Part shown: positions 1 through 64,000 of the stretch, one piece after another | How positions within the stretch are numbered: position 1 is the stretch's first letter | How the letters are laid out: each line of letters begins with the position of its first letter | Virus record (IMG/VR): IMGVR_UViG_3300017917_003143 | Span: 124,001-188,000 of that record | DNA: 64,000 nucleotides | Reading direction: 5' to 3' (one strand) | The notes under the pieces: model-generated | What the model saw: the letters and a program-made list of their open reading frames with translations, nothing else | The model's database searches: none | What the model was told of the DNA's origin: nothing | Made by a program: the position numbers and the translations under genes

Positions 1-45
1 TATTTTTCCCAAGGCCATAAGAAAAACCCTAAAACTCGTACGCGA

Positions 46-51
46 TAAATA
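46..51 (+). promoter_or_regulatory. late-type promoter TAAATA
   Basis: core of T4 late consensus TATAAATA, just upstream of ATG. Confidence 0.55.
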
Positions 52-58
52 ATTGACT

Positions 59-223
59 ATGGCAAAATTACACGAAGAAATCATTGTAGTCAAAGTCAGC
101 AAATTGCTCAAGGACAGTGAACAAGCCGCACCCATCATGAGTCCAGAAACAGTGGCCAGTTTAGAAGCAGTAATTCAAGAACTAGCTGGGCAAGCGGTGC
201 TGGTTGAGATTGCGACAGAATGA
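59..223 (+). CDS. small hypothetical protein (54 aa, MAKLHEEII...)
   Basis: ATG at 59, 7 nt after TAAATA; stop overlaps next start (ATGA); not in ORF track. Confidence 0.7.
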   Translation: MAKLHEEIIVVKVSKLLKDSEQAAPIMSPETVASLEAVIQELAGQAVLVEIATE

Positions 224-582
224 AAACCACAGATTTAACTCTGTTACCCTTGACCGTTTATGGAACACCTTCGGGCAACTATGACGGCAGTTCCGACACG
301 GATTTCGCAGGCGAACGTCAAAAAGCAGTGGACTACTATCGTAGACGCACAGGATTGCAGTCTGTGAGATTTATCACAGCTGGATTCGAAGGCACTATCA
401 CCATACAAGCCACATTAGACGCTGATCCACAGGATGACGCAGATTGGTTTGATGTTTATGAATTATCAGGGCCTGTTACCACGGATGTTAGTTATCCTAT
501 CAAGGGCAACTTTACTTGGATACGAGCGTCAGTATCAGGATTCGTCGGCGGCGAAATCACTTCAGTCACTGTCACATATTAA
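220..582 (+). CDS. hypothetical protein, beta-rich, possibly virion-associated
   Basis: 120 aa ORF coupled to upstream gene. Confidence 0.7.
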   Translation: MKTTDLTLLPLTVYGTPSGNYDGSSDTDFAGERQKAVDYYRRRTGLQSVRFITAGFEGTITIQATLDADPQDDADWFDVYELSGPVTTDVSYPIKGNFTWIRASVSGFVGGEITSVTVTY

Positions 583-585
583 CAC

Positions 586-1020
586 ATGGAAAAAGTAAAA
601 TTAAGTCTGGATGTCATCAATTCCTCAGAATTCCATAATATAGGTATAGAATTGTGGCTGGACAAAACAAAATTTTTTGATAATACTGTGAGTCCAGGCA
701 CACATCATATCATACACGAATTTGAAAGCGACAACAGCGATCATTATCTTAAAATAACACTCAAAAATAAAACCGACCAGCACACTAAAATCAACGAATC
801 AGGAGAAATCATTTCTGATGCGCTGATCAATATTTCCAACTTAAACTTAGATGAAATAAACATCGATCAGCTCCTGTACGACAAAGGCGAATATATCCAC
901 AATGGTAACGGTAGTAAAACCATCGCCATACATCCATTTTATGGGGACATGGGGTGCAACGGTCATGTACAACTGAAATTTTCTACTCCAGTGTATCTCT
1001 GGTTGTTAGAGAATATGTAA
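586..1020 (+). CDS. hypothetical protein
   Basis: 144 aa ORF in operon. Confidence 0.7.
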   Translation: MEKVKLSLDVINSSEFHNIGIELWLDKTKFFDNTVSPGTHHIIHEFESDNSDHYLKITLKNKTDQHTKINESGEIISDALINISNLNLDEINIDQLLYDKGEYIHNGNGSKTIAIHPFYGDMGCNGHVQLKFSTPVYLWLLENM

Positions 1021-1025
1021 ATCCA

Positions 1026-1031
1026 TAAATA
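1026..1031 (+). promoter_or_regulatory. late-type promoter TAAATA
   Basis: intergenic, 5 nt before ATG 1037. Confidence 0.6.
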
Positions 1032-1036
1032 CTGGT

Positions 1037-2248
1037 ATGAAAAAATTAGTGATCATCCCTGGTGGATTCCACCCCTATCATGCAGGGCACAAAGCACTGT
1101 ATGATGCCGCACGTGAAGCATTTCCGTCTGCTGATGTCTATGTGGCAGCCACAGATGATACCACAGGACGTCCGTTCCCATTTCGAACAAAGAAATTCTT
1201 GGCCCAGCAGGCAGGCATTCCGGGCAATAGATTTATCCAGGTAAAATCACCTTTCAGTGCTGAAGAAATCACACAGCATTTTGACCCTACGGAAACACAG
1301 TTGATTTTTGTGCGTTCAGAAAAAGATCGCGACCAGAATCCACAGCCTGGACAACCAGGACAGATCGTCACCCGTGGACCACGCAAGGGCATGGCTCCTT
1401 ATTTGCAGCCATACAAGCGCAACGGACTACAACCCATGAAAGATCATGCTTACATGACTTACTTGCCCACTGTGCAGTTTGGTCCTGGCATGACATCGGC
1501 CACAGAAATACGTGCCAAATGGCCTACCATGGATGCCAAACAAAAGGCCGCACTAGCTGGAGTTTTGTATCCTTTGGCTGCCGACAACGAAGCCAAGATA
1601 GCCAAGATAGTAGAAATACTGGACACAGTCATGGGCGGAACTCCAGAAAAAACAGTAGACGAAGCTGTGTTGGTAAATGATCCTGACGCAGGACACCAAA
1701 TCATACCTGATGGTGGCATGGGTACCTGGGACGAAGCTTCCATGGTTTCTAATCTTTCTCGCAAGTTCGCCGACATGGTCAACATGGTCAAGAACAAAAA
1801 CTACACCGGACTACAGTATGTACTGTACAAGGGCGGTGTGGTCAAGAGCTTGGTAGATGCCCTAGCTGAATACGAAGTGTTCATGCAAAAACAAGGCCGC
1901 AGACCCATAGCACGTGGTCGTGAAATAGACATGGGCAAAACTGGAGTGGCCGAGCGTGTGCGTATGCGCATGCCCGTGGACGAAGCTCCGGACTATATCG
2001 AAGAAGGTGATGTGGTCCAATTCCCTGGAGATCGTGCCGCACCACCCGATGTAGCTCAAGCACATCAGTTGGCTACCCAGATCATTGACATAGCCAAAGA
2101 CGAAAAGATCCAGGATCCTGGCCCAAGATTGGCACCGCTACGCCAACAGCTACAACGCCTGGGTTACAGACTGCGCTTGGACAATGGCGGTATGCGATTG
2201 ATCCATAATACTACAAATTGGAATACCATCGTTGACCCAATGAAATAA
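1037..2248 (+). CDS. HxGH (cytidylyltransferase-like) nucleotidyltransferase with modular C-terminal extension
   Basis: PGGFHPYHAGH and TSATEIR motifs; tail punctuated by VDE/VAE/IEE. Confidence 0.7.
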   Translation: MKKLVIIPGGFHPYHAGHKALYDAAREAFPSADVYVAATDDTTGRPFPFRTKKFLAQQAGIPGNRFIQVKSPFSAEEITQHFDPTETQLIFVRSEKDRDQNPQPGQPGQIVTRGPRKGMAPYLQPYKRNGLQPMKDHAYMTYLPTVQFGPGMTSATEIRAKWPTMDAKQKAALAGVLYPLAADNEAKIAKIVEILDTVMGGTPEKTVDEAVLVNDPDAGHQIIPDGGMGTWDEASMVSNLSRKFADMVNMVKNKNYTGLQYVLYKGGVVKSLVDALAEYEVFMQKQGRRPIARGREIDMGKTGVAERVRMRMPVDEAPDYIEEGDVVQFPGDRAAPPDVAQAHQLATQIIDIAKDEKIQDPGPRLAPLRQQLQRLGYRLRLDNGGMRLIHNTTNWNTIVDPMK

Positions 2249-2274
2249 TCTGTCGTATAATAGTGAACTAAATA
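2232..2274 (+). promoter_or_regulatory. sigma70-like (TTGACC-18-TATAAT) plus late TAAATA
   Basis: direct reading. Confidence 0.55.
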
Positions 2275-2299
2275 TACGCACATTATTTCAGAGGAAAAC

Positions 2300-3262
2300 A
2301 TGTCCGAACAACAAAACCCACAACAGCCTGAACAGGCCCAACAAGAGCAGGCTCAGCCTGGTCAACAACAAATCCAAGTCAATATCGACTATCTGCGCCA
2401 ACAGCGTGTGCATATCTGTATGCCTTGTTATGGTGGCATGCTCACTGAATCCACATTCATGAGCTATATCAAATGGTCAAACACTTGCCGACAATTGGGC
2501 CTGGATTGGACCATTGAAACCATGACCAACGAGTCATTGATTTCACGTGCGAGAAATACCTTGGTCGCTAAATTCCTCAATACACCAACATCCACGCACC
2601 TCATGTTCATCGACGCTGACATTGGCTGGGAACCCTGGCATCTCTTGGTCATGCTCAACGCAGACAAAGACGTCATTGGTGGCTTGTACCCAATGAAGAC
2701 CATGCCCGTTAAGTGGGTAGTAAATGGCTTTGAAGGTGCCAAAGAAGAAGGTCCTCTACAGGAAGTTTCCAAGACCGGCACAGGCTTTATGTTGATCAAG
2801 CGCCATGTGTTTGAGAAACTAGCCCGTCATCCTGCGGTAAAAACCTTTGCCAATGACATCGGCTTGCCAAGAGAACTTGATCCACACATGAAGACCTACT
2901 TCGACACAGCAGTACGTGAAAACCGCTACTACTCAGAAGACTGGACTTTCTGTGAAAACTGGCGCGACTTTGGTGGTGAAGTCTGGGTAGACAAGCGTGT
3001 GTTGCTCAAGCATACAGGAACCTATGTGTTTGATTATGCCGCACAGCCTGCCTTGTACGAAGCACTGAAACGCGAACACGATGCTGGACAAGCAGTGATC
3101 GCCGCACAGCAACAGTCTGAACAAGCACAGCAGGCCAATCAGCCCATGACCAGTGATTTTTCAAACTATGAAACAGTCAAGGTCGCGGCTCCACAACCTG
3201 CAGCCAAAGTGGTGGCTAAAACCAACCCTTCAACAAAAAAGGCTAAAGCAAAGTCTAAATAA
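2300..3262 (+). CDS. GT-A fold glycosyltransferase-like protein with Gln-rich termini
   Basis: HLMFIDADIGW (DxD), GTGFMLIKR, YSEDWTFC; SD GAGGA. Confidence 0.7.
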   Translation: MSEQQNPQQPEQAQQEQAQPGQQQIQVNIDYLRQQRVHICMPCYGGMLTESTFMSYIKWSNTCRQLGLDWTIETMTNESLISRARNTLVAKFLNTPTSTHLMFIDADIGWEPWHLLVMLNADKDVIGGLYPMKTMPVKWVVNGFEGAKEEGPLQEVSKTGTGFMLIKRHVFEKLARHPAVKTFANDIGLPRELDPHMKTYFDTAVRENRYYSEDWTFCENWRDFGGEVWVDKRVLLKHTGTYVFDYAAQPALYEALKREHDAGQAVIAAQQQSEQAQQANQPMTSDFSNYETVKVAAPQPAAKVVAKTNPSTKKAKAKSK

Positions 3263-3265
3263 ATA
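3256..3265 (+). promoter_or_regulatory. late-type promoter (overlapping TAAATA x2)
   Basis: 8 nt before ATG 3274. Confidence 0.55.
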
Positions 3266-3273
3266 GATGTACG

Positions 3274-6200
3274 ATGGACATCTATGAATTAGACAGCTAC
3301 CGCCTGTCAGACGCGGTAAAGTTTCACACTGAACTCAATCCTGCACTTTGGGACGGCAAAACCATGCGTCCCGAAGTGCGCGAGGCCCTGCTTAAAATCG
3401 CTGATGATTTTAAGACCTTCATGGGCATCGATGATCTTGCCATAGAAGACATCACTGTTTCAGGCTCCAACACCGCGTTCTCATACACACCACATTCAGA
3501 CATTGATCTACATTTACTGGTTGATTTCAGCAAGCTCAATCCCGACGAAGTTTACCAAGAGCTTTTCAATGCTAAAAAATATCAATACAACGATCAACAC
3601 GATATAAAAATCAGAGGCTATGACGTCGAGCTCTATGTTCAAGACTCGAACAAACCTGTGCGTAGCCTTGGCGAATACAGTATCATCAACAATGACTGGA
3701 CTCGTATTCCAGTACAGCGCCGAGGCAATCTCGACGAAAAATCTACACAATCAAAATATGAAAAATTAAAAGGTTTGATTGAGCTTGCTACCAACAGCGA
3801 TGATCTACAACAAGTCACAGCAGTCACAGACACACTGAAAAAATATCGCCAGGCTGGGTTGGATGAGCATGGTGAATTTGGCCCAGAGAATCTGGCTTAT
3901 AAGATATTGCGAACACAGGGCTATGTAGAAAGATTATTCAAGCACAAGGCCAATCTCGAAGATGCGAAATTGAGCTTGGCTGAACGCAAAAAGAAGAAAA
4001 CAAAATCTAAAAAGAAATTCCGTTATGGTGCCTTTGGCGGATATTATTATCCCGGATACGGTTATTACGGACAGACTGATGCCGTGGCTGACGGTGGTGG
4101 CGATGGCGGTGGTGAATCAGTAAAAGAATCCACAGTCAATGTTGAAAAGAAATCGATTCCATTGGACAAAGTCGTGCGTCGTTTTGTACACTTTGCTGCC
4201 AAGCATCTTAAATTAAAACAATTACCAAAGATTAAATTACGAAAAGGTGAGCTCAGCCACGACATACATTCCATGGGACACTATGTGGATGATAAAAAGA
4301 CCGTGGAAGTAGAAACCAAGGATCGCCATGTCATGGATATCCTGCGTACCCTGGCACACGAACTCACACACTATAGACAGCATGAACGCTTGGGCAAAGA
4401 CATGCCTGACACAGCAGGACGCACAGGCAGTCCCTATGAGAATGAAGCCAACACATTGGCTGGCATCATCATGCGTCATTTCCAGAACAAGTATCCAGAA
4501 TTCTTTGCCAGCACTGTGAGCGAAGATGGTGACAGCGTGGCCGCCCAATACGGAGATCAGACTCCACCTGGACCAGAGTCCAAACCTACCATGCCCAAGG
4601 GAACGGTGCGGGTTGATGTGTCAGACGTTTACGACTGGTATAAACTGGGACAAAATATCAGCAACCTCGATAGAGTGGATCCTAAAATTTTTGGTAAAGG
4701 ACCACCCAGCACTATCGTCAGTTTTGGTGATGAAGAAACTGAACACAAGTACATCGACCATTTAAAAAAATTAGGGTTGACGACCACTGATATCGATCCT
4801 GTTGATCCCAATCAACCTCCTGGTATGCCGCGTCAAAAAGTTGATCCTACCTACAATGTAGACGAAACCATTGATGCTCCTGTGAGCAAAGATGCCAAGG
4901 CCAACCTTGACTACTACAAATTTATCCGTGGCAAACAGCAGTTGGGTCGCCCGCTGACCAAATCAGAAATGCAGTTCCTTAGCAAGTATCAACTCGCACA
5001 GCATCTTAAGAAACAAGTTGGTGAACAAGAACTCGAAGAAGGGATAGGTCGGGCATTGGGCACAGCCGCTGTGGCCGGTGCCATGGCCCTGGGGTCACCT
5101 GCTGCCAAAGCACAAAGCCCACTGCAAACAGCACACAACATTGGCAGTATAATTTACAACAAGAACATCACCCGAGCTGGCGCTGAAGAAGAGATCAAAG
5201 GCATGGCCAGAGATTTGGCACGTGGCGATCAAGAAATACGTGTGGGTGGCAAACGCATCTGGGGAGGCCCTCAAGCACAGGGTGAGCGAGTGGCAGCCAA
5301 TGGTGTAGGTGCCACTCCCGAAGCCGCATTCCAAGATGCGCTGAACAGAGCCTACACAGATGCCAATCGTCGTTACGGTCCTATCTCTGTAGGAGACTGG
5401 CGACCCATTGACCGAGAAAAAGAATTAGAACAAGTGGGTGGACAATATCGTGCGGCTGTGGTCATACAAGGTCCAGCACCTGTAAAAGAAGATGCGTCAG
5501 GTTATATTCCTACAAAAAAGCAGGCCAAGGATCCACGATTTAAAACAGCACTCACAGTGGATATCAAGCCTGGACAGTTAGGCAAAGAAGCCAACAAGCT
5601 GGGATTACAAACAGACAGCCAAGGTCGTCCTGATCTCTTGATGAAAAACTTGGCCAATGCGTTGAAAGAATACAAAGAGACCGGAGTGTTTGAAGCTGTC
5701 AAACCTGTTGCTCCTGTCATACCATCACGAGCACCCAAGACAGAATACCCACCCATGGTCAAGCAAAAGACCAGTCTACCTCAAGATAAACCGACACCGC
5801 GTCCAGACGGCACAGGTCGTATCATCAACTATGAAATACGAGAAGAAGAAGACTTGTTAGAAGTCAAAATGTCACCATCTTCTCTGGAAGCCTGGGCTCG
5901 TAGTCCCGAAGCTGAAGGCATACGTGCTGGATTTGAAGCCGAAATGATCTTCCGTGACACCAAGCGTGAAGACGATGAAGAGGAAATGGAGCCCGACTAC
6001 GACTATGACGAGCGTCCGGATGACATTGATCATGTCGTAGACTTCTTCTCTAATGACGATTATGGTTATGGCTTGAGCTCACGTGGTGCTAGAAGCCTGC
6101 GCGAAGATCTATTCAACGAATTTATTGAATGGGCTGATGAACAAATAGCAGAATCATGGGACAACAATGCTGAGGACCAAGTCAAGGACTACATGGAAAA

Positions 6201-8301
6201 CAACGTCTGGGGCGATGACGAAGAACGTGAAAAACGCATCGCTGACAAAATAGACGAACTGTTTCCTGACGAAGATCCAGAACCAATATTGGCAGCTGGC
6301 GCAGGTGCTCCAAGATTTACCCGTAGTTCAGACCAAACAGCATATACACAAGAAAACGATTTATATGCCAAATACCGAGAAGCTTCAGATGCGGCCTATG
6401 AAGAGTTTGAAGCTGAAGCCGAGAGCGAATACGAAAACCAAGGGCACTACTACGACGAAGCTCGCGACTACTACTTTGAAATGATGCGAGAAGGCGGCGA
6501 CTACGATGAACGAGAGTTCTTGCGTGACAAGTATGGTTACATGAGCGAGATCGCCAGCAGTTTCACTCTTGATTGGCCTTATTGGACCGGGGGTGGTAAT
6601 TCAGGCTACGGCAGTAGAGATTGGGAAGATATCGCCACCAGCTTAGAACGTGCTGTGAGAATGGATGTCAAAGTAGGATCAGGCTATCACTCTGTGACCC
6701 GCCGAGACGATCGTTATATCATAGAACCTGACGGATCGTTAGACCCTGATGACTACGAGGATGCCGGTCTTGAAATCGTAAGTCCGCCAATGCCATTGCC
6801 CACGGCCTTGGACCAGTTGCAGAAAGTCATAGAGTGGGGCAACAATACAGCCGACGCCTATACCAATGATTCAACAGGTCTTCACATGGGCGTGAGCATA
6901 CCTTATGTGGGCGGTGATGTTGACTATGTCAAGCTGGTGTTGTTCATGGGCGACGAATATGTGCTAGAAAAATTTGGCCGTGCGTCAAACACCTACACAG
7001 CATCGGCCATGCAGAAGCTACGTCAAAACATGGCAGGTGCCAGAAACCGTGGCGAACTCACAGAAGCCAAGTTAGACCCCTTGGGTGCATTAGAGTTAGT
7101 ACAAAAGAATCTCATTGAGCTGGCCGCAAGATATGTGCAGAATGGTGTAGGTAATTCAAAATACACTTCAGCCCACATCAAAGATGGCTACATCGAGTTC
7201 CGTAGCCCCGGTGGAGACTACTTGGCCATGGAGAGCCGTGGCGAGTTTGATGACATCAAGAACACCATGTTGCGTTTTGCTCGTGCCATGCAGATCGCTG
7301 GCAACCCTGCTCTTGAGCGCAAAGAGTATGCCAAGAAACTCTACAAATTGATCTCACCAGGCGCACAAGACGATGGGTTAAAACTGTTTTCCCAATACGC
7401 CGCAGGTACTATCAGCCCTGAACAGCTCAAGAAGCAGTGGGCCGACGCTGTGCTACAGAAAGAGCTACCCACCACAGGCAAAGAAGAATACGAAGTCTAT
7501 AGCATGGATAAAAAGAATAGCCCCGACGGCATCATTGATACATTCTATGCCAGAGACTACGACAGTGCCTATGACCAGTACAGGAAGAAATACAGCAATG
7601 ATCCACGCTGGAACCAACTTGATGTGCGTTTAAAGATGCCTTGGTTTGATGTGTATGGACCCGACGGTGAGGAAGTCGCGACCATAAGATCTCGAGATAT
7701 CAATCAAGCCAAAGAAAAGGCCATGAACCAGTTTGAATACTGGTCAGACGATTGGAAAATATATCGCAGGCCCGATAACACACCCGAACCAAAGTTAAGT
7801 GTACGAGCTCAAGTGGCCAAGCGTATCAAAGAGCCTAAAGTAAGCCCAGCACAGGCCGCAGACAATGCCCGGGATTCCCAACAGCTACAAGCTCGCATAG
7901 GAGAACCACGACCCGCTGGTGCTGTGGGCGACACTGGCTACTATCGCGTGACTTGGGATGAACGCAGGGACGGTGAGATACGCAGTGATGCACTGAACAT
8001 AGATGCACCCAACGCCACAGCGGCCATGGATCGTGTGCGTGATGCACTGCAACTGCAAGGTCGAGATATCGTACAGATATCAGCTGATGCACAACAACCT
8101 CCAGCTTGGCGAGATCAATTGGCCCAACAAGTTCGTACAGCATCACCTCGCGCCAACTATGAATTGTATCAATACGATGATCCAACACGAGTAATAGGCG
8201 TGATGCATCATGCCACAGCTGATGAAGTACGTGCATACATTGATCAACAAGAACAAGAAGGCATGCCTCCAGGATTTTTACGAGTAAGACAGGTATCATG
8301 A
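3274..8301 (+). CDS. 1675 aa polyvalent protein: Pol-beta-type nucleotidyltransferase + HExxH zincin + amidoligase-like domain + repeats
   Basis: GS..SDIDLH (DID at 3499-3507); AHELTH (4357-4371); GFEAE/DGSL/GLEIVSPP/STGLHMGVS/IEFR. Confidence 0.75.
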   Translation: MDIYELDSYRLSDAVKFHTELNPALWDGKTMRPEVREALLKIADDFKTFMGIDDLAIEDITVSGSNTAFSYTPHSDIDLHLLVDFSKLNPDEVYQELFNAKKYQYNDQHDIKIRGYDVELYVQDSNKPVRSLGEYSIINNDWTRIPVQRRGNLDEKSTQSKYEKLKGLIELATNSDDLQQVTAVTDTLKKYRQAGLDEHGEFGPENLAYKILRTQGYVERLFKHKANLEDAKLSLAERKKKKTKSKKKFRYGAFGGYYYPGYGYYGQTDAVADGGGDGGGESVKESTVNVEKKSIPLDKVVRRFVHFAAKHLKLKQLPKIKLRKGELSHDIHSMGHYVDDKKTVEVETKDRHVMDILRTLAHELTHYRQHERLGKDMPDTAGRTGSPYENEANTLAGIIMRHFQNKYPEFFASTVSEDGDSVAAQYGDQTPPGPESKPTMPKGTVRVDVSDVYDWYKLGQNISNLDRVDPKIFGKGPPSTIVSFGDEETEHKYIDHLKKLGLTTTDIDPVDPNQPPGMPRQKVDPTYNVDETIDAPVSKDAKANLDYYKFIRGKQQLGRPLTKSEMQFLSKYQLAQHLKKQVGEQELEEGIGRALGTAAVAGAMALGSPAAKAQSPLQTAHNIGSIIYNKNITRAGAEEEIKGMARDLARGDQEIRVGGKRIWGGPQAQGERVAANGVGATPEAAFQDALNRAYTDANRRYGPISVGDWRPIDREKELEQVGGQYRAAVVIQGPAPVKEDASGYIPTKKQAKDPRFKTALTVDIKPGQLGKEANKLGLQTDSQGRPDLLMKNLANALKEYKETGVFEAVKPVAPVIPSRAPKTEYPPMVKQKTSLPQDKPTPRPDGTGRIINYEIREEEDLLEVKMSPSSLEAWARSPEAEGIRAGFEAEMIFRDTKREDDEEEMEPDYDYDERPDDIDHVVDFFSNDDYGYGLSSRGARSLREDLFNEFIEWADEQIAESWDNNAEDQVKDYMENNVWGDDEEREKRIADKIDELFPDEDPEPILAAGAGAPRFTRSSDQTAYTQENDLYAKYREASDAAYEEFEAEAESEYENQGHYYDEARDYYFEMMREGGDYDEREFLRDKYGYMSEIASSFTLDWPYWTGGGNSGYGSRDWEDIATSLERAVRMDVKVGSGYHSVTRRDDRYIIEPDGSLDPDDYEDAGLEIVSPPMPLPTALDQLQKVIEWGNNTADAYTNDSTGLHMGVSIPYVGGDVDYVKLVLFMGDEYVLEKFGRASNTYTASAMQKLRQNMAGARNRGELTEAKLDPLGALELVQKNLIELAARYVQNGVGNSKYTSAHIKDGYIEFRSPGGDYLAMESRGEFDDIKNTMLRFARAMQIAGNPALERKEYAKKLYKLISPGAQDDGLKLFSQYAAGTISPEQLKKQWADAVLQKELPTTGKEEYEVYSMDKKNSPDGIIDTFYARDYDSAYDQYRKKYSNDPRWNQLDVRLKMPWFDVYGPDGEEVATIRSRDINQAKEKAMNQFEYWSDDWKIYRRPDNTPEPKLSVRAQVAKRIKEPKVSPAQAADNARDSQQLQARIGEPRPAGAVGDTGYYRVTWDERRDGEIRSDALNIDAPNATAAMDRVRDALQLQGRDIVQISADAQQPPAWRDQLAQQVRTASPRANYELYQYDDPTRVIGVMHHATADEVRAYIDQQEQEGMPPGFLRVRQVS

Positions 8302-9074
8302 GAGCATCTGAATTTTCAAACTCCAAGCTGGTGATCTTTGACATTGATGATACCTTGGTCAACACAGATACACGGGTAAATGTCGTGCGAGATGGCGAAG
8401 TGATCAAGCAACTCAACAGCCACGATTTTACACACTATAAATTAGGCCCTGGTGAAGAGTTTGACTTTGGTGCGTTCAAAGACGCCAGAGAATTCTTTAC
8501 CAAGGCCAAGCCAATACCTGGTATGATTCGACAACTAAAGCATGACATCGACACAGGAAATAAAGTTATCATGCTCACTGCCCGTAGTGATTTCAATGAC
8601 CGAGACATATTCTTAGATACTTTCCGACGCTTTGGTATAGAAATGGATCGTGTGCATGTGTATCGTGCCGGCAACTTGACCATCAAAGCTGCCACAGAAG
8701 AAAAGAAAAAGATCATGTTGCGTCATTTGTTGGGCAAGACGCACTATGACAAAATTATAATGTATGATGACAGTGTGCCTAATTTAAATGCATTTATAAG
8801 TCTTAAACAAGAATACCCTTGGAGCAAATTTTATGCTTGGCATGTGGATCCCAATGGGCAAGCCAGTGAATACCACAGAACAGATATGGAAGAAAACTTT
8901 CACGATGGCCGAGTAAAAGGCAAAAGTCGCCCAGGACGTGTCAAACGTGCAGGTGCCAGCTGTGCAGGAAGTGTCACGGACCTACGAGCAAAAGCCCGTA
9001 AATATGGCGGCGAGCGAGGCAAGATGTATCACTGGTGTGCCAACATGAAGAGTGGTCGCAAAAAGAATAAGTAA
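8298..9074 (+). CDS. HAD-superfamily phosphatase (PNK-phosphatase-like) plus basic Cys-containing tail
   Basis: LVIFDIDDTLV, MLTAR, MYDD motifs. Confidence 0.75.
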   Translation: MRASEFSNSKLVIFDIDDTLVNTDTRVNVVRDGEVIKQLNSHDFTHYKLGPGEEFDFGAFKDAREFFTKAKPIPGMIRQLKHDIDTGNKVIMLTARSDFNDRDIFLDTFRRFGIEMDRVHVYRAGNLTIKAATEEKKKIMLRHLLGKTHYDKIIMYDDSVPNLNAFISLKQEYPWSKFYAWHVDPNGQASEYHRTDMEENFHDGRVKGKSRPGRVKRAGASCAGSVTDLRAKARKYGGERGKMYHWCANMKSGRKKNK

Positions 9075-9080
9075 TACATT

Positions 9081-9263
9081 ATGCGAGCACAAGAACTCAC
9101 TGGACACAAATGGATCTCCAAGATCACCATCAAGAACCCTAACTACACAGGCAGGGTTGAAGTGTCGGTGTATGCTCACAATCAAAGTGAAGCACGACAA
9201 CTGTTAAAAGCACAGTACGGCATAGAAGATCATCACATTGGCGCCATCAGGAGAGCTCAATGA
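9081..9263 (+). CDS. small MRAxE-type protein
   Basis: 60 aa, starts MRAQEL. Confidence 0.7.
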   Translation: MRAQELTGHKWISKITIKNPNYTGRVEVSVYAHNQSEARQLLKAQYGIEDHHIGAIRRAQ

Positions 9264-9577
9264 GAGCCACTGAATTTGTCGCTGAAGATCTCAATGCCGG
9301 TGGATTCCGTATCCGTGTGAGTCCGCACTTGGAAAACCGCGCAGAGAAGCGTGGCATATCCATGCCCGTGATTGTAGGCATACTCAATAGGCTGGATCGT
9401 GCCCGTAGACATATCAAAGAGTTGGATCCTAACACACAATTTAATATTTTTGATAGCCATCACAACATACACCTTGGCATGATGCGTTCAGCATTTGATC
9501 CCAACAAACTGTTGTTGAACACAGTGTATCAAAATGAAAACTATCACGGGCGTAATCCTGTGTTGAAGGTACGGTAA
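9260..9577 (+). CDS. MRAxE-type protein, possible DUF4258/BECR-like nuclease
   Basis: VSPHLENRAEKRGIS resembles H-x3-R-x3-R-x-I motif. Confidence 0.4.
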   Translation: MRATEFVAEDLNAGGFRIRVSPHLENRAEKRGISMPVIVGILNRLDRARRHIKELDPNTQFNIFDSHHNIHLGMMRSAFDPNKLLLNTVYQNENYHGRNPVLKVR

Positions 9578-10179
9578 TGAGAGCATGGGAGTTGGGTGAG
9601 GTGCAGATACTACGCAAGGTCCAGAAAAAAGGCCGCAATCTCTATCAATTGCCTCGCCGTGGAAAGCCTATACCACAGGGTTGGGAATCTGAATATCTTG
9701 GTTTTCCAGTGGGTCGTACCAGCGGGCTAGAAATATGGCAGTTCAATGAAGGTCCTGTGACATCATACACTGTGTTTGATCCTGAGTCACGCAGAGCCAC
9801 CCTGACTATCAGTGGAAGCAAGTACCCTGACAATCCTGACAGTTTCATCGTGTTTGGTCTATATGCCGCACCTGGCAATCCTGTGCGAGCCGCAGACTTT
9901 TACCGATATCTTATTACCAAGCAAGGCTTGACCATGATATCTGATCGACTGCAGAGTCCAGGTGGATTGCGAGTGTGGCAAGAGTTGGAACGTAGATTTC
10001 CACAGAGCGTCACTGTATACGGGTTTGATACCAAGACCGATGAACCCATAAACATTTCAACACAAGACACATCAGACACACACGTAGAACCCGATGAGGT
10101 AGATCAAGCCGCACCTGGCATGAAGCGAGATCTACAGCATAAAGCACGTTACATTAGATTGGTAGCCACAGCAAGATGA
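9577..10179 (+). CDS. MRAxE-type protein, possible GNAT-like fold
   Basis: FYRYL...SDRLQSPGGLRVWQEL pattern. Confidence 0.35.
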   Translation: MRAWELGEVQILRKVQKKGRNLYQLPRRGKPIPQGWESEYLGFPVGRTSGLEIWQFNEGPVTSYTVFDPESRRATLTISGSKYPDNPDSFIVFGLYAAPGNPVRAADFYRYLITKQGLTMISDRLQSPGGLRVWQELERRFPQSVTVYGFDTKTDEPINISTQDTSDTHVEPDEVDQAAPGMKRDLQHKARYIRLVATAR

Positions 10180-10814
10180 GAGCACAAGATTTTATTCCTA
10201 CCAATCGAGAGTTTATACTCTATATCAACGGACGACCTGCAGTAAAGTATCAGCACGAAGGTGATGCCTTGCGAGACATGGATCACCTACGAAGAAAAGA
10301 TCCTAACACACGATTAGAGCTCAAACATGAAGTGTGTGGCATTGAAACTCTCCGCAAGATCAACGAATACAAGATTAACAATCAATCAGGCATCGGTTCT
10401 GTGCCCAAGAATCAAGACATTGATTATTTTGGACTGCGTGTGGCCATGCGCCCTAGCACGTTCCTTAAGCTCAGTCTGCCTTTGCCCAATACGCCTCAAG
10501 ATCAGCAGTCTATCGAATATGTCAAACAACACAAAGACACCGAAGGTATAGGCGCACCTTTCCTGGAAATAGACGTTCCTCAAGGCTGGGAGTCCGGTGA
10601 TTTATCTAAACCTGCCAGGGTGGTAGGGCACGATGGACGACACAGGATGGCTGCTATATTGCAGAGCGAAGGCGACGATCCTGTGGAAACACACATATTC
10701 CCTTTGGGACTGCGCCGCCGTCATTTTGATGCCAATCCTGAATGGGCCAAAGAACTCAATCAAGTCATCATTGGCCAGCGCGGCAACACTGTGCCAGGCC
10801 CTATTTTTAAGTAA
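10176..10814 (+). CDS. ParB/Srx-like domain protein
   Basis: VVGHDGRHRMAAI (DGxHR). Confidence 0.6.
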   Translation: MRAQDFIPTNREFILYINGRPAVKYQHEGDALRDMDHLRRKDPNTRLELKHEVCGIETLRKINEYKINNQSGIGSVPKNQDIDYFGLRVAMRPSTFLKLSLPLPNTPQDQQSIEYVKQHKDTEGIGAPFLEIDVPQGWESGDLSKPARVVGHDGRHRMAAILQSEGDDPVETHIFPLGLRRRHFDANPEWAKELNQVIIGQRGNTVPGPIFK

Positions 10815-11862
10815 AGTAATCCTCGAGAGTACCTTTGCGTTTCACGTCTAACGTGACACAGTGGAATCCACCGCTGAGGGTGCGGCTCTGGCGCATGGGC
10901 AATCCAATGCTTTCAATACCCCAACGCTGTAGTTCTCGCATGAGTTCTGTTTGATTTTCATCCACTATGACCAAGCGTTCGTTGACGCTGAGCAAGTTCA
11001 ATCCTATGTACTTGCTACAAGGACTGATGCCACCAGCAAGATTGCTGCCAACATCAGGAACTTTTTCTCCGGGCCAAAAGATCTTGTCCCAGGATTCAAA
11101 GATCGGTGGATACCAGTCGGGTGTGCAACGGTCGCCATTGAACAACACCAGGCCTGGACGCAAAGGAATCACTGTAGAGTCAAAGTGTGCGAAACTGTAA
11201 TACTTTTCTGCCAAGTGTATGCGATACTTGTCTCCGATGATGCTCTTGAGCCATTGATAACCTAACAAGTTTCCGCTGTTGCTGACTTGGTACAGCAGGT
11301 CTCGGCCCAGTCGCACGATGTTGGGAGCATCAAACACTATCTCTCGATTGAGCAAAGTTGGATCTTCGAGATTGTCCAGCTGATAGCTGTCATCAGCCAA
11401 GACAGGTTTGGGTGCTGAAATCCATTTGGTACCATCGGCCATCCACTCATACAGCATGTCTCGATAGATGCGTGTTTCAAAATATCGACTGCGCATAGGG
11501 CTTGGACATTCAATGATCATGCCGTCCAATGGCAACAGCAAGTCTCGCGGACAGTAGCTATACCAACCCGACGTGGTCCACTCAGGAGTGGAAAATTTCG
11601 CGCTGTGATCTTGAGGTATGGGCCTGCGTACTTTGACGCCCAATTTTTTGAGCTCATCGCTGAGACGATCAAGATCCTCATTGGCTTCATCGATGATGCG
11701 CCGATCATGTGGTCCTTCGAGATGTTGGATATTTTCCCAAGGTTCGTTGGCATAGCAAAAGCTGTGTGTGCTTTTGTTCAAGGTGGGCAACTGTGCATGG
11801 TCAGCGATTCCGACCACTATTTCTTCCAAGGGATCCCAGTCATTGTGACTGCATACGGGCAT
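10807..11862 (-). CDS. amidinotransferase (glycine/inosamine-phosphate amidinotransferase family)
   Basis: DPLEEIVVG, CPRD, FDAPN, HFDST, GGFHC (Asp/His/Cys triad). Confidence 0.9.
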   Translation of the reverse strand: MPVCSHNDWDPLEEIVVGIADHAQLPTLNKSTHSFCYANEPWENIQHLEGPHDRRIIDEANEDLDRLSDELKKLGVKVRRPIPQDHSAKFSTPEWTTSGWYSYCPRDLLLPLDGMIIECPSPMRSRYFETRIYRDMLYEWMADGTKWISAPKPVLADDSYQLDNLEDPTLLNREIVFDAPNIVRLGRDLLYQVSNSGNLLGYQWLKSIIGDKYRIHLAEKYYSFAHFDSTVIPLRPGLVLFNGDRCTPDWYPPIFESWDKIFWPGEKVPDVGSNLAGGISPCSKYIGLNLLSVNERLVIVDENQTELMRELQRWGIESIGLPMRQSRTLSGGFHCVTLDVKRKGTLEDYFT

Positions 11863-12691
11863 AACGTTCTCCTATTTCTTGTGATATACAAACACGGTTC
11901 CATTGGCTACCGCGGTTAAATTCTTGATATTGTTCTCCCCCGAGCCCAAACAAAATACATTTGGTAGGTTCAAGGTCCAATTCTTTGACTACTTGATCAT
12001 AGATATCTTCGTAGGTTTTCCAGTTCCAATCTATGCTGTGATTCTCCATGAAATCTATGGCACAAGCCATGCTGTGTCCGGGTACTTGATGATTTTTATT
12101 AAAAAAATCAATTCCATCATCGATGTCTTCCCGTTGCCATCTGATGCCTGCACGTAAAAACTGTGCTCCATGGAATGCTTTGCTGATGCTGGATGCCACG
12201 GTTTCGATACAAGCATGAGATAGATCCACTGAGAGATCTTTGCTGATAGCGATGTAAGCCATGTCTACCAACACAGGAATACCCAACTGTGTACATTTCC
12301 TCATGAGTGCATCCATGTCAGGATGCACATCGCCGAGGTCGCTGAATGGGCAACTGATTACCACAGCATCATTTTCGTGCAAAGGTTCATCATCGATATA
12401 ACACCAGTCAATGGCATTTTTCAAGCAGACCTGGTGATACATAAATTCCCCACGGAAAAATCTCATCCTGCGAGTGTGGTGTTTGAGATAAAAATGATCA
12501 AAGGCCTGCACGGATCCGTGGCAAAATGATGCATGGGTGAACTGATCAAAACCGTGGAGTTGGAACGACCCTCCTTTGACCCATGATGTAAAAGTTTTGG
12601 TATAAATTCCCAATAAATCTTCGTGCTGTACCGGCACTGGATTTAATTTTACCGAATCATTTTGTATGGGAAAGGCGCTACGGAGTGGCAT
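11840..12691 (-). CDS. PLP-dependent (fold type I) transferase-like enzyme
   Basis: VLVDMAY and SSISKAF motifs. Confidence 0.65.
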   Translation of the reverse strand: MPLRSAFPIQNDSVKLNPVPVQHEDLLGIYTKTFTSWVKGGSFQLHGFDQFTHASFCHGSVQAFDHFYLKHHTRRMRFFRGEFMYHQVCLKNAIDWCYIDDEPLHENDAVVISCPFSDLGDVHPDMDALMRKCTQLGIPVLVDMAYIAISKDLSVDLSHACIETVASSISKAFHGAQFLRAGIRWQREDIDDGIDFFNKNHQVPGHSMACAIDFMENHSIDWNWKTYEDIYDQVVKELDLEPTKCILFGLGGEQYQEFNRGSQWNRVCISQEIGERYARMQSQ

Positions 12692-12694
12692 GAT

Positions 12695-12731
12695 GATTTA
12701 TATATGGTTATTGTGCTTGCGGACTTAAATA
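12695..12731. promoter_or_regulatory. divergent late-type promoters
   Basis: TATAAATC on minus (12695-12702); TTAAATA on plus (12725-12731). Confidence 0.55.
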
Positions 12732-12735
12732 TATC

Positions 12736-13293
12736 ATGACAAAAGAATACGGATTTTTCAAAAATATCCCCGGCGACTATCAACAAGTGATAGAAAATCT
12801 GCCCTGGAATTTTTCCGATCATTGCATGTGGCCCAGAGAAACATACAAAAAAGATCACGATGGAGAGATCGCTCCATTCTATGACACAGGATATTACACT
12901 CCTGAAAACACACAGCTATGGCAGACCAGATTGGATGAAACCAGCATCGACGTCGCATCATCCGCACAACAAGTTCCCATACTGGATCACACCGTGACTT
13001 TTATCAAGTTGGATCCAGGGCACACTCTACCTTGGCATCGAGACGCATTCTATTTGCTCAAACAAAAACGTCCCAATTGGAAAGAACAAAATCTCAAGCC
13101 CATACGCTATCTGATCTTTCTTGAAGACTGGAAATTGGGCCATTTCGTGCAGTTGGAAGATCAGGTGGTAACACATTGGAAATCCGGTGACTGCTGGTAT
13201 TTCTGCAATGACACTTATCATTTGGGCACCAATGCAGGATTAGAACCATTTGTCAGCATGCAAGTCAGCGGATTCAAACAAACTGCCATTTAG
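12736..13293 (+). CDS. 2OG-Fe(II)/cupin-type hydroxylase-like protein
   Basis: LPWHRD...YHLGTN triad; paralog of 33922..34464. Confidence 0.6.
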   Translation: MTKEYGFFKNIPGDYQQVIENLPWNFSDHCMWPRETYKKDHDGEIAPFYDTGYYTPENTQLWQTRLDETSIDVASSAQQVPILDHTVTFIKLDPGHTLPWHRDAFYLLKQKRPNWKEQNLKPIRYLIFLEDWKLGHFVQLEDQVVTHWKSGDCWYFCNDTYHLGTNAGLEPFVSMQVSGFKQTAI

Positions 13294-13326
13294 ATTAAAT
13301 ACGTTATACCAAACAGCGAGGGTATC

Positions 13327-13590
13327 ATGTACAACTATCAAGCCCTGTTCGAACAGCTCGTTCCAGAGGATTTTGAAAGCTCAGTGGCACCAAGATCTAA
13401 ATCGATCAACACCAAACACAAAGCCGCTGCCTACCTTGGCAAGGACATCGACGAAACGATGAATCCCACAGATTTTAAACGTCTGCGAGCCAAGGCCAAT
13501 AAAATGAAAAAGTCTCAAAACAAAGCCATCCGGGCACGTGGGGCCAAACTCAGTAGACAGCTATCGTGGTACAACAATTTCCATAATTGA
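13327..13590 (+). CDS. small basic hypothetical protein
   Basis: 87 aa, upstream TAAATA and GAGGG. Confidence 0.6.
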   Translation: MYNYQALFEQLVPEDFESSVAPRSKSINTKHKAAAYLGKDIDETMNPTDFKRLRAKANKMKKSQNKAIRARGAKLSRQLSWYNNFHN

Positions 13591-13609
13591 CCAGTCATTA
13601 AACACGCGG

Positions 13610-13623
13610 TAAATATCTTTATG
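13610..13623 (+). promoter_or_regulatory. late promoter/start unit TAAATATCTTTATG
   Basis: identical 14-mer at 63569-63582. Confidence 0.6.
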
Positions 13624-13920
13624 AAAAATAAATTTGTCAAGGTCAATTTTGATTTGCACTGCGACTGGAATAAAGCGCCGCCTGTTTATCGAGTCTATGT
13701 TGGGCATGAGCTTTTTACAGAACGCACTTATATCTGGGGCGTGACACAGTTCCTCCAGGAAATATTACAGTTAAATGCTCCTCCAGGAAAATACACTATC
13801 AGGGTGGATAATCTCGGTGATCCTGAGTGCCAATTTAAAATACGCAACTTGACAGCGTCGCACGGTCCTGTGCGTATACTTGACAGCAAAACCTTTGAGA
13901 TTACCAATGAGAGCGCATGA
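13621..13920 (+). CDS. hypothetical protein
   Basis: 99 aa; TAAATA 5 nt before ATG. Confidence 0.7.
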   Translation: MKNKFVKVNFDLHCDWNKAPPVYRVYVGHELFTERTYIWGVTQFLQEILQLNAPPGKYTIRVDNLGDPECQFKIRNLTASHGPVRILDSKTFEITNESA

Positions 13921-14089
13921 ATTCATAGTGGAAACCACGGTTAGCGGCGGCATAGCCCCTGTGGTCATGCCCATAGGAGACATGCTGTCAAGAACCCAGC
14001 CTACAGCGCCCGTAGATAAATATAAAAAGAATTCAAGAAAGAAGAAACCCAATGCTGTCAGACGATTTGAAAACTCTATTAGCCAGTAA
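13907..14089 (+). CDS. small MRAxE-type protein (MRAHEFIVE)
   Basis: start moved to ATG 13907 on the motif. Confidence 0.65.
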   Translation: MRAHEFIVETTVSGGIAPVVMPIGDMLSRTQPTAPVDKYKKNSRKKKPNAVRRFENSISQ

Positions 14090-14492
14090 CTTTGCTTACT
14101 ACATCAAAGCACAGATGTTCCACTGGAACGTGGAAGGTCCTGATTTCGTGCAACTGCACGAACTCTTTGCCAATGTCTACGAGTTTGCTTACAGTGGACA
14201 TGACAAAGTGGCAGAGTACATCCGTACCATGGATGATTATGCTCCTGGCAGTCTTGAGCGTTTTTCCGAATTAAGTCAGATTCCTGGACAAACAAAGATT
14301 CCACGTGCCCGACTCATGATTGAAGAGCTGTTAAACGATACCGAAACATTGAAGGGCATCGTCATGCAGACTTTCCAGTCAGCACAAGCAGAAGGACGCG
14401 AAGACATCGCCAACTTCATGGCCGAGCGCCAAGATGGTCTGGGCAAATACACATGGCAGATACGTGCCACGCTAAAAGATTCGAGAGCATGA
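14052..14492 (+). CDS. dps: Dps/ferritin-like protein
   Basis: FHWNVEGPDFVQLHELF, DKVAE ferroxidase-type motifs. Confidence 0.9.
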   Translation: MLSDDLKTLLASNFAYYIKAQMFHWNVEGPDFVQLHELFANVYEFAYSGHDKVAEYIRTMDDYAPGSLERFSELSQIPGQTKIPRARLMIEELLNDTETLKGIVMQTFQSAQAEGREDIANFMAERQDGLGKYTWQIRATLKDSRA

Positions 14493-14493
14493 C

Positions 14494-15348
14494 ATGGCTG
14501 ATTTACGCAAGATCCTTGAATCCTTCTCCCGTATAGAACAAGAAAGCCTCAGCTCTCAGCAAAAGAGCGTGAAGCAACTGCCTGCCCTGTTCAAGCCACA
14601 AAAAACATCTCCACAGTTATCAGGCCCATATCCTGGCAAGAATGCCACCTTGGGTTATCTAGTGGGCGAAGGTGATGAGCAAGGTTATGGCAGTGAAGTT
14701 GGGGATACTGGCGCAGATGAAACACCAGATGGCGTAGATCCAGACACCAAATCATTCCTTGAAGGTAGATTAACAAATCCAGGTGAGCAAGACACTCCTG
14801 TGGCACAGGCTATAATACGTCGCATACTCACACAGAGACTTGACCTATTGTCTAAATACGGCCCTGAGTTGGTTGGCAGTGCTGTTGACGATGTCGCTGA
14901 CTGGGTTGGTGATGTAGAAGAAATAGGTACCAGTGATGTCAGTGGGTGGGTCAATCAAGTTGAACGCATGCTCAAAGAAAATCCACCTGAAGCGTTTGGT
15001 CTGTCAGAAGCACAAGCCACCGAAGACGTCATCTCTACAGTAAAGAAAAAGCTGGGCGACTATCTGTCCGACTTATCAAAAGAAATCAAATCAGACTCTG
15101 ACTTAAAAGACAAAATTCCGCAGGATGTAGATAAAATTTCTCCTGCTGTAAAGACCATTACAACTGATGATGGTAAAGAAATCAAGATACACGGCAACGA
15201 AGATGATGGTTTCCGTATCACCATACGAAATAAACCACACTCGGCAACTTTTGAAAGCCTGGACCATGCTGTCATGGCCTGTGAGATGTATTTGAATCGC
15301 CGCAGAATGCGCATGCCACACAACGAAGATTACTTGGAAGAACAATAA
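14494..15348 (+). CDS. modular hypothetical protein
   Basis: 284 aa; segments bounded by VGE/FLE/LSE/LEE. Confidence 0.7.
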   Translation: MADLRKILESFSRIEQESLSSQQKSVKQLPALFKPQKTSPQLSGPYPGKNATLGYLVGEGDEQGYGSEVGDTGADETPDGVDPDTKSFLEGRLTNPGEQDTPVAQAIIRRILTQRLDLLSKYGPELVGSAVDDVADWVGDVEEIGTSDVSGWVNQVERMLKENPPEAFGLSEAQATEDVISTVKKKLGDYLSDLSKEIKSDSDLKDKIPQDVDKISPAVKTITTDDGKEIKIHGNEDDGFRITIRNKPHSATFESLDHAVMACEMYLNRRRMRMPHNEDYLEEQ

Positions 15349-18300
15349 TGAATTTACTGAACTTGATCGAAGACACTACCACAGGTTACGATAACTTACG
15401 AGCCTTGATGCAAGCCTCGCAATCAGGGCAGGATGCTGTGCTTACAGTGGGTGGCGAAACTGTTACCTTGGATCCAATGGAAACACGTTGGATGTTTGGC
15501 AAATACAAAGCGTTCAACAAAGCCGGCCGCCAAGAAGAATTCTTGAATCACTTGGCTGATCCTGTGAAATTTGATCAGCACATGAAACAACTGCGCCAAC
15601 TCATTGACAAACAAAAGAACTTCCGTGGCTCAGTGCCCGGTGAGCGTGGTGTGGAAGAAAACATAGTGGCCGGCATCGTTGGCCATGAGATTAAAAAATT
15701 CCTTGACGAGCCTACCCCCAACAATAATGTAGCAGAAGAAGAAGCAGTAGAAGAAATTGCCATGAACAATCCCGATCAACCCACTGCGCAAACAGCAGGT
15801 AAGATCAACTGGGAACGCATGATCAAAGATTACATGGACAATAAACCCTACAGTGAATTTGAATTCCCTAGTGATCGTCCACTCACACTTTATCGTTCGC
15901 AAGTCTATGCCATACTCAAAGACTTTGGACGCATGAAGCCGCAACAAAAAGTCAACTTGATTCTTAATACCTTTGGTGACAAGTATGCCATGGTTGATTA
16001 CATCGACAAACTGCGTAGCAAAGGCATGATGCCCAAGAAAGTTCCTGCGTACAAAGCTCCCGGTGTTGAAGCGCCAGCTCCTGGTCAGATGACGTTGCCT
16101 GGTATGGATGTTCCCAAGATCAAAGAAGCCCAGGCTCAAAAAAAAAATTCTGACAAAGCAGGTTTAGACCGCGATACCGCGATAAACCCCAGAGTAGCTC
16201 GTGCTCTACAGTTGGCCCGAGCTCGACAGAGCGCAGCCGGCAGTGACATTGAAGCCTTTGTACAAGACGAACTAGAAAAAGCTCAGTCTGCACAGGCGCA
16301 GATCGATCAACTTGAAAAAGACAATCAACAACAGGCTGATCAGATATCACGCTTGTCGTCACAGCTATCTCAGCAAGATCAGGAAATACAACAGATCAAG
16401 AGCCAGCCAGAGCCAGAACCTCAATCACCTGCTCCAGCAGTGCAACCGGCACCTACACCAGCACCTGCTGAGCCTGATGCCAAGGCTCAACCAGCTCCTA
16501 AATCCACCGAGCCTGCCAAGACTGAACCCACAGCAGAACCACAACCCGTGCCTGTGCCACAACGGCAACCTGCGCCCAAGGCCAAGAAAACACCCAAAAA
16601 ACGTACCACTCGTAAAAAGGCTCCAGCAACTACGCCTGACAATGTCATACCATTTCCAGGCAAGAAAAAAACACCCGCAGATGATGAATTGTCAGCGGCC
16701 TTGCAAGGTGTTGACATGGATTCCGACGATCTGTTTGCCCGAGCAGTGGGTATGAACGAAGACACTGGCGATCTGAATGTTGGCGATCCTGTGATCATCC
16801 GTGGCAACGTAGAGTTTGAAGGCAAGACCGGCGATGTCGCAGGTTTTGGACGAGACAAACACTTTGTCATAGTGGATCTGTATAACTTTGGCAAACATGC
16901 GTTCCATGCTTCCAATGTCAAGTACAACGAATATGCTGATCAAGAAGTAGACGAAGGACGTTTAAAAAACGATGAACTCGAGCGCCAGTGGCAAGCTGGA
17001 CAACAGGCCACACGCAGTTTCCAGAATCGCGAACGCACTGCTGGTGAAGAAGAACCAGTAGGTGACTTCCGTGTGGTACGCCGCAAAGATGGTGTAGTAG
17101 GCGATCTCAAACAGCACTACAGTTCCAACGAAGCATTCCGTCATGCACGAGCACTCAAGAAAAAATATCCCAGCATGGAAGTAGGTGTGAAGTGGCCTAC
17201 AGGACAAATCAACTGGGTAGGACTGACCTTTGAGGACGATGTCACAGAGATGCAGACCAAGCTGGACAGATACAATGTCAATCAGCCTCCTCCGGGCGGT
17301 ACCAACAAGCAACGTGAACAGTTTTTAGATGCTCGAGACAAGTTGTTCCGATTGATGAAAAATGCTTCTACAGCAGACAAAGAAGTTATCAGACTCAAGA
17401 TAGCAGATCTAGAAGCCAAGGCACAGGCCAAAGGTATCAAGATACGAGAAGCTGGAGAGTTTAATCGTAGTGGATACAATGCCATCAAAGATGTCAGCGA
17501 CTGGCGTGAAAAAATCCGTGTGATGCAAGAGCTTATGAAGGATCGTGCTCTTATGAGCGATCCCGAAGCCAAAGCGGCCATTGAACAACGCATTGGAGAT
17601 CTGATCCGTGTGGGCCAAGAACAAGGCTATGTCACAGAAGCTCTCAGCGATAAAGCTATGTCTGTATTACGTGGACTCAAGAGCCAACCACAAGCCACCC
17701 AACCTGCCGCAATGGATCCTGCTAAACAAGCAGAGGTTGATGCTTGGGCACGAGATGTTGAGCGCAATCTTGCTCCTAAACTAAAACCACAAGCAGTCGC
17801 AAAGCCTGCGATTGACCTCAATGTTCCTCAACCAAAAAACATTGAAGATACGTTGCCTGATGATTTGCCAACCTTGCAACGTCGCATCAAGCAGTTGGAC
17901 GAGTTGATCAAAATGAAAGAGATGATCGACAAGTTATTCTTGAAAGCACAGAATGTGCGTGGTGGCATCTATCCAGGCTTGCAAAGTGACATCGAAGACG
18001 AAGAGATGTACGGTGTTCCAACCAATGATCAAGACTTTGAGGAATTGAAAAACAAGTACACACGAGACTTGGCAGCACTGCAAAAGTTTTTGGCCATGAA
18101 GAAGGCTGTGTATCGTGAAGATGAAGAACTCGTCGGCGAAAGCGCCGCTCTTGTAAGACTACAACGAGCACGTCAGCAGTTGGCACAGCAAGGCGTGGCA
18201 GAAGCACAAACAGATTATCAAAAGCGTAGACAGCGTGAGCGTGATGTAGACGCAGGTAAGCCTGTGAGCCGTCAACCCAAGAATCCACAGAATGACTATT

Positions 18301-18653
18301 TTGCTCGCCGCAAAAAAGAAAAAAAGCATGACATGGAAGAGCAGAAAGACAAAGCCGGCAATCCAATGTATCGCCGTGAAGAAGTCTACATGGTAGTACA
18401 CAATGGCAAGGAAGTAGCATTCTACAAACCCGAAAGCATGGCACGAGCCTACAGCGATGCCGAAGATCTCGTCAAGCGTTTTGGTGGCGAAGCTCATGTA
18501 AAGAAAGTCATGCGCGAAGCAAAAAAGAAAGATCGCAGTCCAGGTAAGATAACCAAGAGCGAAGATCCTTGCTGGTCAGGTTATCACATGGTAGGCAAGA
18601 AAATAAAGAACGGTCGTGAAGTTCCTAACTGCGTACCGGGTAAGAAAGGTTAA
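15348..18653 (+). CDS. 1101 aa modular protein: coiled coil, Pro/Ala/Gln-rich linker, KOW/SH3-like module, basic C-terminal modules
   Basis: ORF track; VGDPVII..G..G.V pattern; PAP-rich tract about 16390-16630. Confidence 0.75.
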   Translation: MNLLNLIEDTTTGYDNLRALMQASQSGQDAVLTVGGETVTLDPMETRWMFGKYKAFNKAGRQEEFLNHLADPVKFDQHMKQLRQLIDKQKNFRGSVPGERGVEENIVAGIVGHEIKKFLDEPTPNNNVAEEEAVEEIAMNNPDQPTAQTAGKINWERMIKDYMDNKPYSEFEFPSDRPLTLYRSQVYAILKDFGRMKPQQKVNLILNTFGDKYAMVDYIDKLRSKGMMPKKVPAYKAPGVEAPAPGQMTLPGMDVPKIKEAQAQKKNSDKAGLDRDTAINPRVARALQLARARQSAAGSDIEAFVQDELEKAQSAQAQIDQLEKDNQQQADQISRLSSQLSQQDQEIQQIKSQPEPEPQSPAPAVQPAPTPAPAEPDAKAQPAPKSTEPAKTEPTAEPQPVPVPQRQPAPKAKKTPKKRTTRKKAPATTPDNVIPFPGKKKTPADDELSAALQGVDMDSDDLFARAVGMNEDTGDLNVGDPVIIRGNVEFEGKTGDVAGFGRDKHFVIVDLYNFGKHAFHASNVKYNEYADQEVDEGRLKNDELERQWQAGQQATRSFQNRERTAGEEEPVGDFRVVRRKDGVVGDLKQHYSSNEAFRHARALKKKYPSMEVGVKWPTGQINWVGLTFEDDVTEMQTKLDRYNVNQPPPGGTNKQREQFLDARDKLFRLMKNASTADKEVIRLKIADLEAKAQAKGIKIREAGEFNRSGYNAIKDVSDWREKIRVMQELMKDRALMSDPEAKAAIEQRIGDLIRVGQEQGYVTEALSDKAMSVLRGLKSQPQATQPAAMDPAKQAEVDAWARDVERNLAPKLKPQAVAKPAIDLNVPQPKNIEDTLPDDLPTLQRRIKQLDELIKMKEMIDKLFLKAQNVRGGIYPGLQSDIEDEEMYGVPTNDQDFEELKNKYTRDLAALQKFLAMKKAVYREDEELVGESAALVRLQRARQQLAQQGVAEAQTDYQKRRQRERDVDAGKPVSRQPKNPQNDYFARRKKEKKHDMEEQKDKAGNPMYRREEVYMVVHNGKEVAFYKPESMARAYSDAEDLVKRFGGEAHVKKVMREAKKKDRSPGKITKSEDPCWSGYHMVGKKIKNGREVPNCVPGKKG

Positions 18654-18658
18654 TAATA

Positions 18659-18757
18659 ATGAGAACATATAACTTTACTGTCAACGGTGTCATACATACT
18701 ATACTGGCAGAGAACTTCAATGCCGCACTAGATAAACTCAAGCAGTTGATAAAATAA
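18659..18757 (+). CDS. 32 aa microprotein MRTYNFTVNGVIHTILAENFNAALDKLKQLIK
   Basis: fills the gap exactly; stop abuts ATG 18758. Confidence 0.6.
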   Translation: MRTYNFTVNGVIHTILAENFNAALDKLKQLIK

Positions 18758-19165
18758 ATGAGAAACTATATCAATTTGATGGAAGCTCTGGAAAAAGGTT
18801 GTCCACCAGCAACACAGAGCATCAAACTCAATCTTGAAAATCGCCAAAAGGCCATAGATGAGTATGGCCACGGTCCATTGAATCCCAATGAGCCCAATGA
18901 AGAGTTTTGGCAAGCCAAGGCTGACGAGTGGAACATATCTAATCCTGAAGATGCTAAATCAGCACGTTGCGGAAACTGTGCGGCGTTTGACATGAGTGAT
19001 GACATGATGGACTGTATCGCTAAAGGCATTGGTGCAGAACCTGGAAGTGATCCTCATGACACCATTGATGCTGGACATTTAGGTTATTGTAAGTTTCTCA
19101 AGTTTAAGTGTGCGGCCAAACGTACCTGCGATGCTTGGGTAGAAGGCGGACCTGTAACAAAATGA
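18758..19165 (+). CDS. Cys-rich protein, HiPIP-like Fe-S motif
   Basis: CGNCAAF...GYC...CDAW. Confidence 0.5.
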   Translation: MRNYINLMEALEKGCPPATQSIKLNLENRQKAIDEYGHGPLNPNEPNEEFWQAKADEWNISNPEDAKSARCGNCAAFDMSDDMMDCIAKGIGAEPGSDPHDTIDAGHLGYCKFLKFKCAAKRTCDAWVEGGPVTK

Positions 19166-19692
19166 GAGCTCAAGAATTTGTCAGCGAAAAGTGGAGCGAG
19201 AAATACAAACGCTCTATCAACTGTGCCAATCCCAAAGGATTCAGTCAACGAGCCCACTGTCAAGGTCGCAAAAAGAATGAAGATTTAAATGAATTCGCTC
19301 CAAGTGACAGCGGCGATGGTGATGACGGATTCAGTGATGACATGTTAAAACATCTTGCCGCACAGTGGTGGCACGGTGATGAAGACCCTAGAGTAGAACA
19401 AATACTGGCTGCGGCTGGTTGGGAAATAGGTCAAGACGAAGGCTACGACAATGGCGGAGTGTTTGTTGTACGAGCAGGAGATGTCAATGGCAACAGTTTT
19501 ATAAGTTGGCCAGCAGAAGAACTTGAAGTTGATCTGGAAGAACAGTTGACTTTCAAGGGCTCTCCTTGTACAGTAGATTGTTCAGGGCACAGAGCAGGTT
19601 ATGATTGGAGCCGCCGCAAAGGCATGCGTGTTCCAAATTCTTGGAGCCAGAGTTTCAACAACGGCGCCGCACTACACAGAGCAGGCAAATGA
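19162..19692 (+). CDS. MRAxE-type modular protein (MRAQEFVSE)
   Basis: start moved to ATG 19162; three modules split at NE/EE. Confidence 0.7.
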   Translation: MRAQEFVSEKWSEKYKRSINCANPKGFSQRAHCQGRKKNEDLNEFAPSDSGDGDDGFSDDMLKHLAAQWWHGDEDPRVEQILAAAGWEIGQDEGYDNGGVFVVRAGDVNGNSFISWPAEELEVDLEEQLTFKGSPCTVDCSGHRAGYDWSRRKGMRVPNSWSQSFNNGAALHRAGK

Positions 19693-19760
19693 ACGAATAC
19701 CCAGTGTACCCCGAAGATGACGGTTCGGATCGTCCAAGAAATCCCTACAGCCCAGTATGA
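19689..19760 (+). CDS. 23 aa microprotein MNEYPVYPEDDGSDRPRNPYSPV
   Basis: ATGA overlaps at both ends. Confidence 0.55.
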   Translation: MNEYPVYPEDDGSDRPRNPYSPV

Positions 19761-20296
19761 GATTAAACGAGATACAACTAGGTCGTAGCGTAACCTACAA
19801 TTTCTACGATATCTACAAATTAGTACAACAACGACAAGGTCGCCCTGGCTTGACCATACGTCTGCGCGATGACCGTCCGGCAGAAACTCGCAAGAGTGGC
19901 ATCTATGTTTGGAAGCATCCTGACTGGGGTTACTTCTACGTGGGCATTGCCGCTGCCGACAACTTCACAGCACGTTGGCACAAGCACATACAAAAACTCC
20001 TGGATCAATGCACATCGGCCGCACAGATGCACAACTGGAAACAGTTTGCTGACCGGTTTGCCGCGGCTGGTTACGGCATCAATGATTTAAAAGATGTACA
20101 ACTGAGATTCTATCCCATTACCACTGTAGCACAACACGGCAACAAAGAATTGTTAAAACAAGAACTCAAAGCCATAGAGGATCGATTGACTGCTTGGCTC
20201 AACCCGGCATGCAACTATCAGCACGATCCTTCTCGACCCAGTGCTACTAAGTACCCACAACCAAGAAATGTTACACCTGACCAACAACAAGTTTAA
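19757..20296 (+). CDS. GIY-YIG family endonuclease
   Basis: SGIYVW...FYVG...RW..H. Confidence 0.75.
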   Translation: MRLNEIQLGRSVTYNFYDIYKLVQQRQGRPGLTIRLRDDRPAETRKSGIYVWKHPDWGYFYVGIAAADNFTARWHKHIQKLLDQCTSAAQMHNWKQFADRFAAAGYGINDLKDVQLRFYPITTVAQHGNKELLKQELKAIEDRLTAWLNPACNYQHDPSRPSATKYPQPRNVTPDQQQV

Positions 20297-20903
20297 CTCC
20301 GACGGATATTGGCATTCAGCAACAGATTCTATGTTGTTTATTCCGTTGGTTGAAGACTTTGCGCTGTTTGATCAGAATGGATTTGATCTCTGTCCATTGG
20401 AGAAAAGATTTGCCAATGCCAATCGCACACAATTCTTCAATCATAGAGAACACAGACATGCCATCAAAACACCTTGGTTCGAACAAGGTTATCGAATAGA
20501 AGGTGCTGTGTTGAATCACAGTTATCTATTTGAACGCAAAGGCTACACTGATCGGGCCCGCGAACAATTACTACAGTGGAGCCGGGAAATGCCCTTGTGC
20601 CACAAGCTCGTACAACTGCGACCCAAGTGGGGATTAGACTTTTCTATGGATTGGGTAGACCGTGCAGGCAATGCATTTGAAGTCCTGCACTGGGAATACG
20701 ATGGATTTGACTTTGAAGAAGTTGACGCTGTAAGGCAGTACATGGAAGAAAAGATAAAAAGCATAGACTGGCAACAGGCCGGACACGACATACTAAAGAA
20801 CAAAGACCAGTGGCATCATTTGGATTTCTTTGCGCAGAGTGATTGGAAGTGTGATTACTTTGGCGTACCCAAAGAAAGATTTAAAATGGTGGCGTGGGCA
20901 TGA
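20268..20903 (+). CDS. hypothetical protein
   Basis: ATG start within ORF 20241..20903. Confidence 0.7.
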   Translation: MLHLTNNKFNSDGYWHSATDSMLFIPLVEDFALFDQNGFDLCPLEKRFANANRTQFFNHREHRHAIKTPWFEQGYRIEGAVLNHSYLFERKGYTDRAREQLLQWSREMPLCHKLVQLRPKWGLDFSMDWVDRAGNAFEVLHWEYDGFDFEEVDAVRQYMEEKIKSIDWQQAGHDILKNKDQWHHLDFFAQSDWKCDYFGVPKERFKMVAWA

Positions 20904-20904
20904 A

Positions 20905-20985
20905 CACACCTTAGGACCGCTATGGTGCGTGGCCGGCTGCTGGCCTGACTGACGGATTCGCTACCCCTAGGTCAAAAGTGAGCAT
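20905..20985 (+). ncRNA. candidate structured RNA (three hairpins, two possible pseudoknots)
   Basis: GC-rich intergenic island with complementary segments (see findings). Confidence 0.4.
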
Positions 20986-20994
20986 AATTACTGG

Positions 20995-21999
20995 ATGCAA
21001 CAGATTATCAAATTTTCCAATCTCAAACCTGTTCCCAAACCCCACCTCAAAGGAAAATTTTGTCCTGTACCCTTTACTGATATTTCTGTAGATCCTGATG
21101 GAAATTTCACCATGTGCAAATGCCAACTGCACATGCCATTTGTAGTAGGCAACACCAAGTCGACTACTATAGAACAAGCATGGAATTCAGATCTTGCCAA
21201 TGCTGTGCGAGATTCTGTGTTGACCGGAACATTCGATTACTGTAGTTGGAAGTGCCCTGGGCTCAAGGAATTACAAGACAGCGTACCGCCCGGAGTAAAG
21301 TCGTCAGGCTATCCAAAATGGATCAACATCAGCAACGATCTTTCTTGCAATCTAAAATGTCCTAGCTGTAGAGAACAAGTGATCATCGAAAAAGATCCTG
21401 CGGTGCTGGAAAAACAAAATCGACTCATTGATCAGATAGTTGGATTCAAAGAACCAGTGATAGTCAATCCCTGCAACAACGGTGAACCCTTGGTCAGCCC
21501 GTCTACCATGTATCTACTGAAGAACATAGACCAGATGGATCTCAAGCACGTGAAGCTGTACCTATCTACCAATGGTACATTGATCTATCGATATCGAGAG
21601 TTGATAGAATCGATCAGCGATCGCATAGTAGGCTTTGGCATCAGTATCGATGCGGCCACGGAACAAACCTATCAAAAGGTAAGAGGAGACTTGTGGAACG
21701 ATCTGATGCAAGGCATACGATGGTTGGGTACGCTGAACAAACCATTGCATCTGACTGCACGATTTGTAGTGCAAGGAAAGAACTATCACGAAATGCGAGA
21801 TTTTGTGCTCATGGTCAAAGAATTAGGATTCAAGGACGTGCATTTCCAATTGATAAGAGATTGGGGCCATTGGTCCGATCAGTGGTGGAATGAAAATCGA
21901 TTGTCTTTGGAAGAAATGCGATGTGTACAGCAACAGTCTCAGGCCATGAAAGAAGAATTTGGCAATTTTATCACGTTCGATTCGGAGTTTTTGATCTAA
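20995..21999 (+). CDS. radical SAM protein with N-terminal SPASM/Twitch-like Cys cluster
   Basis: CNLKCPSC; GEPL; STNG; CPVPF..DG...C. Confidence 0.8.
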   Translation: MQQIIKFSNLKPVPKPHLKGKFCPVPFTDISVDPDGNFTMCKCQLHMPFVVGNTKSTTIEQAWNSDLANAVRDSVLTGTFDYCSWKCPGLKELQDSVPPGVKSSGYPKWINISNDLSCNLKCPSCREQVIIEKDPAVLEKQNRLIDQIVGFKEPVIVNPCNNGEPLVSPSTMYLLKNIDQMDLKHVKLYLSTNGTLIYRYRELIESISDRIVGFGISIDAATEQTYQKVRGDLWNDLMQGIRWLGTLNKPLHLTARFVVQGKNYHEMRDFVLMVKELGFKDVHFQLIRDWGHWSDQWWNENRLSLEEMRCVQQQSQAMKEEFGNFITFDSEFLI

Positions 22000-22034
22000 A
22001 TAGTGTTGCATATTATCAAAACATAGTGTACAAT
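21997..22034 (+). promoter_or_regulatory. late TAAATA plus sigma70-like TTGCAT-17-TACAAT for replication operon
   Basis: direct reading. Confidence 0.55.
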
Positions 22035-22059
22035 AATTAAACTTTACGGAGAGTATCAA

Positions 22060-22317
22060 ATGGACAAAACATTCAACAACGAACAAAAAATCAAACTCAC
22101 ACAGATCATCAATGAAGGCATGCAGGTCATGCACGAGATTGAAACACTCAACGGTGGACTTAATGATACCATCAAAGCCGTGGCAGAGGAAATGGAAATC
22201 AAGCCTTCGATCCTCAAGAAAGCCATCAAGCTGGCACACAAAGCAGAGTTTGGTCGTGAGCAACAGGATCATGCCTTGCTTGAAACAATTTTGACCACTG
22301 TTGGCAAAACTCTATAA
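22060..22317 (+). CDS. small DNA-binding protein, T4 DsbA/GapR-like
   Basis: 85 aa helical protein upstream of pol; SD GGAG. Confidence 0.5.
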   Translation: MDKTFNNEQKIKLTQIINEGMQVMHEIETLNGGLNDTIKAVAEEMEIKPSILKKAIKLAHKAEFGREQQDHALLETILTTVGKTL

Positions 22318-22398
22318 TTACTGTTATCTCAACAGCGTCTCGCCCACGTCACGGGCATGAAGAACGGTATGTGTGGGCCATAAGCCACCGGGAGAACA

Positions 22399-25059
22399 AT
22401 GAGTTACGTAGACGCACTATTTGATCGTGAACACGATCGCATACATGTAGTAGAACGCAAGAATGGTCTTCGCGAGTATCGCGAATATCCAGCAACTTAT
22501 GTGTTCTACTATGATGATCCTCGAGGCAAGTTCCGTAGTATCCACGGCAATCCTGTTTCGAGATTTTCCACCCGCAACAACAAAGAGTTCCGCAAAGAAC
22601 TACGCATCCAATCAGGTAAAGGTATCTATGAGTCAGATATCAACCCTGTGTTCCGGTGCTTTGAAGAAAACTACAAAGGACAGGACGCACCTCGACTGCA
22701 GACATGCTTCTTCGACATTGAGGTAGACTTTGATCCTGTGCGTGGATTCAGCCGCCCAGAAGATCCTTTCAACCCTATCACAGCTATTTCTGTGTATCTT
22801 GACTGGCTTGACCAACTCGTGACCTTGGTCATACCGCCCAAGTCAATGAGCCGAGAAACTGCCCAAGAGATCGCTGGCCAGTTTGAAAATACCATGATCT
22901 TTGATCGAGAAGAGGACATGCTCAACACATTCCTGGATCTCATCGATGACGCTGATGTGCTGTCGGGTTGGAACTCAGAGGGTTTCGATATTCCATATAC
23001 GGTACAACGTATCACTCGTGTGCTGAGCAAGGATGACACACGGCGCATGTGTTTGTGGAATCAGTTTCCCAAGCAAAGAACTTTTGAACGTTTTGGTGCA
23101 GAGAACTTGACCTTTGATTTGATTGGTCGGGTACACATGGACTATATGCAACTTTATAGGAAGTACACATATGAAGAACGACACAGTTACTCGCTGGATG
23201 CCATCGGCGATCATGAGCTTGGAGAGAGAAAAACTCAGTTTGAGGGAACGCTTGATCAGTTATACAATCAAAACTTCAAGACGTTCATCGACTACAACCG
23301 GCAGGACACCATGTTGCTTGCCCGCTTGGACAAAAAGTTACGATTTTTAGATCTTGCCAATGAACTGGCACATGCCAATACTGTGTTGTTGCAGACCACC
23401 ATGGGTGCTGTGGCAGTGACAGAGCAGGCCATCATCAATGAAGCCCACGAACGTGGCTTGGTAGTTCCCAACCGTAAAGAGAGACTCACAGATGAAGACA
23501 CGCAAGCCGCAGGTGCCTATGTTGCTTATCCCAAAAAAGGCATCCACGAATGGGTCGGTGCCATTGACATCAACTCGCTGTATCCCTCGGCTATTAGAGC
23601 CCTCAACATGGCTCCAGAAACAATCATTGGACAACTCCGTCCAACAATGACTGATAGGTACATCCGAGAGAAAATGAACTCTGGTGCCAGCTTCGCGGCC
23701 GCCTGGGAAGGTTTGTTTGGTAGCCTTGAGTACACAGCCGTGATGGAACAACAGCGTGGCACAGAGATCACTATAGACTGGCAAGATGGAGAAGAGACTG
23801 TACATTCTGCTCCTGAAGTTTGGAAGATGATATTTGATAGCAATCAACCTTGGATCCTATCAGCCAATGGCACGATATTCACATTTGAAAAAGAAGGTGT
23901 GATCCCTGGCTTGCTGGCACGTTGGTATAGAGAGCGCAAAGAGCTACAGGCCAAACTTAAAGAAGCTACCAGCAAGGCCGACCAGGAGTTCTGGGACAAG
24001 CGACAACTGGTCAAGAAGATTAACTTGAACTCATTGTATGGCGCTATTCTTAATCCTGGCTGCCGCTTTTTTGATAAGCGCATTGGACAGTCAACTACGC
24101 TAACTGGTCGTGCCATTGCATATCACATGGATGCCTATGTCAACGAGTGTATCACTGGCAAATATGATCATGTAGGCGAAGCTATCATCTATGGTGACAC
24201 AGACTCTGTGTACTTCAGTGCTTGGCCAGTGTTGGCCAAAGAAGTCAAAGAAGGCCGCATGGAATGGTCAAAAGAGATGTGCGTACAACTCTACGACAAC
24301 ATAGCTGATCAGGTCAATGACAGTTTTCCTGGCTTCATGGAGCGAGCGTTCCATTGTCCTAGAGAGATGGGTTCTATCATCAAGGGCGGTCGTGAACTGG
24401 TAGCAGATCGCAGTCTGTTTATCACCAAGAAGCGTTACGCTGTCAACATCTATGACAAAGAAGGCAAGCGCAAGGACACCGAAGGCAAGACTGGTTCGAT
24501 CAAGGCCATGGGCTTGGACTTGAAACGCAGTGATACACCCAAGGTCATCCAAGACTTCTTGTGGGACTTGCTGGAACGTGTGCTAAATGGTAGCCAGAAG
24601 GACGAGATTGTAGAACGCATCCGTGAATTCAAGTATGAGTTCAAGGAGCGACCAGGTTGGGAGAAAGGTAGTCCCAAGCGTGTAAACAACTTGACTACCT
24701 ATCAGAAGAAAGAAGAACGTGAAGGACGTGCCAACATGCCAGGGCATGTGCGAGCCGCACTGAACTGGAACAACATGCGTCGCATGAACAGCGATAACTA
24801 TTCATTGCAGATTGTTGATGGTATGAAGACCATTGTGTGTAAGTTAAAGTCTAATGCGTTAGGATGGACATCAATTGGTTATCCCACTGACGAAATGCAT
24901 CTTCCGCAATGGTTCAAAGACTTGCCGTTTGACGATGCAGAAATGGAAGCCACTGTAGTAGATCAGAAGATCGACAACTTGTTGGGTGTGCTGGGTTGGG
25001 ATCTGCAATCAGCAACGAATACCACTAACACTTTCCAATCTCTATTTGATTTCGAATGA
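22399..25059 (+). CDS. polB: family B DNA polymerase (T4 gp43-like)
   Basis: FDIE, GWNSEGFDIPY, YNRQD, DINSLYPS, KINLNSLYG, YGDTDS. Confidence 0.97.
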   Translation: MSYVDALFDREHDRIHVVERKNGLREYREYPATYVFYYDDPRGKFRSIHGNPVSRFSTRNNKEFRKELRIQSGKGIYESDINPVFRCFEENYKGQDAPRLQTCFFDIEVDFDPVRGFSRPEDPFNPITAISVYLDWLDQLVTLVIPPKSMSRETAQEIAGQFENTMIFDREEDMLNTFLDLIDDADVLSGWNSEGFDIPYTVQRITRVLSKDDTRRMCLWNQFPKQRTFERFGAENLTFDLIGRVHMDYMQLYRKYTYEERHSYSLDAIGDHELGERKTQFEGTLDQLYNQNFKTFIDYNRQDTMLLARLDKKLRFLDLANELAHANTVLLQTTMGAVAVTEQAIINEAHERGLVVPNRKERLTDEDTQAAGAYVAYPKKGIHEWVGAIDINSLYPSAIRALNMAPETIIGQLRPTMTDRYIREKMNSGASFAAAWEGLFGSLEYTAVMEQQRGTEITIDWQDGEETVHSAPEVWKMIFDSNQPWILSANGTIFTFEKEGVIPGLLARWYRERKELQAKLKEATSKADQEFWDKRQLVKKINLNSLYGAILNPGCRFFDKRIGQSTTLTGRAIAYHMDAYVNECITGKYDHVGEAIIYGDTDSVYFSAWPVLAKEVKEGRMEWSKEMCVQLYDNIADQVNDSFPGFMERAFHCPREMGSIIKGGRELVADRSLFITKKRYAVNIYDKEGKRKDTEGKTGSIKAMGLDLKRSDTPKVIQDFLWDLLERVLNGSQKDEIVERIREFKYEFKERPGWEKGSPKRVNNLTTYQKKEEREGRANMPGHVRAALNWNNMRRMNSDNYSLQIVDGMKTIVCKLKSNALGWTSIGYPTDEMHLPQWFKDLPFDDAEMEATVVDQKIDNLLGVLGWDLQSATNTTNTFQSLFDFE

Positions 25060-26000
25060 AGCTCAGCAGACTAATCACTTACAAACACATGGTTGATGGA
25101 TTAACTGTCAATCATATACACGACGAGATTGAAACTTTGCTCGGTCATGTCAGCACGGATTTGGCCATACAAAAAATAGACTTTGACAATCTTAAAAATA
25201 AAATAGATCAAAACAGCCAGTTAGTGCTTGACAAATTACAAGAGATCAATGCTGATCTATTATCGTTCAAAGAAAAGTTACAAGAGTTTGTTACTGGCAT
25301 AGAGGCTCCCTATTACGCAAAGAGTCATACTATCTATCAAGAAGGTCTCAAGGATTCTGCTGACTATATCTTAGATCGTCACAATTTTAAAAAGTTACTG
25401 TATCAAGAAGAAACACTGGACTTTTTCAAGAGCCGTGTCTTGATGCATTCCAGCTGGAAATGGCCTGCCTTGGAAATACGTCCATGCTATGGCGAGATCA
25501 CTGACAGCTTGATAGCCTGTGATCCATTGTACCTTGTCGACACTGACAAAGACATGTTCAAGCAGGTAAAGCAAAAATGGACTCCCGAGTATCAGCAAAG
25601 ATTGAGATACTATACCGTCAATGAGACAGATAAAAAAATATTACATCAACTACCACTCATGCAGTTTGGCGTTGTAGTAGCAGTTGATTTCTTCAACTTC
25701 AGACCTTTGGAACTCATAAAACGTTATCTCGAAGAGATATTTGGAGTGCTGAGACCCGGAGGAGTAGCGATCTTTACTTACAATAATTGTGATCACCCGA
25801 TAGGGGTTGACAATTTTGAGAATTCGTATTATTGTTATACACCAGGCCGTGAAATCAAAGCCATGTGTGAACAGATAGGATTCAGAGTGGCTGCCAGTTT
25901 CGATCTTGAAAACAACGTGAGTTGGTTGGAAATACAAAGACCAGGAACAAGAAACAGTTTGCGTGGCGGACAAACATTAGGCAAAATACAACACATTTAA
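25056..26000 (+). CDS. class I SAM-dependent methyltransferase-like protein with N-terminal coiled coil
   Basis: YLEEIFGVLRPGGVAIFTY. Confidence 0.6.
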   Translation: MKLSRLITYKHMVDGLTVNHIHDEIETLLGHVSTDLAIQKIDFDNLKNKIDQNSQLVLDKLQEINADLLSFKEKLQEFVTGIEAPYYAKSHTIYQEGLKDSADYILDRHNFKKLLYQEETLDFFKSRVLMHSSWKWPALEIRPCYGEITDSLIACDPLYLVDTDKDMFKQVKQKWTPEYQQRLRYYTVNETDKKILHQLPLMQFGVVVAVDFFNFRPLELIKRYLEEIFGVLRPGGVAIFTYNNCDHPIGVDNFENSYYCYTPGREIKAMCEQIGFRVAASFDLENNVSWLEIQRPGTRNSLRGGQTLGKIQHI

Positions 26001-26012
26001 ACGGAGAAAAAG

Positions 26013-26744
26013 ATGAGAGATTATTTGTTAGATTTGGTAGAACACAGCTACGATCTTGGCTGTATTGATTTGATCAAGATCACAGGCACAGACAAAGAAA
26101 CCACAGTGGATGGTTTGGCCGAAGACAAGAGCGTGGTATTACAGGCCAAGTTCGCTACTCCAGTGGCAGAATTTATTGGTACCTTTGGTATGCCAAACTT
26201 GAGCAAACTCAAAATCTTATTGAACCTACAAGAGTACAAGGAAGATGCACAGATCACTGTGTTGCGCCAGGATCGCAACGGAGTAGACTCGCCAGTGGGC
26301 TTGCACTTTGAAAACAAGACAGGCGACTTTAAAAACGATTATCGTTTCATGGTTTCTGAAATCGTCAGTGAAAAACTCAAGACAGCCAAGATGAAACCTT
26401 TGACTTGGCACGTGGAATTTGAACCCACTGTGGCAGCCATCCAGCGTCTCAAGATGCAGGCACAGGCCAATGCTGAAGAAGTCAATTTCATGGCCAAGAC
26501 TGAAAACGGTGACTTGAAGTTCTTCTTTGGTGATCATTCCACACATGCTGGTAACTTTGTGTTCCACCCAGGCACCACAGGCAAACTGAGCCGCTCATGG
26601 TTATGGCCTGTGTCGCAGTTTATCGCTATCATGAATCTCACAGGAGATAAAACTGTCCGCATCAGCGATGACGGGGCAGCCAAGATCACCGTGAATTCGG
26701 GCATAGCTGTCTATGACTATATCCTGCCAGCCTTGACCAAGTGA
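26013..26744 (+). CDS. probable DNA polymerase sliding clamp (gp45-like)
   Basis: 243 aa beta-rich protein next to pol; size and position fit. Confidence 0.55.
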   Translation: MRDYLLDLVEHSYDLGCIDLIKITGTDKETTVDGLAEDKSVVLQAKFATPVAEFIGTFGMPNLSKLKILLNLQEYKEDAQITVLRQDRNGVDSPVGLHFENKTGDFKNDYRFMVSEIVSEKLKTAKMKPLTWHVEFEPTVAAIQRLKMQAQANAEEVNFMAKTENGDLKFFFGDHSTHAGNFVFHPGTTGKLSRSWLWPVSQFIAIMNLTGDKTVRISDDGAAKITVNSGIAVYDYILPALTK

Positions 26745-27391
26745 TTAGAGACGTCGTCCGATACAAGGCACCCCCGGTATGGGGAGTGCTTTGCATTGAC
26801 GTTTGGCACCGAGATGGCGCAAATGAACAGTTTTACCAAACTGCCATAGACCATCTATCTAAATACAATGTACAGGCAGTGGTAAACTGCACCATGGACT
26901 TGCGTCTTGACTATCAAGACAAAAGTGTGTATAATACACTTAATCAATATCTTTGGACAGATGGTGGCATCGTAGAAGAGCAGAAACGCAGAGTACTATC
27001 AGAGTTGATACATTCTGCAGGACATCAAGAAACTTCCCATGTGTTGCATGAAAAATTATTTGATTCCAACACAGTGCATCTAAGTAGTAGATTCACTTTC
27101 CTTGAACACTGCCATACGTTTTTTCCAACAGTCAAAGATTGGATCATGTTAGGCAGTGCCTGGGGCATGTGTTTCCATAGAGGTCCTATGGGTGTTGACA
27201 CAGTGGTTGACGTTGGAGACATGAAGTTCCATATGTTTCCTGAGTGGAGTGTGCAGACTGAAACCGGTTCGCCGCCTACGCTACAACAACTGCATGATGA
27301 TTTTTATGTATGGGCCCCCATAGATGATGGTGGATATAGATTGATAACGAGAGCACAAAATCACAAATGGTTCGAGAACAAGACGATTTAA
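26741..27391 (+). CDS. isochorismatase/cysteine hydrolase-like protein
   Basis: VLCIDVW and LGSAWGMC patterns. Confidence 0.4.
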   Translation: MIRDVVRYKAPPVWGVLCIDVWHRDGANEQFYQTAIDHLSKYNVQAVVNCTMDLRLDYQDKSVYNTLNQYLWTDGGIVEEQKRRVLSELIHSAGHQETSHVLHEKLFDSNTVHLSSRFTFLEHCHTFFPTVKDWIMLGSAWGMCFHRGPMGVDTVVDVGDMKFHMFPEWSVQTETGSPPTLQQLHDDFYVWAPIDDGGYRLITRAQNHKWFENKTI

Positions 27392-28896
27392 CTTCTAAAC
27401 AAAGCGACTATGCTGTGTTCCTTCCGGCTATCAGCAGTTTCTATGCTGGCTATATTGGACGAGAGCGCCACGGTGTAGGACTTGATCCAGGCCGATTGCC
27501 ACAAGGCATCGGTGACATGGAAGCCATGAACTGGCTCGACCCACAGAAAGCATTGTTTCCCTATCGCTGGAGCCTGTATTCAGCAGGACACGCTAACTTG
27601 GATCTTACCAAGTTTGATGCCAAAGAGGACATGCTACGCAATCGAGATCCTAACACTGTTATGTTAGCCGACTCCGGCGGATTCCAGATTGCCAAGGGTG
27701 TATGGCCCGGTCGTTGGGCAGACCCCACAGATAAAAAAGCCGAAGCACAACGAGAAAAAGTGCTCAAATGGCAGATGGGCATAGCCACATACGGTATGAC
27801 CATGGATATCCCTACCTGGACATTCCGTGACCCCAAAGCCGCCGAAGCATCAGGTATCCATAGCTACGATGATGCTGTGACAGCGACACAATACAACAAC
27901 GAATATTGGATCAACAACCGTTATGGTGACACCAAGATCCTAAACGTGCTACAGGGCGGTAATCACGCCGAAGCAGATCACTGGTATGACTTGATGAAGC
28001 ACTACTGCGATCCTGCCAAGTATCCAGATCGACATTTCAACGGTTGGGGCATGGGAGGTCAGAACATGTGTGACGTACACTTGGTGCTGAAACGCTTGGT
28101 GACCTTGATCCACGATGGCTTGTTGGAAAAAGGTGTACATGATTGGATGCACTTCTTGGGCACATCAAAGCTGGAGTGGGCATGTTTGCTCACTGATGTA
28201 CAACGTGCCATCCGCAAGTATCATAACTCAAACTTCACTATCTCCTTTGATTGTGCATCGCCATTCTTGGCCACTGCCAACGGACAGATCTACACACAGT
28301 TGAGAACAGAAGATCGAGGCAAATGGTCTTACATGATGAGTCCCACCGCTGATGATAAAAAGTATGCCACCGATTCAAGATCTTTCCGTGATGCTGTGCT
28401 ACAAGATCGGATACATGACATTTTTGAAGACAGTCCAATTTCATCTAGGATGGCTATCAAGGATGTGTGCATATACAAACCGGGCGATCTAAACAAAATC
28501 GGTAAAGAAGGAAAAACCTCTTGGGACTCATTCTCTTATGCTCTAATGATGGGCCATAATGTTTGGCACCATATCCGGGCAGTACAAGAAGCAAATCGGA
28601 GATATGACCAAGGTTTAGTGCCCGGAATGCTTGTACAAGAAACCTTTGATCGTGTATACTTTAGAGACTTAGTAGATACAATCTTCAAACAGCAAGATCG
28701 AGCAAAGAGTTTGAGCATCATTGACAACAATTCTAAATTTTGGGATCAGATCATTGGCACACGTGGGTTCACTGGCAAGAAAACTACCAACGCTCATACC
28801 CAATACAACAACTTGTTCGAAGTCGATGACGAAGAAACCGAAACAGAAGAATTTGACGAATCATTGTTAGATCAACTGGAGAATCAAAATGTATGA
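27367..28896 (+). CDS. dpdA: tRNA-guanine transglycosylase-like protein (DpdA-like)
   Basis: DSGGFQ (27670-27687), MTMD, VLQGG, HFLG, SFDCASP. Confidence 0.85.
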   Translation: MVREQDDLTSKQSDYAVFLPAISSFYAGYIGRERHGVGLDPGRLPQGIGDMEAMNWLDPQKALFPYRWSLYSAGHANLDLTKFDAKEDMLRNRDPNTVMLADSGGFQIAKGVWPGRWADPTDKKAEAQREKVLKWQMGIATYGMTMDIPTWTFRDPKAAEASGIHSYDDAVTATQYNNEYWINNRYGDTKILNVLQGGNHAEADHWYDLMKHYCDPAKYPDRHFNGWGMGGQNMCDVHLVLKRLVTLIHDGLLEKGVHDWMHFLGTSKLEWACLLTDVQRAIRKYHNSNFTISFDCASPFLATANGQIYTQLRTEDRGKWSYMMSPTADDKKYATDSRSFRDAVLQDRIHDIFEDSPISSRMAIKDVCIYKPGDLNKIGKEGKTSWDSFSYALMMGHNVWHHIRAVQEANRRYDQGLVPGMLVQETFDRVYFRDLVDTIFKQQDRAKSLSIIDNNSKFWDQIIGTRGFTGKKTTNAHTQYNNLFEVDDEETETEEFDESLLDQLENQNV

Positions 28897-29074
28897 ATCT
28901 CGCATCAAGCATCTTGAAGAAGCACACCATGCCTTGGACAAACAGATCAAAGGTCTGGAACTCACAGGTGTTTTTGAAGATGAACGCTTGCATGAACTCA
29001 AAAAACTCAAGCTCAAACTAAAAGACGACATCGAATCTTTGCGCCGTAAACAACAAGAAGAAAATGAAAACTGA
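28889..29074 (+). CDS. DUF465/YdcH-like coiled-coil protein
   Basis: LKKLKLKLKDDI. Confidence 0.6.
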   Translation: MYESRIKHLEEAHHALDKQIKGLELTGVFEDERLHELKKLKLKLKDDIESLRRKQQEENEN

Positions 29075-29453
29075 TCTCGATCAACTGCTGTGTGAGAAAT
29101 ATCCTAAAATCTTTGCCGACAGGCACAAGACAATGACAGAAACCTGTATGTGTTGGGGCTTTGAGCACGGAGACGGTTGGTACAACATCATCGATCAACT
29201 ATGCTCCAACATCCAACATCACATTGATTGGAAAGAAAAGCAAGGACATGTTGTACCTCAAGTAGTGGCTGAACAGGTCAAAGAAAAGTTTGGCACACTA
29301 CGATTTTATTATCGTGGCGGCGATGATGCTATTGACGGTATGGTGCGTATGGCCGAATCCATGAGTGGTGTGACTTGTGAAGAGTGCGGAGCACCAGGCA
29401 CCACAGGCGGTCAAGGTTGGATCTCAACTCTTTGTGAAACTCATAGGAAATAA
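29064..29453 (+). CDS. conserved phage protein with CxxC
   Basis: QVKEKFGTLRFYY...CEECG. Confidence 0.7.
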   Translation: MKTDLDQLLCEKYPKIFADRHKTMTETCMCWGFEHGDGWYNIIDQLCSNIQHHIDWKEKQGHVVPQVVAEQVKEKFGTLRFYYRGGDDAIDGMVRMAESMSGVTCEECGAPGTTGGQGWISTLCETHRK

Positions 29454-29454
29454 C

Positions 29455-29970
29455 ATGGATAGACCCGGACACGAAACTGTTAAGTTTTTTATTGGTACTG
29501 AAGTAGAGCATACTCCAGCGTTTGGTCTTAAAACCTTGTTCGTGGTGGGTGTACATGATCACGACACTATCATGGACATAGCATTAGCCAATGATTGCAC
29601 ACATATCTATTTTGGTGCCAACCAGAGTTTTCCTCGACTGCCAGTTAATGATGCCGAAGGGTGGCGTCAGTGGGAAACCATGATCGATCAATGCTTGGAC
29701 GGAGGATTCTTGTGTACCTTGGATCTTGATGTATCCTGTGCCGAAGGCTTGCTGGAATCATTCCTGGTTGAAAAAAATAACTTTATTCCCATGCTGTCGG
29801 TCAAGCTCCCTTATATCCGGCAGTTCAATTACAATGCCACACTGAAGATCGATGACCGTGATTTCCAAGCTACCAATCCTGGAGTCTGGTGCCACAGTCT
29901 ACAAGATTTACAAAAAAGGTCAGTATTCACTGACTGGTCTAAATACACCCAAGACAAGGTAATAGAATAA
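29455..29970 (+). CDS. hypothetical protein in dpdA cluster
   Basis: ATG 29455 right after upstream stop. Confidence 0.7.
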   Translation: MDRPGHETVKFFIGTEVEHTPAFGLKTLFVVGVHDHDTIMDIALANDCTHIYFGANQSFPRLPVNDAEGWRQWETMIDQCLDGGFLCTLDLDVSCAEGLLESFLVEKNNFIPMLSVKLPYIRQFNYNATLKIDDRDFQATNPGVWCHSLQDLQKRSVFTDWSKYTQDKVIE

Positions 29971-30488
29971 TGGCACAACTATATCGTATCACACCGCTGG
30001 AAAAAAAGTCAATGGAATATTTCGTTGACGTGTTTGAGCGTCGAGAGGACGGTAGCATCCGTGGATTCCAAGTCACCGAAACCTGGCGTTGGGGTCAAGC
30101 GTTCCGTGAACTCGACGATCCTGTGTATGAAACAGAAATGGACCGTGTGCATTGCCGACCTGAAATTGGTTGGGGGTGCGAGCTTGACGATCTCTGTGCT
30201 GTCTGGGTAGAGTTCGACGAAGATGAGTTTACCGAAGAAGAAATGGACGAAATCCGCAGTATCCTGAATTGGGAGTCTGAAGACGAAGATGGACGTTGTG
30301 GCACTGCTTGGTTATACGATGGCGATCACAATTGGGAAATCGAAGATGATCATGTTGCTGTTTTGGGCCCAGTAAAGATTGACCTTATCGACGAAGATTC
30401 GTATAATGAGATTATTGAAGAAAATGTAAAACCTACCAAACTGGAACCATCCACTGGATGGCCGTTTAAGCCCAAGGAATCAGAATGA
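29970..30488 (+). CDS. acidic hypothetical protein
   Basis: 172 aa coupled ORF. Confidence 0.7.
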   Translation: MAQLYRITPLEKKSMEYFVDVFERREDGSIRGFQVTETWRWGQAFRELDDPVYETEMDRVHCRPEIGWGCELDDLCAVWVEFDEDEFTEEEMDEIRSILNWESEDEDGRCGTAWLYDGDHNWEIEDDHVAVLGPVKIDLIDEDSYNEIIEENVKPTKLEPSTGWPFKPKESE

Positions 30489-30934
30489 ATCAAGAACAAA
30501 GAGCCACAGTAGACCGTATCATAGAATCAGCAGATCGCAAGATCTGGGTCACATTCCGTAGAGAAGGCATCCATAAATATCCTGCGGCGCTGACGGATCC
30601 TGCGCTGGCCACAGGAGATGAATATGATGTATCGTTTTTGGGTTATCCTCATCGCCACATCTTTCATTTCAGGGTGTGGATCGATGTGTTCCACAATGAT
30701 CGGGACATCGAGTTCATCCAGTTCAAACGATGGATCGAGTCGCTGTATAATGGTCAAGGTTCCGTTTTAAGCCTTGATTACAAGTCTTGCGAAATGATCG
30801 CAGACGATCTGTATCTACAAATAGCCGGTCGTTATCCAGGCCGTGCTGTGTGGATTGAAGTAGCCGAAGATGGTGAGAACGGCTGCCTCATTAAGTATGA
30901 AACTCACCGTCCCTATAATTCAATCGTTATCTAA
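30485..30934 (+). CDS. QueD-like T-fold protein, DpdL-like (putative CDG decarboxylase)
   Basis: LGYPHRHIF = LxxxHRHxF (30638-30664); SCEMIA; EDGENG. Confidence 0.7.
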   Translation: MNQEQRATVDRIIESADRKIWVTFRREGIHKYPAALTDPALATGDEYDVSFLGYPHRHIFHFRVWIDVFHNDRDIEFIQFKRWIESLYNGQGSVLSLDYKSCEMIADDLYLQIAGRYPGRAVWIEVAEDGENGCLIKYETHRPYNSIVI

Positions 30935-30945
30935 AGGAAATCATC

Positions 30946-31215
30946 ATGGGCCGAACCTTGTTCAAACCCAATCCTCGCAGTCGTCAGGTCTGGGAAGACC
31001 TCGATCGTTATCTCAACTTTTGTGTGGACTATGGCTATCGCTATGATCCAGCAGATCTCTATAACAACCGGAGTTATCCATTCCAGCAGTTCCGTAAATT
31101 AGAAGCTGGCAAGGATCCTAAAGACATGTGGACTGAAGACAGCCGCAGATTTGCAGGCTATCGTCCAGATTTCAAGCGTGACGATCGCCGCCCTCGTGGA
31201 GATCGCCGTGCGTAA
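30946..31215 (+). CDS. hypothetical protein
   Basis: 89 aa, SD AAGGA. Confidence 0.7.
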   Translation: MGRTLFKPNPRSRQVWEDLDRYLNFCVDYGYRYDPADLYNNRSYPFQQFRKLEAGKDPKDMWTEDSRRFAGYRPDFKRDDRRPRGDRRA

Positions 31216-32401
31216 ACTATACTACATGGGCCTTGAGTCATACGAGGCTCGTTATACACTACAACTCACAGAATGGAATCGACGTGTTTTTGACCGCCGT
31301 GGCCTAGATGTTGTGTATGTGCCTGGATCAACTATTGACAATACCAAGAGTATTTCAGTAGGTCAGGTTTTAGACGCACACGGTCGCAGTTATTTTGGCA
31401 TGAGCCAGATGATGAATCTTGTACAGATGATGCGAAATGGAGAGGTCACAAATGAAGATGTCATTTATTTCGAAGATATGTTCCAGCCCGGTATCGAGAG
31501 CTTACCTTACATTATGGATCAGATCCCTGCAAATGATCGCCCTCGCATTTACGTTCGCTGTCTTGCTCAATCCATTGATCCTGATGATTTCGTACATGTA
31601 TGGGGTATGGCGAAATGGATGGGACTCTACGAACAAATGGTTAACGAGTTTGTTACAGGAGTTCTCGCCACAAACGAAGAGATGGTTGCTCATATGCGGA
31701 TTGCTGGATGGACTGCTCCTATATACAATATTAGTGGTCTAGCATTTGGCAAAGATGAAGTTCTCAGTCGAGTACAACTTCCTACTCCTTTTGAACAAAG
31801 ACCCAAGCGTGTGGGTTTTGCCGCGAGATTCGATCAAGAAAAGCAACCAGGATTCTTCATGGACTTGGTAGAAGAATATCAAAAGGTCTACCCAGATGTA
31901 CAGTTTGCTATCTATCAGGGCGGACCATTGCGTTCGAACAATCCTGAATACATCGATCGCGCTCGTCGATTAGAGTCCGAAGGTAAACTTTTGATTTTTG
32001 AAAATCTAAGCAAGAACGAATACTACCATCATCTGGCACACAACACTCGAGTGTTGTTTAACTGTGCCTTGCAAGACTGGGTTTCAAACACTGTCAGCGA
32101 AGCAGATACCTTGGGCTGTAATGTGCTGTATCCTGCTTATCGTAGTTTCCCAGAAACCTTTGCCAATGATCCTGATCGTTTGTATATTCCTTGGAGCGAA
32201 GACGATGCCTTCAACAAGTTGACAAATCTCTTGCGCACTCCACATCACAACATGGGATTGATTTCTGAATGGAACAATCGAACCATCGATCGTATCGTAG
32301 ATATCATCGAAGGCAATGGTGAACAATGGAATCGTAGCGGTAATCGTTACAGAGATCACGTTCCATACGCCAAATACCCAGTGGTCAAGATTGAAGAATG
32401 A
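31208..32401 (+). CDS. GT-B fold glycosyltransferase
   Basis: ARFDQEKQP; SEADTLGCNVLYP; likely GTG start 31208. Confidence 0.75.
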   Translation: MRKLYYMGLESYEARYTLQLTEWNRRVFDRRGLDVVYVPGSTIDNTKSISVGQVLDAHGRSYFGMSQMMNLVQMMRNGEVTNEDVIYFEDMFQPGIESLPYIMDQIPANDRPRIYVRCLAQSIDPDDFVHVWGMAKWMGLYEQMVNEFVTGVLATNEEMVAHMRIAGWTAPIYNISGLAFGKDEVLSRVQLPTPFEQRPKRVGFAARFDQEKQPGFFMDLVEEYQKVYPDVQFAIYQGGPLRSNNPEYIDRARRLESEGKLLIFENLSKNEYYHHLAHNTRVLFNCALQDWVSNTVSEADTLGCNVLYPAYRSFPETFANDPDRLYIPWSEDDAFNKLTNLLRTPHHNMGLISEWNNRTIDRIVDIIEGNGEQWNRSGNRYRDHVPYAKYPVVKIEE

Positions 32402-33351
32402 GTAGAATAATTGTAACAGGCGCAGGTGGATACATCGGAGGCCAGACAGTATTGAAACTGTTAGATCAAGGTCATAGTGTATATGCAGTTGATCAAACAC
32501 TTCCGCCACCTCATCTAATGGACGTCGGATGCAAATGGCTCACAGGTGACTTTGCCGGAGAAGTATTTTTAAGCTCTATCAAAAGTTTCAATCCAGAAGC
32601 CATCATCCATTGCGCCGGGACCAGTCTAGTAGGCCCTAGTGTAACCAATCCAATGTTGTACTATGACAATAACTTTGTCAAAACTAAAACAATGTTGGAT
32701 TACTTGATCCAAAACAAACTCACTGACATTCGTGTGATTTTTAGTTCTTCAGCGGCTACATATGGAGAACCGATAATGACTCCGTGCCAAGAAGAAGATC
32801 CAGCATTGCCGATCAGTCCTTATGGTGAAAGCAAACTCATGATCGAAATGATGATGAAAGCCTACGCCAATGCTTACGACTTGGATTTTGTTGCCTTCCG
32901 TTACTTCAATGCTTGCGGTGCTGATAGCCAAGCTCGTCATGGGCAAGCACCAGGTGCCACGCATATCATTGCTCGGGTACTTGAAAGTATTAGAGACGGC
33001 AAAGATTTTACTTTGTATGGCGATAACTATCCCACTCCTGATGGAACATGTATAAGAGATTACATACACGTGGAAGACATCGCTAATGCACACATCATGG
33101 CGATAAACTCGTCCGTTCCTGCAGGTGTTTATAACCTTGGCACGAATCAAGGCGCCAGCAATCGAGAAATCATTGCCATGTCTGAAAAAGTAACAGGACA
33201 ACAGGTTGATCTTGCAGTGGGTCCTATCCGTGCTGGAGATCCTGCTGTGCTCACTGCGTCAGCTGAACGATTTAACTCTATCAGTGGGTGGGCACCACAG
33301 TTTAATCTCGAAGACATGGTCCGACATGCCTGGACTTGGTATGTTCGATAA
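32398..33351 (+). CDS. galE: UDP-glucose 4-epimerase
   Basis: TGAGGYIG, SSSAATYG, YGESK, FRYFNACG, RDYIHVED. Confidence 0.92.
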   Translation: MSRIIVTGAGGYIGGQTVLKLLDQGHSVYAVDQTLPPPHLMDVGCKWLTGDFAGEVFLSSIKSFNPEAIIHCAGTSLVGPSVTNPMLYYDNNFVKTKTMLDYLIQNKLTDIRVIFSSSAATYGEPIMTPCQEEDPALPISPYGESKLMIEMMMKAYANAYDLDFVAFRYFNACGADSQARHGQAPGATHIIARVLESIRDGKDFTLYGDNYPTPDGTCIRDYIHVEDIANAHIMAINSSVPAGVYNLGTNQGASNREIIAMSEKVTGQQVDLAVGPIRAGDPAVLTASAERFNSISGWAPQFNLEDMVRHAWTWYVR

Positions 33352-33919
33352 GATACTAAAGTTTGAAAATGAGTTGGCAGAGTACACAGGTGCTCCCTAT
33401 GCCATCATGACTGACTGCTGTACACATGCCATCGAACTGTGTTTGCGGCATGACAAGATCAGAGAATGCCAGTTCACTGCTTATACATATCTTTCAATAC
33501 CCATGCTCATGCACAAGTTGGGCATAGAGTATCAATTGATAGATCAGACTTGGACTGGCGAATATCATTTTATCAATACCAGAGTCTGGGATAGTGCTCG
33601 CAGATTAGAAAGAGGAATGTATCGCCCTGGATCCATGCAGTGCTTGAGCTTTGGTTACGGAAAACCCCTGGAGATTGGCCGTGGCGGAGCGATATTGTTG
33701 GATGATCAACGAGCTTACGAAATCATGATAAAGCAACGCTATGATGGGCGAGACTTGTCTATCATGCCCTGGCAAGATCAGCGAGAATTCAGTGTTGGAT
33801 ATCATTACAAACCCACCATCGAAGAAGCCGTGCGAGGTTCAGAATTATTGCCTCTGGTCAATGAGGAACCTAAATATGTACAGTACCCAGACTGTAGAAA
33901 TTTTATAATTAAGGATTAA
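33341..33919 (+). CDS. short DegT/DnrJ-type PLP aminotransferase
   Basis: CTHAIEL, DSA, SFGYGKPLEIGRGGAI; 192 aa only. Confidence 0.7.
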   Translation: MFDKILKFENELAEYTGAPYAIMTDCCTHAIELCLRHDKIRECQFTAYTYLSIPMLMHKLGIEYQLIDQTWTGEYHFINTRVWDSARRLERGMYRPGSMQCLSFGYGKPLEIGRGGAILLDDQRAYEIMIKQRYDGRDLSIMPWQDQREFSVGYHYKPTIEEAVRGSELLPLVNEEPKYVQYPDCRNFIIKD

Positions 33920-33921
33920 AA

Positions 33922-34464
33922 ATGTTTAACGCGGTTCATCTCGATTTTGATTTTAAACCCCTGCTCGATGCTGACTATTCAGTACACATGGGCAGTTGTA
34001 TCAAGCACCAGGTCTACGAACTAACTGATATACACGAAAAGTATGGCGGTTTTCCTGACAGCTATAATATACACAATACCAAGATACACCAACTATGGTG
34101 GGACAAGACACAGGTGGATTACGACGAGCTTGGCCGACAGCTGGGCATGGAAGTGATCACAGTGTCAACCATCAAGCAACCACCAGGGTGCGTGGTTCCG
34201 TTCCATAGAGATACCTTTTTCCAGATCGGCAAACAATACCCAGATCGTACTGAAACCAAAGTCCGAGCCAACATCTATATGGAAGACTATCGCATGGGAC
34301 AGTTTATACAGTACGAGCTCAATGGTAAATTTGAAACCAGTACCAATTGGAAAGCTGGCGATGGATTCATATGGGGTAGTGATGTACTACATGTGAGTTC
34401 AAACGCTGGATTTCAGGACAAGTACACCATGCAGGTTTCTGGATTTCTATTGACAACGGCCTAA
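33922..34464 (+). CDS. 2OG-Fe(II)/cupin-type hydroxylase-like protein
   Basis: VPFHRD...LHVSSN; paralog of 12736..13293. Confidence 0.6.
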   Translation: MFNAVHLDFDFKPLLDADYSVHMGSCIKHQVYELTDIHEKYGGFPDSYNIHNTKIHQLWWDKTQVDYDELGRQLGMEVITVSTIKQPPGCVVPFHRDTFFQIGKQYPDRTETKVRANIYMEDYRMGQFIQYELNGKFETSTNWKAGDGFIWGSDVLHVSSNAGFQDKYTMQVSGFLLTTA

Positions 34465-34478
34465 ATAAACTTTACAAT
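34450..34478 (+). promoter_or_regulatory. folE promoter TTGACA-17-TACAAT with TAAATA in spacer
   Basis: direct reading. Confidence 0.65.
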
Positions 34479-34521
34479 AGCAACAAGACTGGTCATCCTC
34501 GACCCTAACTCGGAGAAAAAA

Positions 34522-35355
34522 TTGACAACATTTACATCAGAAGATCTAGAAAATTCTAAAAAATTAGTAGCAGAAGCACCATACCATCCCGGCTATGAAG
34601 ATGCAGTGATAGACAATGTCCTTGTCGGAGCAGAGCAACAAGGCGATGACGACAAAAATTATCAAGAAGCCTATCTCGGTGATGCTATCCGTTTCAAGAT
34701 GAAGCGTGATCGCAAACGTTTCTGGGCAGGAGACAACATCAGCGACTATGTCAGCGAAGAAGATAAAAAAATCTTGATCGACGAAGCCGCAGAGGCGTTT
34801 GAACTGGTTCTTGATCGTTTGCTGATCGATCGTGAAAACGACCCCAACTCCAAAGGCACAGCACGACGCTTGGCCAAGATGTACTTCAATGAAATAATGG
34901 CAGGACGTTATGACCCAGCACCCAGTGCCACAGCATTTCCAAATGATTCGGAGGACCGTTACGAAGGTATGTTGGTTGTCCGTAGTGAGCTTCGCAGTAT
35001 GTGTAGCCATCATCACCAGCCCGTTAGTGGTGTTGCTTATATTGGTATTATTGCCGCTCATAAACTTATCGGTCTATCAAAGTACACACGCATCGCACAG
35101 TGGTGTGCCCGACGTGGTACTCTCCAGGAGGAACTTGCTAATGATATTTGCAGGGAAATCAGCAAAGCAACCGACAGTCAAAACGTAGGGGTGTATATCC
35201 AAGCAATACATGGTTGCTGTGAGAATCGTGGTATCATGGCACACTCAAGTCTTACACAGACCACTGTGCTCACAGGAGTATTCAAAACAGATCCTGCTGT
35301 GAAAAAAGAGTTCATGGATAATATCAAACTGCAACAAGAGTTTGCACCACGATGA
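34522..35355 (+). CDS. folE: GTP cyclohydrolase I
   Basis: SMCSHHHQP, GLSK, QEEL, HGCCENRG; TTG start with GGAG. Confidence 0.93.
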   Translation: MTTFTSEDLENSKKLVAEAPYHPGYEDAVIDNVLVGAEQQGDDDKNYQEAYLGDAIRFKMKRDRKRFWAGDNISDYVSEEDKKILIDEAAEAFELVLDRLLIDRENDPNSKGTARRLAKMYFNEIMAGRYDPAPSATAFPNDSEDRYEGMLVVRSELRSMCSHHHQPVSGVAYIGIIAAHKLIGLSKYTRIAQWCARRGTLQEELANDICREISKATDSQNVGVYIQAIHGCCENRGIMAHSSLTQTTVLTGVFKTDPAVKKEFMDNIKLQQEFAPR

Positions 35356-36026
35356 CATATTGTCTGAGTCCAATGACCACAAAAGAAATTAGCACCCTGG
35401 TTGGTGCTAATTTTGTTTCTACTTTCCAAACAGAGATGGATGCTGTGTTGGCACCACTGAGAAAATATATTGCGTTGGGCCGACCGTTGAGCTTAGGCAA
35501 AGAACTTTGGGAATACGCAGTAAGCGATAGTATACCCGGTGCTGTTTGGAATGGTGCAGGACACAGTCTCATCGATGTTAAAATTGGATCAGACATTGGC
35601 ATCGACGTTAAAAGTGTGAGCAAACAAGAAAAGTCAAAATTGACCACTGAAGCCAGCATATTCCAAAATTTTAATCAAGATGCCAAGACACATTTTTCTA
35701 ACAAGAATACCCAAGGTGTTTGGGACATACATGTCCAGGGGTGGCTTGATAAAATATCCACGATCAAAAAATACTATATGCTAGGCATTATTCGAGACAA
35801 AGCCACATTGGATTGTTGTCTCTGTGGATTTAAAGTAGTCAGTACTTCTGCCATTTTGTCTGAGTGTCAGCATAGATACACAGGGGCTACTATCAAGTTC
35901 CATGATTTGGTAGATCCAGATTTTGCCGATGTACACTACTACAACAGCAAAAGCCGGTTGGAAATCAAATTTAAAAAACGGTGCTGGTCCGATCCAAATT
36001 ATCATCTCCCAATTTACCAATTTTGA
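35352..36026 (+). CDS. putative PD-(D/E)XK restriction-like endonuclease
   Basis: ELWE...IDVKIGSDIGIDVKS. Confidence 0.45.
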   Translation: MTYCLSPMTTKEISTLVGANFVSTFQTEMDAVLAPLRKYIALGRPLSLGKELWEYAVSDSIPGAVWNGAGHSLIDVKIGSDIGIDVKSVSKQEKSKLTTEASIFQNFNQDAKTHFSNKNTQGVWDIHVQGWLDKISTIKKYYMLGIIRDKATLDCCLCGFKVVSTSAILSECQHRYTGATIKFHDLVDPDFADVHYYNSKSRLEIKFKKRCWSDPNYHLPIYQF

Positions 36027-36042
36027 TTTGGACAGTTAGAAT

Positions 36043-36071
36043 TTGACTTATAATCGGTTTTCACGTATTAT
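36043..36071 (+). promoter_or_regulatory. sigma70 promoter TTGACT-17-TATTAT for subtilase
   Basis: intergenic, optimal spacing. Confidence 0.6.
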
Positions 36072-36100
36072 ATTAAAAGTCATATCGTCTTGGAGAAACT

Positions 36101-38005
36101 ATGCGTAAAACCATTTTGGCTGTCATTGCAATGGCCGCCTTTCCGGTTTATAGCCAAACACCACAGTCCTTTTTAGATATAGAAACCAATAGGACTTCGG
36201 CCGCGGCTGTGGGTGCCAATTGGGCTTGGAGCCGTGGATATACCGGCAAGGGTGCCACTATCTTGATCATGGACTCGGGTATCGATGTCAACAATCGAGA
36301 GTTTGCAGGGCGTATCAAATATTCCATTGACTATACTGCAACAGGATTACAAGACAAAGTAGGACACGGTACCCATGTGGCCGGTATTGCGGCCGCAGCC
36401 AACAATGGATTGGGCACACAAGGTATCGCATATGATGCCAACATCGCAGTGGCCAAGATAACCAATACCAGTTCCGTGAGCATGCAATCAGCGCAGAGAG
36501 CATTGGTCTGGGCCGGACAGTACAGTGATATAGTAGTAGCCAATCTTTCTGCCAACGTCAACTATAGCACCGCATATCTATCAGCCATGCGCCAAGTGGC
36601 ACCAGGCATGTTTGTCAACACAGACAGGATCTATGGCGGTAAAAATTATTACAATCTTGAAAATCCAGGCTCGTGGAAGCTACCAGCCGAAATGGTTCTC
36701 ACGGTGTCTGCTGGTAACAGCCGAGCTGGATTTGTACAAAGTCCGGCAGTATTCGCCACAGCAACAGATGCCTCAGGTAACTTGGTCTTGGGCGGTCGCA
36801 TGTTGGTAGTAGGCAACTGGAACACCAGCCTCAATGTAGTAGAAGGTGCCCAGGCAGGGCATATATGTAAAGACTTTGTCAACAACACTTGCCAAGATCG
36901 TTATCGTACCAGTGATTTTTATATCCTAGCACCAGGATCTGGTATCGTCAGCACTGGTATCGGAGATACCACCCGTACTATGAGTGGTACCAGCCAAGCC
37001 GCGCCTACTGTGGCCGGAGCAGTGGCGGTGATCAATCAAATGTGGCCTTATATGAAAGGTGAGCAGATCGCACAGTTATTGCTCAAGACTGCCAACAAAA
37101 ATCTTCCTGGATATCGTGTTGAAGTCATGGGACAAGGTCTTTTAGATCTTAACAGAGCAACTCAACCCATAGGCAACCTAGGTATCTCAACTACAGGACG
37201 CACTGGTCCTGCTAGACCCATCACAGGATCGATCAGTGTGGCTAATGTGGGTGCTGTAGCTGGTAAATTAAGCTCAGTCACTGTGGTCGATGAATTCCAG
37301 AGAGATTACCGCGTAGACATCAGCAGTATGGCCACTAAAAACATGTGGACGCAGTCAGCGTTCCTACTTGATGCCGCTCCAGGACAAAGCTGGTCAAGTC
37401 GTTGGACCGGAGTTCCAGTGGCATCAAACATGGGTGTATATGGTCAAACATTAGGAAACAATTCTACAGTGACTATTGACACAAGGCATCTCAACCCTAC
37501 TGCACAGTTCAGTCATCAAGTCACTGTGACCAACACAGAAGTCAATCCATTTATACAATTTTCAGGCATGTGGGGCACTGTGCAAGGGGCGACTACATTT
37601 GAATACTCTACAATGTATCGTCCCAAACCCGAAGGGTGGTATGGTCAGATGGGAGTTATGCAAACTTCCACCCGATATCAACCAGGCATGATCGAACGGG
37701 TAGATCCAATTTACAGCGTTCACGCCATGGCCGGTTACCAGATACAAGGTTGGAACCTATTTGGCGGAATCAAACCCACAGTGATCCACGGAAATATAAC
37801 CATGCGATTACCGGGCGATGTTGACAGTGATGGCAATTTACAGTATAATACTACAAAAGTAAGTCTGGCAGGTGCCCGACCAGTGAGTTACATTGGTACC
37901 GGTTGGCAACATCAGTGGCGAGGCGGTCATGGATTTGCTTTCCGTACCATGCTTGCCGAAGACAAATCTAACATGACCCGGGTCAACTATACATATAGGT
38001 TTTAA
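36101..38005 (+). CDS. S8 subtilase with signal peptide and autotransporter-like C-terminal barrel
   Basis: MDSG, HGTHVAG, GTSQAAP; ends VNYTYRF. Confidence 0.85.
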   Translation: MRKTILAVIAMAAFPVYSQTPQSFLDIETNRTSAAAVGANWAWSRGYTGKGATILIMDSGIDVNNREFAGRIKYSIDYTATGLQDKVGHGTHVAGIAAAANNGLGTQGIAYDANIAVAKITNTSSVSMQSAQRALVWAGQYSDIVVANLSANVNYSTAYLSAMRQVAPGMFVNTDRIYGGKNYYNLENPGSWKLPAEMVLTVSAGNSRAGFVQSPAVFATATDASGNLVLGGRMLVVGNWNTSLNVVEGAQAGHICKDFVNNTCQDRYRTSDFYILAPGSGIVSTGIGDTTRTMSGTSQAAPTVAGAVAVINQMWPYMKGEQIAQLLLKTANKNLPGYRVEVMGQGLLDLNRATQPIGNLGISTTGRTGPARPITGSISVANVGAVAGKLSSVTVVDEFQRDYRVDISSMATKNMWTQSAFLLDAAPGQSWSSRWTGVPVASNMGVYGQTLGNNSTVTIDTRHLNPTAQFSHQVTVTNTEVNPFIQFSGMWGTVQGATTFEYSTMYRPKPEGWYGQMGVMQTSTRYQPGMIERVDPIYSVHAMAGYQIQGWNLFGGIKPTVIHGNITMRLPGDVDSDGNLQYNTTKVSLAGARPVSYIGTGWQHQWRGGHGFAFRTMLAEDKSNMTRVNYTYRF

Positions 38006-38006
38006 T

Positions 38007-38387
38007 ATGACAGCAACACTAAAACAAGCCCAAGAACAAGGCATCGCTCCCTGGGACGATGTTTACTTCGAAGACAAAACACTTTGGATTTTCCGAGATC
38101 GGTATCCAGTGAGCCCAGGGCATTTGCTCTTTGTCCCTAAGATCAACAACGACGATAACATCCTGGACTGTTTCCGGTTGGCTCGTAGATACGGTGAATG
38201 GGCAGTACTCAAAGGCGAAGCTGATGGTTACAATGTTGGAATCAACTCAGGTGAGGCAGGCGGACAGACTGTGATGTATCCGCACGTACACATGATTCCT
38301 CGACGGCACGGCGACTGTGAAGATCCTGTGGGCGGTGTGCGTAATGTGATCCCAGGACAAGGAAATTATCGTAAATGGAAATCTTGA
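38007..38387 (+). CDS. HIT family hydrolase
   Basis: PVSPGHLLFVPK, GQTVMYPHVHMIPR. Confidence 0.88.
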   Translation: MTATLKQAQEQGIAPWDDVYFEDKTLWIFRDRYPVSPGHLLFVPKINNDDNILDCFRLARRYGEWAVLKGEADGYNVGINSGEAGGQTVMYPHVHMIPRRHGDCEDPVGGVRNVIPGQGNYRKWKS

Positions 38388-38563
38388 CCGCACTCATGGT
38401 TGTGTTATTGGGCTACCAGGTGACCATGCCTGCGGTAGACAATGCCAAATACACATTCACGGTACACAATGGACAAATCATACGCATGAATACTCAGAAC
38501 GGTTCGTTCGAACGATGCGACGAAGAGCTGAAATGCACACCAGTAAAAGACAACAATAAATAA
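38375..38563 (+). CDS. small exported/membrane protein
   Basis: hydrophobic N-terminus, two Cys. Confidence 0.6.
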   Translation: MEILTALMVVLLGYQVTMPAVDNAKYTFTVHNGQIIRMNTQNGSFERCDEELKCTPVKDNNK

Positions 38564-38617
38564 TGACCTCGACAGCGGCCTTCCTGGCACTTCATCCCGC
38601 TATACAAATTCTGCAGG

Positions 38618-38642
38618 CCTATGCTATAATCTAACATAGGAG
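38618..38642 (+). promoter_or_regulatory. queD extended -10 (TGCTATAAT) inside an SD-occluding hairpin
   Basis: CCTATG 38618-23 / CATAGG 38635-40; SD AGGAG 38638-42. Confidence 0.5.
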
Positions 38643-38649
38643 AATTAAC

Positions 38650-39189
38650 ATGGCAAAATATCTTTCTACAAAAACATATGGCAACGATCGTGGACTATCA
38701 TGCTGTTTCCGCCAATGGCGTTCAACACATAGTCACTGCTCATTGCTACATGGATATTCCATCGGTATCAAACTAATCTTTGAAAGTGAAACACTAGACG
38801 ACCGTAATTGGGTCATGGACTTCGGTGGACTCAAAGCATTCAAAGAATGGAGCGAATACATGTTCGATCACACACTGGTCATTGCTGAAGATGATCCTCA
38901 TCGTGAAATGTTTGAAAAAATGGCCGAGCTTGGTTTACAAGATCAAGGCGGAGTATGTGACATTCGTATTGTGCCAGCTGTAGGTTGTGAAAAGTTTAGT
39001 GAACTGGCTTACAAAACTATGGAAAATATTCTCCGAGCATTCCAAGCAGGCAATTCTTGGTTCCTTGTAGCACAAGATGGAATTACCTTAAAAGAATTCA
39101 ATTGCCGTTACCCTGTTGGTCAAGGTGTCAAGTTACGTTCTGTAGAAGTATTCGAACACAACGCAAACTCAGCAGTCTACGAAGGTTAA
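38650..39189 (+). CDS. queD: 6-carboxy-5,6,7,8-tetrahydropterin synthase
   Basis: CSLLHGY, MDFGG, FDH, E..ANSA; SD AGGAG. Confidence 0.9.
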   Translation: MAKYLSTKTYGNDRGLSCCFRQWRSTHSHCSLLHGYSIGIKLIFESETLDDRNWVMDFGGLKAFKEWSEYMFDHTLVIAEDDPHREMFEKMAELGLQDQGGVCDIRIVPAVGCEKFSELAYKTMENILRAFQAGNSWFLVAQDGITLKEFNCRYPVGQGVKLRSVEVFEHNANSAVYEG

Positions 39190-39191
39190 TC

Positions 39192-40049
39192 ATGAGCACA
39201 ACGCCAAAAGTAGGTATCAACAAAATATGGTCTCAACCAGCCACTCATCAAATATCAGTTTTGCTCCCCACTCGGGGCAGGACTGACATGCTGAAAAGAA
39301 GCCTAATGAGTTTGCTTGATTTGGCCAGCGATCCTACCGAGATAGAGTTGATGATGGCGTTTGACAACGATGACAAAGAGTCTCTTGCATGGTGTCAACA
39401 AAACATTTTTCCTGAATTAGAAAAACGTGGAGTTGACGCCATGGTAATCGAGTTTACTCCGTTAGGGTATCTTAGATTGCATGAATATCTCAATGCCTTG
39501 GCCGGATTGGCCAATGGCGGTTGGTTGATGTTTTGGAACGATGATGCAGTGATGCAAACCCAAGACTGGGATAAAAAAATTACCGAGCACAATGGAAAGT
39601 TCTTGTGTTTGCGTATGCCCACACACAATCAACATCCTTATGCTATCTTTCCTATCGTACCTAGAGACTGGTACTACTTGTTGGGACATCTCAGCAATCA
39701 TCAGCTCACTGATGCCACTATCAGCCAAATATCCTATGTGCTGAATATCATGAAAAACATTGATGTCGAAGTTTTGCATGATAGATTTGACATCACTGGC
39801 AACAACGGTGATACAACATTTAAAAATCGTCCAATGCTGGAAGGGAATCATGAGGATCCTCGAGACTTCAATCATGTGATTTTCCGCAACAAACGCATAG
39901 CAGATGCCAATCGCATCGCATGGTATCTCGAGCGCATCGGTCAGCCCAGCGAATGGTTTACGGAAGTGATGACAGGAAAAAAAGACCCCTGGGAATACAT
40001 GCTCAGTGAAGAACAAGATCCAAATGGACAAGTAAGAATACATGCTTAA
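39192..40049 (+). CDS. GT2 family glycosyltransferase
   Basis: ISVLLPTRGR, MFWNDD. Confidence 0.75.
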   Translation: MSTTPKVGINKIWSQPATHQISVLLPTRGRTDMLKRSLMSLLDLASDPTEIELMMAFDNDDKESLAWCQQNIFPELEKRGVDAMVIEFTPLGYLRLHEYLNALAGLANGGWLMFWNDDAVMQTQDWDKKITEHNGKFLCLRMPTHNQHPYAIFPIVPRDWYYLLGHLSNHQLTDATISQISYVLNIMKNIDVEVLHDRFDITGNNGDTTFKNRPMLEGNHEDPRDFNHVIFRNKRIADANRIAWYLERIGQPSEWFTEVMTGKKDPWEYMLSEEQDPNGQVRIHA

Positions 40050-40830
40050 TATCGATCAACACTTATTAGATAAAATCAAGGCTTACTGGAATCGCCAGCC
40101 TTGTAACATATTACACGGTCGTAGCGAGCTTGGGACTCCTGAGTTTTATCAAGAAGTGTCCGAGCGCCGTTATCGTGTAGAACCACACATCAGAGAGTTT
40201 GCTGGATTCCATCTATGGGCTGGCAAGCGAGTGCTGGAGATTGGCTCAGGCATCGGCAGTGATGCTGAAGAGTTTGCCAAGCGTGGTGCTGAATACGTAG
40301 GTGTGGACTACAGCGATCAGAGTGTAGAGATTTCCCGACAACGGTTCCAAGTCCTTGAACTTGATGGCGAGTTCCACAATATTGACGCCAGCGATACCTC
40401 GGCTTTAGAGTCATTGGGACAGTTCGATCTTGTGTACAGTTATGGTGTGATACATCACTTTCCTGCCATTGACACCATCATCGACAATGTACATCGTGTG
40501 CTCAAACCCGATGGAGAATTCCGATTCATGGTGTATGCCAAGAACTCTTGGAAATATGCTATGATACAAAAAGGTCTGGATCAATTTGAAGCACAAAGCG
40601 GTTGTCCTTATGCACAGGCATATACCAGAGAAGATATCTATCGCATGCTGGAAGGTCAATTCCATGTGGAACGACTACGCCAGGATCATTGCTTTATGTA
40701 CAATGTACCTGCGTACAAACGTGGTGAATATGAACTAGAACCGTGGTTTGAAGCCATGCCTGAAGATGTTCGACAAGCAGTAAAAGAATACTTGGGATGG
40801 CATTTGCTGGTCAAGGCTAAAAAGATATAA
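40042..40830 (+). CDS. class I SAM methyltransferase
   Basis: VLEIGSGIG, FDLVYSYGVIHH, LKPDG. Confidence 0.85.
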   Translation: MLNIDQHLLDKIKAYWNRQPCNILHGRSELGTPEFYQEVSERRYRVEPHIREFAGFHLWAGKRVLEIGSGIGSDAEEFAKRGAEYVGVDYSDQSVEISRQRFQVLELDGEFHNIDASDTSALESLGQFDLVYSYGVIHHFPAIDTIIDNVHRVLKPDGEFRFMVYAKNSWKYAMIQKGLDQFEAQSGCPYAQAYTREDIYRMLEGQFHVERLRQDHCFMYNVPAYKRGEYELEPWFEAMPEDVRQAVKEYLGWHLLVKAKKI

Positions 40831-41573
40831 TGAGAAACTTACAACGATACCTACAAGATGTTGCCAACGCCAGGAGGCAAGAACTACTTCCTTATATGTT
40901 CCATGTCACTGATGCCCAGGTACAGACTGGGCCATTCGCTGGGATCACTCTTATACCCAGATACATGTGGGGCGATGGAGACACAGCGGCCAAGCTCATG
41001 GGCGTCTATGAAGATGAACTACATGACTTTGTTGAACAAGCGATCAAACAAGATCCGGACACTGTGATCAATGTTGGCTGTGCCGAAGGTTATTACAGCG
41101 TGGGATTCGCAAAGCGTTTGCCCAAGGCCAAAGTGCTGGCAGTAGACATCGATCTAAGAGCGGCGCTGATAGTGAGAGACACAGCATCGGCTAACCAGCT
41201 TACGAATCTTGAAGCTGTAACTTATACTGTAGATCATTCTTGGTTGGAACAAAAATGCCAACCTACAACAAATCCTTTGTTGGTATTTGACTGTGAAGGT
41301 GCCGAGTTGGATCTGCTTGATCCTGTCAAAGTTCCTTCCTTGACCAAGTGTTCGATCATGGTTGAGTGTCATGACTGCATGAATCTGCCAATCACATCTA
41401 CACTGCTGTCACGATTTGGATCTACACACGACATCCAGCAAGTGTCTCAGACCTACAAAGATTCTTACCAATTTGAGTTTTTAAAACATCTCAGTGACTG
41501 CGACAAGTGGGCCTTGGTCCATGAAGGAAGACCCAGCACTATGAGTTGGTTATACATGGTGCCCAAACAATGA
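40830..41573 (+). CDS. FkbM-like methyltransferase
   Basis: INVGCAEGYY, FDCEGAE. Confidence 0.7.
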   Translation: MRNLQRYLQDVANARRQELLPYMFHVTDAQVQTGPFAGITLIPRYMWGDGDTAAKLMGVYEDELHDFVEQAIKQDPDTVINVGCAEGYYSVGFAKRLPKAKVLAVDIDLRAALIVRDTASANQLTNLEAVTYTVDHSWLEQKCQPTTNPLLVFDCEGAELDLLDPVKVPSLTKCSIMVECHDCMNLPITSTLLSRFGSTHDIQQVSQTYKDSYQFEFLKHLSDCDKWALVHEGRPSTMSWLYMVPKQ

Positions 41574-42295
41574 AAAACTATCTATTCAAAAGTTTGTTCC
41601 AAGTACGCGATCCAAACTGGCATTTCAAAGACCGCAGTGGCGAACAAGATCTACATAAAAAATATGTAGAGATGCATCAAATTTCCGTTGGCAGTTACAC
41701 ACGTCATCTCAAAGGCAACTGGGAACTAAAATTCATACAAGGCACGGTTGACAACATCAATGATGCGTTCAAACGAACCTTTAGAGAAATTTACGACCTG
41801 TGGCGGCAAGGCAACACAAACATCTTTTATACAGATCCTGATACCATTGCTATCAAAGACATTGATCCTTGGCAAATATCTGATCAGTTTATGATGTTTA
41901 ATTTTACAGATCCTAAGAGTTTGGGAACCAACAATCAATACGGTCGCAAGTTTCCACACTTTTTCAATGCTGGTGTAAGATTCTTCCCTGCAGGCATGGA
42001 ACAGCGGATCTGGGACATTGGGCTAGAAATGCTTGACAACTGGGAAGAAGGCACATATAACACAGAACAAACCATACTCAATGCCATGCTTTGGGATCAA
42101 GGAGTCACCTTAGATCAAGTGTTGCGCCCCGAATGGGCATACCAAGCGCAATGGTTGCCTAATCAAGCACCGCTGTGGGTACAGGATACATGGAATGGTG
42201 TTGATATCAATCGAAGCTTGATCATACACACCCATAGCAGTAGAGACATCGATGAGAAGCTGGCCTTCATGAAACAACTGTCTGGACAGGCATGA
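41570..42295 (+). CDS. nucleotide-diphospho-sugar transferase (GT-A)
   Basis: FYTDPD, FNAGV, EQTILN. Confidence 0.6.
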   Translation: MKNYLFKSLFQVRDPNWHFKDRSGEQDLHKKYVEMHQISVGSYTRHLKGNWELKFIQGTVDNINDAFKRTFREIYDLWRQGNTNIFYTDPDTIAIKDIDPWQISDQFMMFNFTDPKSLGTNNQYGRKFPHFFNAGVRFFPAGMEQRIWDIGLEMLDNWEEGTYNTEQTILNAMLWDQGVTLDQVLRPEWAYQAQWLPNQAPLWVQDTWNGVDINRSLIIHTHSSRDIDEKLAFMKQLSGQA

Positions 42296-42897
42296 AAGAT
42301 ATATTCACCAACATCGTTGAGCACGGACAGTGGAGAGCAGGCCACACAGTGTGTGGTAATGGTAGCACCATGCACTACACTGATTATCTGCGCCAACACC
42401 TCAGCGCATTCCTAGAGAAGCACCAAATCAGTTCGATGTTTGATGCACCTTGTGGGGATTACACATGGATGAGCCAAATCCAGCTTTCAGCTAACTTACG
42501 TTATATCGGCGGGGACATTGTTGACAGTTTGATTGAAAAAAACAAGCAATCTTATCCAACTGTAGATTTTCGTGTAGTTGACATAGCCCAAGATGATTTA
42601 CCTGATGTAGATTTGCTTTTTTGTCGAGATTGTTTGATACATTTTAGTCATGCTGATATACGCAGAGTGTTTGAAAATATCTCTCGTAGCAGTATAAAAT
42701 ATGTGTTGATGACTAACTATGCTCATTCAGACAACTCAGACATTGCCACCGGAGGATTCCGTGGAGTTAATTTTCTTCAGGCACCGTACGAATTTGAAGC
42801 ACCCATAGACAGTATCGAAGATTGGGTACCAGGGTATGCACCAAGAAGTATGTGCCTTTGGAACCGTGAAACCATTATTGGATATTTAGAAAAATGA
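42292..42897 (+). CDS. class I SAM methyltransferase
   Basis: FDAPCGD, YIGGDIV, CRDCLIH. Confidence 0.8.
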   Translation: MKDIFTNIVEHGQWRAGHTVCGNGSTMHYTDYLRQHLSAFLEKHQISSMFDAPCGDYTWMSQIQLSANLRYIGGDIVDSLIEKNKQSYPTVDFRVVDIAQDDLPDVDLLFCRDCLIHFSHADIRRVFENISRSSIKYVLMTNYAHSDNSDIATGGFRGVNFLQAPYEFEAPIDSIEDWVPGYAPRSMCLWNRETIIGYLEK

Positions 42898-43472
42898 AAA
42901 AAGTTTATGTAAGCTGGACCGATGTACAAAGACAAACACAAGAAATCATAAGACAGATGTATCTAGATGAGTGGCGCCCAGACTACATCGTAGGTATCAC
43001 TCGAGGAGGCTTGGTACCGGCCAATCTTATCAGTCAATATCTTGACGTACCAATGTATGCTCTGCAAGTACGATTAAGAGATGGCGGCGATGAAGATTGT
43101 GAAAGCAATCTCTGGATGAGCGAAGAAGCATTTGGATATCACAGAACCGATGACTTGCCTGGGGCAAGCAATCCTACCCTTAGGAAAAATATTCTCATCG
43201 TAGACGATATAAACGACTCAGGCGCCACTATAAACTGGATACGCCAAGACTGGCAAACAACTTGCTTGCCCGACGACCCGGCCTGGGCCAATATCTGGGG
43301 CAACAATGTACGTATAGCCACACTGTATGACAACGAGACCAGTGCCGCGGAAATTTATGTAAATTACACAGCCGAAACAGTAAACAAATTCGAAGATCCG
43401 CAGTGGATAGTATTCCCCTGGGAAGAGTGGTGGAAGAAATGGCATCCCAATGAAGAACACATCAAGTCCTGA
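42894..43472 (+). CDS. purine phosphoribosyltransferase (Gpt-like)
   Basis: GITRGGLVP, LIVDDINDSGAT, WIVFPWE. Confidence 0.85.
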   Translation: MKKVYVSWTDVQRQTQEIIRQMYLDEWRPDYIVGITRGGLVPANLISQYLDVPMYALQVRLRDGGDEDCESNLWMSEEAFGYHRTDDLPGASNPTLRKNILIVDDINDSGATINWIRQDWQTTCLPDDPAWANIWGNNVRIATLYDNETSAAEIYVNYTAETVNKFEDPQWIVFPWEEWWKKWHPNEEHIKS

Positions 43473-43941
43473 AATACTTTTGGTCATGGTGCATGTTTGG
43501 CAGGACATGCCCGAATTAGAAAACATACGCTGGCAAGAATTTAGCCAATTGATAGTAGACAAGGCCAACAGTATCAATTGGCCAAAAATTTGGCAATTTG
43601 ATTTTATCGATAAAAATACATTCAATTCGTTGAAACAAAACAAGATCGTTCAAAACAGCCAGGTGATGCCTCAAGGAAAAGTACCACACACCGATATCGT
43701 ATATGGACCCAATGATTGGATCTCTACTTCAGATTCGCAAACTGCCCAGATCATAAAATCGATAAATCCCACGATAGTCATCTTCGGCGGGCTACACAAA
43801 GATCTATGTGTGACCGGAGTAAAACTGGCTGTAGAGGATGATCAAAGAGAATATTTTGTTAGTGACAGACTGGCGTACACTTGGAAAGAAACCGCAGCCG
43901 CTGTTTACAAGGATTGGGGAAATGATACAACCGTTACGTGA
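43450..43941 (+). CDS. isochorismatase-like (possibly degenerate) protein
   Basis: IVIFGGLHKDLCV. Confidence 0.35.
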   Translation: MKNTSSPEILLVMVHVWQDMPELENIRWQEFSQLIVDKANSINWPKIWQFDFIDKNTFNSLKQNKIVQNSQVMPQGKVPHTDIVYGPNDWISTSDSQTAQIIKSINPTIVIFGGLHKDLCVTGVKLAVEDDQREYFVSDRLAYTWKETAAAVYKDWGNDTTVT

Positions 43942-44347
43942 TGACTTGATGGTACAGCAACAGCTACCAAAGATAACCGATTGGACGCATCGTTGGTTAC
44001 ACATGGTGGCTGTGATAATGCTCAATCAAACAGGACGCAAGCCCGTGAAAACAGTGTTTCCAGTATTTGCCGAACGCTGGCCACATCCACTGAATTTCCT
44101 GGAAGCTACCGAAACTGAAGTCAAAGATGTGATCTGGCCCTTGGGCATGGTCAATGTTCGGTACAATAGGTTAAGAAGAATGACCCAAGACTACTTTACT
44201 TGGGACGGAGAAGATGCTACAATGTTATATGGTATTGGCAAATATGGGTCGGACAGCTATGAGATATTCTTCAAACAGAACTATGCTGTTGAGCCCACAG
44301 ACAAAGAACTAAAAAGGTACTTAGATGAAGAAGTATTCGTTTCATGA
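43922..44347 (+). CDS. MBD4-like HhH-GPD DNA glycosylase
   Basis: IMLNQT, PLG...R, LYGIGKYGSDSYEIF. Confidence 0.85.
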   Translation: MIQPLRDDLMVQQQLPKITDWTHRWLHMVAVIMLNQTGRKPVKTVFPVFAERWPHPLNFLEATETEVKDVIWPLGMVNVRYNRLRRMTQDYFTWDGEDATMLYGIGKYGSDSYEIFFKQNYAVEPTDKELKRYLDEEVFVS

Positions 44348-44666
44348 TGTTGGTGGCGAGATAGTCAAAGACAACGAAGTTTATTTGTTGAAAGACAATC
44401 ACGATCTAAATAATCTCGTGCTGAGCTCTACCAAGCTCTACAGGCATCAACAAACTCGTGGGCACAGGCACCCTGGACAAGAAGAAGTATATTTCTTTAT
44501 ACAAGGCACAGGAAAGATGATCGTAGGCGAAGAAACCGATGAACCTTTTTCTGTCAGTGCTGGAGATATTGTGTTGATCCCTGATGGTGCATTTCATCGT
44601 GTGATCAACGATGGAGAGACACATTTAATTTTTAATTGCGTATTTGATGGCAAAAGGAATCATTGA
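44325..44666 (+). CDS. cupin domain protein
   Basis: GHRHPGQEEVY...G; GDIVLIP.G.FH. Confidence 0.85.
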   Translation: MKKYSFHDVGGEIVKDNEVYLLKDNHDLNNLVLSSTKLYRHQQTRGHRHPGQEEVYFFIQGTGKMIVGEETDEPFSVSAGDIVLIPDGAFHRVINDGETHLIFNCVFDGKRNH

Positions 44667-45547
44667 TGGAAAAGATTACATACACAGAGATATTTTACAG
44701 CATCCAAGGTGAAGGACGTTGGGCAGGTGTGCCCAGTGTATTCTTCCGCACATATGGATGCAACTTCCGCTGTCGTAAGTTTGGTCGTCCGCGAGACGAA
44801 CAGCTGGAAGGACACAATCCTGAAGTGATCGAGATCATCAAGAACATCGATCAATACAAAAAGTTTGAAGACTTGCCTTTGGCCAAAACTGGCTGTGACA
44901 GCTATGCCAGCATTTACCCTGAGTTCAAGCGATTCAACGAACAAGACAGCGTAGAAACTATCGTAGACAAGATGCATGCTCTCATACCCAACAATCGTTG
45001 GGATCAAGGCATAGGTGATGACGTGCATCTCGTGATTACAGGTGGTGAGCCATTGCTGGGTTATCAGCAACTGTATCCTGATCTCATCGAATACTGTCGT
45101 CGAGCTGGTCTACGCAATCTAACATTCGAGACCAACGGCAGCCAGCCTTTGCATCCAGAAGTGTATGAATATTTGTTTGAAGAGTTTACACGTCATGGCA
45201 GAGACTACGACAAGCTGACATTCAGTGTGAGCCCAAAACTACCTTGCTCGGGCGAAGCATGGGATGTAGCAATCAATCCCAAAGTGGTCAAGAGCTATGA
45301 AATGGTAGGCATGACTTATCTCAAGTTTGTTGTGGCCACACCACAGGATGTGGCAGATGCTGAACGTGCTGTGGAAGAATATCGAGAAGCCGGTTTTGGC
45401 GGCCCTGTGTATCTCATGCCCATGGGCGGTGTACCTGATGTATACAATCTCAACACACAGCAAGTGGCAACATTGGCCATGGAACGTGGATGGCGTTACA
45501 GTCCTAGACTACAAGTGGATATCTGGCGTAATGCTTGGGGTACCTGA
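44663..45547 (+). CDS. queE: 7-carboxy-7-deazaguanine synthase (radical SAM)
   Basis: SIQGEG, FRTYGCNFRC...CDS, ITGGEP, ETNG, SPK, YSPRLQ. Confidence 0.9.
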   Translation: MMEKITYTEIFYSIQGEGRWAGVPSVFFRTYGCNFRCRKFGRPRDEQLEGHNPEVIEIIKNIDQYKKFEDLPLAKTGCDSYASIYPEFKRFNEQDSVETIVDKMHALIPNNRWDQGIGDDVHLVITGGEPLLGYQQLYPDLIEYCRRAGLRNLTFETNGSQPLHPEVYEYLFEEFTRHGRDYDKLTFSVSPKLPCSGEAWDVAINPKVVKSYEMVGMTYLKFVVATPQDVADAERAVEEYREAGFGGPVYLMPMGGVPDVYNLNTQQVATLAMERGWRYSPRLQVDIWRNAWGT

Positions 45548-45548
45548 C

Positions 45549-45785
45549 ATGGGTGACGTGATGGCAGCCCCACGTGAAGAAGACTGGGGTCTGCAACAAG
45601 CACGTGGTTGGAAGTTGAAGCTATGCTGGCGGCCACAGACATGTTTCTTGACTGGAAAACAGTTATGGGGACGTCGTGCCTATCACGGTGTACGTATGAT
45701 CACAGGCCCGGGTGAACCGGTGTTTGATCATTATTGGGTCGAGCGTGATCAGTTCTTGTTGTGGAACTTAATGCGTGGAAAATAA
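45549..45785 (+). CDS. hypothetical protein
   Basis: ATG after queE stop within ORF 45327..45785. Confidence 0.6.
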   Translation: MGDVMAAPREEDWGLQQARGWKLKLCWRPQTCFLTGKQLWGRRAYHGVRMITGPGEPVFDHYWVERDQFLLWNLMRGK

Positions 45786-46257
45786 CAACGCCAAAGGCCG
45801 AAACAGTTTTGATGTTACTACCGGTAATGTAGTAGTTCAGTTCTTTAACAGAAACATAACTCCCTACCCTACAGAAGCTGGCGGGCCTAAGTTTGACCTC
45901 ATACCAGTTGAAAAACAAAAAGACATCATGGTCAATGTGGCCAGGATGCATGCCCAACAAGAATACGACCGCATACTTGAACTGGTTGCAGTGCTACAGC
46001 GTCAGGCGGCCGGAATTAAACGACGTCTAGACATCACTGACATGGTACATTCGGCTCAATATCAATTCCAAACTTACCATGGACAGGTCTATTGGTTAGT
46101 ACAAGACACACGACACAATAAAATTATACTGTCACATCTTGGTCCCAGCGACTGGAGCACTGGTTCTCCAGAAAACTATCAATACATCGCCAGAGTAAAA
46201 TGGCTGGGTGATTATACATGGTGTGAAGTAGATGAATATGGAAATCCAGTAGAATGA
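45775..46257 (+). CDS. DUF2452-like protein
   Basis: IKRR...YQFQ..GQVYWL...LS..P.DW. Confidence 0.55.
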   Translation: MENNNAKGRNSFDVTTGNVVVQFFNRNITPYPTEAGGPKFDLIPVEKQKDIMVNVARMHAQQEYDRILELVAVLQRQAAGIKRRLDITDMVHSAQYQFQTYHGQVYWLVQDTRHNKIILSHLGPSDWSTGSPENYQYIARVKWLGDYTWCEVDEYGNPVE

Positions 46258-46964
46258 CAGTGATGTTTAACGGTTGCAGTTTTGTAGAACAAAGCCATCT
46301 TGAACTGGAAAGCGATCAGTGGAGGCAACAATACTGGCCTGCACTGCTGTTTGATCATCACGACAACATATCAGCATCAGGAGCATCAAACACTAGGATC
46401 TTCCGCACCACGATAGATTATTTGTACACCCATTCTCCCAGTGTTGTTTTTATTGGGTGGACTGGTTTAGATCGAGAAGAACTACCCTGTGCCAATGGCG
46501 ATCGCATGCGATTGAGAGCTGACTGCACCAGCTTTGAAAATGACCAGGATTCCATCTCTCGAGAAGTACACAAGACATGGTATGTGGAAAACCACAATGA
46601 GTGGTTGAGTTTTGAGCAACTGCTAAGACAAATATTGATCATCCAAGATCTATGTAGCATGCGAGGCATCACGTGTTGGATGTTCAATGCGTTCCATCAC
46701 AATTACATCGCTTACCCTGGACAACTGCTACAGCACAATTTCAATGTAAAGAATGAAAAATGGTTCCATAAGAGAATAGATGATCTCGAGCATGTAAAAC
46801 AGTTGATATCAAACATCAATCAGGACCAGTGGATATGGCCGTTTAAATCTTCCCTGGGTGGCTGGGCAAGACAACAGAATCTTGAGTTTGAATCTGCTGG
46901 GCACCCTGCACTGTCTGCACAAGCATCAATCGCTAATTTTATAAAAAGTCGAATCAATGAGTAA
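46254..46964 (+). CDS. SGNH/GDSL-like protein
   Basis: GCSF, GASNTRIFR, GHP. Confidence 0.6.
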   Translation: MTVMFNGCSFVEQSHLELESDQWRQQYWPALLFDHHDNISASGASNTRIFRTTIDYLYTHSPSVVFIGWTGLDREELPCANGDRMRLRADCTSFENDQDSISREVHKTWYVENHNEWLSFEQLLRQILIIQDLCSMRGITCWMFNAFHHNYIAYPGQLLQHNFNVKNEKWFHKRIDDLEHVKQLISNINQDQWIWPFKSSLGGWARQQNLEFESAGHPALSAQASIANFIKSRINE

Positions 46965-47322
46965 AGTCTATATAGAACCACCGGATCATCGAGCAAAGAT
47001 AGTTTACGAAATTGAAGAGCCCGATGGAGGTTGGCGTAGAGTATTTACTGACGAAGAAAAGCGAAAGCTCAAACCCATAGCCGAAACCTTGGCCATGCTG
47101 GATGGCAATGCTTTTTTTGGTATCAGCATAGATCACTATGAAGGCTACTTGGCCGAGGCCGATGCTGTATATCGTAACAATGGTGGAGATGACGGTTGGG
47201 CATCAACAGCGAGTTGGGTGCAGGATTTTAAGATGATCCAAGAAGATCCTACTCTCAAGGATGCATATGATAAATTACAAGTGCTATTAGAACTTAAAAG
47301 GAAAGAAAATGGGGATATTTGA
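46957..47322 (+). CDS. hypothetical protein
   Basis: coupled ORF. Confidence 0.7.
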   Translation: MSKVYIEPPDHRAKIVYEIEEPDGGWRRVFTDEEKRKLKPIAETLAMLDGNAFFGISIDHYEGYLAEADAVYRNNGGDDGWASTASWVQDFKMIQEDPTLKDAYDKLQVLLELKRKENGDI

Positions 47323-47725
47323 TCTATTCAAAAGAAAAGAAAAAGTTGGCAAAACCGCGGATTCTAAAGAAAAAGTAGAAGAAGGTACGAAAAAGTCTGC
47401 AGAACCAACAAAAAGTAAGAAAAAGTCTGACAAGGACTTGGCCACAGAACGCGGCGAACCTTACATCGCCATACTCAGCATGGATGTAGACCCTAACGAT
47501 ATCAACTCAGGTGCATTTGAGTTCGACTGGAACGATAAATTTATCGCTAATCTTTCACGTGCAGGTTACCAAGGTAAAACTGATGCTGACTTGGTAGATC
47601 AATGGTTCCAGGCTGTGTGCCGCAACGTGGTCTTGGAAACCTATGAGCAAGCCGAAGCCATCAACAACTCCATGCGTTTTACACAAAGCAGAGACATCGG
47701 CGACGGACGTAGAGAACATTCCTGA
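47309..47725 (+). CDS. hypothetical protein
   Basis: coupled ORF. Confidence 0.7.
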   Translation: MGIFDLFKRKEKVGKTADSKEKVEEGTKKSAEPTKSKKKSDKDLATERGEPYIAILSMDVDPNDINSGAFEFDWNDKFIANLSRAGYQGKTDADLVDQWFQAVCRNVVLETYEQAEAINNSMRFTQSRDIGDGRREHS

Positions 47726-47728
47726 TCG

Positions 47729-48433
47729 ATGTATAAACAGATCCTGGTTTTTGGTGACAGCGTTGTTTTTGGTGATGAGCTCACTGATCACTACGATCCA
47801 CCTACACAAAACTCTTTGGCTTTTCCCGGTGTGCTTGGACAAGCACTGGACATACCTGTGATCAACTGTGCCATGATCGGTGGTAGTAATGTGCGCAGTC
47901 TTAGATTACTGCCCGAGATGCTGTTGAGTTACCCTGACAGCTTGGTACTGTTTTGTTATACATCCTTTGACAGATCTGAATTCTATCTGCCCACTGCCGG
48001 CAGAGACATACCCAATGATCGTTTCCATGTTCCATTGGGCATCAATTTTTCACATGTTGATGTAGGGCAAGAACATCGCACCTACAATGATGTTTACCTT
48101 AAATACTTTTGTCATCCAGTGCATGAAAAATTCAACTGGAGAGAGTACAATGCTTTGTTTACTGTGCAGACTTTCTGCGATCAGTATGCCATTGACTATA
48201 GACACATATTCCTCTATAATGATATGATATACCAACACAACAGCGAACAGCGCATTGTTTTAGAAAACATCAACAAAGAAAAAATAGTTAAGTTTGGAAA
48301 CTTTGAAGACAATCTTGGCAAGGGCAGTGTATACGGCTGGTTGCAACAACAACAGGCAGGATTCTGCCCTGGCGGCCATCCTGACCAGCGATCACATGAA
48401 TTGATAGCAAAACACATACAACAACAATTATGA
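47729..48433 (+). CDS. SGNH/GDSL-like protein
   Basis: FGDS, GGSNVRSLR, GHP. Confidence 0.6.
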   Translation: MYKQILVFGDSVVFGDELTDHYDPPTQNSLAFPGVLGQALDIPVINCAMIGGSNVRSLRLLPEMLLSYPDSLVLFCYTSFDRSEFYLPTAGRDIPNDRFHVPLGINFSHVDVGQEHRTYNDVYLKYFCHPVHEKFNWREYNALFTVQTFCDQYAIDYRHIFLYNDMIYQHNSEQRIVLENINKEKIVKFGNFEDNLGKGSVYGWLQQQQAGFCPGGHPDQRSHELIAKHIQQQL

Positions 48434-48891
48434 TATTCAACCACATCAAAGAACTTAAACAACAAGGTAAAAAAGTAGGTATCACCTTCTCTACCTTTGA
48501 CATGCTACATGCTGGACACATAGCCATGCTGAGTGAAGCCAAGAATCACTGCGACTATCTCATCGCAGGGTTACAAACAGATCCTACCATAGATCGTCCT
48601 GACACCAAGAACAAACCCATACAGAGCATCGTGGAACGCCAGATACAGTTGGCCGCTTGTCGCTATGTGGACGAAGTAGTGGTGTATTCCACAGAGCAAG
48701 ACCTACGTGACTTGTTGTTGATCCTACCTGTGGATGTGCGTATCCTGGGTATAGAATATCAAGGTACCAACTTCTCGGGTCAAGCCGAGTGCGAAAAACG
48801 CAACATCGACATAGTGTTCAACGGCAGAGATCACTCTTTTTCAAGCTCAAGTTTACGCAAACGTGTGGCCGAATCGGAATCTAAAAAATGA
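48430..48891 (+). CDS. cytidylyltransferase (TagD/RfaE-like)
   Basis: FDMLHAGH, CRYVDEV, SSSSLR. Confidence 0.85.
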   Translation: MIFNHIKELKQQGKKVGITFSTFDMLHAGHIAMLSEAKNHCDYLIAGLQTDPTIDRPDTKNKPIQSIVERQIQLAACRYVDEVVVYSTEQDLRDLLLILPVDVRILGIEYQGTNFSGQAECEKRNIDIVFNGRDHSFSSSSLRKRVAESESKK

Positions 48892-50813
48892 CAAAGAAAA
48901 AAGTAAGTTTCGTGCAGGTCAATTTCCAAATGGGGCCGAAGTCCTGTAACTCATTCCATTTGCCTTACAGCGTGGGATGTCTATGGGCGTATGCATCAAG
49001 CCATGATTCGATAAAAGAAAATTTCCAGTTGGAGCATATCTTTTGGCGCAGAGGATCTGTGGAAGAAGTAGCACATCAGCTCAAAGATTCTCATGTGGTA
49101 GGATTCAGCACATACATCTGGAACAGGAATTACAATGCTGGCGTGGCCAAACGACTCAGAGAGCTCAATCCCAACTGTGTGATCATATTTGGAGGCCCTG
49201 AACCTGCCATCAGCGATCCAGAAATCTTCAAAAAGAACCCTTGGATCACTGCCATCATCAAAAACGAAGGCGAGATTACTTTCAAGAATGTGCTGGAAAA
49301 TCTCGACGACCTTTATTCTGTGCCCGGCCTGTTGATCAACCAAGATGGCGCAGTCAAAGACACAGGCGATGCCGAACGCATCACAGACTTGTCTATATTG
49401 CCGAGTCCGTATCTCACTGGATTGTTTGATCACTTGATCGAGCAACATCCTGAAGTCGAGTGGACTGCCACTGTAGAAACCAATCGCGGGTGCCCATATC
49501 AGTGTACCTTCTGCGACTGGGGCAGTCTTACCTACAGTAAAGTCAAAGTATTCCCCATGGAGAGAGTGTTCGCAGAGCTTGAGTGGGCGTCTGAAAAGCG
49601 TGTGGCTTTCTTGAGCTTGGCCGATGCTAACTTTGGTATTTTTCCTGATCGAGATCCTCTCATAGCAGAAAAGTTCGTTGAGCTACAGAACAAACACGAT
49701 TTCCCTTATGGGTTCGTCACCAGCTTTGCTAAGAATCAAAAGAAAGAAGTGGTTGACATCATTGAAACCCTGATCAAGAAAAGCAAGAACTACAACACTG
49801 GTCTCATGGTCAGCCTGCAGACCTTGGACGAAAACACCCTGGACATCATCAAGAGGAAGAATCTTGAAACCAACAAGATCGAACAGATATTAAAGATAGC
49901 TAGAGAGCGTGACCTACCAGTGGGCACAGAACTCATACTTGGATTGCCCGGAGAGACATTACAGACCTGGAGCCGCAACATCTGGAAACTGCTTGAACTA
50001 AACATGCACGACGGTGTGGATATCTACTACAGCCAGATGCTGGAAAATTCAGAACTCAATCAAGTACAAAAACAAATCTATGACATCAAGGCCGTGGAGA
50101 TATATGATTATTTCAGCCCGTCCACAGATGAAAACGTCGGTGAATATGCTGAATCTATATTGGTGACCAAACAGACTGCCGATCTTCCCTTTGAAGACAT
50201 GCTCAAGGCCAGCATACTGAACTGGTTTATTTTTACTTGGCACGTGGGTGGTCTCAGCGACATAGTCAGCAGATTCTTGCGCCGCTATCTTGATGTAGAA
50301 TATGAAAAGTTTTACACAGATCTATTCGCCGAGCTAGAACAACAGGCATGGTATCAAGATCTCAAACACAATCAAGAACAGATGATCATTGACTGGTTCG
50401 ATCATGGTCGTGTGACCAAGCCCAACGAGCTGGGTATAAAGGTCTATGGTAACAGCATTATTTTTTACACACGACAGTTGCTACATGCCCGTCCTGAAAA
50501 GCGAGAGCAATGGTATGTGTTCCTTGATCAGTATCTAAAAAAGTATCAGCTCGACGATCAGCTACATCAAGAACTGGTCAGGCTACAGAGAGAACAGATA
50601 ATCGACATGCCCAACAGAGATCAGTATCCTGTACACAGTGAGTACAGCTACAACCTCTGGAACTATGTCATGAAAGATCAAGAGCTCAAACAAGGATCAT
50701 TCAAGCTGGAATACTACTATCCTGAAAAGGCCATGAGTGACAGCGAGTACATAGATCGTCTGTTCTGGAATCGCAAACGCAAGTTTGGTCGTGTGTGGGT
50801 AAACGTGCTATGA
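48888..50813 (+). CDS. cobalamin-binding radical SAM protein
   Basis: GFSTYIWN, IFGGP, ETNRGCPYQCTFC, LGLPGET. Confidence 0.9.
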   Translation: MTKKKVSFVQVNFQMGPKSCNSFHLPYSVGCLWAYASSHDSIKENFQLEHIFWRRGSVEEVAHQLKDSHVVGFSTYIWNRNYNAGVAKRLRELNPNCVIIFGGPEPAISDPEIFKKNPWITAIIKNEGEITFKNVLENLDDLYSVPGLLINQDGAVKDTGDAERITDLSILPSPYLTGLFDHLIEQHPEVEWTATVETNRGCPYQCTFCDWGSLTYSKVKVFPMERVFAELEWASEKRVAFLSLADANFGIFPDRDPLIAEKFVELQNKHDFPYGFVTSFAKNQKKEVVDIIETLIKKSKNYNTGLMVSLQTLDENTLDIIKRKNLETNKIEQILKIARERDLPVGTELILGLPGETLQTWSRNIWKLLELNMHDGVDIYYSQMLENSELNQVQKQIYDIKAVEIYDYFSPSTDENVGEYAESILVTKQTADLPFEDMLKASILNWFIFTWHVGGLSDIVSRFLRRYLDVEYEKFYTDLFAELEQQAWYQDLKHNQEQMIIDWFDHGRVTKPNELGIKVYGNSIIFYTRQLLHARPEKREQWYVFLDQYLKKYQLDDQLHQELVRLQREQIIDMPNRDQYPVHSEYSYNLWNYVMKDQELKQGSFKLEYYYPEKAMSDSEYIDRLFWNRKRKFGRVWVNVL

Positions 50814-51514
50814 TATTGTATGTCAATGGTGACAGCCATGCCGCGGCAGCCGAAGCAGTGAATCCTCATGCATTTGCCGAGGATGATCCCAAGCTGGCAC
50901 ATCTAAAGAGATTGCCTCATCCAGACAATCTGGCTGTGAGCTGGGGCAAAATCCTGAGTGATCTTTTCAAAGCTATTTTTATATGCCATGCAGAATCTGC
51001 ATCCAGTAACACACGGATCCTTCGCACCACCCGTGCCTGGGTTGAACAAAACAAACACGAGTGGCATCGTGCATTCATCGTCATTGGTTGGAGCACATGG
51101 GAGCGAGAAGAGTGGTTACACAACGGTACTTACTATCAAGTCGGATCTAGTGGCATCGACGATGTACCAGCAGAACTGCAAGAAAAATATCGCAACTTTG
51201 TCATAGGAACCGACTGGCGATTCAAGACCGAACAAGCACACAAAGAGATCTGGGAATTACATCAGGAACTGTCTGAAAAAGGAATCAAGCATTTCTTCTT
51301 CAACTGCAACAACGACTTTTCAAAAATAACGGAACGACAGGACTGGGCAGGCTGTTACTTGGATCCCTACGATCCTGGTATGACCTATCACAGCTTGTTA
51401 AAAACCTCTGGGCATGACACAGTGTCTACTGACAGCTGGCACTATGATCAACATGCGCACAGCTGGTGGGCGAGATACGTCCTCAATCACTTGTTAAAAA
51501 CAAAAATGGTATGA
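50810..51514 (+). CDS. SGNH/GDSL-like protein
   Basis: NGDS, ASSNTRILR, WH. Confidence 0.6.
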   Translation: MILYVNGDSHAAAAEAVNPHAFAEDDPKLAHLKRLPHPDNLAVSWGKILSDLFKAIFICHAESASSNTRILRTTRAWVEQNKHEWHRAFIVIGWSTWEREEWLHNGTYYQVGSSGIDDVPAELQEKYRNFVIGTDWRFKTEQAHKEIWELHQELSEKGIKHFFFNCNNDFSKITERQDWAGCYLDPYDPGMTYHSLLKTSGHDTVSTDSWHYDQHAHSWWARYVLNHLLKTKMV

Positions 51515-52614
51515 TAACCGTCTGTGATCCGAAAAATTGGATGAGGGATCATCAATTCAATGTCAAGGGTCAAATATTATCAAACCCAGTTGACATACAT
51601 CGCTTTACTGGACCCAGGGTACTGATCAACAGATACATCGAGCCCTTTGACTACGAACCCAGAGACTATGATCTAACAATCTGGACTGGGCTGGAAAACT
51701 TAGATGTACATTTAAAGAATTTGTTGCCGTATCTGTGTGCAGGAAAACATGTGTTTGTCAGTGATTCTTATATCGAAAAACTGGAGACCATTTGCCATCC
51801 TGGATATCTTTATCCCTTGGCCAGCATGCCTGACATACCACGACCTCGTGCCAATTATCAAGCCAAATACACAGCAGACGTGCTGATAGGACGCATCGAT
51901 GCATGGCACAAGATAAACCGAGCTTGGTGCTACTACGAGATCAAGAAAAGGAATCTACAATCCAAGATGCTGATGCCAGTGAGACAAGACATCAGGCTAT
52001 GGGATCTGCTGGGCACGATAAAACATCCTGACATAGCCAGCGATCTTAAAAATTCTTTGGAAATGTTTGGAGATATAAAAGCATCATACGATCAAGACAT
52101 TGATTCTTTGGAACACCCGCAAGTCATGACAGAATTCCGCCAGGGACTTGACCCGCACGACGTGTTTGGATCAGTGTTTGAACACAGCGCACAAAAAAAC
52201 ATCCCCGAGGGCATATACCAGCAGGCAGCCTACAGCCTGGTCATGCCTGACTGGAATGTGCCCATGATCTGCGAAAAAGTATCTAAGGCACTGATCATGG
52301 GCAGGCCATTTATCGCAGTGGGTCCACAAGGATATCTGGCTAACTTACGAGACTTAGGGTTCCAGACTTTCCATCCGATAATCGATGAGAGTTACGACAA
52401 CGAACCAGATCATCTGAAACGCTGGCAACAGGCCATGGACTCTTTGGAAGAACTCTCCCAAAAATCGGTCCAAAGTGTGTACGATAGGTTGAAAAAAAGG
52501 TTGAAACACAACCGGAAAATGTCGTATAATAACTTATATTGGATCAATCGATTGAAAACTTGGTTGAATTTTAAAATAGAAAAATACACAGGAATCGAAT
52601 GCGCTATCTACTGA
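51511..52614 (+). CDS. glycosyltransferase-like protein (paralog of 54898..55890)
   Basis: EKVSKAL..GRPF...LRDLGFQTF..IDESYD. Confidence 0.5.
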   Translation: MITVCDPKNWMRDHQFNVKGQILSNPVDIHRFTGPRVLINRYIEPFDYEPRDYDLTIWTGLENLDVHLKNLLPYLCAGKHVFVSDSYIEKLETICHPGYLYPLASMPDIPRPRANYQAKYTADVLIGRIDAWHKINRAWCYYEIKKRNLQSKMLMPVRQDIRLWDLLGTIKHPDIASDLKNSLEMFGDIKASYDQDIDSLEHPQVMTEFRQGLDPHDVFGSVFEHSAQKNIPEGIYQQAAYSLVMPDWNVPMICEKVSKALIMGRPFIAVGPQGYLANLRDLGFQTFHPIIDESYDNEPDHLKRWQQAMDSLEELSQKSVQSVYDRLKKRLKHNRKMSYNNLYWINRLKTWLNFKIEKYTGIECAIY

Positions 52615-53600
52615 TTGACACTGCCAACATGTTCTTCCGTGCCCGACATGTGGCATTCCGTGCTGAAGATCCTTGGGAAAAAGTAGGCTATGCCCTACAC
52701 ATTACCTTGAGTGCTGTAAACAAGGTATTCAATAAATTCCAAGCAGACCATGTGGTGTTTGCCTTGGAAGGTCGTAGCTGGCGAAAAGATTTTTACACAC
52801 CTTACAAAAAGAATCGCAGTGATGCCCGTGCCGCGCATACAGAAAAAGAAGCCGAAGAAGACAAGCTGTTCTGGGAAACATTTGACATGTTCAAAGAGTA
52901 TCTAGAAAAGCGCACCAACTGCTCTGTGATCCGTGAGCCCAATGCTGAAGCTGATGACATCATCGCCCGCTGGATCGCCTTGCATCCGCAAGATGAACAC
53001 TATATTATTTCGTCAGACACAGATTTTGTGCAACTCCTGGCAGAAAATGTGCATCAATACAATGGCATCACAGATGAGCTACTCACTGTCAAGGGTATCT
53101 TTGATGCCCGGGGCAAAGCAGTGATCGACAAAAAGACCAAAGAGCCCAAGATCATTCCTGATCCTGAATGGCTACTTTTTGAGAAGTGTATGCGTGGCGA
53201 TACATCAGACAATGTATTTTCAGCATATCCTGGAGTGCGTACCAAGGGTACCAAAAACAAAGTGGGTCTGCTGGAAGCCTTTGCTGATCGCAATGCCAAG
53301 GGCTATAACTGGAACAATTTGATGCTACAACGCTGGACTGATCACAATGGCGAAGAGCACCGTGTGCTGGACGATTATCTGCGCAATCGCAGCCTCATTG
53401 ATCTAACAGCACAGCCCGAGCCTGTAAAAGCGGCTGTAGACGGTGCTATCCGCGAGCAGATCAGCCACAAAGATGTAGGGCAAGTTGGTAGCCACTTCAT
53501 GAAATTCTGCGGTAAATACGAACTTAACCGCGCGAGCGAAAACGCTGAACAATTTGGGCGATGGCTCAACAAAACGTACCAAGGAGTGTTGAATAAATGA
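52599..53600 (+). CDS. rnh: 5'-3' exonuclease / T4-type RNase H
   Basis: LIDTAN, YKKNR, EADDII, SSDTDF, GDTSDN. Confidence 0.9.
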   Translation: MRYLLIDTANMFFRARHVAFRAEDPWEKVGYALHITLSAVNKVFNKFQADHVVFALEGRSWRKDFYTPYKKNRSDARAAHTEKEAEEDKLFWETFDMFKEYLEKRTNCSVIREPNAEADDIIARWIALHPQDEHYIISSDTDFVQLLAENVHQYNGITDELLTVKGIFDARGKAVIDKKTKEPKIIPDPEWLLFEKCMRGDTSDNVFSAYPGVRTKGTKNKVGLLEAFADRNAKGYNWNNLMLQRWTDHNGEEHRVLDDYLRNRSLIDLTAQPEPVKAAVDGAIREQISHKDVGQVGSHFMKFCGKYELNRASENAEQFGRWLNKTYQGVLNK

Positions 53601-54040
53601 TTTTAGCTAAACCCGTAGTAGCAAACAAATATTGGATCCTTAAAGAAAATGATCAGAAAATTGGAACAGTAGAAGCCAGTTCCAGCGGATTTACTGTTCG
53701 CATGTACAATGATGCAGTGGAATTTAAAACCATCCGCACCATAAAGAACAAAACAAAAATCACTTTCGAAGAACCACCTGCACGAAAGAAAGAAAAGAAA
53801 GAGCACTCAGTAAATGGGTTTGCCACTGATGCCACACCATACAATGCCATTTACGATGTGCAACGCAGATTGCCCATTTATACCAAACAAAAGAAATCTA
53901 AATCATGGTTTGCCGCAGGTTGGTATCAGATCAATGCCAATGGGCACTGGACCACTGAGTTCTGCCCCAAGCTGATTTTATTGCAGAGATATGAATATCG
54001 CGGTCCTGCTCACTCTGCTGATTCGTTCACATTCCAATAA
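53597..54040 (+). CDS. hypothetical protein
   Basis: coupled ORF. Confidence 0.7.
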   Translation: MILAKPVVANKYWILKENDQKIGTVEASSSGFTVRMYNDAVEFKTIRTIKNKTKITFEEPPARKKEKKEHSVNGFATDATPYNAIYDVQRRLPIYTKQKKSKSWFAAGWYQINANGHWTTEFCPKLILLQRYEYRGPAHSADSFTFQ

Positions 54041-54246
54041 TGAGTGGACTTTACATAAAGAAATTCGTGGATCGACTGCAACATTTTGAAAGTCGTGGCA
54101 CCAAGGACTTTTCTTGTCCTTTGCACGATGCCAAAATGTTGCACAGCGAGATAACTAAATTGTTGTTAGATATCGAGCAGTTACGCACCCAACCTCAACC
54201 AACATCTGAGGTCATCACAGTGGAAATGCAAGGAGGATCATTTTAA
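54040..54246 (+). CDS. hypothetical protein
   Basis: coupled ORF. Confidence 0.65.
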   Translation: MSGLYIKKFVDRLQHFESRGTKDFSCPLHDAKMLHSEITKLLLDIEQLRTQPQPTSEVITVEMQGGSF

Positions 54247-54284
54247 TCTACGTAGTTTATCATAAATAAACTGGAGAGATTATT

Positions 54285-54581
54285 ATGAGCCGACCAAAAC
54301 CTAAAGTTCTTGTAGAACTCACAAACAAAAGCACTTACAAAACTGAACAGGTATTAGCCAGCGAAGGTATCTGGGCTGTGTTCTTTGATGACAAGCCCAT
54401 CAACCTCAAGACTTCCAACTATCTGGTACAGTACCCAGGTCCCAAGTACAAAAAGGTTTCCTTCTCCAATCCTGGACATGCCATCAACTTGGCTAAAAAA
54501 TTAAACACACAATTCAAGACCGACAAGTTTTCGGTAGTGTTACTCAAAAGCGGGGATCGTATCTACCCCGATGAGAAATAA
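54285..54581 (+). CDS. hypothetical basic protein
   Basis: TAAATA and GGAG upstream. Confidence 0.75.
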   Translation: MSRPKPKVLVELTNKSTYKTEQVLASEGIWAVFFDDKPINLKTSNYLVQYPGPKYKKVSFSNPGHAINLAKKLNTQFKTDKFSVVLLKSGDRIYPDEK

Positions 54582-54927
54582 GTTAGAACTCACCCGCACC
54601 ATAATGGAACTGTTGCCCGACGGGCACGGACAGACCATTGAAGCTGTGATGAAACTGTGGTGGATGAACATACGCAGTACCGGCGGCTTGAGATTGACCA
54701 GCATAGGATATCAGGTACTCAAGACCTTGGACATGCAGAGTTGGATGATCAACATCGATGACCCTCGCAAAATAAACAAACGTGTGATCTTGGAACTGGA
54801 TCACAAACTACAGTACCCCTACTATCTGGATACCAAGAAGCGTCAGTTGATATTGTTCAGCAGTCGCGAAGCCATGATGGCCACGCTGTACGGGGACTTA
54901 GAAGCGTGGCTCAAAAATCTTCCTTAG
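54571..54927 (+). CDS. hypothetical protein
   Basis: coupled ORF. Confidence 0.7.
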   Translation: MRNKLELTRTIMELLPDGHGQTIEAVMKLWWMNIRSTGGLRLTSIGYQVLKTLDMQSWMINIDDPRKINKRVILELDHKLQYPYYLDTKKRQLILFSSREAMMATLYGDLEAWLKNLP

Positions 54928-55890
54928 ATCATCTTCGGCCCGCTGGCGTATGCTCTCAGCATAACCGCCCATGAGCCAGTCAAAATTCTCATTGATTTTT
55001 TCTTGTACATGATCCACGTTGACCAAGTCAGCTAGGTTCTTTTTGTTTTTCTCTATGGCTGAATACATCCTGGTAGCACGGTCTTCTGAATCATAGTTGA
55101 GATCAAACACATCACTGTAGTTTTTGAATCCCAAGCGAGCCACATCCTCGTGACAGTATCTATGTCCGATGCACATGAATGGATGTCGTGCCGCTATGGC
55201 CAGCAGGGTTTTTTCTGTGACTATGCCGCCCACATCTTGATACAGGCTTTCTGTTATGACAGAAGCATGGGCTGATTGATAAACCGGTTGGAGTTTGATG
55301 AAATTATCTACGTTGTTGAAATTGTAGTCTTGATATGGGTGTATGGGTATAGGGTTGAATATAGAATGGCTACAAAATCCCTGCGGTTCATGACGCAACA
55401 TATTGTAGACTTCCTGGCGATATTCCCTGGCTCGTCCATTCAGACAGATCCAATTATATTGTATGTTCTTTTTGTGTACGTCCTTCCACTCACTCCAGCG
55501 GGCTTTTAATTGATGCACCAGTTCATAACTGTGGCTGGCAAAGTTCACTATCTTGATATTGCCTTCATATATTTCTCCCAGCCTGTGATCCCAACACACA
55601 AAAATGATCTTGCTCTGTTGCTCGGGCGTGAACTGTTGTTCCAGCCAATGTAGTTCCACACAAAGATTATCATAAAAATGGATAAAATCCTGTGCGTGTA
55701 TGACCAAGCGAAAATTCTTCTGATTCCAGCGATAGGCAGGAATATCGGGCAGATTGATGTTCCAGCGACTGCTGACTATGGGTCGGCCCAGAGCACAGGG
55801 CAAGAACTCAAAATCCAGCCCTCGTGCTTTTAACAGCAATATCATTTCTTTGTTGAAGTTGGGTTCTGTGTAATTGGGCACGGTTGACAA
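54898..55890 (-). CDS. glycosyltransferase-like protein (paralog of 51511..52614)
   Basis: TEKTLLAI..RHPF...LGFKNY..FDLNYD; start uncertain. Confidence 0.55.
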   Translation of the reverse strand: MSTVPNYTEPNFNKEMILLLKARGLDFEFLPCALGRPIVSSRWNINLPDIPAYRWNQKNFRLVIHAQDFIHFYDNLCVELHWLEQQFTPEQQSKIIFVCWDHRLGEIYEGNIKIVNFASHSYELVHQLKARWSEWKDVHKKNIQYNWICLNGRAREYRQEVYNMLRHEPQGFCSHSIFNPIPIHPYQDYNFNNVDNFIKLQPVYQSAHASVITESLYQDVGGIVTEKTLLAIAARHPFMCIGHRYCHEDVARLGFKNYSDVFDLNYDSEDRATRMYSAIEKNKKNLADLVNVDHVQEKINENFDWLMGGYAESIRQRAEDDLRKIFEPRF

Positions 55891-55912
55891 GTAATTCAGA
55901 ATTTCGTATAAT
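55884..55912 (+). promoter_or_regulatory. consensus sigma70 promoter TTGACA-17-TATAAT
   Basis: perfect consensus. Confidence 0.75.
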
Positions 55913-55987
55913 TGTGGCGAAAATACAACACCAAAAACCCCCTAAAATACAGGGTTAGTACGCACTAACTTACAGGATTTTTGCTGG

Positions 55988-56016
55988 TTGACCAGAAACG
56001 CCATTTCGGTTATAAT
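55988..56016 (+). promoter_or_regulatory. sigma70 early promoter TTGACC-17-TATAAT
   Basis: shares GGTTGACCAGAAA with 56520. Confidence 0.75.
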
Positions 56017-56022
56017 ATATGT

Positions 56023-56364
56023 ATGGAAAGTAAAAAAGCAACCCGCAAAAAACGAGTAGATCGCTTGCATATCATCTATGTGATACGCTCGGGCGAGGAC
56101 TTCTACATTGGTGTCACTGCTAAAACAGAAAGCACTGTGGCCAAAAGTCTACGAGTCCGAATGAACAAGCATCTCTATCGTAGCCGTTCAGAAGACAAAT
56201 CCTGGGCACTCTACGAAGCCTTGCGTGAGCGTGGTACTGAGTCGTTCAACTACGGTATTCTAGAAGTGGTGCGCGGCAAGGCAGATGCTCACCGATTAGA
56301 GCGTGAACTGATCCGCACTCACCGCCCAAACCTGAACACCGATGTACGTGAAAGGAAAGCATGA
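56023..56364 (+). CDS. GIY-YIG-like nuclease
   Basis: IIYVI...FYIGVT...R...H...E; ATG 6 nt after TATAAT. Confidence 0.7.
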   Translation: MESKKATRKKRVDRLHIIYVIRSGEDFYIGVTAKTESTVAKSLRVRMNKHLYRSRSEDKSWALYEALRERGTESFNYGILEVVRGKADAHRLERELIRTHRPNLNTDVRERKA

Positions 56365-56525
56365 TGGGATATTTTTCAAACTTGGCCCTGGACATCGAAG
56401 AGGCCTTTTGTCAAGGTGCCACTGTAGATCAACTGGCCAGACAGTTCAATCTCAGCAGGGAAGATGTACGAGAGTTCATTGATCAGCTGGACGAGTGTGA
56501 TCGCGACCCTGCGGAATTGGGTTGA
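56361..56525 (+). CDS. small hypothetical protein (54 aa), possible HTH
   Basis: VDQLARQFNLSREDV; ATGA overlap. Confidence 0.6.
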   Translation: MMGYFSNLALDIEEAFCQGATVDQLARQFNLSREDVREFIDQLDECDRDPAELG

Positions 56526-56550
56526 CCAGAAATGGCCCATTTGTTATAAT
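56522..56550 (+). promoter_or_regulatory. sigma70 early promoter TTGACC-17-TATAAT
   Basis: second GGTTGACCAGAAA copy. Confidence 0.75.
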
Positions 56551-56571
56551 AAAGAAAATAAAGGAGCAGAC

Positions 56572-56799
56572 ATGTATAGATCAGACATTGAAGAATACGA
56601 CACACGGCACGGTGGTGCATTTGATCGTGGTAGTGCAGACAGTTATTATGGCCGTCCACGCCGTCCTCACCTGTATCTAGGTGGCACTGGCAACAGTCCC
56701 GAAATCACAGCAGACGTCATGGACCCTGCAGACATCGAAGCCTACAATGCAGGCTACGATTGGAACGAGCGTTATGGTGACAAAAAGAATTGGGATTGA
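56572..56799 (+). CDS. hypothetical early protein
   Basis: SD AAGGAG, promoter upstream. Confidence 0.75.
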   Translation: MYRSDIEEYDTRHGGAFDRGSADSYYGRPRRPHLYLGGTGNSPEITADVMDPADIEAYNAGYDWNERYGDKKNWD

Positions 56800-56800
56800 A

Positions 56801-56989
56801 ATGACAGAAGTAAATTCATTGGAAGCCATGTTGGTCCACAAGGACATGCAGGACAAAGGATATACCAATTTTAGCATCCGTCCAGGCAACGATTGTGTCT
56901 GGGCCAGTGTAAGTCGTGGCAACGGCATTTGGTTGGATTTTTATTATATTTTCCGTGAAGGGCGGATCGTAGACATACAGGTGGACTAA
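56801..56989 (+). CDS. hypothetical protein
   Basis: ATG right after upstream stop. Confidence 0.6.
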   Translation: MTEVNSLEAMLVHKDMQDKGYTNFSIRPGNDCVWASVSRGNGIWLDFYYIFREGRIVDIQVD

Positions 56990-56990
56990 A

Positions 56991-57143
56991 ATGGTCAGTG
57001 TGATGAAGCGAGCGAAACAACGCAACTGGGTAGCGAAGAACAACTTCAATCGCCCTGTGCGCCATCGCGACCCTACACAATATCGTCGTAACGAAAAACA
57101 TCGGGTGGACTATGCAAAAGAAGCGAGCAATGACACGAAATAA
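56991..57143 (+). CDS. small Arg/Lys-rich protein (50 aa)
   Basis: RNWVAKNNFNR..RHRD..YRRNEKH; not in ORF track. Confidence 0.55.
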   Translation: MVSVMKRAKQRNWVAKNNFNRPVRHRDPTQYRRNEKHRVDYAKEASNDTK

Positions 57144-57483
57144 ACTCATAGACTGGGATCTTGCAGACGATCGGTTCATGATGATGCAGTTCAGTGAAGA
57201 CTTCAAAGGTAGTACGGAACGCTATTTGTTGAATGGCTATGCTCCAGGTGGATTCGCCACTGCCATGCTGGCCTGCGACATGGAACGTGCATTGTATTCA
57301 GCCGATGTGCATAACCGCAAAGTATTTTGGGCCATAGCCATGTGGGTGCGTGAACGGGCACCTGAGGGTTCGTGGGGTAGTTACGAAGCAGTAGATGCTT
57401 GGTGCCGTGACACAGACGGTCGCCGTAGCAGATTCAAAGAGCAATATGACAAGGAGTCAGTATGGCTGACACTGGTAAAATGA
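57130..57483 (+). CDS. hypothetical protein
   Basis: coupled ORF. Confidence 0.65.
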   Translation: MTRNKLIDWDLADDRFMMMQFSEDFKGSTERYLLNGYAPGGFATAMLACDMERALYSADVHNRKVFWAIAMWVRERAPEGSWGSYEAVDAWCRDTDGRRSRFKEQYDKESVWLTLVK

Positions 57484-57914
57484 GATTCCTAAAACGCTTT
57501 CCCGAAAGCAAGCATGAGCAAATCAAACAGCTCATGAGCTACATCACTATGTGTGGTGTGAGTGGTCGCGACCTTGTGAGCATTGGTGGTTACATTGACC
57601 GCCAACGTGCCAACGAGCAATATCAACTGGCCAAGGCTCGTGTACAAGAATACATTGATCAGAAAACTATCCGACCCATTGGTGCAGATCGTCCTGATCA
57701 GATCGTCAATCGTTTCAAGTTCAAAACCATCAGCGGCGACTATAACTTTAGTGGCGATTGGGGTAGTTGGGAAGTGGTCAGTGCCAAGACCAAGGTACGG
57801 CAACGATACCACTCAACATCTCGCTCATGGCCCAGTCACTTGCATTATAACCGTCGCAGTTTTTACGACATGGTGCTGGATATCATTGAAGGCAACATTC
57901 AACTAAACTTTTAA
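57480..57914 (+). CDS. hypothetical protein
   Basis: ATGA overlap. Confidence 0.65.
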   Translation: MRFLKRFPESKHEQIKQLMSYITMCGVSGRDLVSIGGYIDRQRANEQYQLAKARVQEYIDQKTIRPIGADRPDQIVNRFKFKTISGDYNFSGDWGSWEVVSAKTKVRQRYHSTSRSWPSHLHYNRRSFYDMVLDIIEGNIQLNF

Positions 57915-57922
57915 GGTAGTAT

Positions 57923-58369
57923 ATGAAGATTGGTTTTAGTTATAGCCGTTGTGTTCGTGACATCGTTGATGGTGTAGTCAACATTGATGATGTTCTGGTC
58001 ATTATCTCTCGCACGGATTTTGATCCCAATGATGATGGACAGTGGGCCAGCATCTGGAAGGGCTACGGTGGTGGCGAAGGTGGCAGTGAACTCCGCGGAC
58101 TGTTCAGTGGTAGTCTTCCAGAATGGGGCAAGTATGGTGACGACATGGAGCAACAGGTTCGGGATATTAGCCGGCAACTCTGGAATGAAGGCAAACTACA
58201 TCAGCCTAGAAAGTTTGGTGCCCATCCTCGCCGTAGTTCCTATATTTGGGTAGACACAGGTCCTATTGGACACGAACAATATCAACAACCCGAGGCAGTG
58301 CAACAGGCATGGCAAAACTATCTTGTACTCAATGCCCTGACTCGCAACAAGGAGTATGACCATGGATGA
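57923..58369 (+). CDS. hypothetical protein
   Basis: ORF track. Confidence 0.7.
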   Translation: MKIGFSYSRCVRDIVDGVVNIDDVLVIISRTDFDPNDDGQWASIWKGYGGGEGGSELRGLFSGSLPEWGKYGDDMEQQVRDISRQLWNEGKLHQPRKFGAHPRRSSYIWVDTGPIGHEQYQQPEAVQQAWQNYLVLNALTRNKEYDHG

Positions 58370-58580
58370 CATGCTTTATCGAGTAGTACGCAATCGGTGC
58401 CAGTGCCGTCAATGTGATGATATCATTGAGAGCCGGCATAGGCACGATTTTGTGTCGTGCAAGTGCGGTGCTATCTTTACAGATGGCGGTACTGCCTACA
58501 TCCGTCGTGGTGCCAAGGACTTTGCTGACATTATTGACCTTTCTGAATACGAACTCAAGGAGATTAACCATGGAGTATAA
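58356..58580 (+). CDS. small zinc-finger protein
   Basis: CRQC...HDFVSCKCG..DGG. Confidence 0.7.
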   Translation: MTMDDMLYRVVRNRCQCRQCDDIIESRHRHDFVSCKCGAIFTDGGTAYIRRGAKDFADIIDLSEYELKEINHGV

Positions 58581-58800
58581 GATCGACGGCTTGACCAAAA
58601 AGCAGGTAGCTCTGTTGGACATCATGTGGACTCTAGATGACGAACAATCAGTTGAAAACTTTGTCCGTAGTTTGCCTGTGGCAGATCAGCAACAAGCACA
58701 GAGTCTCAAAACTTTGCTGATACACGAAGCCCTGGAAGAATGGTTGGAAGGCATCACCGAGTTTCCTGATGCCGCAGAAGTGATCGAAAGGGTGAAATAA
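58570..58800 (+). CDS. hypothetical protein
   Basis: SD AAGGAG; internal start. Confidence 0.65.
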   Translation: MEYKIDGLTKKQVALLDIMWTLDDEQSVENFVRSLPVADQQQAQSLKTLLIHEALEEWLEGITEFPDAAEVIERVK

Positions 58801-59471
58801 TGTTGGCCTATGAAAACATCTACGCTATCCGCGATGCAGAAGAACGCCTGCGTGGGAACTATCGATGGGGCACAGGTAATCACACCCGAGACAGCGATAC
58901 TCTGTTGGTGTTTACCATTGGACCCAAAGCCGAAAAGGATGCCACCAACAACTTGGAGTTCTTGATAGCTCTGGGCCAAAAACACAAGGCCAGTCATCTT
59001 GTGTTGCATGGAAACAAGATCCAATATCTAGCTGATCATGCCAACAATGGACTGGAACAAGATCTGTTGCCGCGAGAATGGGTCAAAAAATATCTGGAAT
59101 GGGTGGATTCTAAAAATCTAGAGTTTGGAATACAAGATTCCGGGCAGGGTTTTTGCCACAGTTTCAGACCCTGGCGACGTGCTTTTGCCACACGCAAGAC
59201 ACACGGCATCTATGATTTGGCCACTGGTCGTAGACTGACCAATCGACAAGAAATCATCGAGCGCATGTGGGATCATGGCTTTGCGGCCTGGCGCGGTCGT
59301 CCACTCAGTGTGGCCAATATCAAGTGGTCTGGTTCTAGAGAAGATCTGGAAGATCTTACCCATATCGCTGATCGATACTGGAGTAGGCGCCATAAAAGCG
59401 ACATGGCCAAAAAGATGTGTTCGGCTTATACTTCGATCAATCGCTATTGTGCTTGGCCAGGGGCTTGGTAA
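58800..59471 (+). CDS. hypothetical protein
   Basis: coupled ORF. Confidence 0.65.
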   Translation: MLAYENIYAIRDAEERLRGNYRWGTGNHTRDSDTLLVFTIGPKAEKDATNNLEFLIALGQKHKASHLVLHGNKIQYLADHANNGLEQDLLPREWVKKYLEWVDSKNLEFGIQDSGQGFCHSFRPWRRAFATRKTHGIYDLATGRRLTNRQEIIERMWDHGFAAWRGRPLSVANIKWSGSREDLEDLTHIADRYWSRRHKSDMAKKMCSAYTSINRYCAWPGAW

Positions 59472-59472
59472 C

Positions 59473-59709
59473 ATGAGCATCGTACGCAACACAGATACTT
59501 GGATTCCCAACGAAACAGGACTGTATGAGTTGGCTGAAGATCGAAAAAATACCATAACCTGTTTGGCCGGGTCCGAAGAAATGTTACGCATTGGTCCGGA
59601 TGGGTTTTGGGTACGTGGTGTCAAAGTCGAGCAGGATGACAAGGAAGCTGAAACCGTGTATAATGCTTTCAAAGAGTTCCTAACATGGTCGCAACTGACC
59701 CGTAGATGA
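59473..59709 (+). CDS. hypothetical protein
   Basis: internal ATG after upstream stop. Confidence 0.6.
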   Translation: MSIVRNTDTWIPNETGLYELAEDRKNTITCLAGSEEMLRIGPDGFWVRGVKVEQDDKEAETVYNAFKEFLTWSQLTRR

Positions 59710-60165
59710 ATGACTACACTATACAAAAAAGTCGGACGTAGATATGAGCCCGTTGCCGAATACAGCAACGAAGCCATAGATAGTTTTCCTCGAGGTACGC
59801 ATCTTGTGATGTGTTATCCTGGCGGACAAAGTCGACGTTTCAACATTGATCCTGCCTATGCTCCCTTGATTGCGGCTGGCCGAGTAGCAGAAGATGCTAT
59901 CTGCCGTGCTATCAGTAAAGCCAGCGAACTACGTCCACAAACAACACCGCTGACCAAAAAGCAGAAAGAGGCATGGGAAGCTCTAAAAGAATCGTTCGGA
60001 GACGAGATCAGTACCCTTCGAGGTCTCAGCATACATGACTGCGCCGAAGCAGGTGTGCAGGCCATGATCGCAGAAGCAGAAAAACTCATGACTCATCAAA
60101 GTGTGCGACAAGCATACGATCATTTTTTATTGGTATGCGAATTAGCCCGAAACCCAACGACATGA
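59710..60165 (+). CDS. hypothetical protein
   Basis: ORF track. Confidence 0.7.
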   Translation: MTTLYKKVGRRYEPVAEYSNEAIDSFPRGTHLVMCYPGGQSRRFNIDPAYAPLIAAGRVAEDAICRAISKASELRPQTTPLTKKQKEAWEALKESFGDEISTLRGLSIHDCAEAGVQAMIAEAEKLMTHQSVRQAYDHFLLVCELARNPTT

Positions 60166-60437
60166 TCAAGATGCCACACAGTACGTGGCAAGATATCATG
60201 TTGATCCTTACACAAGAGTACCGGGATGAGCCCAGTGTGCTGTTGATACGCGACAAGATGCGTCGTGTGTTGGGTTTCACTCAACGCTATCACAAGGAAT
60301 GGGTAGAAAAAGGCACCCGAGAAGATGGCCGAAATTATGGCTATTATCGAGAATACACTGTGTTAGACTTTTACAACGAGTCAGCCAAAAGCTGGTTCCT
60401 GATCAAGTTTGCTGAACAACTCAACATTATGAAATAG
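60162..60437 (+). CDS. hypothetical protein
   Basis: ATGA overlap. Confidence 0.65.
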   Translation: MIKMPHSTWQDIMLILTQEYRDEPSVLLIRDKMRRVLGFTQRYHKEWVEKGTREDGRNYGYYREYTVLDFYNESAKSWFLIKFAEQLNIMK

Positions 60438-60443
60438 GATTAA

Positions 60444-60659
60444 GTGAATTTTTGGTCATTGTTAATCGCTCGTGTGATATCAGGTGTGATGAGCATCTTG
60501 GATGCCAGCAACCTTCGCAACCGTGTGTATGACCTACAAGACGAACATGAGCTGATGTGGACTGCCTTGGATGATATCAAGCGCATGTATCCTGATCATG
60601 GGAGTGCCGAATTTGCCCGCAGAACGCTAGAAAAAATAAAAAGGACTTACGGACGATGA
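60444..60659 (+). CDS. hypothetical protein
   Basis: GTG start. Confidence 0.55.
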   Translation: MNFWSLLIARVISGVMSILDASNLRNRVYDLQDEHELMWTALDDIKRMYPDHGSAEFARRTLEKIKRTYGR

Positions 60660-60928
60660 TAGATTACTACTACGAATTTCCGCACGGACATAGTGTGTTT
60701 GGTGAACACACACGCTATGCTCTCATGCGAGGATATCATCCTGAACAAGCATCTACTTCACAACACTTGTTTCATAGCCAGTGTTGCATTGAAGCTACCA
60801 GAGTATGGTTGGAAAACGCCAACGGCGCTGTGTTGGTACGACAGCATGGTCGAGACACTCATGAAAAGATCCAACCCAAGGAGTTGACATGGATCAAACT
60901 ACAAGCCCGAGAGATAGAAATACTCTAA
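60656..60928 (+). CDS. hypothetical protein
   Basis: ATGA overlap. Confidence 0.6.
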   Translation: MIDYYYEFPHGHSVFGEHTRYALMRGYHPEQASTSQHLFHSQCCIEATRVWLENANGAVLVRQHGRDTHEKIQPKELTWIKLQAREIEIL

Positions 60929-61356
60929 AAGGCAAGACACTGCGGCGCAGAGTCATACTGCGTGAGCGTGATTATTTGACCTTACATCGTGAGGCCTTGG
61001 CCTGCGGATATCACAGAACTGACTGGGAACCTGTGACCTACGAGAACATACGTCGAGAAATGACCTGGCAAGTGTTACGTGGTGCGGATTTTGAAAATAC
61101 TTTGTTTTTTAGTACACGAGAACAACGTTACCGAGACAACCTATCTGAGTGGCAAAAGAGCTTGCTCAAAGTCATCGACGATGAAGAAAAGTTTATGCGT
61201 CAGTACATACATTGGCTCAAACAAAACAATCGACTGTATAATAAACGTTGGGATCATTGGTCCTGGCGAGTGCAAGACAGTGGCATTGAAATACGTTGGG
61301 CGCAAAATCGCGAGTATGAACCCTTGGGTGTGGCCACCCTGGAGAGAGATTATTGA
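60889..61356 (+). CDS. hypothetical protein
   Basis: SD AAGGAG. Confidence 0.6.
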   Translation: MDQTTSPRDRNTLKGKTLRRRVILRERDYLTLHREALACGYHRTDWEPVTYENIRREMTWQVLRGADFENTLFFSTREQRYRDNLSEWQKSLLKVIDDEEKFMRQYIHWLKQNNRLYNKRWDHWSWRVQDSGIEIRWAQNREYEPLGVATLERDY

Positions 61357-61610
61357 TGGATCTTGAAAAAGCCATACTTGATGAAATGAGCCAGCAGTTG
61401 GCCAATGAAATGGACCAACACATCCTGATTGGTTTCATGATCGAGCTGGGCTGGTATGAAATCATAGTGGATCCTTGGCAACACGGAAGTTTATCGGCTA
61501 TACAGGGTTGGATCAAAAACAACATCACAAATCCACACATGAATATGGGCAACCGTTGGGTGTTTGAAAATGAAAAAGATGCTACAATGTTTGCATTAAA
61601 GTGGAGTTGA
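61353..61610 (+). CDS. hypothetical protein ending F-x-L-K-W
   Basis: coupled ORF. Confidence 0.65.
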   Translation: MMDLEKAILDEMSQQLANEMDQHILIGFMIELGWYEIIVDPWQHGSLSAIQGWIKNNITNPHMNMGNRWVFENEKDATMFALKWS

Positions 61611-61611
61611 C

Positions 61612-62172
61612 ATGACAGCAGATGAACTACGACAAGGTATCTTTTTATTGAATACAAGACGATTTGGCAAAGTGGCCGAAGTCATGATCAAGCTGATCAA
61701 GCAGTTGGGCAAAGGTAAAAACATCTTCCATGATTTGTACGACGAAACAAAGAAACAGCGAGTAGAAGTCAAGTTCTCCACTGTGCGACAGAGCTTGCCC
61801 CCGATCACAGAAGCAAACATCCTGGAAAGCATACAAGCAGAGATGCTGGCCAATCGTGCTGTAAAGTTTAAGAACTGGAAAAAGCACGATTTCTGGTGCA
61901 ACATACAGCAGGTAAAGAAAACTGAATTTGAAGTCTTGTACTACGGATTGTTTTTTGATGACTGCATCAAGATCTTCCGCATCACACCTGATCGCATTGA
62001 CGCCACCATTGGATACAACAACAAACAGCACAAAGGCAATGTGGGAGAAGGTCAATTCCATATCAACCCGGAAACCTTACAGACTCACTTAGACAACTAC
62101 TTGATACAGACACTGAGCTATCAAGATCTATTAAATCTATTATCACCATGTACACCTCCAACATCCGAGTAG
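61612..62172 (+). CDS. putative PD-(D/E)XK endonuclease
   Basis: FGKVAE...HDLYD...VEVKFS. Confidence 0.55.
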   Translation: MTADELRQGIFLLNTRRFGKVAEVMIKLIKQLGKGKNIFHDLYDETKKQRVEVKFSTVRQSLPPITEANILESIQAEMLANRAVKFKNWKKHDFWCNIQQVKKTEFEVLYYGLFFDDCIKIFRITPDRIDATIGYNNKQHKGNVGEGQFHINPETLQTHLDNYLIQTLSYQDLLNLLSPCTPPTSE

Positions 62173-62429
62173 ATTATGACGATCCTCCAGTGGGTCGTGC
62201 TTACATAGTCAATAAAAAAATTTGGAACGATGACACACAACAATTTGAACCTCGTGTGTTTATACGTATCCATTGTACTTCTGCTGAGCTAAGAACGCAG
62301 AAGGAATGGATGACTGCACAGTTTGGGGAAGCTCGTTATCAAGGATCATGGTGGTACCAAGAACTCACTAATGATCTTTGGATGGCCGATAGTTTGGCTA
62401 CATTTTGGTATCTCAAAAACGGTAAATGA
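62148..62429 (+). CDS. hypothetical protein
   Basis: overlapping ORF. Confidence 0.6.
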   Translation: MYTSNIRVDYDDPPVGRAYIVNKKIWNDDTQQFEPRVFIRIHCTSAELRTQKEWMTAQFGEARYQGSWWYQELTNDLWMADSLATFWYLKNGK

Positions 62430-62443
62430 CGCCAAAAAAATTA

Positions 62444-62472
62444 TTGCTCTCTAAAGATTATTCCAGTATAAT
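62444..62472 (+). promoter_or_regulatory. sigma70-like promoter TTGCTC-17-TATAAT
   Basis: intergenic, A-rich upstream element. Confidence 0.55.
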
Positions 62473-62502
62473 AAAAACATTATTAGTTTCAAAGGTTGTA
62501 CA

Positions 62503-63561
62503 ATGTCCTATTTCCTCAAGTCAGGCAACACTTTCCGAGTAAGTTCCAAAGAAGCCATGGATCTACATGATCGGCTGCCTGCTGGCAACTACGTGATCAA
62601 ACAGGATCCATTCAAAAACTTTTACCTTGAGCAGATCGAATCGTTTGAGATCACGGGCAAGATCTACGGTGACACTTTAAAGAACACCGACCGTATCCTT
62701 ACCACCTTTGCTGATCGTCCCAACTCCACTGGTGTCATGCTCACTGGCGAAAAAGGTTCAGGCAAAACACTCTTGGCCAAGAATATCTGTGCCCAGGCCT
62801 ACCACAATGGTATCCCTACTATCGTGATCAATGCTGATTGGCAGGGAGATGCGTTCAATGCCTTGATCCAAAGCATCGAACAACCCACTATCATCTTGTT
62901 TGATGAATTTGAAAAGGTCTACGATCGCGAAGGCCAAGAAGCTATCCTCACACTATTAGATGGTGTGTTTCCTTCAAAGAAATTGTTCGTGCTGACCTGC
63001 AACGACAAATGGCGTGTTGACAGCCACATGCGTAACCGCCCTGGCCGTATCTTCTACATGCTGGACTTCAAAGGTCTGGATGCAGAGTTCATCCGCGAAT
63101 ACTGCGTTGACAACTTGAAAGAAAAACAGCATACCGAACAGATCTGCCGCATCGCTACCATGTTTGACGAGTTCAACTTTGACATGCTCAAGGCTGTGGT
63201 GGAAGAGATGAATCGTTTCAACGAAACACCGCAGGATGCCATGAAGATGTTGAACGCTCGTCCGGAGTTTGCTAACGAAATCCGGTATTCTGTGGAACTC
63301 ACTGTGGATGGTGAAATCGTACCCAAAGATCGTCTTGAAGACGATGTGTGGCACGGCAATCCTCTGAGCCAGGTCATCAGCACAGATTATCGGGTGCCCG
63401 GACTGGATGGTGATTTTGACTGGGAGAATGTACGTTTCTTCACAGAAGATCTCAAACGTGTAGATGCCAATGGCGGCAATTTTGTGTTTGAGAACGACAG
63501 TGGCAAACGCCTCAAACTAACTAAAATCAAATCCAAGGGCTTTAACTACTGGGCTTTTTAA
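62503..63561 (+). CDS. AAA+ ATPase
   Basis: Walker A GEKGSGKT, Walker B ILFDEFEK, TCN, RPGR. Confidence 0.92.
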   Translation: MSYFLKSGNTFRVSSKEAMDLHDRLPAGNYVIKQDPFKNFYLEQIESFEITGKIYGDTLKNTDRILTTFADRPNSTGVMLTGEKGSGKTLLAKNICAQAYHNGIPTIVINADWQGDAFNALIQSIEQPTIILFDEFEKVYDREGQEAILTLLDGVFPSKKLFVLTCNDKWRVDSHMRNRPGRIFYMLDFKGLDAEFIREYCVDNLKEKQHTEQICRIATMFDEFNFDMLKAVVEEMNRFNETPQDAMKMLNARPEFANEIRYSVELTVDGEIVPKDRLEDDVWHGNPLSQVISTDYRVPGLDGDFDWENVRFFTEDLKRVDANGGNFVFENDSGKRLKLTKIKSKGFNYWAF

Positions 63562-63579
63562 TTTTTGTTAAATATCTTT

Positions 63580-63861
63580 ATGAGCAAAGAAGAAGATAAA
63601 ATCAAACACTCTCGGCGTTTGCTCAAAGATGAAAACGCCATTAAAAAGCAATCCAAGATTGCTAAATCACATGGATTTCCCACTGGTCCTGAGCATAGAT
63701 TATCAAAGATCCATGCTACCACTTGCGGAGATCCCAACTGTGCTATGTGTGGTAATCCTAGAAAGTTTTTCAAAGAGCCCACAGTACAAGAAAAACGTCT
63801 ATTCCAAGACATTGACACACCCACCGACCGCAAGAGCAATGGATTAAAAACTGATGAGTGA
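63580..63861 (+). CDS. small basic Cys/His protein
   Basis: H..TCGDPNCAMCGNPRK; TAAATA 5 nt before ATG. Confidence 0.7.
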   Translation: MSKEEDKIKHSRRLLKDENAIKKQSKIAKSHGFPTGPEHRLSKIHATTCGDPNCAMCGNPRKFFKEPTVQEKRLFQDIDTPTDRKSNGLKTDE

Positions 63862-64000
63862 TTTGTTCGACGATGCAGATGCCGCAACAGAATTTTGGCT
63901 ACAAACAAACTTAAATCGTAGACCCAAGGTGCCAGCCACCACAGGCTACTGTTTGGTATGCGAAGAGCCTACCCCTGGAGCATTTTGTTCCAAAGAATGC
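63854..64000 (+). CDS. TraR/DksA-like C4 zinc-finger protein (partial)
   Basis: DDADAA acidic tip; CLVC...FCSKEC; runs off window. Confidence 0.6.
   Translation, partial: MSDLFDDADAATEFWLQTNLNRRPKVPATTGYCLVCEEPTPGAFCSKEC

Follow-up and report, generated by a model that had tools for sequence, protein, structure and literature searches.

A predicted glycosyltransferase tied to 7-deazaguanine DNA modification genes in a giant freshwater phage and its distant relatives

A predicted sugar-transfer gene is linked to deazaguanine genes

A 343.6-kb jumbo phage from a pond metagenome keeps a predicted glycosyltransferase (GT) and a sugar epimerase beside genes inferred to replace guanine in its DNA with 7-deazaguanine, and the same pairing recurs in many distantly related phages. 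This linkage points to an undescribed sugar-decorated deazaguanine base, although the evidence is comparative and the chemistry is inferred. We studied positions 30485-35355 of the window, i.e., the whole 64,000-nt stretch that was analysed (positions 124,001 to 188,000 of IMG/VR record IMGVR_UViG_3300017917_003143). The original prediction described a closely packed run of DpdL-like, small ORF, GT-B, galE, short DegT, dioxygenase, and folE genes in this region, and this observation held, as all seven genes are present, co-directional, and tightly packed. The block and the associated features of the window are as follows.

27367..28896 (+), DpdA-like DNA/tRNA-guanine transglycosylase (TGT)-superfamily protein (509 aa), of a divergent subfamily shared with PA5oct EST35_0316
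29377..29970 (+), conserved unknown protein "u197" (about 170 aa from an internal ATG) that travels with the module
30379..30407 (+), sigma-70-like promoter consensus (11 of 12; consensus match only) just upstream of DpdL
30485..30934 (+), DpdL homologue (QueD-like T-fold paralogue; proposed 7-carboxy-7-deazaguanine decarboxylase)
30946..31215 (+), small basic ORF (89 aa, pI 9.7), no function assigned
31226..32401 (+), predicted GT4-like retaining-type GT-B glycosyltransferase (391 aa), the conserved partner of DpdL
32398..33351 (+), UDP-hexose 4-epimerase (GalE)
33341..33919 (+), short (192 aa) DegT/DnrJ/EryC1-family PLP enzyme lacking the C-terminal domain and about 50 central residues
33922..34464 (+), accessory small cupin/2OG-Fe(II)-oxygenase-like protein (180 aa)
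34450..34478 (+), sigma-70-like promoter consensus (TTGACA-17-TACAAT; consensus match only) before FolE
34522..35355 (+), GTP cyclohydrolase I (FolE), first step to the deazaguanine base
38650..39189 (+), QueD/6-carboxy-tetrahydropterin synthase
42894..43472 (+), purine-type phosphoribosyltransferase that recurs in these clusters
44663..45547 (+), QueE-like radical SAM 7-carboxy-7-deazaguanine synthase

A 172-aa ORF and DpdL, as well as GT and GalE, each overlap as ATGA, while GalE and the short DegT overlap by 11 nt, and the short DegT and the oxygenase-like gene are 2 nt apart.

The deazaguanine genes

The DpdL homologue carries the published DpdL signature LxxxHRHxF as LGYPHRHIF, matches phrog_17812 (E 9.5e-36), and in tblastn hits the phiST, ACP17, and PA5oct loci, with 57% identity to the ACP17 DpdL locus and 35% to the phiST one. 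The DpdA-like protein, which lies 1.6 kb upstream of DpdL, falls below the thresholds of Pfam PF01702 and PF23859, but several lines of evidence place it in the TGT superfamily: it has DSGGFQ and FDC motifs; hhalign to the BUDD/BUCT/BCSR5 DpdA family gives 96.9% (E 1.6e-10); its HMM hits the ACP17 protein ASD50403, the only TGT-like gene in the ACP17 cluster; all top-50 PDB Foldseek hits of its AF2 model (pLDDT 79) are TGT; and an Atlas lead also pointed to TGT/DpdA. FolE (PF01227, E 4.9e-39; phrog_2197) and QueD (PF01242, E 3.7e-12; phrog_2389, E 6.5e-35) were identified by profile searches, whereas QueE matched NCBIfam QueE models only weakly (E 1.8e-12, below cut-off) but is 43% identical to BUCT-ZZ01 QueE (E 3e-79). 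No QueC reached its cut-off. The phosphoribosyltransferase (PF00156, E 3e-14) has homologues in the BUCT-ZZ01 and PA5oct clusters and in 47 of 80 loci of the second IMG/VR set described below (the sister set).

The glycosyltransferase and its neighbours

The likely start of the GT is the ATG at 31226, after the stop of the small ORF, rather than the TTG at 31151. The protein has no Pfam hit, but its AF2 model (pLDDT 94, pTM 0.92) shows a clear GT4-like GT-B fold, with VIA Z of 25-26 to sucrose-phosphate synthase, MshA, and BshA. Residues R201/E205/K206 and D284-x7-E292 are invariant, donor-binding motifs are conserved across 59 diverse homologues, and the gene is a single copy in this genome. 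GalE scored 294 bits against TIGR01179, above its 262-bit cut-off (PF01370, E 5e-48). The short DegT, whose real start is probably 33341, scored 47 bits against PF01041, aligns to PDB 8vr3 across the PLP-lysine motif, and belongs to a virus-only cluster family of about 195 aa; its PLP lysine (K108) and D84 are at least 95% conserved in 63 homologues. The oxygenase-like protein had no Pfam hit, but it has a conserved P-H-x-D...H motif, is 30% identical to an annotated 2OG-Fe(II) oxygenase of cyanophage S-SCSM2R, and gave an Atlas lead to PF05118-like (Asp/Asn-hydroxylase-like) proteins, and thus the dioxygenase assignment is plausible but not proven. No family hit was obtained for u197.

Conservation across phage lineages

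Gene order is kept in relatives far beyond chance. In 80 related IMG/VR loci, DpdL was found in 78, GT in 80, the small ORF in 80, GalE in 78 (directly after the GT in 78 of 77 covered close relatives), the short DegT in 72 (72 of 76 close relatives), FolE in 71, and u197 in 74 of about 72 covered loci, while the oxygenase-like gene was found in only 9 (9 of 74 relatives). We next examined the sister set, a second, divergent set of 80 IMG/VR loci, in which DpdL is present in 78 at a median distance of 1.1 kb, a GalE-family gene is present in 71 and directly follows the GT in 51, including clusters with a different DpdA type, and u197 is present in 41, whereas the small ORF, the short DegT, and the oxygenase-like gene were each found in 0 of 80. 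The small ORF is thus conserved only in the close family, to which the short DegT is also limited.

More broadly, this GT family (778 clusters at 50% identity) is almost always next to DpdL and deazaguanine genes. In GenBank phages, the GT HMM hit only genes inside deazaguanine clusters, in six lineages: ACP17 (DpdA-GT-DpdL-QueE), PA5oct (DpdA-GT-DpdL), BUDD, BCSR5, Phosso (DpdL-GT-FolE), and BUCT-ZZ01 (DpdA-DpdL-GT). Of seven distant metagenome representatives (30-48% identity), six have DpdL within 2 kb, and the seventh has a PTPS-family gene and a QueE-like gene within 3.5 kb. Homologues of u197 lie beside DpdA/GT/DpdL in ACP17 and in a metagenome contig (L090). Among 185,579 species genomes there were only two hits, both on MAG contigs and both next to DpdL, QueE, and FolE. 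In contrast, the GT is absent from the whole genomes of phiST (the tested phage whose DNA holds plain 2'-deoxy-7-deazaguanine, dDG), RHph_I1_18, Ahp1, and Bakedbeans, with a 5 of 5 positive control, and it therefore behaves as an add-on downstream of DpdL.

A sugar-tailoring step as the most likely reading

We favor the view, with a probability of roughly 0.55, that the block is the tailoring arm of a DpdL-type 7-deazaguanine DNA modification system. In this view, as inferred from family membership, FolE, QueD, and QueE would turn GTP into 7-carboxy-7-deazaguanine (CDG), DpdL would convert it to 7-deazaguanine or a close derivative, and the TGT-fold DpdA-like enzyme would exchange guanine in phage DNA for that base. 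As inferred from conserved gene linkage, the GT would take a UDP-hexose epimerised at C4 by the adjacent GalE (UDP-Gal or UDP-GalNAc) and attach it to the deazaguanine, either on the free base before insertion or on the base already in DNA. In the close family, the short DegT (and, in a minority, the small oxygenase) would further modify the sugar, for example by amination of a keto-sugar, although this is the weakest step; no 4-keto-sugar-forming enzyme for the short DegT was found in the block. Our analyses establish the gene identities, folds, catalytic-motif conservation, and near-universal GT-DpdL linkage, while the donor, the acceptor atom, the timing, and even the placement of the sugar on DNA remain inferences.

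The original prediction, that a deazapurine or oxidised base may carry a galactose or amino-sugar as a new DNA modification, with surface-glycan synthesis as the alternative, was partly supported. Co-occurrence of the GT with dpdA, which had been set as a test beforehand, came out strongly positive, as the family is embedded between or beside DpdA-like and DpdL genes in many independent phage lineages, and because GalE travels with the GT in divergent clades, a 4-epimerised UDP-hexose donor is plausible. The genome has no ThyA-type pyrimidine hydroxymethylase, and thus no 5hmC or 5hmU route to a T-even-style acceptor. The oxidised base, however, has no support, given that the oxygenase-like gene is accessory. 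Homologues of the short DegT and the oxygenase in other phages lie in multi-GT glycan islands away from deazaguanine genes, so surface- or other-glycan roles remain possible for these two.

Other evidence bears on this reading in both directions. BCSR5 and BUDD place a PIG-L-like deacetylase next to the GT (24 bits, below Pfam's cut-off of 28), which echoes the BshA/BshB pairing of a GlcNAc transferase with a deacetylase. Cui et al. (PMC10516641) could not obtain dDG in E. coli from ACP17 dpdL plus dpdA alone and suggested that further enzymes are needed. Conversely, plain 7-deazaguanine has no hydroxyl, so the linkage would have to be N- or C-glycosidic, or on a different derivative than that measured in phiST; among GT-bearing phages, PA5oct DNA is known only to resist G-site restriction enzymes; the nearest structural relatives of the GT (BshA, MshA, SenB, sucrose-phosphate synthase, and pterin glucosyltransferase) act on small molecules rather than DNA; and the genome holds a second sugar cassette (SDR plus full-length DegT plus carbamoyltransferase) elsewhere.

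Alternative explanations

Three alternatives are less likely. First, the GT, with DpdL, may make a soluble glycosylated heterocycle that is not placed in DNA, such as a pterin glycoside like cyanobacterial biopterin glucoside or a huimycin-like deazapurine glycoside, with a role as a metabolite, inhibitor, or protectant during infection. The best structural relatives are indeed small-molecule GT4 enzymes, including UDP-glucose:tetrahydrobiopterin glucosyltransferase (Z 22.6-23.5), FolE plus a PTPS-family enzyme is also the route to pterins, the huimycin pathway glycosylates a free deazapurine, and the activity of DpdL is itself only proposed. Even so, we consider this unlikely, as the GT sits between or next to the DpdA-like transglycosylase and DpdL in ACP17, PA5oct, BUDD, BCSR5, BUCT-ZZ01, and L090, QueE (which commits the pathway to deazapurines, not pterins) is nearly always in the cluster, the clusters lie among replication genes such as PolB, and the similarity to BGluT is no greater than to other GT4 enzymes.

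Second, and slightly less likely, glycosylation may be transient or auxiliary, with a sugar-linked intermediate made, for example, to activate or solubilise CDG/DG or to serve DpdL or DpdA, and the sugar lost afterwards to leave plain 7-deazaguanine in the virion. This would fit the tight DpdL-GT pairing, often with overlapping genes, the failure of ACP17 dpdL plus dpdA alone to give dDG, and a reported vibriophage with complete dDG substitution. However, phiST makes dDG without any member of this GT family, extra sugar-tailoring genes (GalE, short DegT, and PIG-L-like deacetylase) make little sense for a discarded group, and no hydrolase for removing the sugar was identified.

Finally, the least likely alternative is that the GT-GalE-DegT-oxygenase genes build a surface or virion glycan, or modify a host glycan or protein, and neighbour the deazaguanine genes only as auxiliary cargo of the same early region, a view that draws on the glycan-island homologues of the short DegT and oxygenase (in Flavobacterium phage immuto_2-6A, cyanophage S-SCSM2R, and huge phages), on the JGI name "glycosyltransferase involved in cell wall biosynthesis" for some GT homologues, and on a second GT2-like gene (39057-40049) and the other sugar cassette in the genome, but which is countered by a GT-DpdL linkage that holds across lineages with different backbones and gene orders and in every sampled context, by the essential absence of the family from cellular genomes, by the absence of the GT from immuto_2-6A, and by the lack of flippase, polymerase, or lipid-carrier genes in the block.

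Comparison with known systems

The closest known system is the DpdL/DpdA3-type dDG system of Cellulophaga phage phiST (Cui, Hutinet et al., NAR 2023, PMC10516641), which likewise has FolE, QueD, and QueE without QueC, a DpdL with the LxxxHRHxF motif, a divergent TGT-family DpdA, and a cluster beside the replicative polymerase. It differs in having no member of this GT family, GalE, or short DegT, and the DpdA-like protein studied here is instead of the PA5oct type and is not hit by the Pfam TGT/DpdA models. T-even phage glucosylation of 5-hydroxymethylcytosine (T4 alpha- and beta-glucosyltransferases) and newer 5hmC/5-hydroxycytosine glycosylation systems are similar in coupling a phage-encoded GT-B enzyme that uses a UDP-sugar to a base-modification pathway, presumably to escape host nucleases. 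Here, however, the target would be a purine analogue rather than a pyrimidine, and the GT is not close to the DNA alpha- or beta-GTs, which were not in the top 50 of the PDB searches, with S-TIM5 DNA alpha-GT ranking only 18th in BFVD (TM 0.50).

Chemical precedents also exist. In the huimycin/dapiramicin pathways, a GTP-to-deazapurine core (FolE, QueD, and QueE) is combined with a glycosyltransferase (HuiG) that puts a HexNAc from a UDP-sugar (UDP-GlcNAc) on the 7-deazapurine base, and methyltransferases are nearby; yet these are actinomycete secondary metabolites that use preQ0 (QueC present), have no DpdA, and are not in DNA. In animal tRNA, galactose or mannose is added to queuosine, a 7-deazaguanine derivative already installed by a TGT-family enzyme (QTGAL/QTMAN; PMC12518689), but this occurs on RNA, the acceptor is a hydroxyl of the cyclopentenediol side chain that is absent here, and these eukaryotic enzymes did not appear among the top 30 Swiss-Prot fold matches of the GT. 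BshA and MshA, GT4 GlcNAc transferases followed by the PIG-L/LmbE deacetylases BshB and MshB in bacillithiol and mycothiol synthesis, are among the best structural matches (Z about 25), but their acceptors are malate or inositol phosphate, and the close family studied here has GalE and a short DegT instead of a deacetylase.

The dDG study does not mention the GT gene that lies between dpdA and dpdL in ACP17 ("glycosyl" has 0 occurrences in its text), and no paper in the literature library we searched links a glycosyltransferase to this pathway. Overall, our data suggest a sugar-tailoring step on 7-deazaguanine DNA modification, in which the final virion base would be a glycosyl-7-deazaguanine, an undescribed sugar-decorated base.

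Genomic setting and gene content of the block

The genome is a single 343,632-bp virus record, rated 99% complete by CheckV, of which the window covers bases 124001-188000, and its closest run-level source is a pond metagenome. A megablast of 12 kb against GenBank phages found no match. The region of interest forms one long + strand array of replication and nucleotide-metabolism genes, in which a family-B polymerase is followed by a methyltransferase-like gene, a phrog_12062 protein, several unknowns and the block itself, and then by a subtilase, HIT, QueD, a GT2-like gene, methyltransferases, a phosphoribosyltransferase and a QueE-like radical SAM enzyme. The features discussed here are as follows.

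22399-25059, + strand: family-B polymerase
27367-28896, + strand: DpdA-like protein of 509 aa
29377-29970, + strand: unknown protein of about 170 aa ("u197")
30485-30934, + strand: DpdL homologue
30946-31215, + strand: small basic ORF of 89 aa
31226 (most likely start), + strand: GT-B glycosyltransferase (GT) of 391 aa, fold predicted
32398-33351, + strand: GalE
33341 (probable start), + strand: short DegT of 192 aa
between the short DegT and FolE, + strand: oxygenase-like protein of 180 aa
upstream of 35385, + strand: FolE
36101-38005, + strand: subtilase (S8) of 634 aa
38007-38387, + strand: HIT-family protein
39057-40049, + strand: GT2-like glycosyltransferase
42894-43472, + strand: purine-type phosphoribosyltransferase

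The original prediction listed a DpdL-like gene, a small ORF, a GT-B, galE, a short DegT, a dioxygenase and folE, and this observation is confirmed, as every one of these genes is present. The DpdL homologue carries the published signature LxxxHRHxF (as LGYPHRHIF), which replaces the CxxxHGH of QueD, and by tblastn it matches the DpdL loci of the two phages used to define DpdL, ACP17 (57% identity, E 4e-37) and phiST (35%, E 8e-11). The 89-aa ORF is basic (pI 9.7) and has no known family. FolE is unambiguous. Gene junctions overlap or nearly touch, and near-consensus sigma-70-like sites lie just before DpdL and just before FolE, so DpdL-to-oxygenase may be one transcription unit, although this rests on consensus matches only; a search of sequencing runs found only DNA metagenomes (pond, freshwater, estuary, and aquaculture) and no RNA run. 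A 12-bp perfect hairpin followed by a T-rich tail (35385-35414) lies right after FolE, just inside the start of ORF 35352-36026, and is terminator-like on both strands.

The GT most likely starts at the ATG at 31226, after the stop of the small ORF. It has no Pfam hit at E<=0.01 (and thus no match to Glycos_transf_1, PF00534), and no PHROG or meaningful NCBIfam hit, although two family members (P0142 and P0162) carry PF00534/PF13692 and UniProt names the ACP17 homologue "Glycosyl transferase family 1 domain-containing". An AlphaFold2 (AF2) model built on 59 diverse homologues is confident (pLDDT 94, pTM 0.92) and shows the two Rossmann-like domains of a GT-B fold closest to retaining GT4-type enzymes, with Z scores of 24-26 over 310-340 residues to sucrose-phosphate synthase (26.0), MshA (25.4), BshA (25.4), PglH and TarM, and with SenB also among the matches. 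An Arg/Glu-Lys cluster (R201, E205, and K206) is invariant, and D284-x7-E292, a variant of the EX7E motif, is invariant or nearly so in 59 sequences; the assignment of these residues to donor binding is by analogy. A complex prediction of the GT with DpdL returned no answer (score 0.00), which is neither for nor against binding.

We found no specific kinship to the T-even DNA glucosyltransferases, as T4 AGT and BGT were not among the top 50 PDB matches and a cyanophage DNA alpha-GT ranked only 18th at TM 0.50. A T4-like 5hmC route was also rejected because the genome has no PF00303 homologue that could serve as a hydroxymethylase, and only an ordinary ThyX.

The gene at 32398-33351 scores 294.4 bits against the GalE equivalog model TIGR01179, above its 262.3-bit cut-off, and the motifs expected for NAD binding (GAGGYIG) and catalysis (SSSAATYG and YGESK) are readable in the sequence. 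The short DegT scores 47.3 bits against PF01041 (cut-off 19.8 bits), but at 192 aa it is far from the full two-domain architecture of about 360-400 aa: only profile positions 24-92 and about 163-221 are matched, that is, the N-terminal third and the lysine region, so that about 50 central residues and the whole C-terminal domain are lacking. The PLP lysine (K108, in SFGYGK), which aligns to that of PDB 8vr3, and the Asp of WDSAR (D84) are at least 95% conserved in 63 distinct homologues, and the protein belongs to a virus-only family of about 195-aa DegT-like proteins. The putative oxygenase has no Pfam or PDB sequence hit; a P-H-x-D...H motif is conserved in 11 sequences, and the protein shows 30% identity to an annotated 2OG-Fe(II) oxygenase of cyanophage S-SCSM2R and an Atlas lead to PF05118 and Asp/Asn-hydroxylase-like clusters.

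A divergent DpdA-like protein completes the deazaguanine gene set

Pfam models for TGT (PF01702, E<=0.1) and DpdA (PF23859, E<=10) found nothing in the whole genome. However, the 509-aa protein at 27367-28896 has a DSGGFQ motif that aligns with the annotated queuine tRNA-ribosyltransferase of Xanthomonas phage BUDD, and it is 36% identical to PA5oct EST35_0316. Single-sequence PDB searches of this protein (and of the 180-aa protein) gave nothing useful, and a profile of its family against PDB sequences also found nothing, whereas profile-profile comparison linked the family to the BUDD/BUCT-ZZ01/BCSR5 DpdA family (hhalign 96.9%, E 1.6e-10), and the HMMs of both families hit ACP17 ASD50403, the only TGT-like gene in the ACP17 cluster. 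Its AF2 model (pLDDT 79, pTM 0.81) retrieved only tRNA-guanine transglycosylases among its top 50 PDB Foldseek matches (E about 1e-6, TM by target about 0.5), consistent with the TGT (beta/alpha)8-barrel fold. D102-S-G-G-F and F294-D295-C are invariant or nearly so in the family alignment and would, by analogy with Zymomonas TGT, hold the catalytic aspartates. For the zinc site (CxCxxC...H), a CTCPxC motif is visible in the BUDD-type consensus but is not evident among the invariant columns of the window type. Protein pI values were all acidic, including that of the DpdA-like protein, and we judged them uninformative about DNA binding. Homology of this protein to the TGT/DpdA families is thus reached only by profile-profile comparison, by HMM to ACP17 ASD50403 and by fold, and it therefore represents a divergent subfamily. 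With FolE, QueD, QueE and DpdL present, and with PF06508 giving only two sub-threshold PP-loop hits elsewhere in the genome for QueC, the window encodes a complete DpdL-type system.

The glycosyltransferase belongs to the deazaguanine module

Having identified the components, we then asked where else the GT occurs. A tblastn search of 50,697 phage records found the GT in only three, in each case within a FolE/QueD/QueE/DpdL/DpdA cluster. An HMM of the family then also detected PA5oct EST35_0317, which lies between the DpdA-like gene and DpdL; ACP17 ASD50404, in the order QueD-FolE-u197-like-DpdA-GT-DpdL-QueE; and the annotated "glycosyltransferase" of Sinorhizobium phage Phosso, in the order DpdL-GT-...-FolE. 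BFVD independently ranked the ACP17 protein second (E 2.6e-16, TM 0.74/0.83), far above generic viral GTs. A search for related loci with the ACP17 GT alone found only ACP17 itself. Whole-genome HMM searches found no family member in phiST, RHph_I1_18, Ahp1, Bakedbeans or immuto_2-6A, while the same search recovered 5 of 5 positive controls. Among the phages lacking the GT, Rhizobium phage RHph_I1_18 has, directly after DpdL where other phages have the GT, a gene annotated "Appr-1-p processing enzyme family" (macro domain; 12420-13244 of its locus, L102), an annotation that Pfam did not confirm at E<=1, and in Vibrio phage Bakedbeans (gp176; 9212-10363 of its locus, L106) DpdL is fused to an unassigned N-terminal region of about 260 aa.

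Homologue searches with the GT and with the DpdA-like protein returned only close relatives because the family is so abundant, and it was a search among 50% representatives that gave diversity, showing 778 clusters at 50% identity. Of seven distant representatives sampled (30-48% identity), six have a DpdL with the HRHxF motif within 2 kb, usually directly upstream, and the seventh has a PTPS-family gene and a QueE-like gene within 3.5 kb. A scan of IMG/VR with a profile of distant members returned 80 further loci, whose GTs are 38-65% identical to that of the window and fall into 10 clusters at 80% identity, with two different DpdA types; DpdL was present in 78 of the 80, at a median distance of 1.1 kb, and all 78 carry HRHxF. 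The only two hits among 185,579 species genomes are MAG contigs where the GT is again next to DpdL, QueE and FolE. In summary, the GT is an add-on that is, with few exceptions in these samples, found where DpdL is, whereas DpdL also occurs without it; phiST, the tested phage with measured plain dDG (along with its close relatives phi19:2 and phi13:1), lacks it.

The backbone synteny PolB, phrog_12062-like, DpdA-like, ..., DpdL, ..., QueE shows that this uncultured jumbo phage is a distant relative of the PA5oct group; the PA5oct polymerase (1605-6831 of its locus, L089) is split by a homing-endonuclease gene, while the homologue in the window (47-49% identical) is intact. The phage family is very abundant in public metagenomes, as at least 599 IMG/VR stretches and at least 7,997 (about 8000) protein clusters at 90% identity matched the GT (E <= 1e-3), with the best-listed hits about 80% identical to it, and contigs of 317-365 kb come from freshwater, estuary, lagoon and aquaculture samples.

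Partner genes differ in how closely they follow the glycosyltransferase

GalE, the short DegT and the oxygenase are not equivalent. In the 80 closest relatives (GT about 80% identical), the order DpdL, small ORF, GT, GalE, short DegT, FolE is kept, but the oxygenase appears in only 9 of 74. In the divergent second set of 80 loci, a GalE-family gene (34-47% identical, all E<1e-40) is present in 71, and in 51 of those it starts within about 250 bp of the GT stop, including in clusters with the other DpdA type. GalE is therefore a recurrent partner of the GT, which argues for a UDP-Gal or UDP-GalNAc donor. The short DegT, the small ORF and the oxygenase are absent from that set (0 of 80 each), and we rejected the oxygenase as a core step on these counts. 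Short DegT homologues elsewhere (Flavobacterium phage immuto_2-6A, cyanophage S-SCSM2R, and two huge phages) lie in islands of several glycosyltransferases, epimerases, oxygenases and radical SAM enzymes, and the S-SCSM2R island also holds the oxygenase homologue. These two genes are lineage-specific sugar-tailoring cargo, and their link to DNA is the weakest part of the original prediction.

In BCSR5 (7143-8981 of locus L004) and BUDD (7359-8932 of locus L005), the GT is instead preceded by a conserved trio of a PAPS-reductase-like protein, a PIG-L-like putative deacetylase (E 4.7e-5, below cut-off) and a protein of about 150 aa. This recalls the BshA/BshB and MshA/MshB logic and suggests that a HexNAc is deacetylated and then further ligated, and that different lineages decorate the sugar differently.

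Other genes recur in these clusters. The u197 protein travels with DpdA, GT and DpdL in ACP17 (ASD50402), in a metagenome contig (L090) and in 41 of 80 loci of the second set; it matched no known family, and may be a further pathway component. The phosphoribosyltransferase (42894-43472 in the window, 4075-4536 in phage locus L003, and 11946-12380 in the PA5oct locus) recurs inside deazaguanine clusters of BUCT-ZZ01 (between QueE and QueD), PA5oct (between DpdL and QueE) and 47 of 80 loci of the second set. Between FolE and QueD, the HIT gene is conserved in 54 of 54 covered relatives and the subtilase in few. The GT2-like gene (phrog_14945, E 4.9e-10; PF00535 weak) overlaps the end of QueD, is conserved in 49 of 54 relatives, and could add a second sugar.

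The window also holds a dense set of further modification-type genes, most of which are not conserved with the GT module in relatives: three SAM methyltransferases (40042-40830, 40830-41573, and 42292-42897), three DUF6071 paralogues (46254-46964, 47729-48433, and 50795-51514), a B12-binding radical SAM enzyme (48888-50813) and a SPASM radical SAM enzyme (20995-21999). A weak HhH-GPD (EndoIII/Ogg-like) match (43838-44347; E 2.5e-5, below cut-off) occurs in this phage, whose relatives are targeted by defence nucleases that use inactivated EndoIII sensor domains. Outside the window, a second sugar cassette lies near the ThyX gene, at 223094-225122 and 230110-231597 of the virus record (6095-8123 and 13111-14598 of the extracted locus L190), and comprises an SDR epimerase/dehydratase (326 aa), a full-length DegT aminotransferase (364 aa), three unknown proteins of 350-400 aa and a NodU/CmcH-type carbamoyltransferase.

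Proposed pathway and alternative explanations

We propose that GTP is converted to CDG by FolE, QueD and QueE, that DpdL acts on CDG (the literature proposes decarboxylation to 7-deazaguanine, an activity that remains unproven), that DpdA exchanges guanine in DNA for the base, and that the GT adds a GalE-supplied sugar to the deazaguanine, either before insertion, as the structural relatives act on small molecules, or after. The phosphoribosyltransferase may recycle the guanine released by DpdA into GTP, or could make a deazaguanine nucleotide. Plain 7-deazaguanine offers N2, O6 or the pyrrole carbons as possible acceptor atoms. There is chemical precedent, in that huimycin shows that a GT can glycosylate a 7-deazapurine base from UDP-GlcNAc, and animal tRNA carries galactosyl- and mannosyl-queuosine. 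No paper in the library searched links a glycosyltransferase to DpdL, DpdA3 or 7-deazaguanine in DNA, and the paper defining DpdL (Cui et al.) does not contain the word "glycosyl...". PA5oct DNA resists several G-containing restriction sites and is attacked by END nucleases that sense modified G, but its base has not been identified.

The original prediction was that a deazapurine or oxidised base may carry a galactose or amino-sugar, and this interpretation is partly supported. Our sequence, fold-prediction and linkage data strongly support that the GT, and probably GalE, work in the deazaguanine pathway, whereas CDG decarboxylation by DpdL, glycosyl transfer from a nucleotide sugar by the GT, and the presence of a sugar-bearing base in DNA are inferred, the last remaining unproven; the oxidised-base idea is unsupported. 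Two alternatives cannot be excluded on present evidence. The module might make a soluble pterin or deazapurine glycoside, as the pterin glucosyltransferase BGluT is among the structural matches of the GT at Z about 23, or the glycosylated species might be a transient intermediate with plain dDG as the end product. An unrelated surface or virion glycan is disfavoured for GT and GalE by the linkage data, but remains possible for the short DegT and the oxygenase, and the genome has the separate sugar cassette near 223-231 kb.

Under the boldest reading compatible with these data, to which we give a probability of roughly 0.45, phages carrying the DpdA-GT-DpdL module, including an extremely abundant freshwater jumbo-phage family and the cultured phages PA5oct and ACP17, replace guanine with a glycosylated 7-deazaguanine bearing a hexose, hexosamine or N-acetylhexosamine. 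This would be the first sugar-bearing purine analogue found in DNA, and in the lineage of this phage the sugar would be further elaborated by a minimal PLP enzyme.

7-Deazaguanine DNA modifications and DNA glycosylation are the two best-studied routes by which phages hide DNA from restriction enzymes, CRISPR and glycosylase defences, and so far they have been seen on different bases. A glycosyltransferase that is an integral, conserved part of DpdL-type deazaguanine clusters would join the two routes and predict a new base. It could explain why ACP17 dpdL plus dpdA alone gave no product in E. coli, and it would also bear on how END nucleases and Dag glycosylases recognise "modified G" phages such as PA5oct, and it matters for the sequencing and host prediction of a very abundant freshwater jumbo-phage group.

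What the first reader, a model, noticed from the sequence alone, without database searches (positions are those of the whole stretch)
35352..36026. Restriction-like nuclease coupled to folE: phage self/non-self system
Seen: a PD-(D/E)XK-like ORF overlaps the folE stop (ATGA); a second lies at 61612..62172. Inference: nucleases that cut unmodified host or competitor DNA while deazaguanine protects the phage, in effect a phage-borne restriction-modification pair.
Basis: inference. Interest (0 to 1): 0.62.

Follow-up and report, generated by a model that had tools for sequence, protein, structure and literature searches.

The report
Orphan restriction nucleases in a jumbo phage
A 344-kb freshwater phage carries two restriction-enzyme-like nucleases without any protecting methylase, and it seems to stay safe because its own DNA has lost the cut sites, not because of deazaguanine.

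Summary
ORF 35352-36026 starts in an ATGA overlap with the folE stop. It is conserved (more than 120 relatives), has an invariant D75...D85-x-K87 motif, folds confidently, and matches type II restriction endonucleases almost exclusively. It is predicted to form a symmetric homodimer. Remote kin are fused to, or sit beside, M.HhaI-like C5 methylases.

ORF 61612-62172 is also a PD-(D/E)XK restriction enzyme, and its target can be read from genomes. All 56 viral contigs that carry it without a methylase contain no ATTAAT (554 expected). All 15 contigs with an adjacent adenine methylase keep ATTAAT.

The phage has no detectable partner methylase of either kind and no DpdA. Its 343,632 bp contain no ATTAAT, no AGCGCT and no RCGCGY.

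Self-protection is therefore best explained by absence of sites, not by deazaguanine. ATTAAT has no G at all.

The deazaguanine idea is not dead. FolE, QueD, QueE-like and DpdL-like genes are present, and folE-nuclease coupling recurs in about 40% of relatives. The target of the folE-linked nuclease stays unproven; AGCGCT is the lead candidate, but avoidance is clade-wide, including fragments where the gene was not found.

The parts
35352..36026 (+). P0001: 224-aa solitary PD-(D/E)XK restriction-endonuclease-like gene. It founds a family with no Pfam, PHROG or NCBIfam model.
   Evidence: ORF and translation. 120 homologues, all about 224 aa. AF2 pLDDT 93.4. VIA-align top hits are type II REases. 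Profile search finds remote kin fused to or next to HhaI-like C5 MTases. Homodimer prediction ipSAE 0.73 against best control 0.37.
35502..35612 (+). Catalytic core of P0001: E51, E54 (helix), D75 (strand 2) and D85-V-K87 (strand 3).
   Evidence: Invariant columns in alignment A1. Secondary-structure positions in the model. Codons read.
35352..35355 (+). ATGA start/stop overlap between folE and P0001 (translational coupling).
   Evidence: Sequence. The same CGATGAC junction occurs in about 16 related loci.
34522..35355 (+). folE, GTP cyclohydrolase I, the upstream neighbour. The true start may lie downstream of the listed TTG.
   Evidence: PF01227 E 4.9e-39, phrog_2197, NCBIfam FolE. 74-90% identical in related loci.
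61612..62172 (+). P0002: 186-aa solitary type II restriction endonuclease. Its inferred specificity is ATTAAT (AseI/VspI type).
   Evidence: PADLOC REase_II E 3.5e-6. 1183 homologues. Chromosomal and viral kin lie next to N6-adenine MTases. ATTAAT is 0 in all 56 orphan loci and present in all 15 paired loci. Fold matches NhoI at Z 10.6.
61732..61773 (+). Catalytic motif of P0002: D41 (with D44) ... E52-V-K54.
   Evidence: Invariant columns in alignment A2.
30485..30934 (+). DpdL-like T-fold protein (proposed 7-carboxy-7-deazaguanine decarboxylase). Context for the deazaguanine question.
   Evidence: phmmer 5e-14 and BLASTP 3e-20 to Cellulophaga phage phiST CGPG_00067, with the motif L-GYP-HRH-I-F. 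Identity of CGPG_00067 as DpdL from Cui et al..
38650..39189 (+). QueD-like 6-carboxytetrahydropterin synthase (context).
   Evidence: PF01242 3.7e-12. NCBIfam QueD 9e-9. BLASTP 4e-38 to phiST QueD.
44663..45547 (+). QueE-like radical SAM protein (context).
   Evidence: NCBIfam QueE models at 1e-12 to 1e-8, below their cut-offs. phmmer 2.8e-6 to phiST QueE.
42894..43472 (+). Purine (xanthine/guanine-type) phosphoribosyltransferase, syntenic with folE and QueE in relatives (context).
   Evidence: PF00156 3e-14. NCBIfam xanthine PRTase 1e-12. Synteny.

Best explanation
Both ORFs are solitary (methylase-less) type II restriction endonucleases carried by a T4-like jumbo phage of freshwater.

Shown:
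- P0001 has the PD-(D/E)XK fold with an invariant catalytic motif and is predicted to be a symmetric homodimer.
- It belongs to a wider family whose remote members are fused to, or convergent with, M.HhaI-like C5 cytosine methylases. That is the arrangement of genuine R-M systems.
- P0002 belongs to a restriction-enzyme family that is partnered with N6-adenine methylases in bacteria and in some phages.
- Wherever P0002 kin occur without a methylase, the surrounding DNA has no ATTAAT at all.
- The phage has no detectable methylase of the partner classes, and no ATTAAT, AGCGCT or RCGCGY in 343,632 bp.

Inferred:
- The phage tolerates its own nucleases because its genome lacks their sites. This is restriction without modification, as described for PacI in a bacterium.
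- It uses them early or late in infection to cut host and/or co-infecting foreign DNA that carries the sites.
- P0001 most likely cuts a GCGC-core palindrome. AGCGCT is the leading candidate and RCGCGY the second, but this assignment is not demonstrated.
- The ATGA coupling to folE reflects co-transcription and co-translation in a variable accessory block (folE | nuclease | protease | HIT). It does not reflect a functional need for deazaguanine.
For: Fold and motif of P0001. Homodimer: ipSAE 0.73 against best control 0.37, contacts agree at least 95%, pLDDT at least 89. This mark was reached by 20 of 30 solved homodimers and 1 of 23 monomers.

R-M ancestry of the P0001 family:
- P0300 is a PF00145 methylase (1e-53) fused to a P0001-like domain. 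Its methylase matches M.HhaI through the target-recognition region (3e-28, against 2e-18 for the next).
- P0259 lies convergent to a C5 methylase that matches M.HhaI over its full length (4e-51).

P0002:
- PADLOC REase_II hit and MTase neighbours.
- 56 orphan loci (704 kb, at least 10 clusters at 70% identity) have 0 ATTAAT, against 553.5 expected (zero-order) or 239.7 (Markov).
- 15 MTase-paired loci have 176 against 213.5 expected.
- Control P0001 loci have 474 against a Markov expectation of 503.

Own genome:
- Exactly five strand-merged hexamers are absent: ATTAAT, AGCGCT, ACGCGT, GCGCGC and ACGCGC/GCGCGT. Neighbouring words such as GGCGCC, TGCGCA, TCGCGA and CCGCGG are normal.
- No PF02384, PF01555 or TGT gene was found.

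The 72 P0001-bearing loci (953 kb) have AGCGCT 0 (Markov 36) and RCGCGY 3 (Markov 26).

Precedents: PacI, and solitary REases counted in phages.
Against: - No cleavage was measured.
- The link between P0001 and a particular site is only circumstantial. AGCGCT and RCGCGY are avoided clade-wide. This includes 389 kb of close relatives in which no P0001 was found (fragments 12-30% complete).
- A 72-kb relative that lacks P0001 at the syntenic place still has only 2 AGCGCT and 1 RCGCGY. Host R-M pressure could therefore explain those two avoidances.
- Two avoided G/C sites but only one G/C-candidate nuclease were found.
- The structural Z-scores of P0001 (at most 7.8) are in the range that the tool calls middling.
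- The recurrent embedding of P0001 among deazaguanine-pathway genes is left as positional rather than explained.
Confidence: 0.55

Rival explanations
1. P0001 cuts unmodified G-containing DNA of host or competitors. Phage DNA is protected because guanine is replaced by a 7-deazaguanine made by the FolE-QueD-QueE-DpdL genes. In effect this is a restriction-modification pair.
For: - The folE|P0001 junction occurs in 26-27 of 66 assessable loci, many with the same ATGA overlap. A further 11 loci have P0001 within about 4.5 kb of folE in the same block.
- The phage has FolE, QueD, a QueE-like gene and a DpdL homologue with the DpdL signature. This is the gene set of phiST, whose DNA carries dDG (Cui et al.).
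- A purine phosphoribosyltransferase is syntenic with these genes. It could offer a DpdA-independent route (my inference).
Against: - No DpdA of any subfamily is detectable, and DpdA is the signature of all known cases.
- G-containing palindromes are completely purged, which a shielded G should make unnecessary.
- Close relatives have folE followed directly by HIT, with no nuclease (L186, L190, L218, L220). G006 also lacks it in the folE-to-S8 gap.
- 28 of 66 P0001 loci have no folE nearby.
- The second nuclease's site has no G.
Confidence: 0.2
2. P0001 is a free-standing homing endonuclease or selfish mobile gene, like the seg and mob genes of T4 or the PD-(D/E)XK enzyme I-Ssp6803I. It would spread by cutting nuclease-less relatives near folE. 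The palindrome avoidance would be unrelated.
For: - Presence/absence polymorphism of a single gene at the folE|HIT junction.
- At least three genomic positions among relatives.
- P0001 identity is incongruent with exo53 identity (L045: 46% against 77%; L022: 82% against 65%).
- I-Ssp6803I is among the structural hits (Z 5.3).
Against: - Constant length and 46-91% identity over more than 120 clusters, with invariant catalytic and dimer-interface residues.
- Remote kin sit in R-M pairs with C5 methylases.
- The predicted symmetric homodimer fits a short palindrome.
Confidence: 0.08
3. P0001 is a structure- or damage-specific nuclease of phage DNA metabolism (resolvase, MutH/Vsr-like nicking or recombination nuclease). 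It would lie in the replication block next to the 5'-3' exonuclease. The site avoidance would be driven by host R-M systems alone.
For: - Hjc resolvases and MutH are among the structural hits (Z 4.6-5.5).
- 11 loci place it right after the 5'-3' exonuclease gene.
- AGCGCT and RCGCGY avoidance persists in relatives' fragments without a P0001 hit.
Against: - The best and most numerous hits are sequence-specific type II enzymes.
- Family members are fused or paired with DNA C5 methylases.
- It is not universal in the clade, as a core replication function would be.
Confidence: 0.12

Closest known systems
PacI of Pseudomonas alcaligenes (solitary restriction endonuclease; the host genome lacks its sites)
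   Same: A restriction enzyme kept without a cognate methylase. The carrier's genome is safe because it has no recognition sites (as cited in Ershova et al. 2012).
   Different: From my own knowledge, PacI is a bacterial HNH-type enzyme with an 8-bp site. Here the carriers are phages, the enzymes are PD-(D/E)XK, the sites are 6 bp, and the purge recurs in 56 viral contigs of at least 10 sequence clusters.
Orthodox type IIP restriction endonucleases of the EcoRV/PvuII/NaeI/ThaI branch, and NhoI
   Same: PD-(D/E)XK core, acidic residues plus lysine on strands 2 and 3, and a small homodimer. Kin are paired with methylases.
   Different: No detectable sequence similarity to any solved enzyme. No methylase partner in this genome.
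AseI/VspI-type ATTAAT restriction-modification systems
   Same: P0002 kin are partnered with N6-adenine methylases, and ATTAAT is the one word that vanishes when the methylase is missing.
   Different: Identity with the named commercial enzymes was not tested, because no reference sequence was at hand. The specificity is inferred from genomes, not measured.
Chlorovirus R-M systems (virus-encoded restriction enzymes that degrade host DNA)
   Same: A virus-borne site-specific nuclease aimed at host DNA (my own knowledge; chlorovirus methylases appear in PMC7248222, listed).
   Different: Chloroviruses protect their DNA with cognate methylases. This phage has none detectable and instead lacks the sites.
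Phage 7-deazaguanine DNA modification (DpdA with FolE/QueD/QueE, plus or minus QueC or DpdL), e.g. phiST, CP220, 9g
   Same: FolE, QueD, QueE-like and DpdL-like genes are present.
   Different: No DpdA1-4 or TGT was detected. No nuclease is part of the described systems.

Membership tests
PD-(D/E)XK nuclease superfamily (P0001) | Alpha-beta-beta-beta-alpha-beta core fold | tested here: met
   AF2 pLDDT 93.4. 16 of the 17 best VIA-align hits are PD-(D/E)XK nucleases (ThaI Z 7.8 with 159 aligned residues, NhoI 6.6, NaeI 6.2, EcoRV 5.8 and others). The Z values are middling by the tool's own note.
PD-(D/E)XK nuclease superfamily (P0001) | Conserved D...(D/E)-x-K on strands 2 and 3, plus a helix acid | tested here: met
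   D75, D85, K87, E51 and E54 are invariant in 35 sequences down to 46% identity. They sit on strands 76-78 and 82-91 and on helix 50-60.
PD-(D/E)XK nuclease superfamily (P0001) | Metal-dependent phosphodiester cleavage | not testable with these tools
   Needs purified protein.
Orthodox type II restriction endonuclease (P0001) | Homodimer acting on a short palindrome | tested here: inconclusive
   The dimer is supported by prediction only: ipSAE 0.73 against best control 0.37, with a symmetric interface at residues 31-55, 66 and 69. The site is not determined. AGCGCT and RCGCGY are absent from all carriers, but also from fragments without the gene.
Orthodox type II restriction endonuclease (P0001) | Cognate DNA methyltransferase encoded beside it | tested here: not met
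   There is none next to it, and the phage gave no hit for the two amino-MTase families searched, PF02384 and PF01555. C5 methylases (PF00145) were not searched genome-wide. Remote kin do have one.
Type II restriction endonuclease, ATTAAT-specific family (P0002) | Homology to a restriction-enzyme model and PD-(D/E)XK fold | tested here: met
   PADLOC PDLC03414 REase_II E 3.5e-6. NhoI Z 10.6, Eco15I-N 8.2, I-Ssp6803I 8.1. D41 and E52-x-K54 are invariant.
Type II restriction endonuclease, ATTAAT-specific family (P0002) | Family members paired with a methylase able to protect the site | tested here: met
   Gamma-type N6_Mtase/Eco57I/TaqI_C neighbours and beta-type PF01555 neighbours. Both classes can methylate adenine, and A and T are the only bases in ATTAAT.
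Type II restriction endonuclease, ATTAAT-specific family (P0002) | Recognition of ATTAAT | tested here: met
   Indirect but clean. ATTAAT is 0 in 56 of 56 orphan loci (expected 553.5; Markov 239.7) and present in 15 of 15 paired loci (176 against 213.5). It is the only palindrome among the most depleted hexamers in the pooled loci (0.23 of expected), on a par with a few G/C-rich words. Cleavage itself was not tested.
   PF01702: no hit, while 14 of 14 controls were positive. PF20314 (DpdA4): none. phiST DpdA3 by phmmer: best E 1.5. A very divergent DpdA cannot be excluded, since DpdA3 itself needed HHpred to be found.
   FolE is strong, QueD is 4e-38 to phiST, QueE-like is weak, and DpdL-like is 3e-20 with its motif. 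QueC is absent; the weak hit is NAD synthase.
Free-standing homing endonuclease | Sporadic single-gene presence or absence between conserved genes | tested here: met
   folE|P0001|HIT against folE|HIT in close relatives.
Free-standing homing endonuclease | Long asymmetric target in the nuclease-less allele, and gene conversion | not testable with these tools
   Needs cleavage mapping and co-infection crosses.

The most novel reading that the evidence does not exclude
Restriction without modification is a widespread offensive device of phages. A phage lineage purges one 6-bp palindrome from its whole genome and carries the matching methylase-less restriction enzyme to shred host or rival-phage DNA. 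P0002 does this with ATTAAT in many marine and freshwater phages. P0001 founds a new restriction-enzyme family doing the same with AGCGCT (or RCGCGY) in a large clade of freshwater jumbo phages. In addition, the neighbouring FolE-QueD-QueE-DpdL genes, with a purine phosphoribosyltransferase and no DpdA, may feed 7-deazaguanine into nucleotides before replication.
Probability: 0.3. Interest if true: 0.8.

Novelty: new variant of a known kind. Interest (0 to 1): 0.62.

Why it matters
Restriction enzymes are normally read as bacterial defence and are held to be lethal without their methylase.

Here a methylase-less enzyme family sits in dozens of unrelated phage contigs. All of them have erased the enzyme's site, and the site comes back wherever a methylase is present.

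Three things follow:
- It gives a genome-only way to read restriction specificities.
- It points to phage use of restriction enzymes as weapons against host or competitor DNA.
- It means that palindrome avoidance in phage genomes cannot be ascribed to host R-M systems alone.

It also adds an unannotated restriction-enzyme family (P0001) that could have a useful specificity. Finally, it flags a deazaguanine gene set without the supposedly universal DpdA.

Tried and rejected
Searches that gave no answer:
- Pfam, PHROGs, NCBIfam and PADLOC on P0001: nothing.
- Sequence and profile searches of PDB with P0001, P0002, A1 and A2: nothing significant.
- Foldseek of the P0001 model against PDB: no hit below E 0.001, only a weak enrichment of REases. 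VIA-align was needed.
- megablast and tblastn of the region, P0001 and P0002 against 50,697 phage records: no match.
- Paralogue search in the genome with the A1 and A2 profiles: none. No second P0001-like gene therefore explains RCGCGY.
- Sequencing runs: only pond and lake DNA runs, no RNA holder.

Ideas rejected:
- The QueC lead turned out to be NAD synthase.
- The P0001|QueC-like|radical-SAM arrangement of L002 is not shared by other loci.
- ORF 31151-32401 as a hidden DpdA: rejected, it is a GT4 glycosyltransferase.
- A DpdA3 profile could not be built, because tblastn finds only phiST-like and one Chryseobacterium phage homologue.

Attempts to tie P0001 to AGCGCT rather than RCGCGY stayed inconclusive:
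- Distant homologue loci lack both sites.
- Relatives that contain sites are fragments without P0001.
- Five long fragments without a P0001 hit still have 0 AGCGCT.
- G006 lacks P0001 at the syntenic place and has 2 AGCGCT and 1 RCGCGY.

P0002 was not found in five relatives' fragments, which is uninformative.
Full report
**The object.** The window is bases 124,001-188,000 of a 343,632-bp viral record that CheckV rates 99% complete. Its family-B DNA polymerase is 42-50% identical to those of Sinorhizobium phage Phosso, Agrobacterium phage Atu_ph07, Vibrio phage 2.275.O and the Rak2/GAP32-like jumbo phages. The stretch occurs in pond and lake metagenomes. ORF 35352-36026 (P0001, 224 aa) begins with an ATG whose last two bases, plus the next A, form the TGA of the upstream ORF 34522-35355. 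That upstream ORF is GTP cyclohydrolase I. ORF 61612-62172 (P0002, 186 aa) is also there.

**P0001 is a restriction-type PD-(D/E)XK nuclease.** No family library or PDB sequence search recognises it. A word search found 120 clusters, all about 224 aa, 46-91% identical and all unnamed.
- In an alignment of 35 of them, E51, E54, D75, D85, K87, E100 and Q105 are invariant.
- The AlphaFold model (pLDDT 93.4) places E51 and E54 on helix 50-60, D75 at strand 76-78 and D85-V-K87 on strand 82-91. This is the canonical layout.
- Foldseek gave nothing below E 0.001.
- The exhaustive VIA-align search gave ThaI (Z 7.8), NhoI, NaeI, EcoRV, MspI, HhaI, SwaI, MutH, HinP1I, PvuII, SfiI, I-Ssp6803I, DpnI, BglI, Hjc and NlaIV as 16 of the first 17 hits. 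The Z-scores are middling, but the list is uniform.
- A homodimer test passed: ipSAE 0.73 against best control 0.37, run contacts agree at least 95%, pLDDT at least 89. That mark was reached by 20 of 30 solved homodimers and 1 of 23 monomers. The interface is symmetric, built from the highly conserved residues 31-55, 66 and 69.
- A profile search of 1.84 billion representatives found 154 relatives. P0300 is a C5 DNA methylase (PF00145, 1e-53) fused to a P0001-like domain. P0259 lies convergent to a 315-aa C5 methylase.
- Both methylases match M.HhaI far better than any other solved methylase, and through the target-recognition region (3e-28 and 4e-51).

The P0001 family thus descends from genuine R-M restriction enzymes, probably with a GCGC-core site.

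**P0002 is a restriction enzyme whose site can be read from genomes.**
- It hits a PADLOC type II REase model.
- It has an invariant D41 ... E52-x-K54.
- It folds like NhoI (Z 10.6), the Eco15I N-domain and I-Ssp6803I.
- It has 1183 relatives.

Chromosomal relatives sit next to a methylase of about 650 aa of the N6_Mtase/Eco57I/TaqI_C type. I fetched 71 viral loci that carry a relative.
- In the 15 loci where a gamma-type or beta-type (PF01555) methylase is adjacent, ATTAAT is present: 176 observed against 213.5 expected.
- In the 56 loci without one, ATTAAT is absent in every locus: 0 observed against 553.5 expected (zero-order) or 239.7 (Markov).
- These 56 loci have 30-47% G+C and form at least 10 clusters at 70% protein identity.
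- Loci chosen for P0001 serve as a control: 474 observed against a Markov expectation of 503.

**How the phage protects itself.** The phage gave no hit for either methylase family that partners P0002 (PF02384, PF01555) and none for TGT. In its 343,632 bp exactly five strand-merged hexamers are missing. With their zero-order expectations they are:
- ATTAAT (143)
- AGCGCT (67)
- ACGCGT (67)
- GCGCGC (46)
- ACGCGC/GCGCGT (116)

The last three together make RCGCGY. Neighbouring words (GGCGCC, AGCGCC, TGCGCA, TCGCGA, CCGCGG) occur at normal rates, so the losses are site-specific.

ATTAAT has no G, so deazaguanine is irrelevant to protection from P0002. Total purging of G-containing palindromes also argues that G is not shielded, at least when it matters. 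The simplest model is restriction without modification. It has a bacterial precedent in PacI, and solitary REases have been counted in phages (12 in 831). I found no description of the purge-plus-orphan pattern in phages. This search covers only the open-access library.

**Which site belongs to P0001?** All 72 P0001-bearing viral loci (953 kb, down to 31% identity) have 0 AGCGCT (Markov 36) and 3 RCGCGY (Markov 26).

AGCGCT is the favoured candidate for three reasons:
- The methylase partners of remote kin are HhaI-like.
- The structural neighbours include many blunt-end cutters. (That Eco47III/AfeI cuts AGC^GCT blunt is from my own knowledge.)
- AGCGCT shows no exception in any carrier.

I could not demonstrate it:
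- The avoidance is clade-wide. The 80 closest relatives by their 5'-3' exonuclease have 8 AGCGCT and 20 RCGCGY in 793 kb.
- Five long fragments (389 kb) with no P0001 hit have 0 AGCGCT, while the control word occurs 6-22 times.
- A 72-kb relative that lacks P0001 in the folE-to-protease gap has 2 AGCGCT and 1 RCGCGY.

Because these are fragments and P0001 changes position, absence cannot be asserted. No paralogue exists to account for the second site.

**Linkage to folE and the deazaguanine question.**
- Of 66 assessable loci, 26-27 have folE|P0001, about 16 with the same CGATGAC overlap.
- In 11 loci P0001 sits just after the 5'-3' exonuclease, about 4 kb from folE.
- In about 28 loci it lies elsewhere.
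- In close relatives folE is followed directly by the HIT gene (L186, L190, L218, L220).

So P0001, and here also a subtilase, are variable inserts at that junction.

Besides FolE there are three further genes:
- a QueD (4e-38 to phiST QueD)
- a QueE-like radical SAM protein
- at 30485-30934, a homologue of phiST DpdL with the LxxxHRHxF signature (Cui et al. 2023)

QueC is absent. DpdA, which that paper calls the signature of all deazaguanine-DNA phages, is not detectable by PF01702, PF20314 or phiST DpdA3. DpdA3 originally needed HHpred to be found, so a very divergent one cannot be excluded. A purine phosphoribosyltransferase is syntenic with these genes. From my own knowledge of tubercidin and toyocamycin biosynthesis, this suggests a nucleotide-level route, which I could not test.

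**Verdict.** Both ORFs are real restriction-type nucleases with a phage self/non-self logic. The non-self mark is most likely the presence of sites that the phage has erased, not the absence of deazaguanine. P0002 as an ATTAAT enzyme is strongly supported. P0001's target and its relation to the deazaguanine genes remain open.

Noticed in passing
window 30485-30934, 34522-35355, 38650-39189, 42894-43472, 44663-45547: FolE, QueD, QueE-like and DpdL-like genes are present: the phiST-type gene set for free 7-deazaguanine. A syntenic purine phosphoribosyltransferase is also present, but no QueC and no detectable DpdA. This may be a DpdA-independent, nucleotide-level route, or a non-DNA product.
   Followed up: partly
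whole genome G000 and loci L006-L077: RCGCGY (ACGCGT, GCGCGC, ACGCGC/GCGCGT) is completely absent from 343.6 kb and nearly absent from 953 kb of related contigs (3 observed, about 355 expected). No gene accounts for it, and I know of no enzyme with this degenerate site.
   Followed up: partly
whole genome G000: There is further partial avoidance. GTGCAC occurs 5 times (expected 67), CGTACG 14 times (67), and the pentamer GCAGC/GCTGC is at 0.31 of its Markov expectation. GATC is not avoided.
   Followed up: no
window 31151-33919 and 39057-42897: A GT4 glycosyltransferase, an NAD-dependent epimerase/dehydratase, a DegT-type aminotransferase, a weak GT2 hit and three or four SAM methyltransferases are interleaved with the deazaguanine genes. 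This could be a sugar-nucleotide or hypermodification module.
   Followed up: no
window 36101-38005: A 634-aa subtilase (Peptidase_S8) lies between P0001 and the HIT gene. It is absent at this junction in several relatives, so it is a second variable insert.
   Followed up: no
window 43838-44347: A weak HhH-GPD (DNA glycosylase superfamily) hit, below Pfam's cut-off, lies between the phosphoribosyltransferase and the QueE-like gene. The ORF is syntenic in L006, L026, L213 and L220.
   Followed up: no
L149:8001-10256 (protein P0300): A natural fusion of an M.HhaI-like C5 methylase with a P0001-like nuclease domain (751 aa). It lies in an island with RE_Bsp6I, EVE, Mrr_cat and a second C5 methylase.
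   Followed up: partly
window 62503-63561: A 352-aa AAA/STAND-like ATPase lies about 330 bp downstream of P0002. Relatives of P0001 in L004 also have an AAA ATPase and a DUF2201 (VWA-like) gene a few kb away.
   Followed up: no
G000:C1:91637-92476 (outside the window; L005:1384-2223): The phage encodes an NAD synthase (NadE; PF02540, 5e-51).
   Followed up: no
window 48888-50813: A 641-aa B12-binding radical SAM protein lies in the same block.
   Followed up: no
Viral-contig search: More than 600 IMG/VR stretches encode a close relative of this phage's 5'-3' exonuclease. The clade is therefore very abundant in freshwater metagenomes but has no cultured member in the phage collection.
   Followed up: no

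Follow-up and report, generated by a model that had tools for sequence, protein, structure and literature searches.

We propose that a jumbo myovirus-type phage encodes a minimal type Va-like subtilase autotransporter, which would be made during infection and would shave the surface of its host; taken as a whole, this proposal is moderately probable in our judgement. That the protein is a protease anchored in the outer membrane by a β-barrel is very likely, and its passenger is likely to lie outside the cell. The gene is found in the window, the whole stretch of 64,000 nucleotides that was analysed, which corresponds to G000:C1:124001-188000 of a 343,632-bp IMG/VR virus record from a pond with an estimated completeness of 99%. 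The standard genetic code suffices for the window, and the open reading frame, which begins with ATG, lies exactly where the preliminary description had placed it. The features of the gene and its flanks are given below.

36043..36071, + strand: sigma70-like promoter, TTGACT, 17 nt, TATTAT, with the end of the -10 element 29 nt 5' of the ATG
36092..36097, + strand: Shine-Dalgarno-like GGAGAA, by direct reading, with GGAG-type sites at the same place in relatives
36101..38005, + strand: coding sequence of the subtilase-barrel protein, 634 aa, stop codon included
36101..36154, + strand: Sec-type signal peptide, residues 1-18, from inspection and conservation in 41 homologues
36245..37111, + strand: Peptidase S8 domain, residues 49-337, from Pfam PF00082 and the model
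36272-36274, + strand: catalytic D58 in a DSG motif, invariant in 41 homologues
36365-36367, + strand: catalytic H89 in an HGTH motif, invariant in 41 homologues
36716-36718, + strand: oxyanion N206, invariant in 41 homologues
36866-36892, + strand: C256 and C264, the only cysteines of the protein, 8 residues apart and invariant
36992-36994, + strand: catalytic S298 in a GTS motif, invariant in 41 homologues
37007..37168, + strand: last helices of the S8 fold, residues 303-356, where the module common to the FG-GAP-barrel proteins starts (BLASTP)
37169..37342, + strand: linker, residues 357-414, with pLDDT below 50 and invariant columns
37343..37435, + strand: pre-barrel segment, residues 415-445, two short helices, a candidate pore-lumen segment in the models
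37436..38002, + strand: predicted 12-stranded outer-membrane β-barrel, residues 446-634 (AlphaFold2; VIA-align)
37988..38002, + strand: C-terminal β-signal Y-T-Y-R-F, with aromatic residues at -1, -3 and -5
38007..38387, + strand: HIT-family gene (Pfam HIT), starting 1 nt after the S8 stop codon

The promoter ahead of the gene matches the consensus at 10 of 12 positions, which is weak evidence when taken alone; an equivalent site is found at -56 to -63 in all 15 of the related phage loci checked, where the spacer sequence around it has diverged. Loci L098 and L099, which carry an FG-GAP variant of the gene, have the same promoter site as the S8 loci, and the bacterial copies L003 and L086 have no promoter at the corresponding place. 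Sigma70-like sites in the window are strongly biased, with 21 on the coding strand against 5 on the other. The sequence context suggests that the gene is probably expressed early, by the host RNA polymerase acting at this conserved promoter. The S8 stop codon and the HIT start codon are adjacent or overlapping in most of the related loci, the FG-GAP variant included, and the HIT gene is probably co-transcribed with the S8 gene. A separate promoter-like sequence inside the gene (37821-37849) matches the consensus at 12 of 12 positions; it is not conserved in relatives, and we set it aside as a chance or lineage-specific match.

At least 67 distinct contigs of uncultured phages have kept the gene, nearly always within a cassette of GTP cyclohydrolase I (GCH1), S8, HIT and QueD-like genes. 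Relatives are encoded on 101 viral IMG/VR stretches, and most of the 79 loci that were kept share GCH1, HIT, PTPS, PRT or QueE neighbours; L002 and L084, for example, are syntenic. The gene neighbours include DNA polymerase, GCH1, HIT, PTPS, methyltransferases and radical-SAM enzymes, and are genes of replication and of nucleotide or sugar modification. The PHROG matches of the S8-barrel protein are to 'protease' and to one family of unknown function. The preliminary description had called the gene phage-encoded and its promoter host-type, and both statements hold: the gene is located mid-contig in a nearly complete virus record, and the promoter is a sigma70-type site whose position is kept across the related phage loci. 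The same description had named a structural role in the virion as one of two findings that would count against it; the neighbours do not form a structural module and the protein matches no structural family.

The N-terminal part of the protein is a member of the S8 family that is predicted, from its sequence, to be catalytically complete. PF00082 scores 105.3 bits against a cut-off of 21.8 (E 4.6e-30), the D-H-N-S set sits in canonical motifs, and the fold is that of a subtilisin; the S8 domain has a pLDDT of approximately 90 in the whole-protein AlphaFold2 model, and Foldseek places it on B. lentus subtilisin (Savinase) with a TM-score of 0.86 (E 2.7e-20). Ssp (8e7f) is the best PDB sequence match for this part and is also among the Foldseek matches, while the EprS model NCBIfam NF051851 gives 61.7 bits against an equivalog cut-off of 1700. 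The signal peptide has a basic n-region (MRK), a hydrophobic core, and V-Y-S followed by an invariant Gln19, with predicted cleavage before Q19, and signal peptides are present in essentially all homologues. The window protein has no lipobox, there being no Cys before residue 256, whereas in 20 of 60 viral homologues a lipobox is present and a Gly run comes after it. The autotransporter pathway tolerates small disulphide loops only, and the tight C256/C264 pair therefore fits with export by this route.

Both AlphaFold2 models, of the whole protein and of the domain alone, place 12 strands between residues 446 and 634, and the model of the barrel domain has a pLDDT of 83.9 and a pTM of 0.79. 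The top matches of this model in an exhaustive VIA-align search are all outer-membrane barrels, with 12-stranded ones ranked first; Z scores are 12.8 for KdgM, 12.0 for NalP, 11.8 for EspP, 11.4 for NanC and 11.1 for AIDA-I, where a Z of around 12 exceeds the background only moderately. The autotransporter translocators NalP, EspP, AIDA-I, EstA, Hbp, BrkA and AaaA score between 10.4 and 12.0 with near-full coverage of the model. Foldseek against the PDB gives weak E-values, of which the best is 8.5e-3. The terminal residue F634 is kept in at least 90% of the 41 homologues, and the last residue is F or W in 53 of the 63 viral homologues that are complete. Ahead of the barrel, the linker has a near-invariant motif, P-I-G-x-L-G-I-S-T-T-G-R-T-G, together with D397 and R401, and the pre-barrel helices at residues 415-435 are short and broken in the models. 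The domain model aligns structurally with NalP and EspP from its residues 4-6 onward, but with plain porins only from around residue 38.

Sequence searches with the barrel returned only its own family. PF03797 has no match at E≤1 in the barrels of any of the 41 homologues; a Pfam scan of these 41 domains gave scattered chance matches, none in more than one member; and the barrel profile has no match among PDB sequences at E≤10. An hhalign comparison of this profile with a PF03797-type protein of the same phage gave a probability of less than 1%. The profile retrieves 143 clusters of 1.84 billion, none beyond its own family, with passengers that are only S8 domains or FG-GAP propellers. A β-helical passenger stalk is absent from the protein. 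Taken together, these results confirm the signal peptide, the full D/H/S triad, the alternating β-strand C-terminal region and the terminal YxYxF (as a BAM-type signal) that had been noted in the preliminary description, and the AlphaFold prediction that it had called for does give a barrel. Its designation of the protein as an autotransporter stands on the order of the parts, the size and shape of the barrel and the β-signal; it finds no counterpart in PF03797 or in PDB sequences.

The same order of signal peptide, S8 passenger, C-terminal 12-stranded barrel and terminal aromatic residue is seen in NalP (Neisseria), SphB1 (Bordetella), Ssp (Serratia) and EprS (Pseudomonas), and the NalP translocator aligns with the phage barrel over 190 residues. 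In contrast to these S8 autotransporters, the phage protein is much shorter, lacks a β-helix or stalk, has a barrel of approximately 190 residues where theirs have approximately 250-280, shows no detectable PF03797 homology in this barrel, and is carried and conserved in a lytic-type jumbo phage. NalP and SphB1 are lipoproteins, as are many of the phage homologues, though not the window protein itself. A further parallel is EstA of Pseudomonas aeruginosa (a GDSL esterase, 3kvn), in which a globular enzyme without a β-helix is carried on a 12-stranded barrel, to which it probably stays attached; the alignment of EstA with the barrel model spans 201 residues at Z 10.8, but EstA is bacterial, belongs to another enzyme family and has no sequence similarity to the phage protein. 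For the barrel by itself, the highest structural score is found among the 12-stranded porins KdgM and NanC, but these have no N-terminal enzyme, their alignments span only 135-152 residues, and there is no sequence match. We read the phage protein as a new, largely phage-borne variant of the subtilase autotransporters.

These comparisons suggest how the protein may work. The unmodified host RNA polymerase would transcribe the S8 gene and the downstream HIT gene from the sigma70-type promoter, which would make the S8 gene an early gene. The product would be exported by Sec and cleaved by signal peptidase I, after which BAM would insert the C-terminal ~190 residues as a 12-stranded barrel, with the terminal Phe acting as β-signal. 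The subtilase, of approximately 340 residues, would then reach the surface through or beside the barrel, with the conserved linker as its tether, and would cleave surface-exposed proteins of the infected cell. The likeliest gain from this would be the destruction of receptors, which would exclude superinfecting phages and spare progeny from adsorption to infected cells or debris. Such destruction would be analogous to the trimming of surface proteins by NalP in Neisseria and by SphB1 in Bordetella. We infer the early timing, the passage of the linker through the pore, the surface exposure, the substrates and the benefit; that the shaving of receptors or other surface proteins is the function under selection is a tentative suggestion. 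The purposes put forward in the preliminary description, which besides receptor removal were pilus removal, matrix degradation and a use against predators, are likewise conjectural.

An alternative arrangement, which we consider improbable, is that the barrel-anchored protease faces the periplasm and degrades envelope components, for instance tethers formed by lipoprotein or OmpA, or defence proteins in the periplasm, in the service of lysis or envelope takeover. The lack of sequence kinship between the barrel and autotransporters is in keeping with this, as are the weak linker helix and the KdgM and NanC porins, whose match to the barrel is no worse than that of NalP. To our knowledge, however, every characterised protein with an N-terminal enzyme and a C-terminal 12-stranded barrel is an autotransporter (EstA, NalP). 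An outward orientation is also favoured by the cysteine-poor passenger with its single tight pair, by the long Gly spacers of the lipoprotein variants, and by the adhesin-type modules (FG-GAP or G5) that relatives carry. An early promoter also fits poorly with a role in lysis.

The FG-GAP variant bears further on the display of the protease at the surface. In related uncultured phages, the FG-GAP-barrel lipoproteins P0127, P0158 and UniProt A0A6J5L9S5 have a homologous C-terminal region of approximately 315 residues; BLASTP of P0001 against P0127 gives 33% identity over 317 residues from residue 303 (E 3e-54), and the BFVD match has an E-value of 4.8e-11. In these proteins the N-terminal ~300 residues, with the whole catalytic set, are swapped for an FG-GAP β-propeller, and the gene occupies the same genomic slot before HIT, with the same promoter at -60 as the S8 gene. 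An FG-GAP/DUF4214 neighbour in L002 is not a barrel protein and shows no relation to the barrel profile by hhalign. The presence of S8 and FG-GAP passengers on the same translocation module in the same slot fits a display module with exchangeable passengers.

This exchange also weighs against a nutritional role, in which a surface or released protease would be an auxiliary metabolic gene product that turns environmental protein into amino acids while a jumbo phage goes through its long infection cycle in water poor in nutrients. The record comes from a pond, the gene is set among metabolic and modification genes that form an island, and peptidases are among the widely distributed auxiliary functions of huge phages (10.64898/2026.10.24.761521); nevertheless, we give this role a low probability. 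The replacement of the protease by a non-catalytic propeller on the same barrel argues for surface interaction over nutrition, and no peptide-uptake genes are seen adjoining the gene. Furthermore, the gene diverges faster than its neighbours, with identities of 36-58% for S8 and mostly 62-86% for the neighbouring GCH1, a pattern that fits a protein in contact with the surface of the host.

The genome contains a second protein, of 664 aa (G000:C1:45456-47450), whose C-terminus matches PF03797 above the cut-off (36.4 bits); it is the only PF03797 match in the genome, the S8-barrel gene giving none. The subtilase might be a maturase for other surface proteins of the phage, the part that NalP and SphB1 play for bacterial ones, with this second autotransporter as one candidate substrate. 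We think this very unlikely, since PF03797 has no match in five related large phage contigs that carry the S8-barrel gene, of which one is 98% complete, and the pairing of the two genes is therefore not conserved. Least probable of all is that the gene is a bacterial one with no phage role, brought in by mis-binning, chimeric assembly or recent accidental capture: it has close full-length homologues in Hylemonella MAG chromosomes, but it lies mid-contig in a 343.6-kb virus record, its synteny and phage-side promoter are kept in dozens of diverged phage contigs, its catalytic and export signals are all conserved, and the bacterial copies are nested within the phage copies.

Returning to the proposed surface display of the protease, a broader reading, doubtful as a whole, is that a widespread clade of freshwater jumbo phages possesses its own type V-like secretion module, which early in infection would display exchangeable passengers, an active subtilase or an FG-GAP propeller, on the infected cell. 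The putative module would comprise approximately 315 residues (the last S8 helices, the P-I-G-x-L-G-I-S motif, the linker and the 12-stranded barrel) that have no sequence relationship to the autotransporter domains of bacteria; the subtilase would be a receptor-destroying enzyme, by analogy a phage counterpart of viral neuraminidase, and the copies in bacteria such as Hylemonella would be phage-derived.

Phages mask or modify receptors with small outer-membrane proteins or glycan-modifying enzymes. Lom and Bor of lambda, Llp of T5, and Cor are phage products that are placed in the outer membrane of an infected or lysogenic host, and such proteins are proposed to interfere with receptors, as shown for Lom and Llp. 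These are plain barrels or receptor-masking lipoproteins, none of them described with a protease, whereas the phage barrel considered here bears an intact enzyme. The literature that we searched holds no description of an intact protease exported to the host surface by a lytic-type jumbo phage. A 2026 survey of huge phages found 1,603 barrel outer-membrane proteins in 1,303 huge phages, 678 of them freshwater, and its text does not mention autotransporters or subtilases (10.64898/2026.10.24.761521). If surface proteins are shaved by the phage enzyme, superinfection exclusion and the protection of progeny would gain a mechanism based on catalysis, and it would be evident that phages are able to keep and diversify their own module for secretion and display. 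A barrel of approximately 190 residues with exchangeable passengers could also serve as a technology for surface display.

Among GenBank phages, the S8 gene has no megablast match and a single partial tblastn match at 34% identity; these near-empty searches suggest that the lineage is not among the deposited phages, apart from records outside the search. Within the sequencing runs searched, the sequence appears only in a pond DNA metagenome, which may be its source, and in no RNA run, and an ESM Atlas feature search gave scores of 0.83-0.85, below the trustworthy level.

Three bacterial copies were found, and all are nested inside the phage clade, where they form a tip clade with an SH-aLRT support of 100%; the close full-length homologues in the Hylemonella MAGs are in genuine bacterial chromosome contexts. 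A scan of bacterial genomes with two peptide patterns gave 2 full-length copies, and is too insensitive to prove the family rare in bacteria. The homologue P0108, labelled Methylophilaceae, was left out because its context is ambiguous between a bacterial island and a phage. The host is probably a Gram-negative, freshwater member of the Burkholderiales, and the nesting of the Hylemonella copies within the phage clade is a clue to the host of this uncultured phage group.

The S8 gene (window 36101..38005, +) is one uninterrupted open reading frame of 634 codons. The gene and its upstream gap contain the following elements, where residue numbers refer to the encoded protein.

36043-36071 (+): sigma70-type promoter TTGACT-17-TATTAT, in the 74-nt upstream gap and followed by GGAG
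Residues 1-18: Sec signal, with a basic MRK, a hydrophobic core and V-Y-S before an invariant Gln19, recognized by its typical pattern and conservation
Residues 49-337: Peptidase_S8 domain, Pfam match with E 4.6e-30
Residues 446-634: barrel of 12 beta-strands, from the structure model

The features that the preliminary description had read from the sequence, a signal peptide, a full D/H/S triad, a C-terminal beta-strand region, a terminal YxYxF and a host-type promoter, are confirmed as a whole. An alignment of 41 homologues shows no variation in the triad residues D58, H89 and S298, nor in N206 or the only two cysteines of the protein, C256 and C264. The S8 part gives a confident model that superposes on subtilisin with a TM of 0.86, and the protein ends in Y-T-Y-R-F, of which the terminal Phe is conserved.

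Modelled alone from the 41 aligned homologues, the C-terminal domain is predicted to form an outer-membrane barrel (pLDDT 83.9, pTM 0.79). In an exhaustive comparison with 48,161 PDB chains the top matches are outer-membrane barrels only, with 12-stranded ones ranking first: KdgM (Z 12.8), the NalP translocator (12.0, 190 residues aligned), EspP (11.8, 206 residues), NanC (11.4), AIDA-I (11.1), and EstA, Hbp, BrkA and AaaA (10.4-10.8). The autotransporter alignments start at model residues 1-6 and the porin alignments at around residue 38; the former thus include the pre-barrel segment, which would fit, without proving, its location in the pore of the modelled barrel. The proposed autotransporter architecture is supported by fold, signals and conservation, whereas the barrel fails the sequence test of the classical family (PF03797). 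The domain has no match to a Pfam family or a PDB sequence, and is an orphan by this measure. When 1.84 billion representative proteins were scanned in full with the barrel profile (HMMER), only 143 clusters matched, at the very C-terminus in every case, and none of these clusters forms a bridge to classical autotransporters.

A second autotransporter-like protein, 664 aa long, is encoded by this phage outside the window (G000:C1:45456-47450, +; L091:175-2169); it has a signal peptide, a Thr-rich linker and a C-terminal V-V-R-F. It has no Pfam match when searched at full length, but its C-terminal 264 residues alone match PF03797 (36.4 bits against a cut-off of 26); this barrel shows no relation to that of the S8 protein. 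A gene for a TerC-family membrane protein adjoins it on the opposite strand.

The N-terminal part of the S8 protein appears to be exchangeable. Among 74 barrel-bearing proteins of at least 400 residues, the S8 domain is present in 27 and absent from 47; the ten of these 47 that were scanned are all FG-GAP repeat lipoproteins of around 800 residues, a type assigned to viruses by ESM Atlas and BFVD. In one related phage locus such a gene (L099:1032-3398, +) occupies the S8 slot, downstream of the GTP cyclohydrolase I (GCH1) gene, overlapping the start of the HIT-family gene and with the same -60 promoter ahead of it; a second example lies in another related phage (L098:112-2517). The two types have around 315 C-terminal residues in common (33% identity, E 3e-54, BLASTP), beginning at S8 residue 303, within the subtilase fold just past the catalytic serine. 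The FG-GAP form thus looks like an S8-barrel protein with its first ~300 residues replaced. The conserved unit runs from the last S8 helices through a glycine-rich motif and the linker to the barrel, and it behaves like a translocation module whose cargo can be exchanged. Residues 357-414 have a pLDDT below 50, and the nearly invariant motif P-I-G-x-L-G-I-S-T-T-G-R-T-G (residues 356-369, window 37166-37207) falls in this modelled-disordered stretch and is retained in the FG-GAP variants, and may serve either in translocation or as a site of cleavage or release.

The gene is phage-encoded, as first described, and lies in an IMG/VR virus record of 343,632 bp rated 99% complete, of which the window spans positions 124001-188000 (G000:C1). 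A pond metagenome, the only sequencing run holding the sequence, may be its source. The best deposited relatives of the window's B-family DNA polymerase are jumbo myoviruses (Sinorhizobium phage Phosso, 49.8% identity; Agrobacterium phage Atu_ph07, 46.7%; Vibrio phage 2.275.O, 44.7%), and the window also encodes an exonuclease and a clamp-loader-like ATPase; on this gene content, the S8 gene is part of a large lytic-type phage. Its annotated neighbours are GCH1, HIT, QueD/PTPS-like, glycosyltransferase, phosphoribosyltransferase, several methyltransferase, and QueE-like and B12-binding radical-SAM genes, and no structural genes flank it. These belong to a dense modification-gene island (window ~31000-51000) that also holds an epimerase, an HhH-GPD-like protein, two DUF6071 proteins and a cytidylyltransferase, with at least three methyltransferases in all, and whose product may be a modified base or nucleotide-sugar. 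No Pfam or PHROG family matches the 224-aa ORF that separates GCH1 from the S8 gene (35352-36026, +), and none of the related loci has a homologue of it; other genes fill its spot in relatives, such as that for an FG-GAP/DUF4214 protein in L002. Two very large ORFs (3274-8301, 1675 aa; 15348-18653, 1101 aa; both +) match only PHROGs of unknown function.

A word-indexed search returned at least 850 homologues, nearly all metagenomic and many full length at ~50% identity. Scanning IMG/VR gave 101 viral stretches with relatives, of which 79 were kept as loci, on contigs that include ones of 295, 340, 307 and 213 kb. In most of these loci homologues of the window's GCH1, HIT, PTPS, phosphoribosyltransferase, QueE-like, glycosyltransferase and methyltransferase genes lie within a few kb of the S8 gene; the polymerase is also present in three. 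Virtually all complete viral homologues begin with a signal peptide (a lipobox then a glycine run in 20 of 60), and the last residue is F or W in 53 of 63. Longer variants carry 150-900 extra N-terminal residues, with no Pfam match in these extensions except one G5 domain.

A lone 10-of-12 promoter match such as that upstream of the S8 gene means little; however, all 15 related phage loci compared have a comparable or better site, at -56 to -63 relative to the start codon and in spacers that have otherwise diverged, and no site is found at this position in the bacterial copies. The window has 21 sites matching at 10 or more of 12 positions on its coding (+) strand and five on the other; several of them lie close upstream of genes, for example GCH1 (34450) and PTPS (38601). 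In this region the phage seems to make wide use of host-type promoters. In T4-like phages such promoters are read early in infection by the unmodified host polymerase. One base separates the S8 stop codon (TAA) from the HIT start codon (38003-38009), and in most related loci the two codons are adjacent or overlap, so the two genes probably form a single transcription unit; this suggests translational coupling of a surface protein to a HIT-family nucleotide hydrolase/transferase. A perfect consensus, TTGACA-17-TATAAT (37821-37849, +), lies within the barrel-coding region ~160 nt before HIT, and is not conserved in 14 relatives.

The best-supported reading, for which we infer both topology and function, is an autotransporter-like subtilase that would be made early, anchored in the outer membrane and displayed on the infected cell. 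NalP and SphB1 trim other surface proteins, and by this analogy the S8 protein would most likely serve to strip proteins, receptors among them, from the cell surface by proteolysis. A surface role fits the faster divergence of the S8 protein across the viral loci (36-58% identity, versus mostly 62-86% for GCH1) and the fact that a binding-type propeller takes its place in related phages. Alternatives are a periplasm-facing orientation and a nutritional protease. A role as maturase for the phage's second autotransporter is weakened by five related phage contigs without that gene. That the S8 gene is an accidental bacterial passenger is contradicted by its place in a nearly complete virus record, its synteny and conserved promoter across phage loci, and the nesting of bacterial copies within the phage clade.

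In the full-text literature searched, no lytic or jumbo phage is described as carrying a subtilase autotransporter. In UniProt, automatic names such as 'Peptidase S8/S53 domain containing protein' and 'Autotransporter beta-domain containing protein' are attached to entries of uncultured freshwater phages; sequences of this kind are thus already deposited, only unstudied.

The bacterial copies are full length and lie in Hylemonella (Comamonadaceae) metagenome-assembled genomes, where ordinary chromosomal genes (ABC transporter, AmiC, TsaE, QueG) surround them and their G+C is in line with that of the flanks. A maximum-likelihood tree of 70 sequences places the three copies (L003, L085, L086) in a tip clade inside the syntenic phage copies with 100% SH-aLRT, with the viral locus L025 as sister and L010 next. 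This nesting, in a midpoint-rooted tree with bacteria sampled by two peptide patterns, suggests gene transfer from phage to bacterium. It points to Comamonadaceae as hosts of the surrounding sub-clade, and the Hylemonella copies hint at the host range of this phage group.
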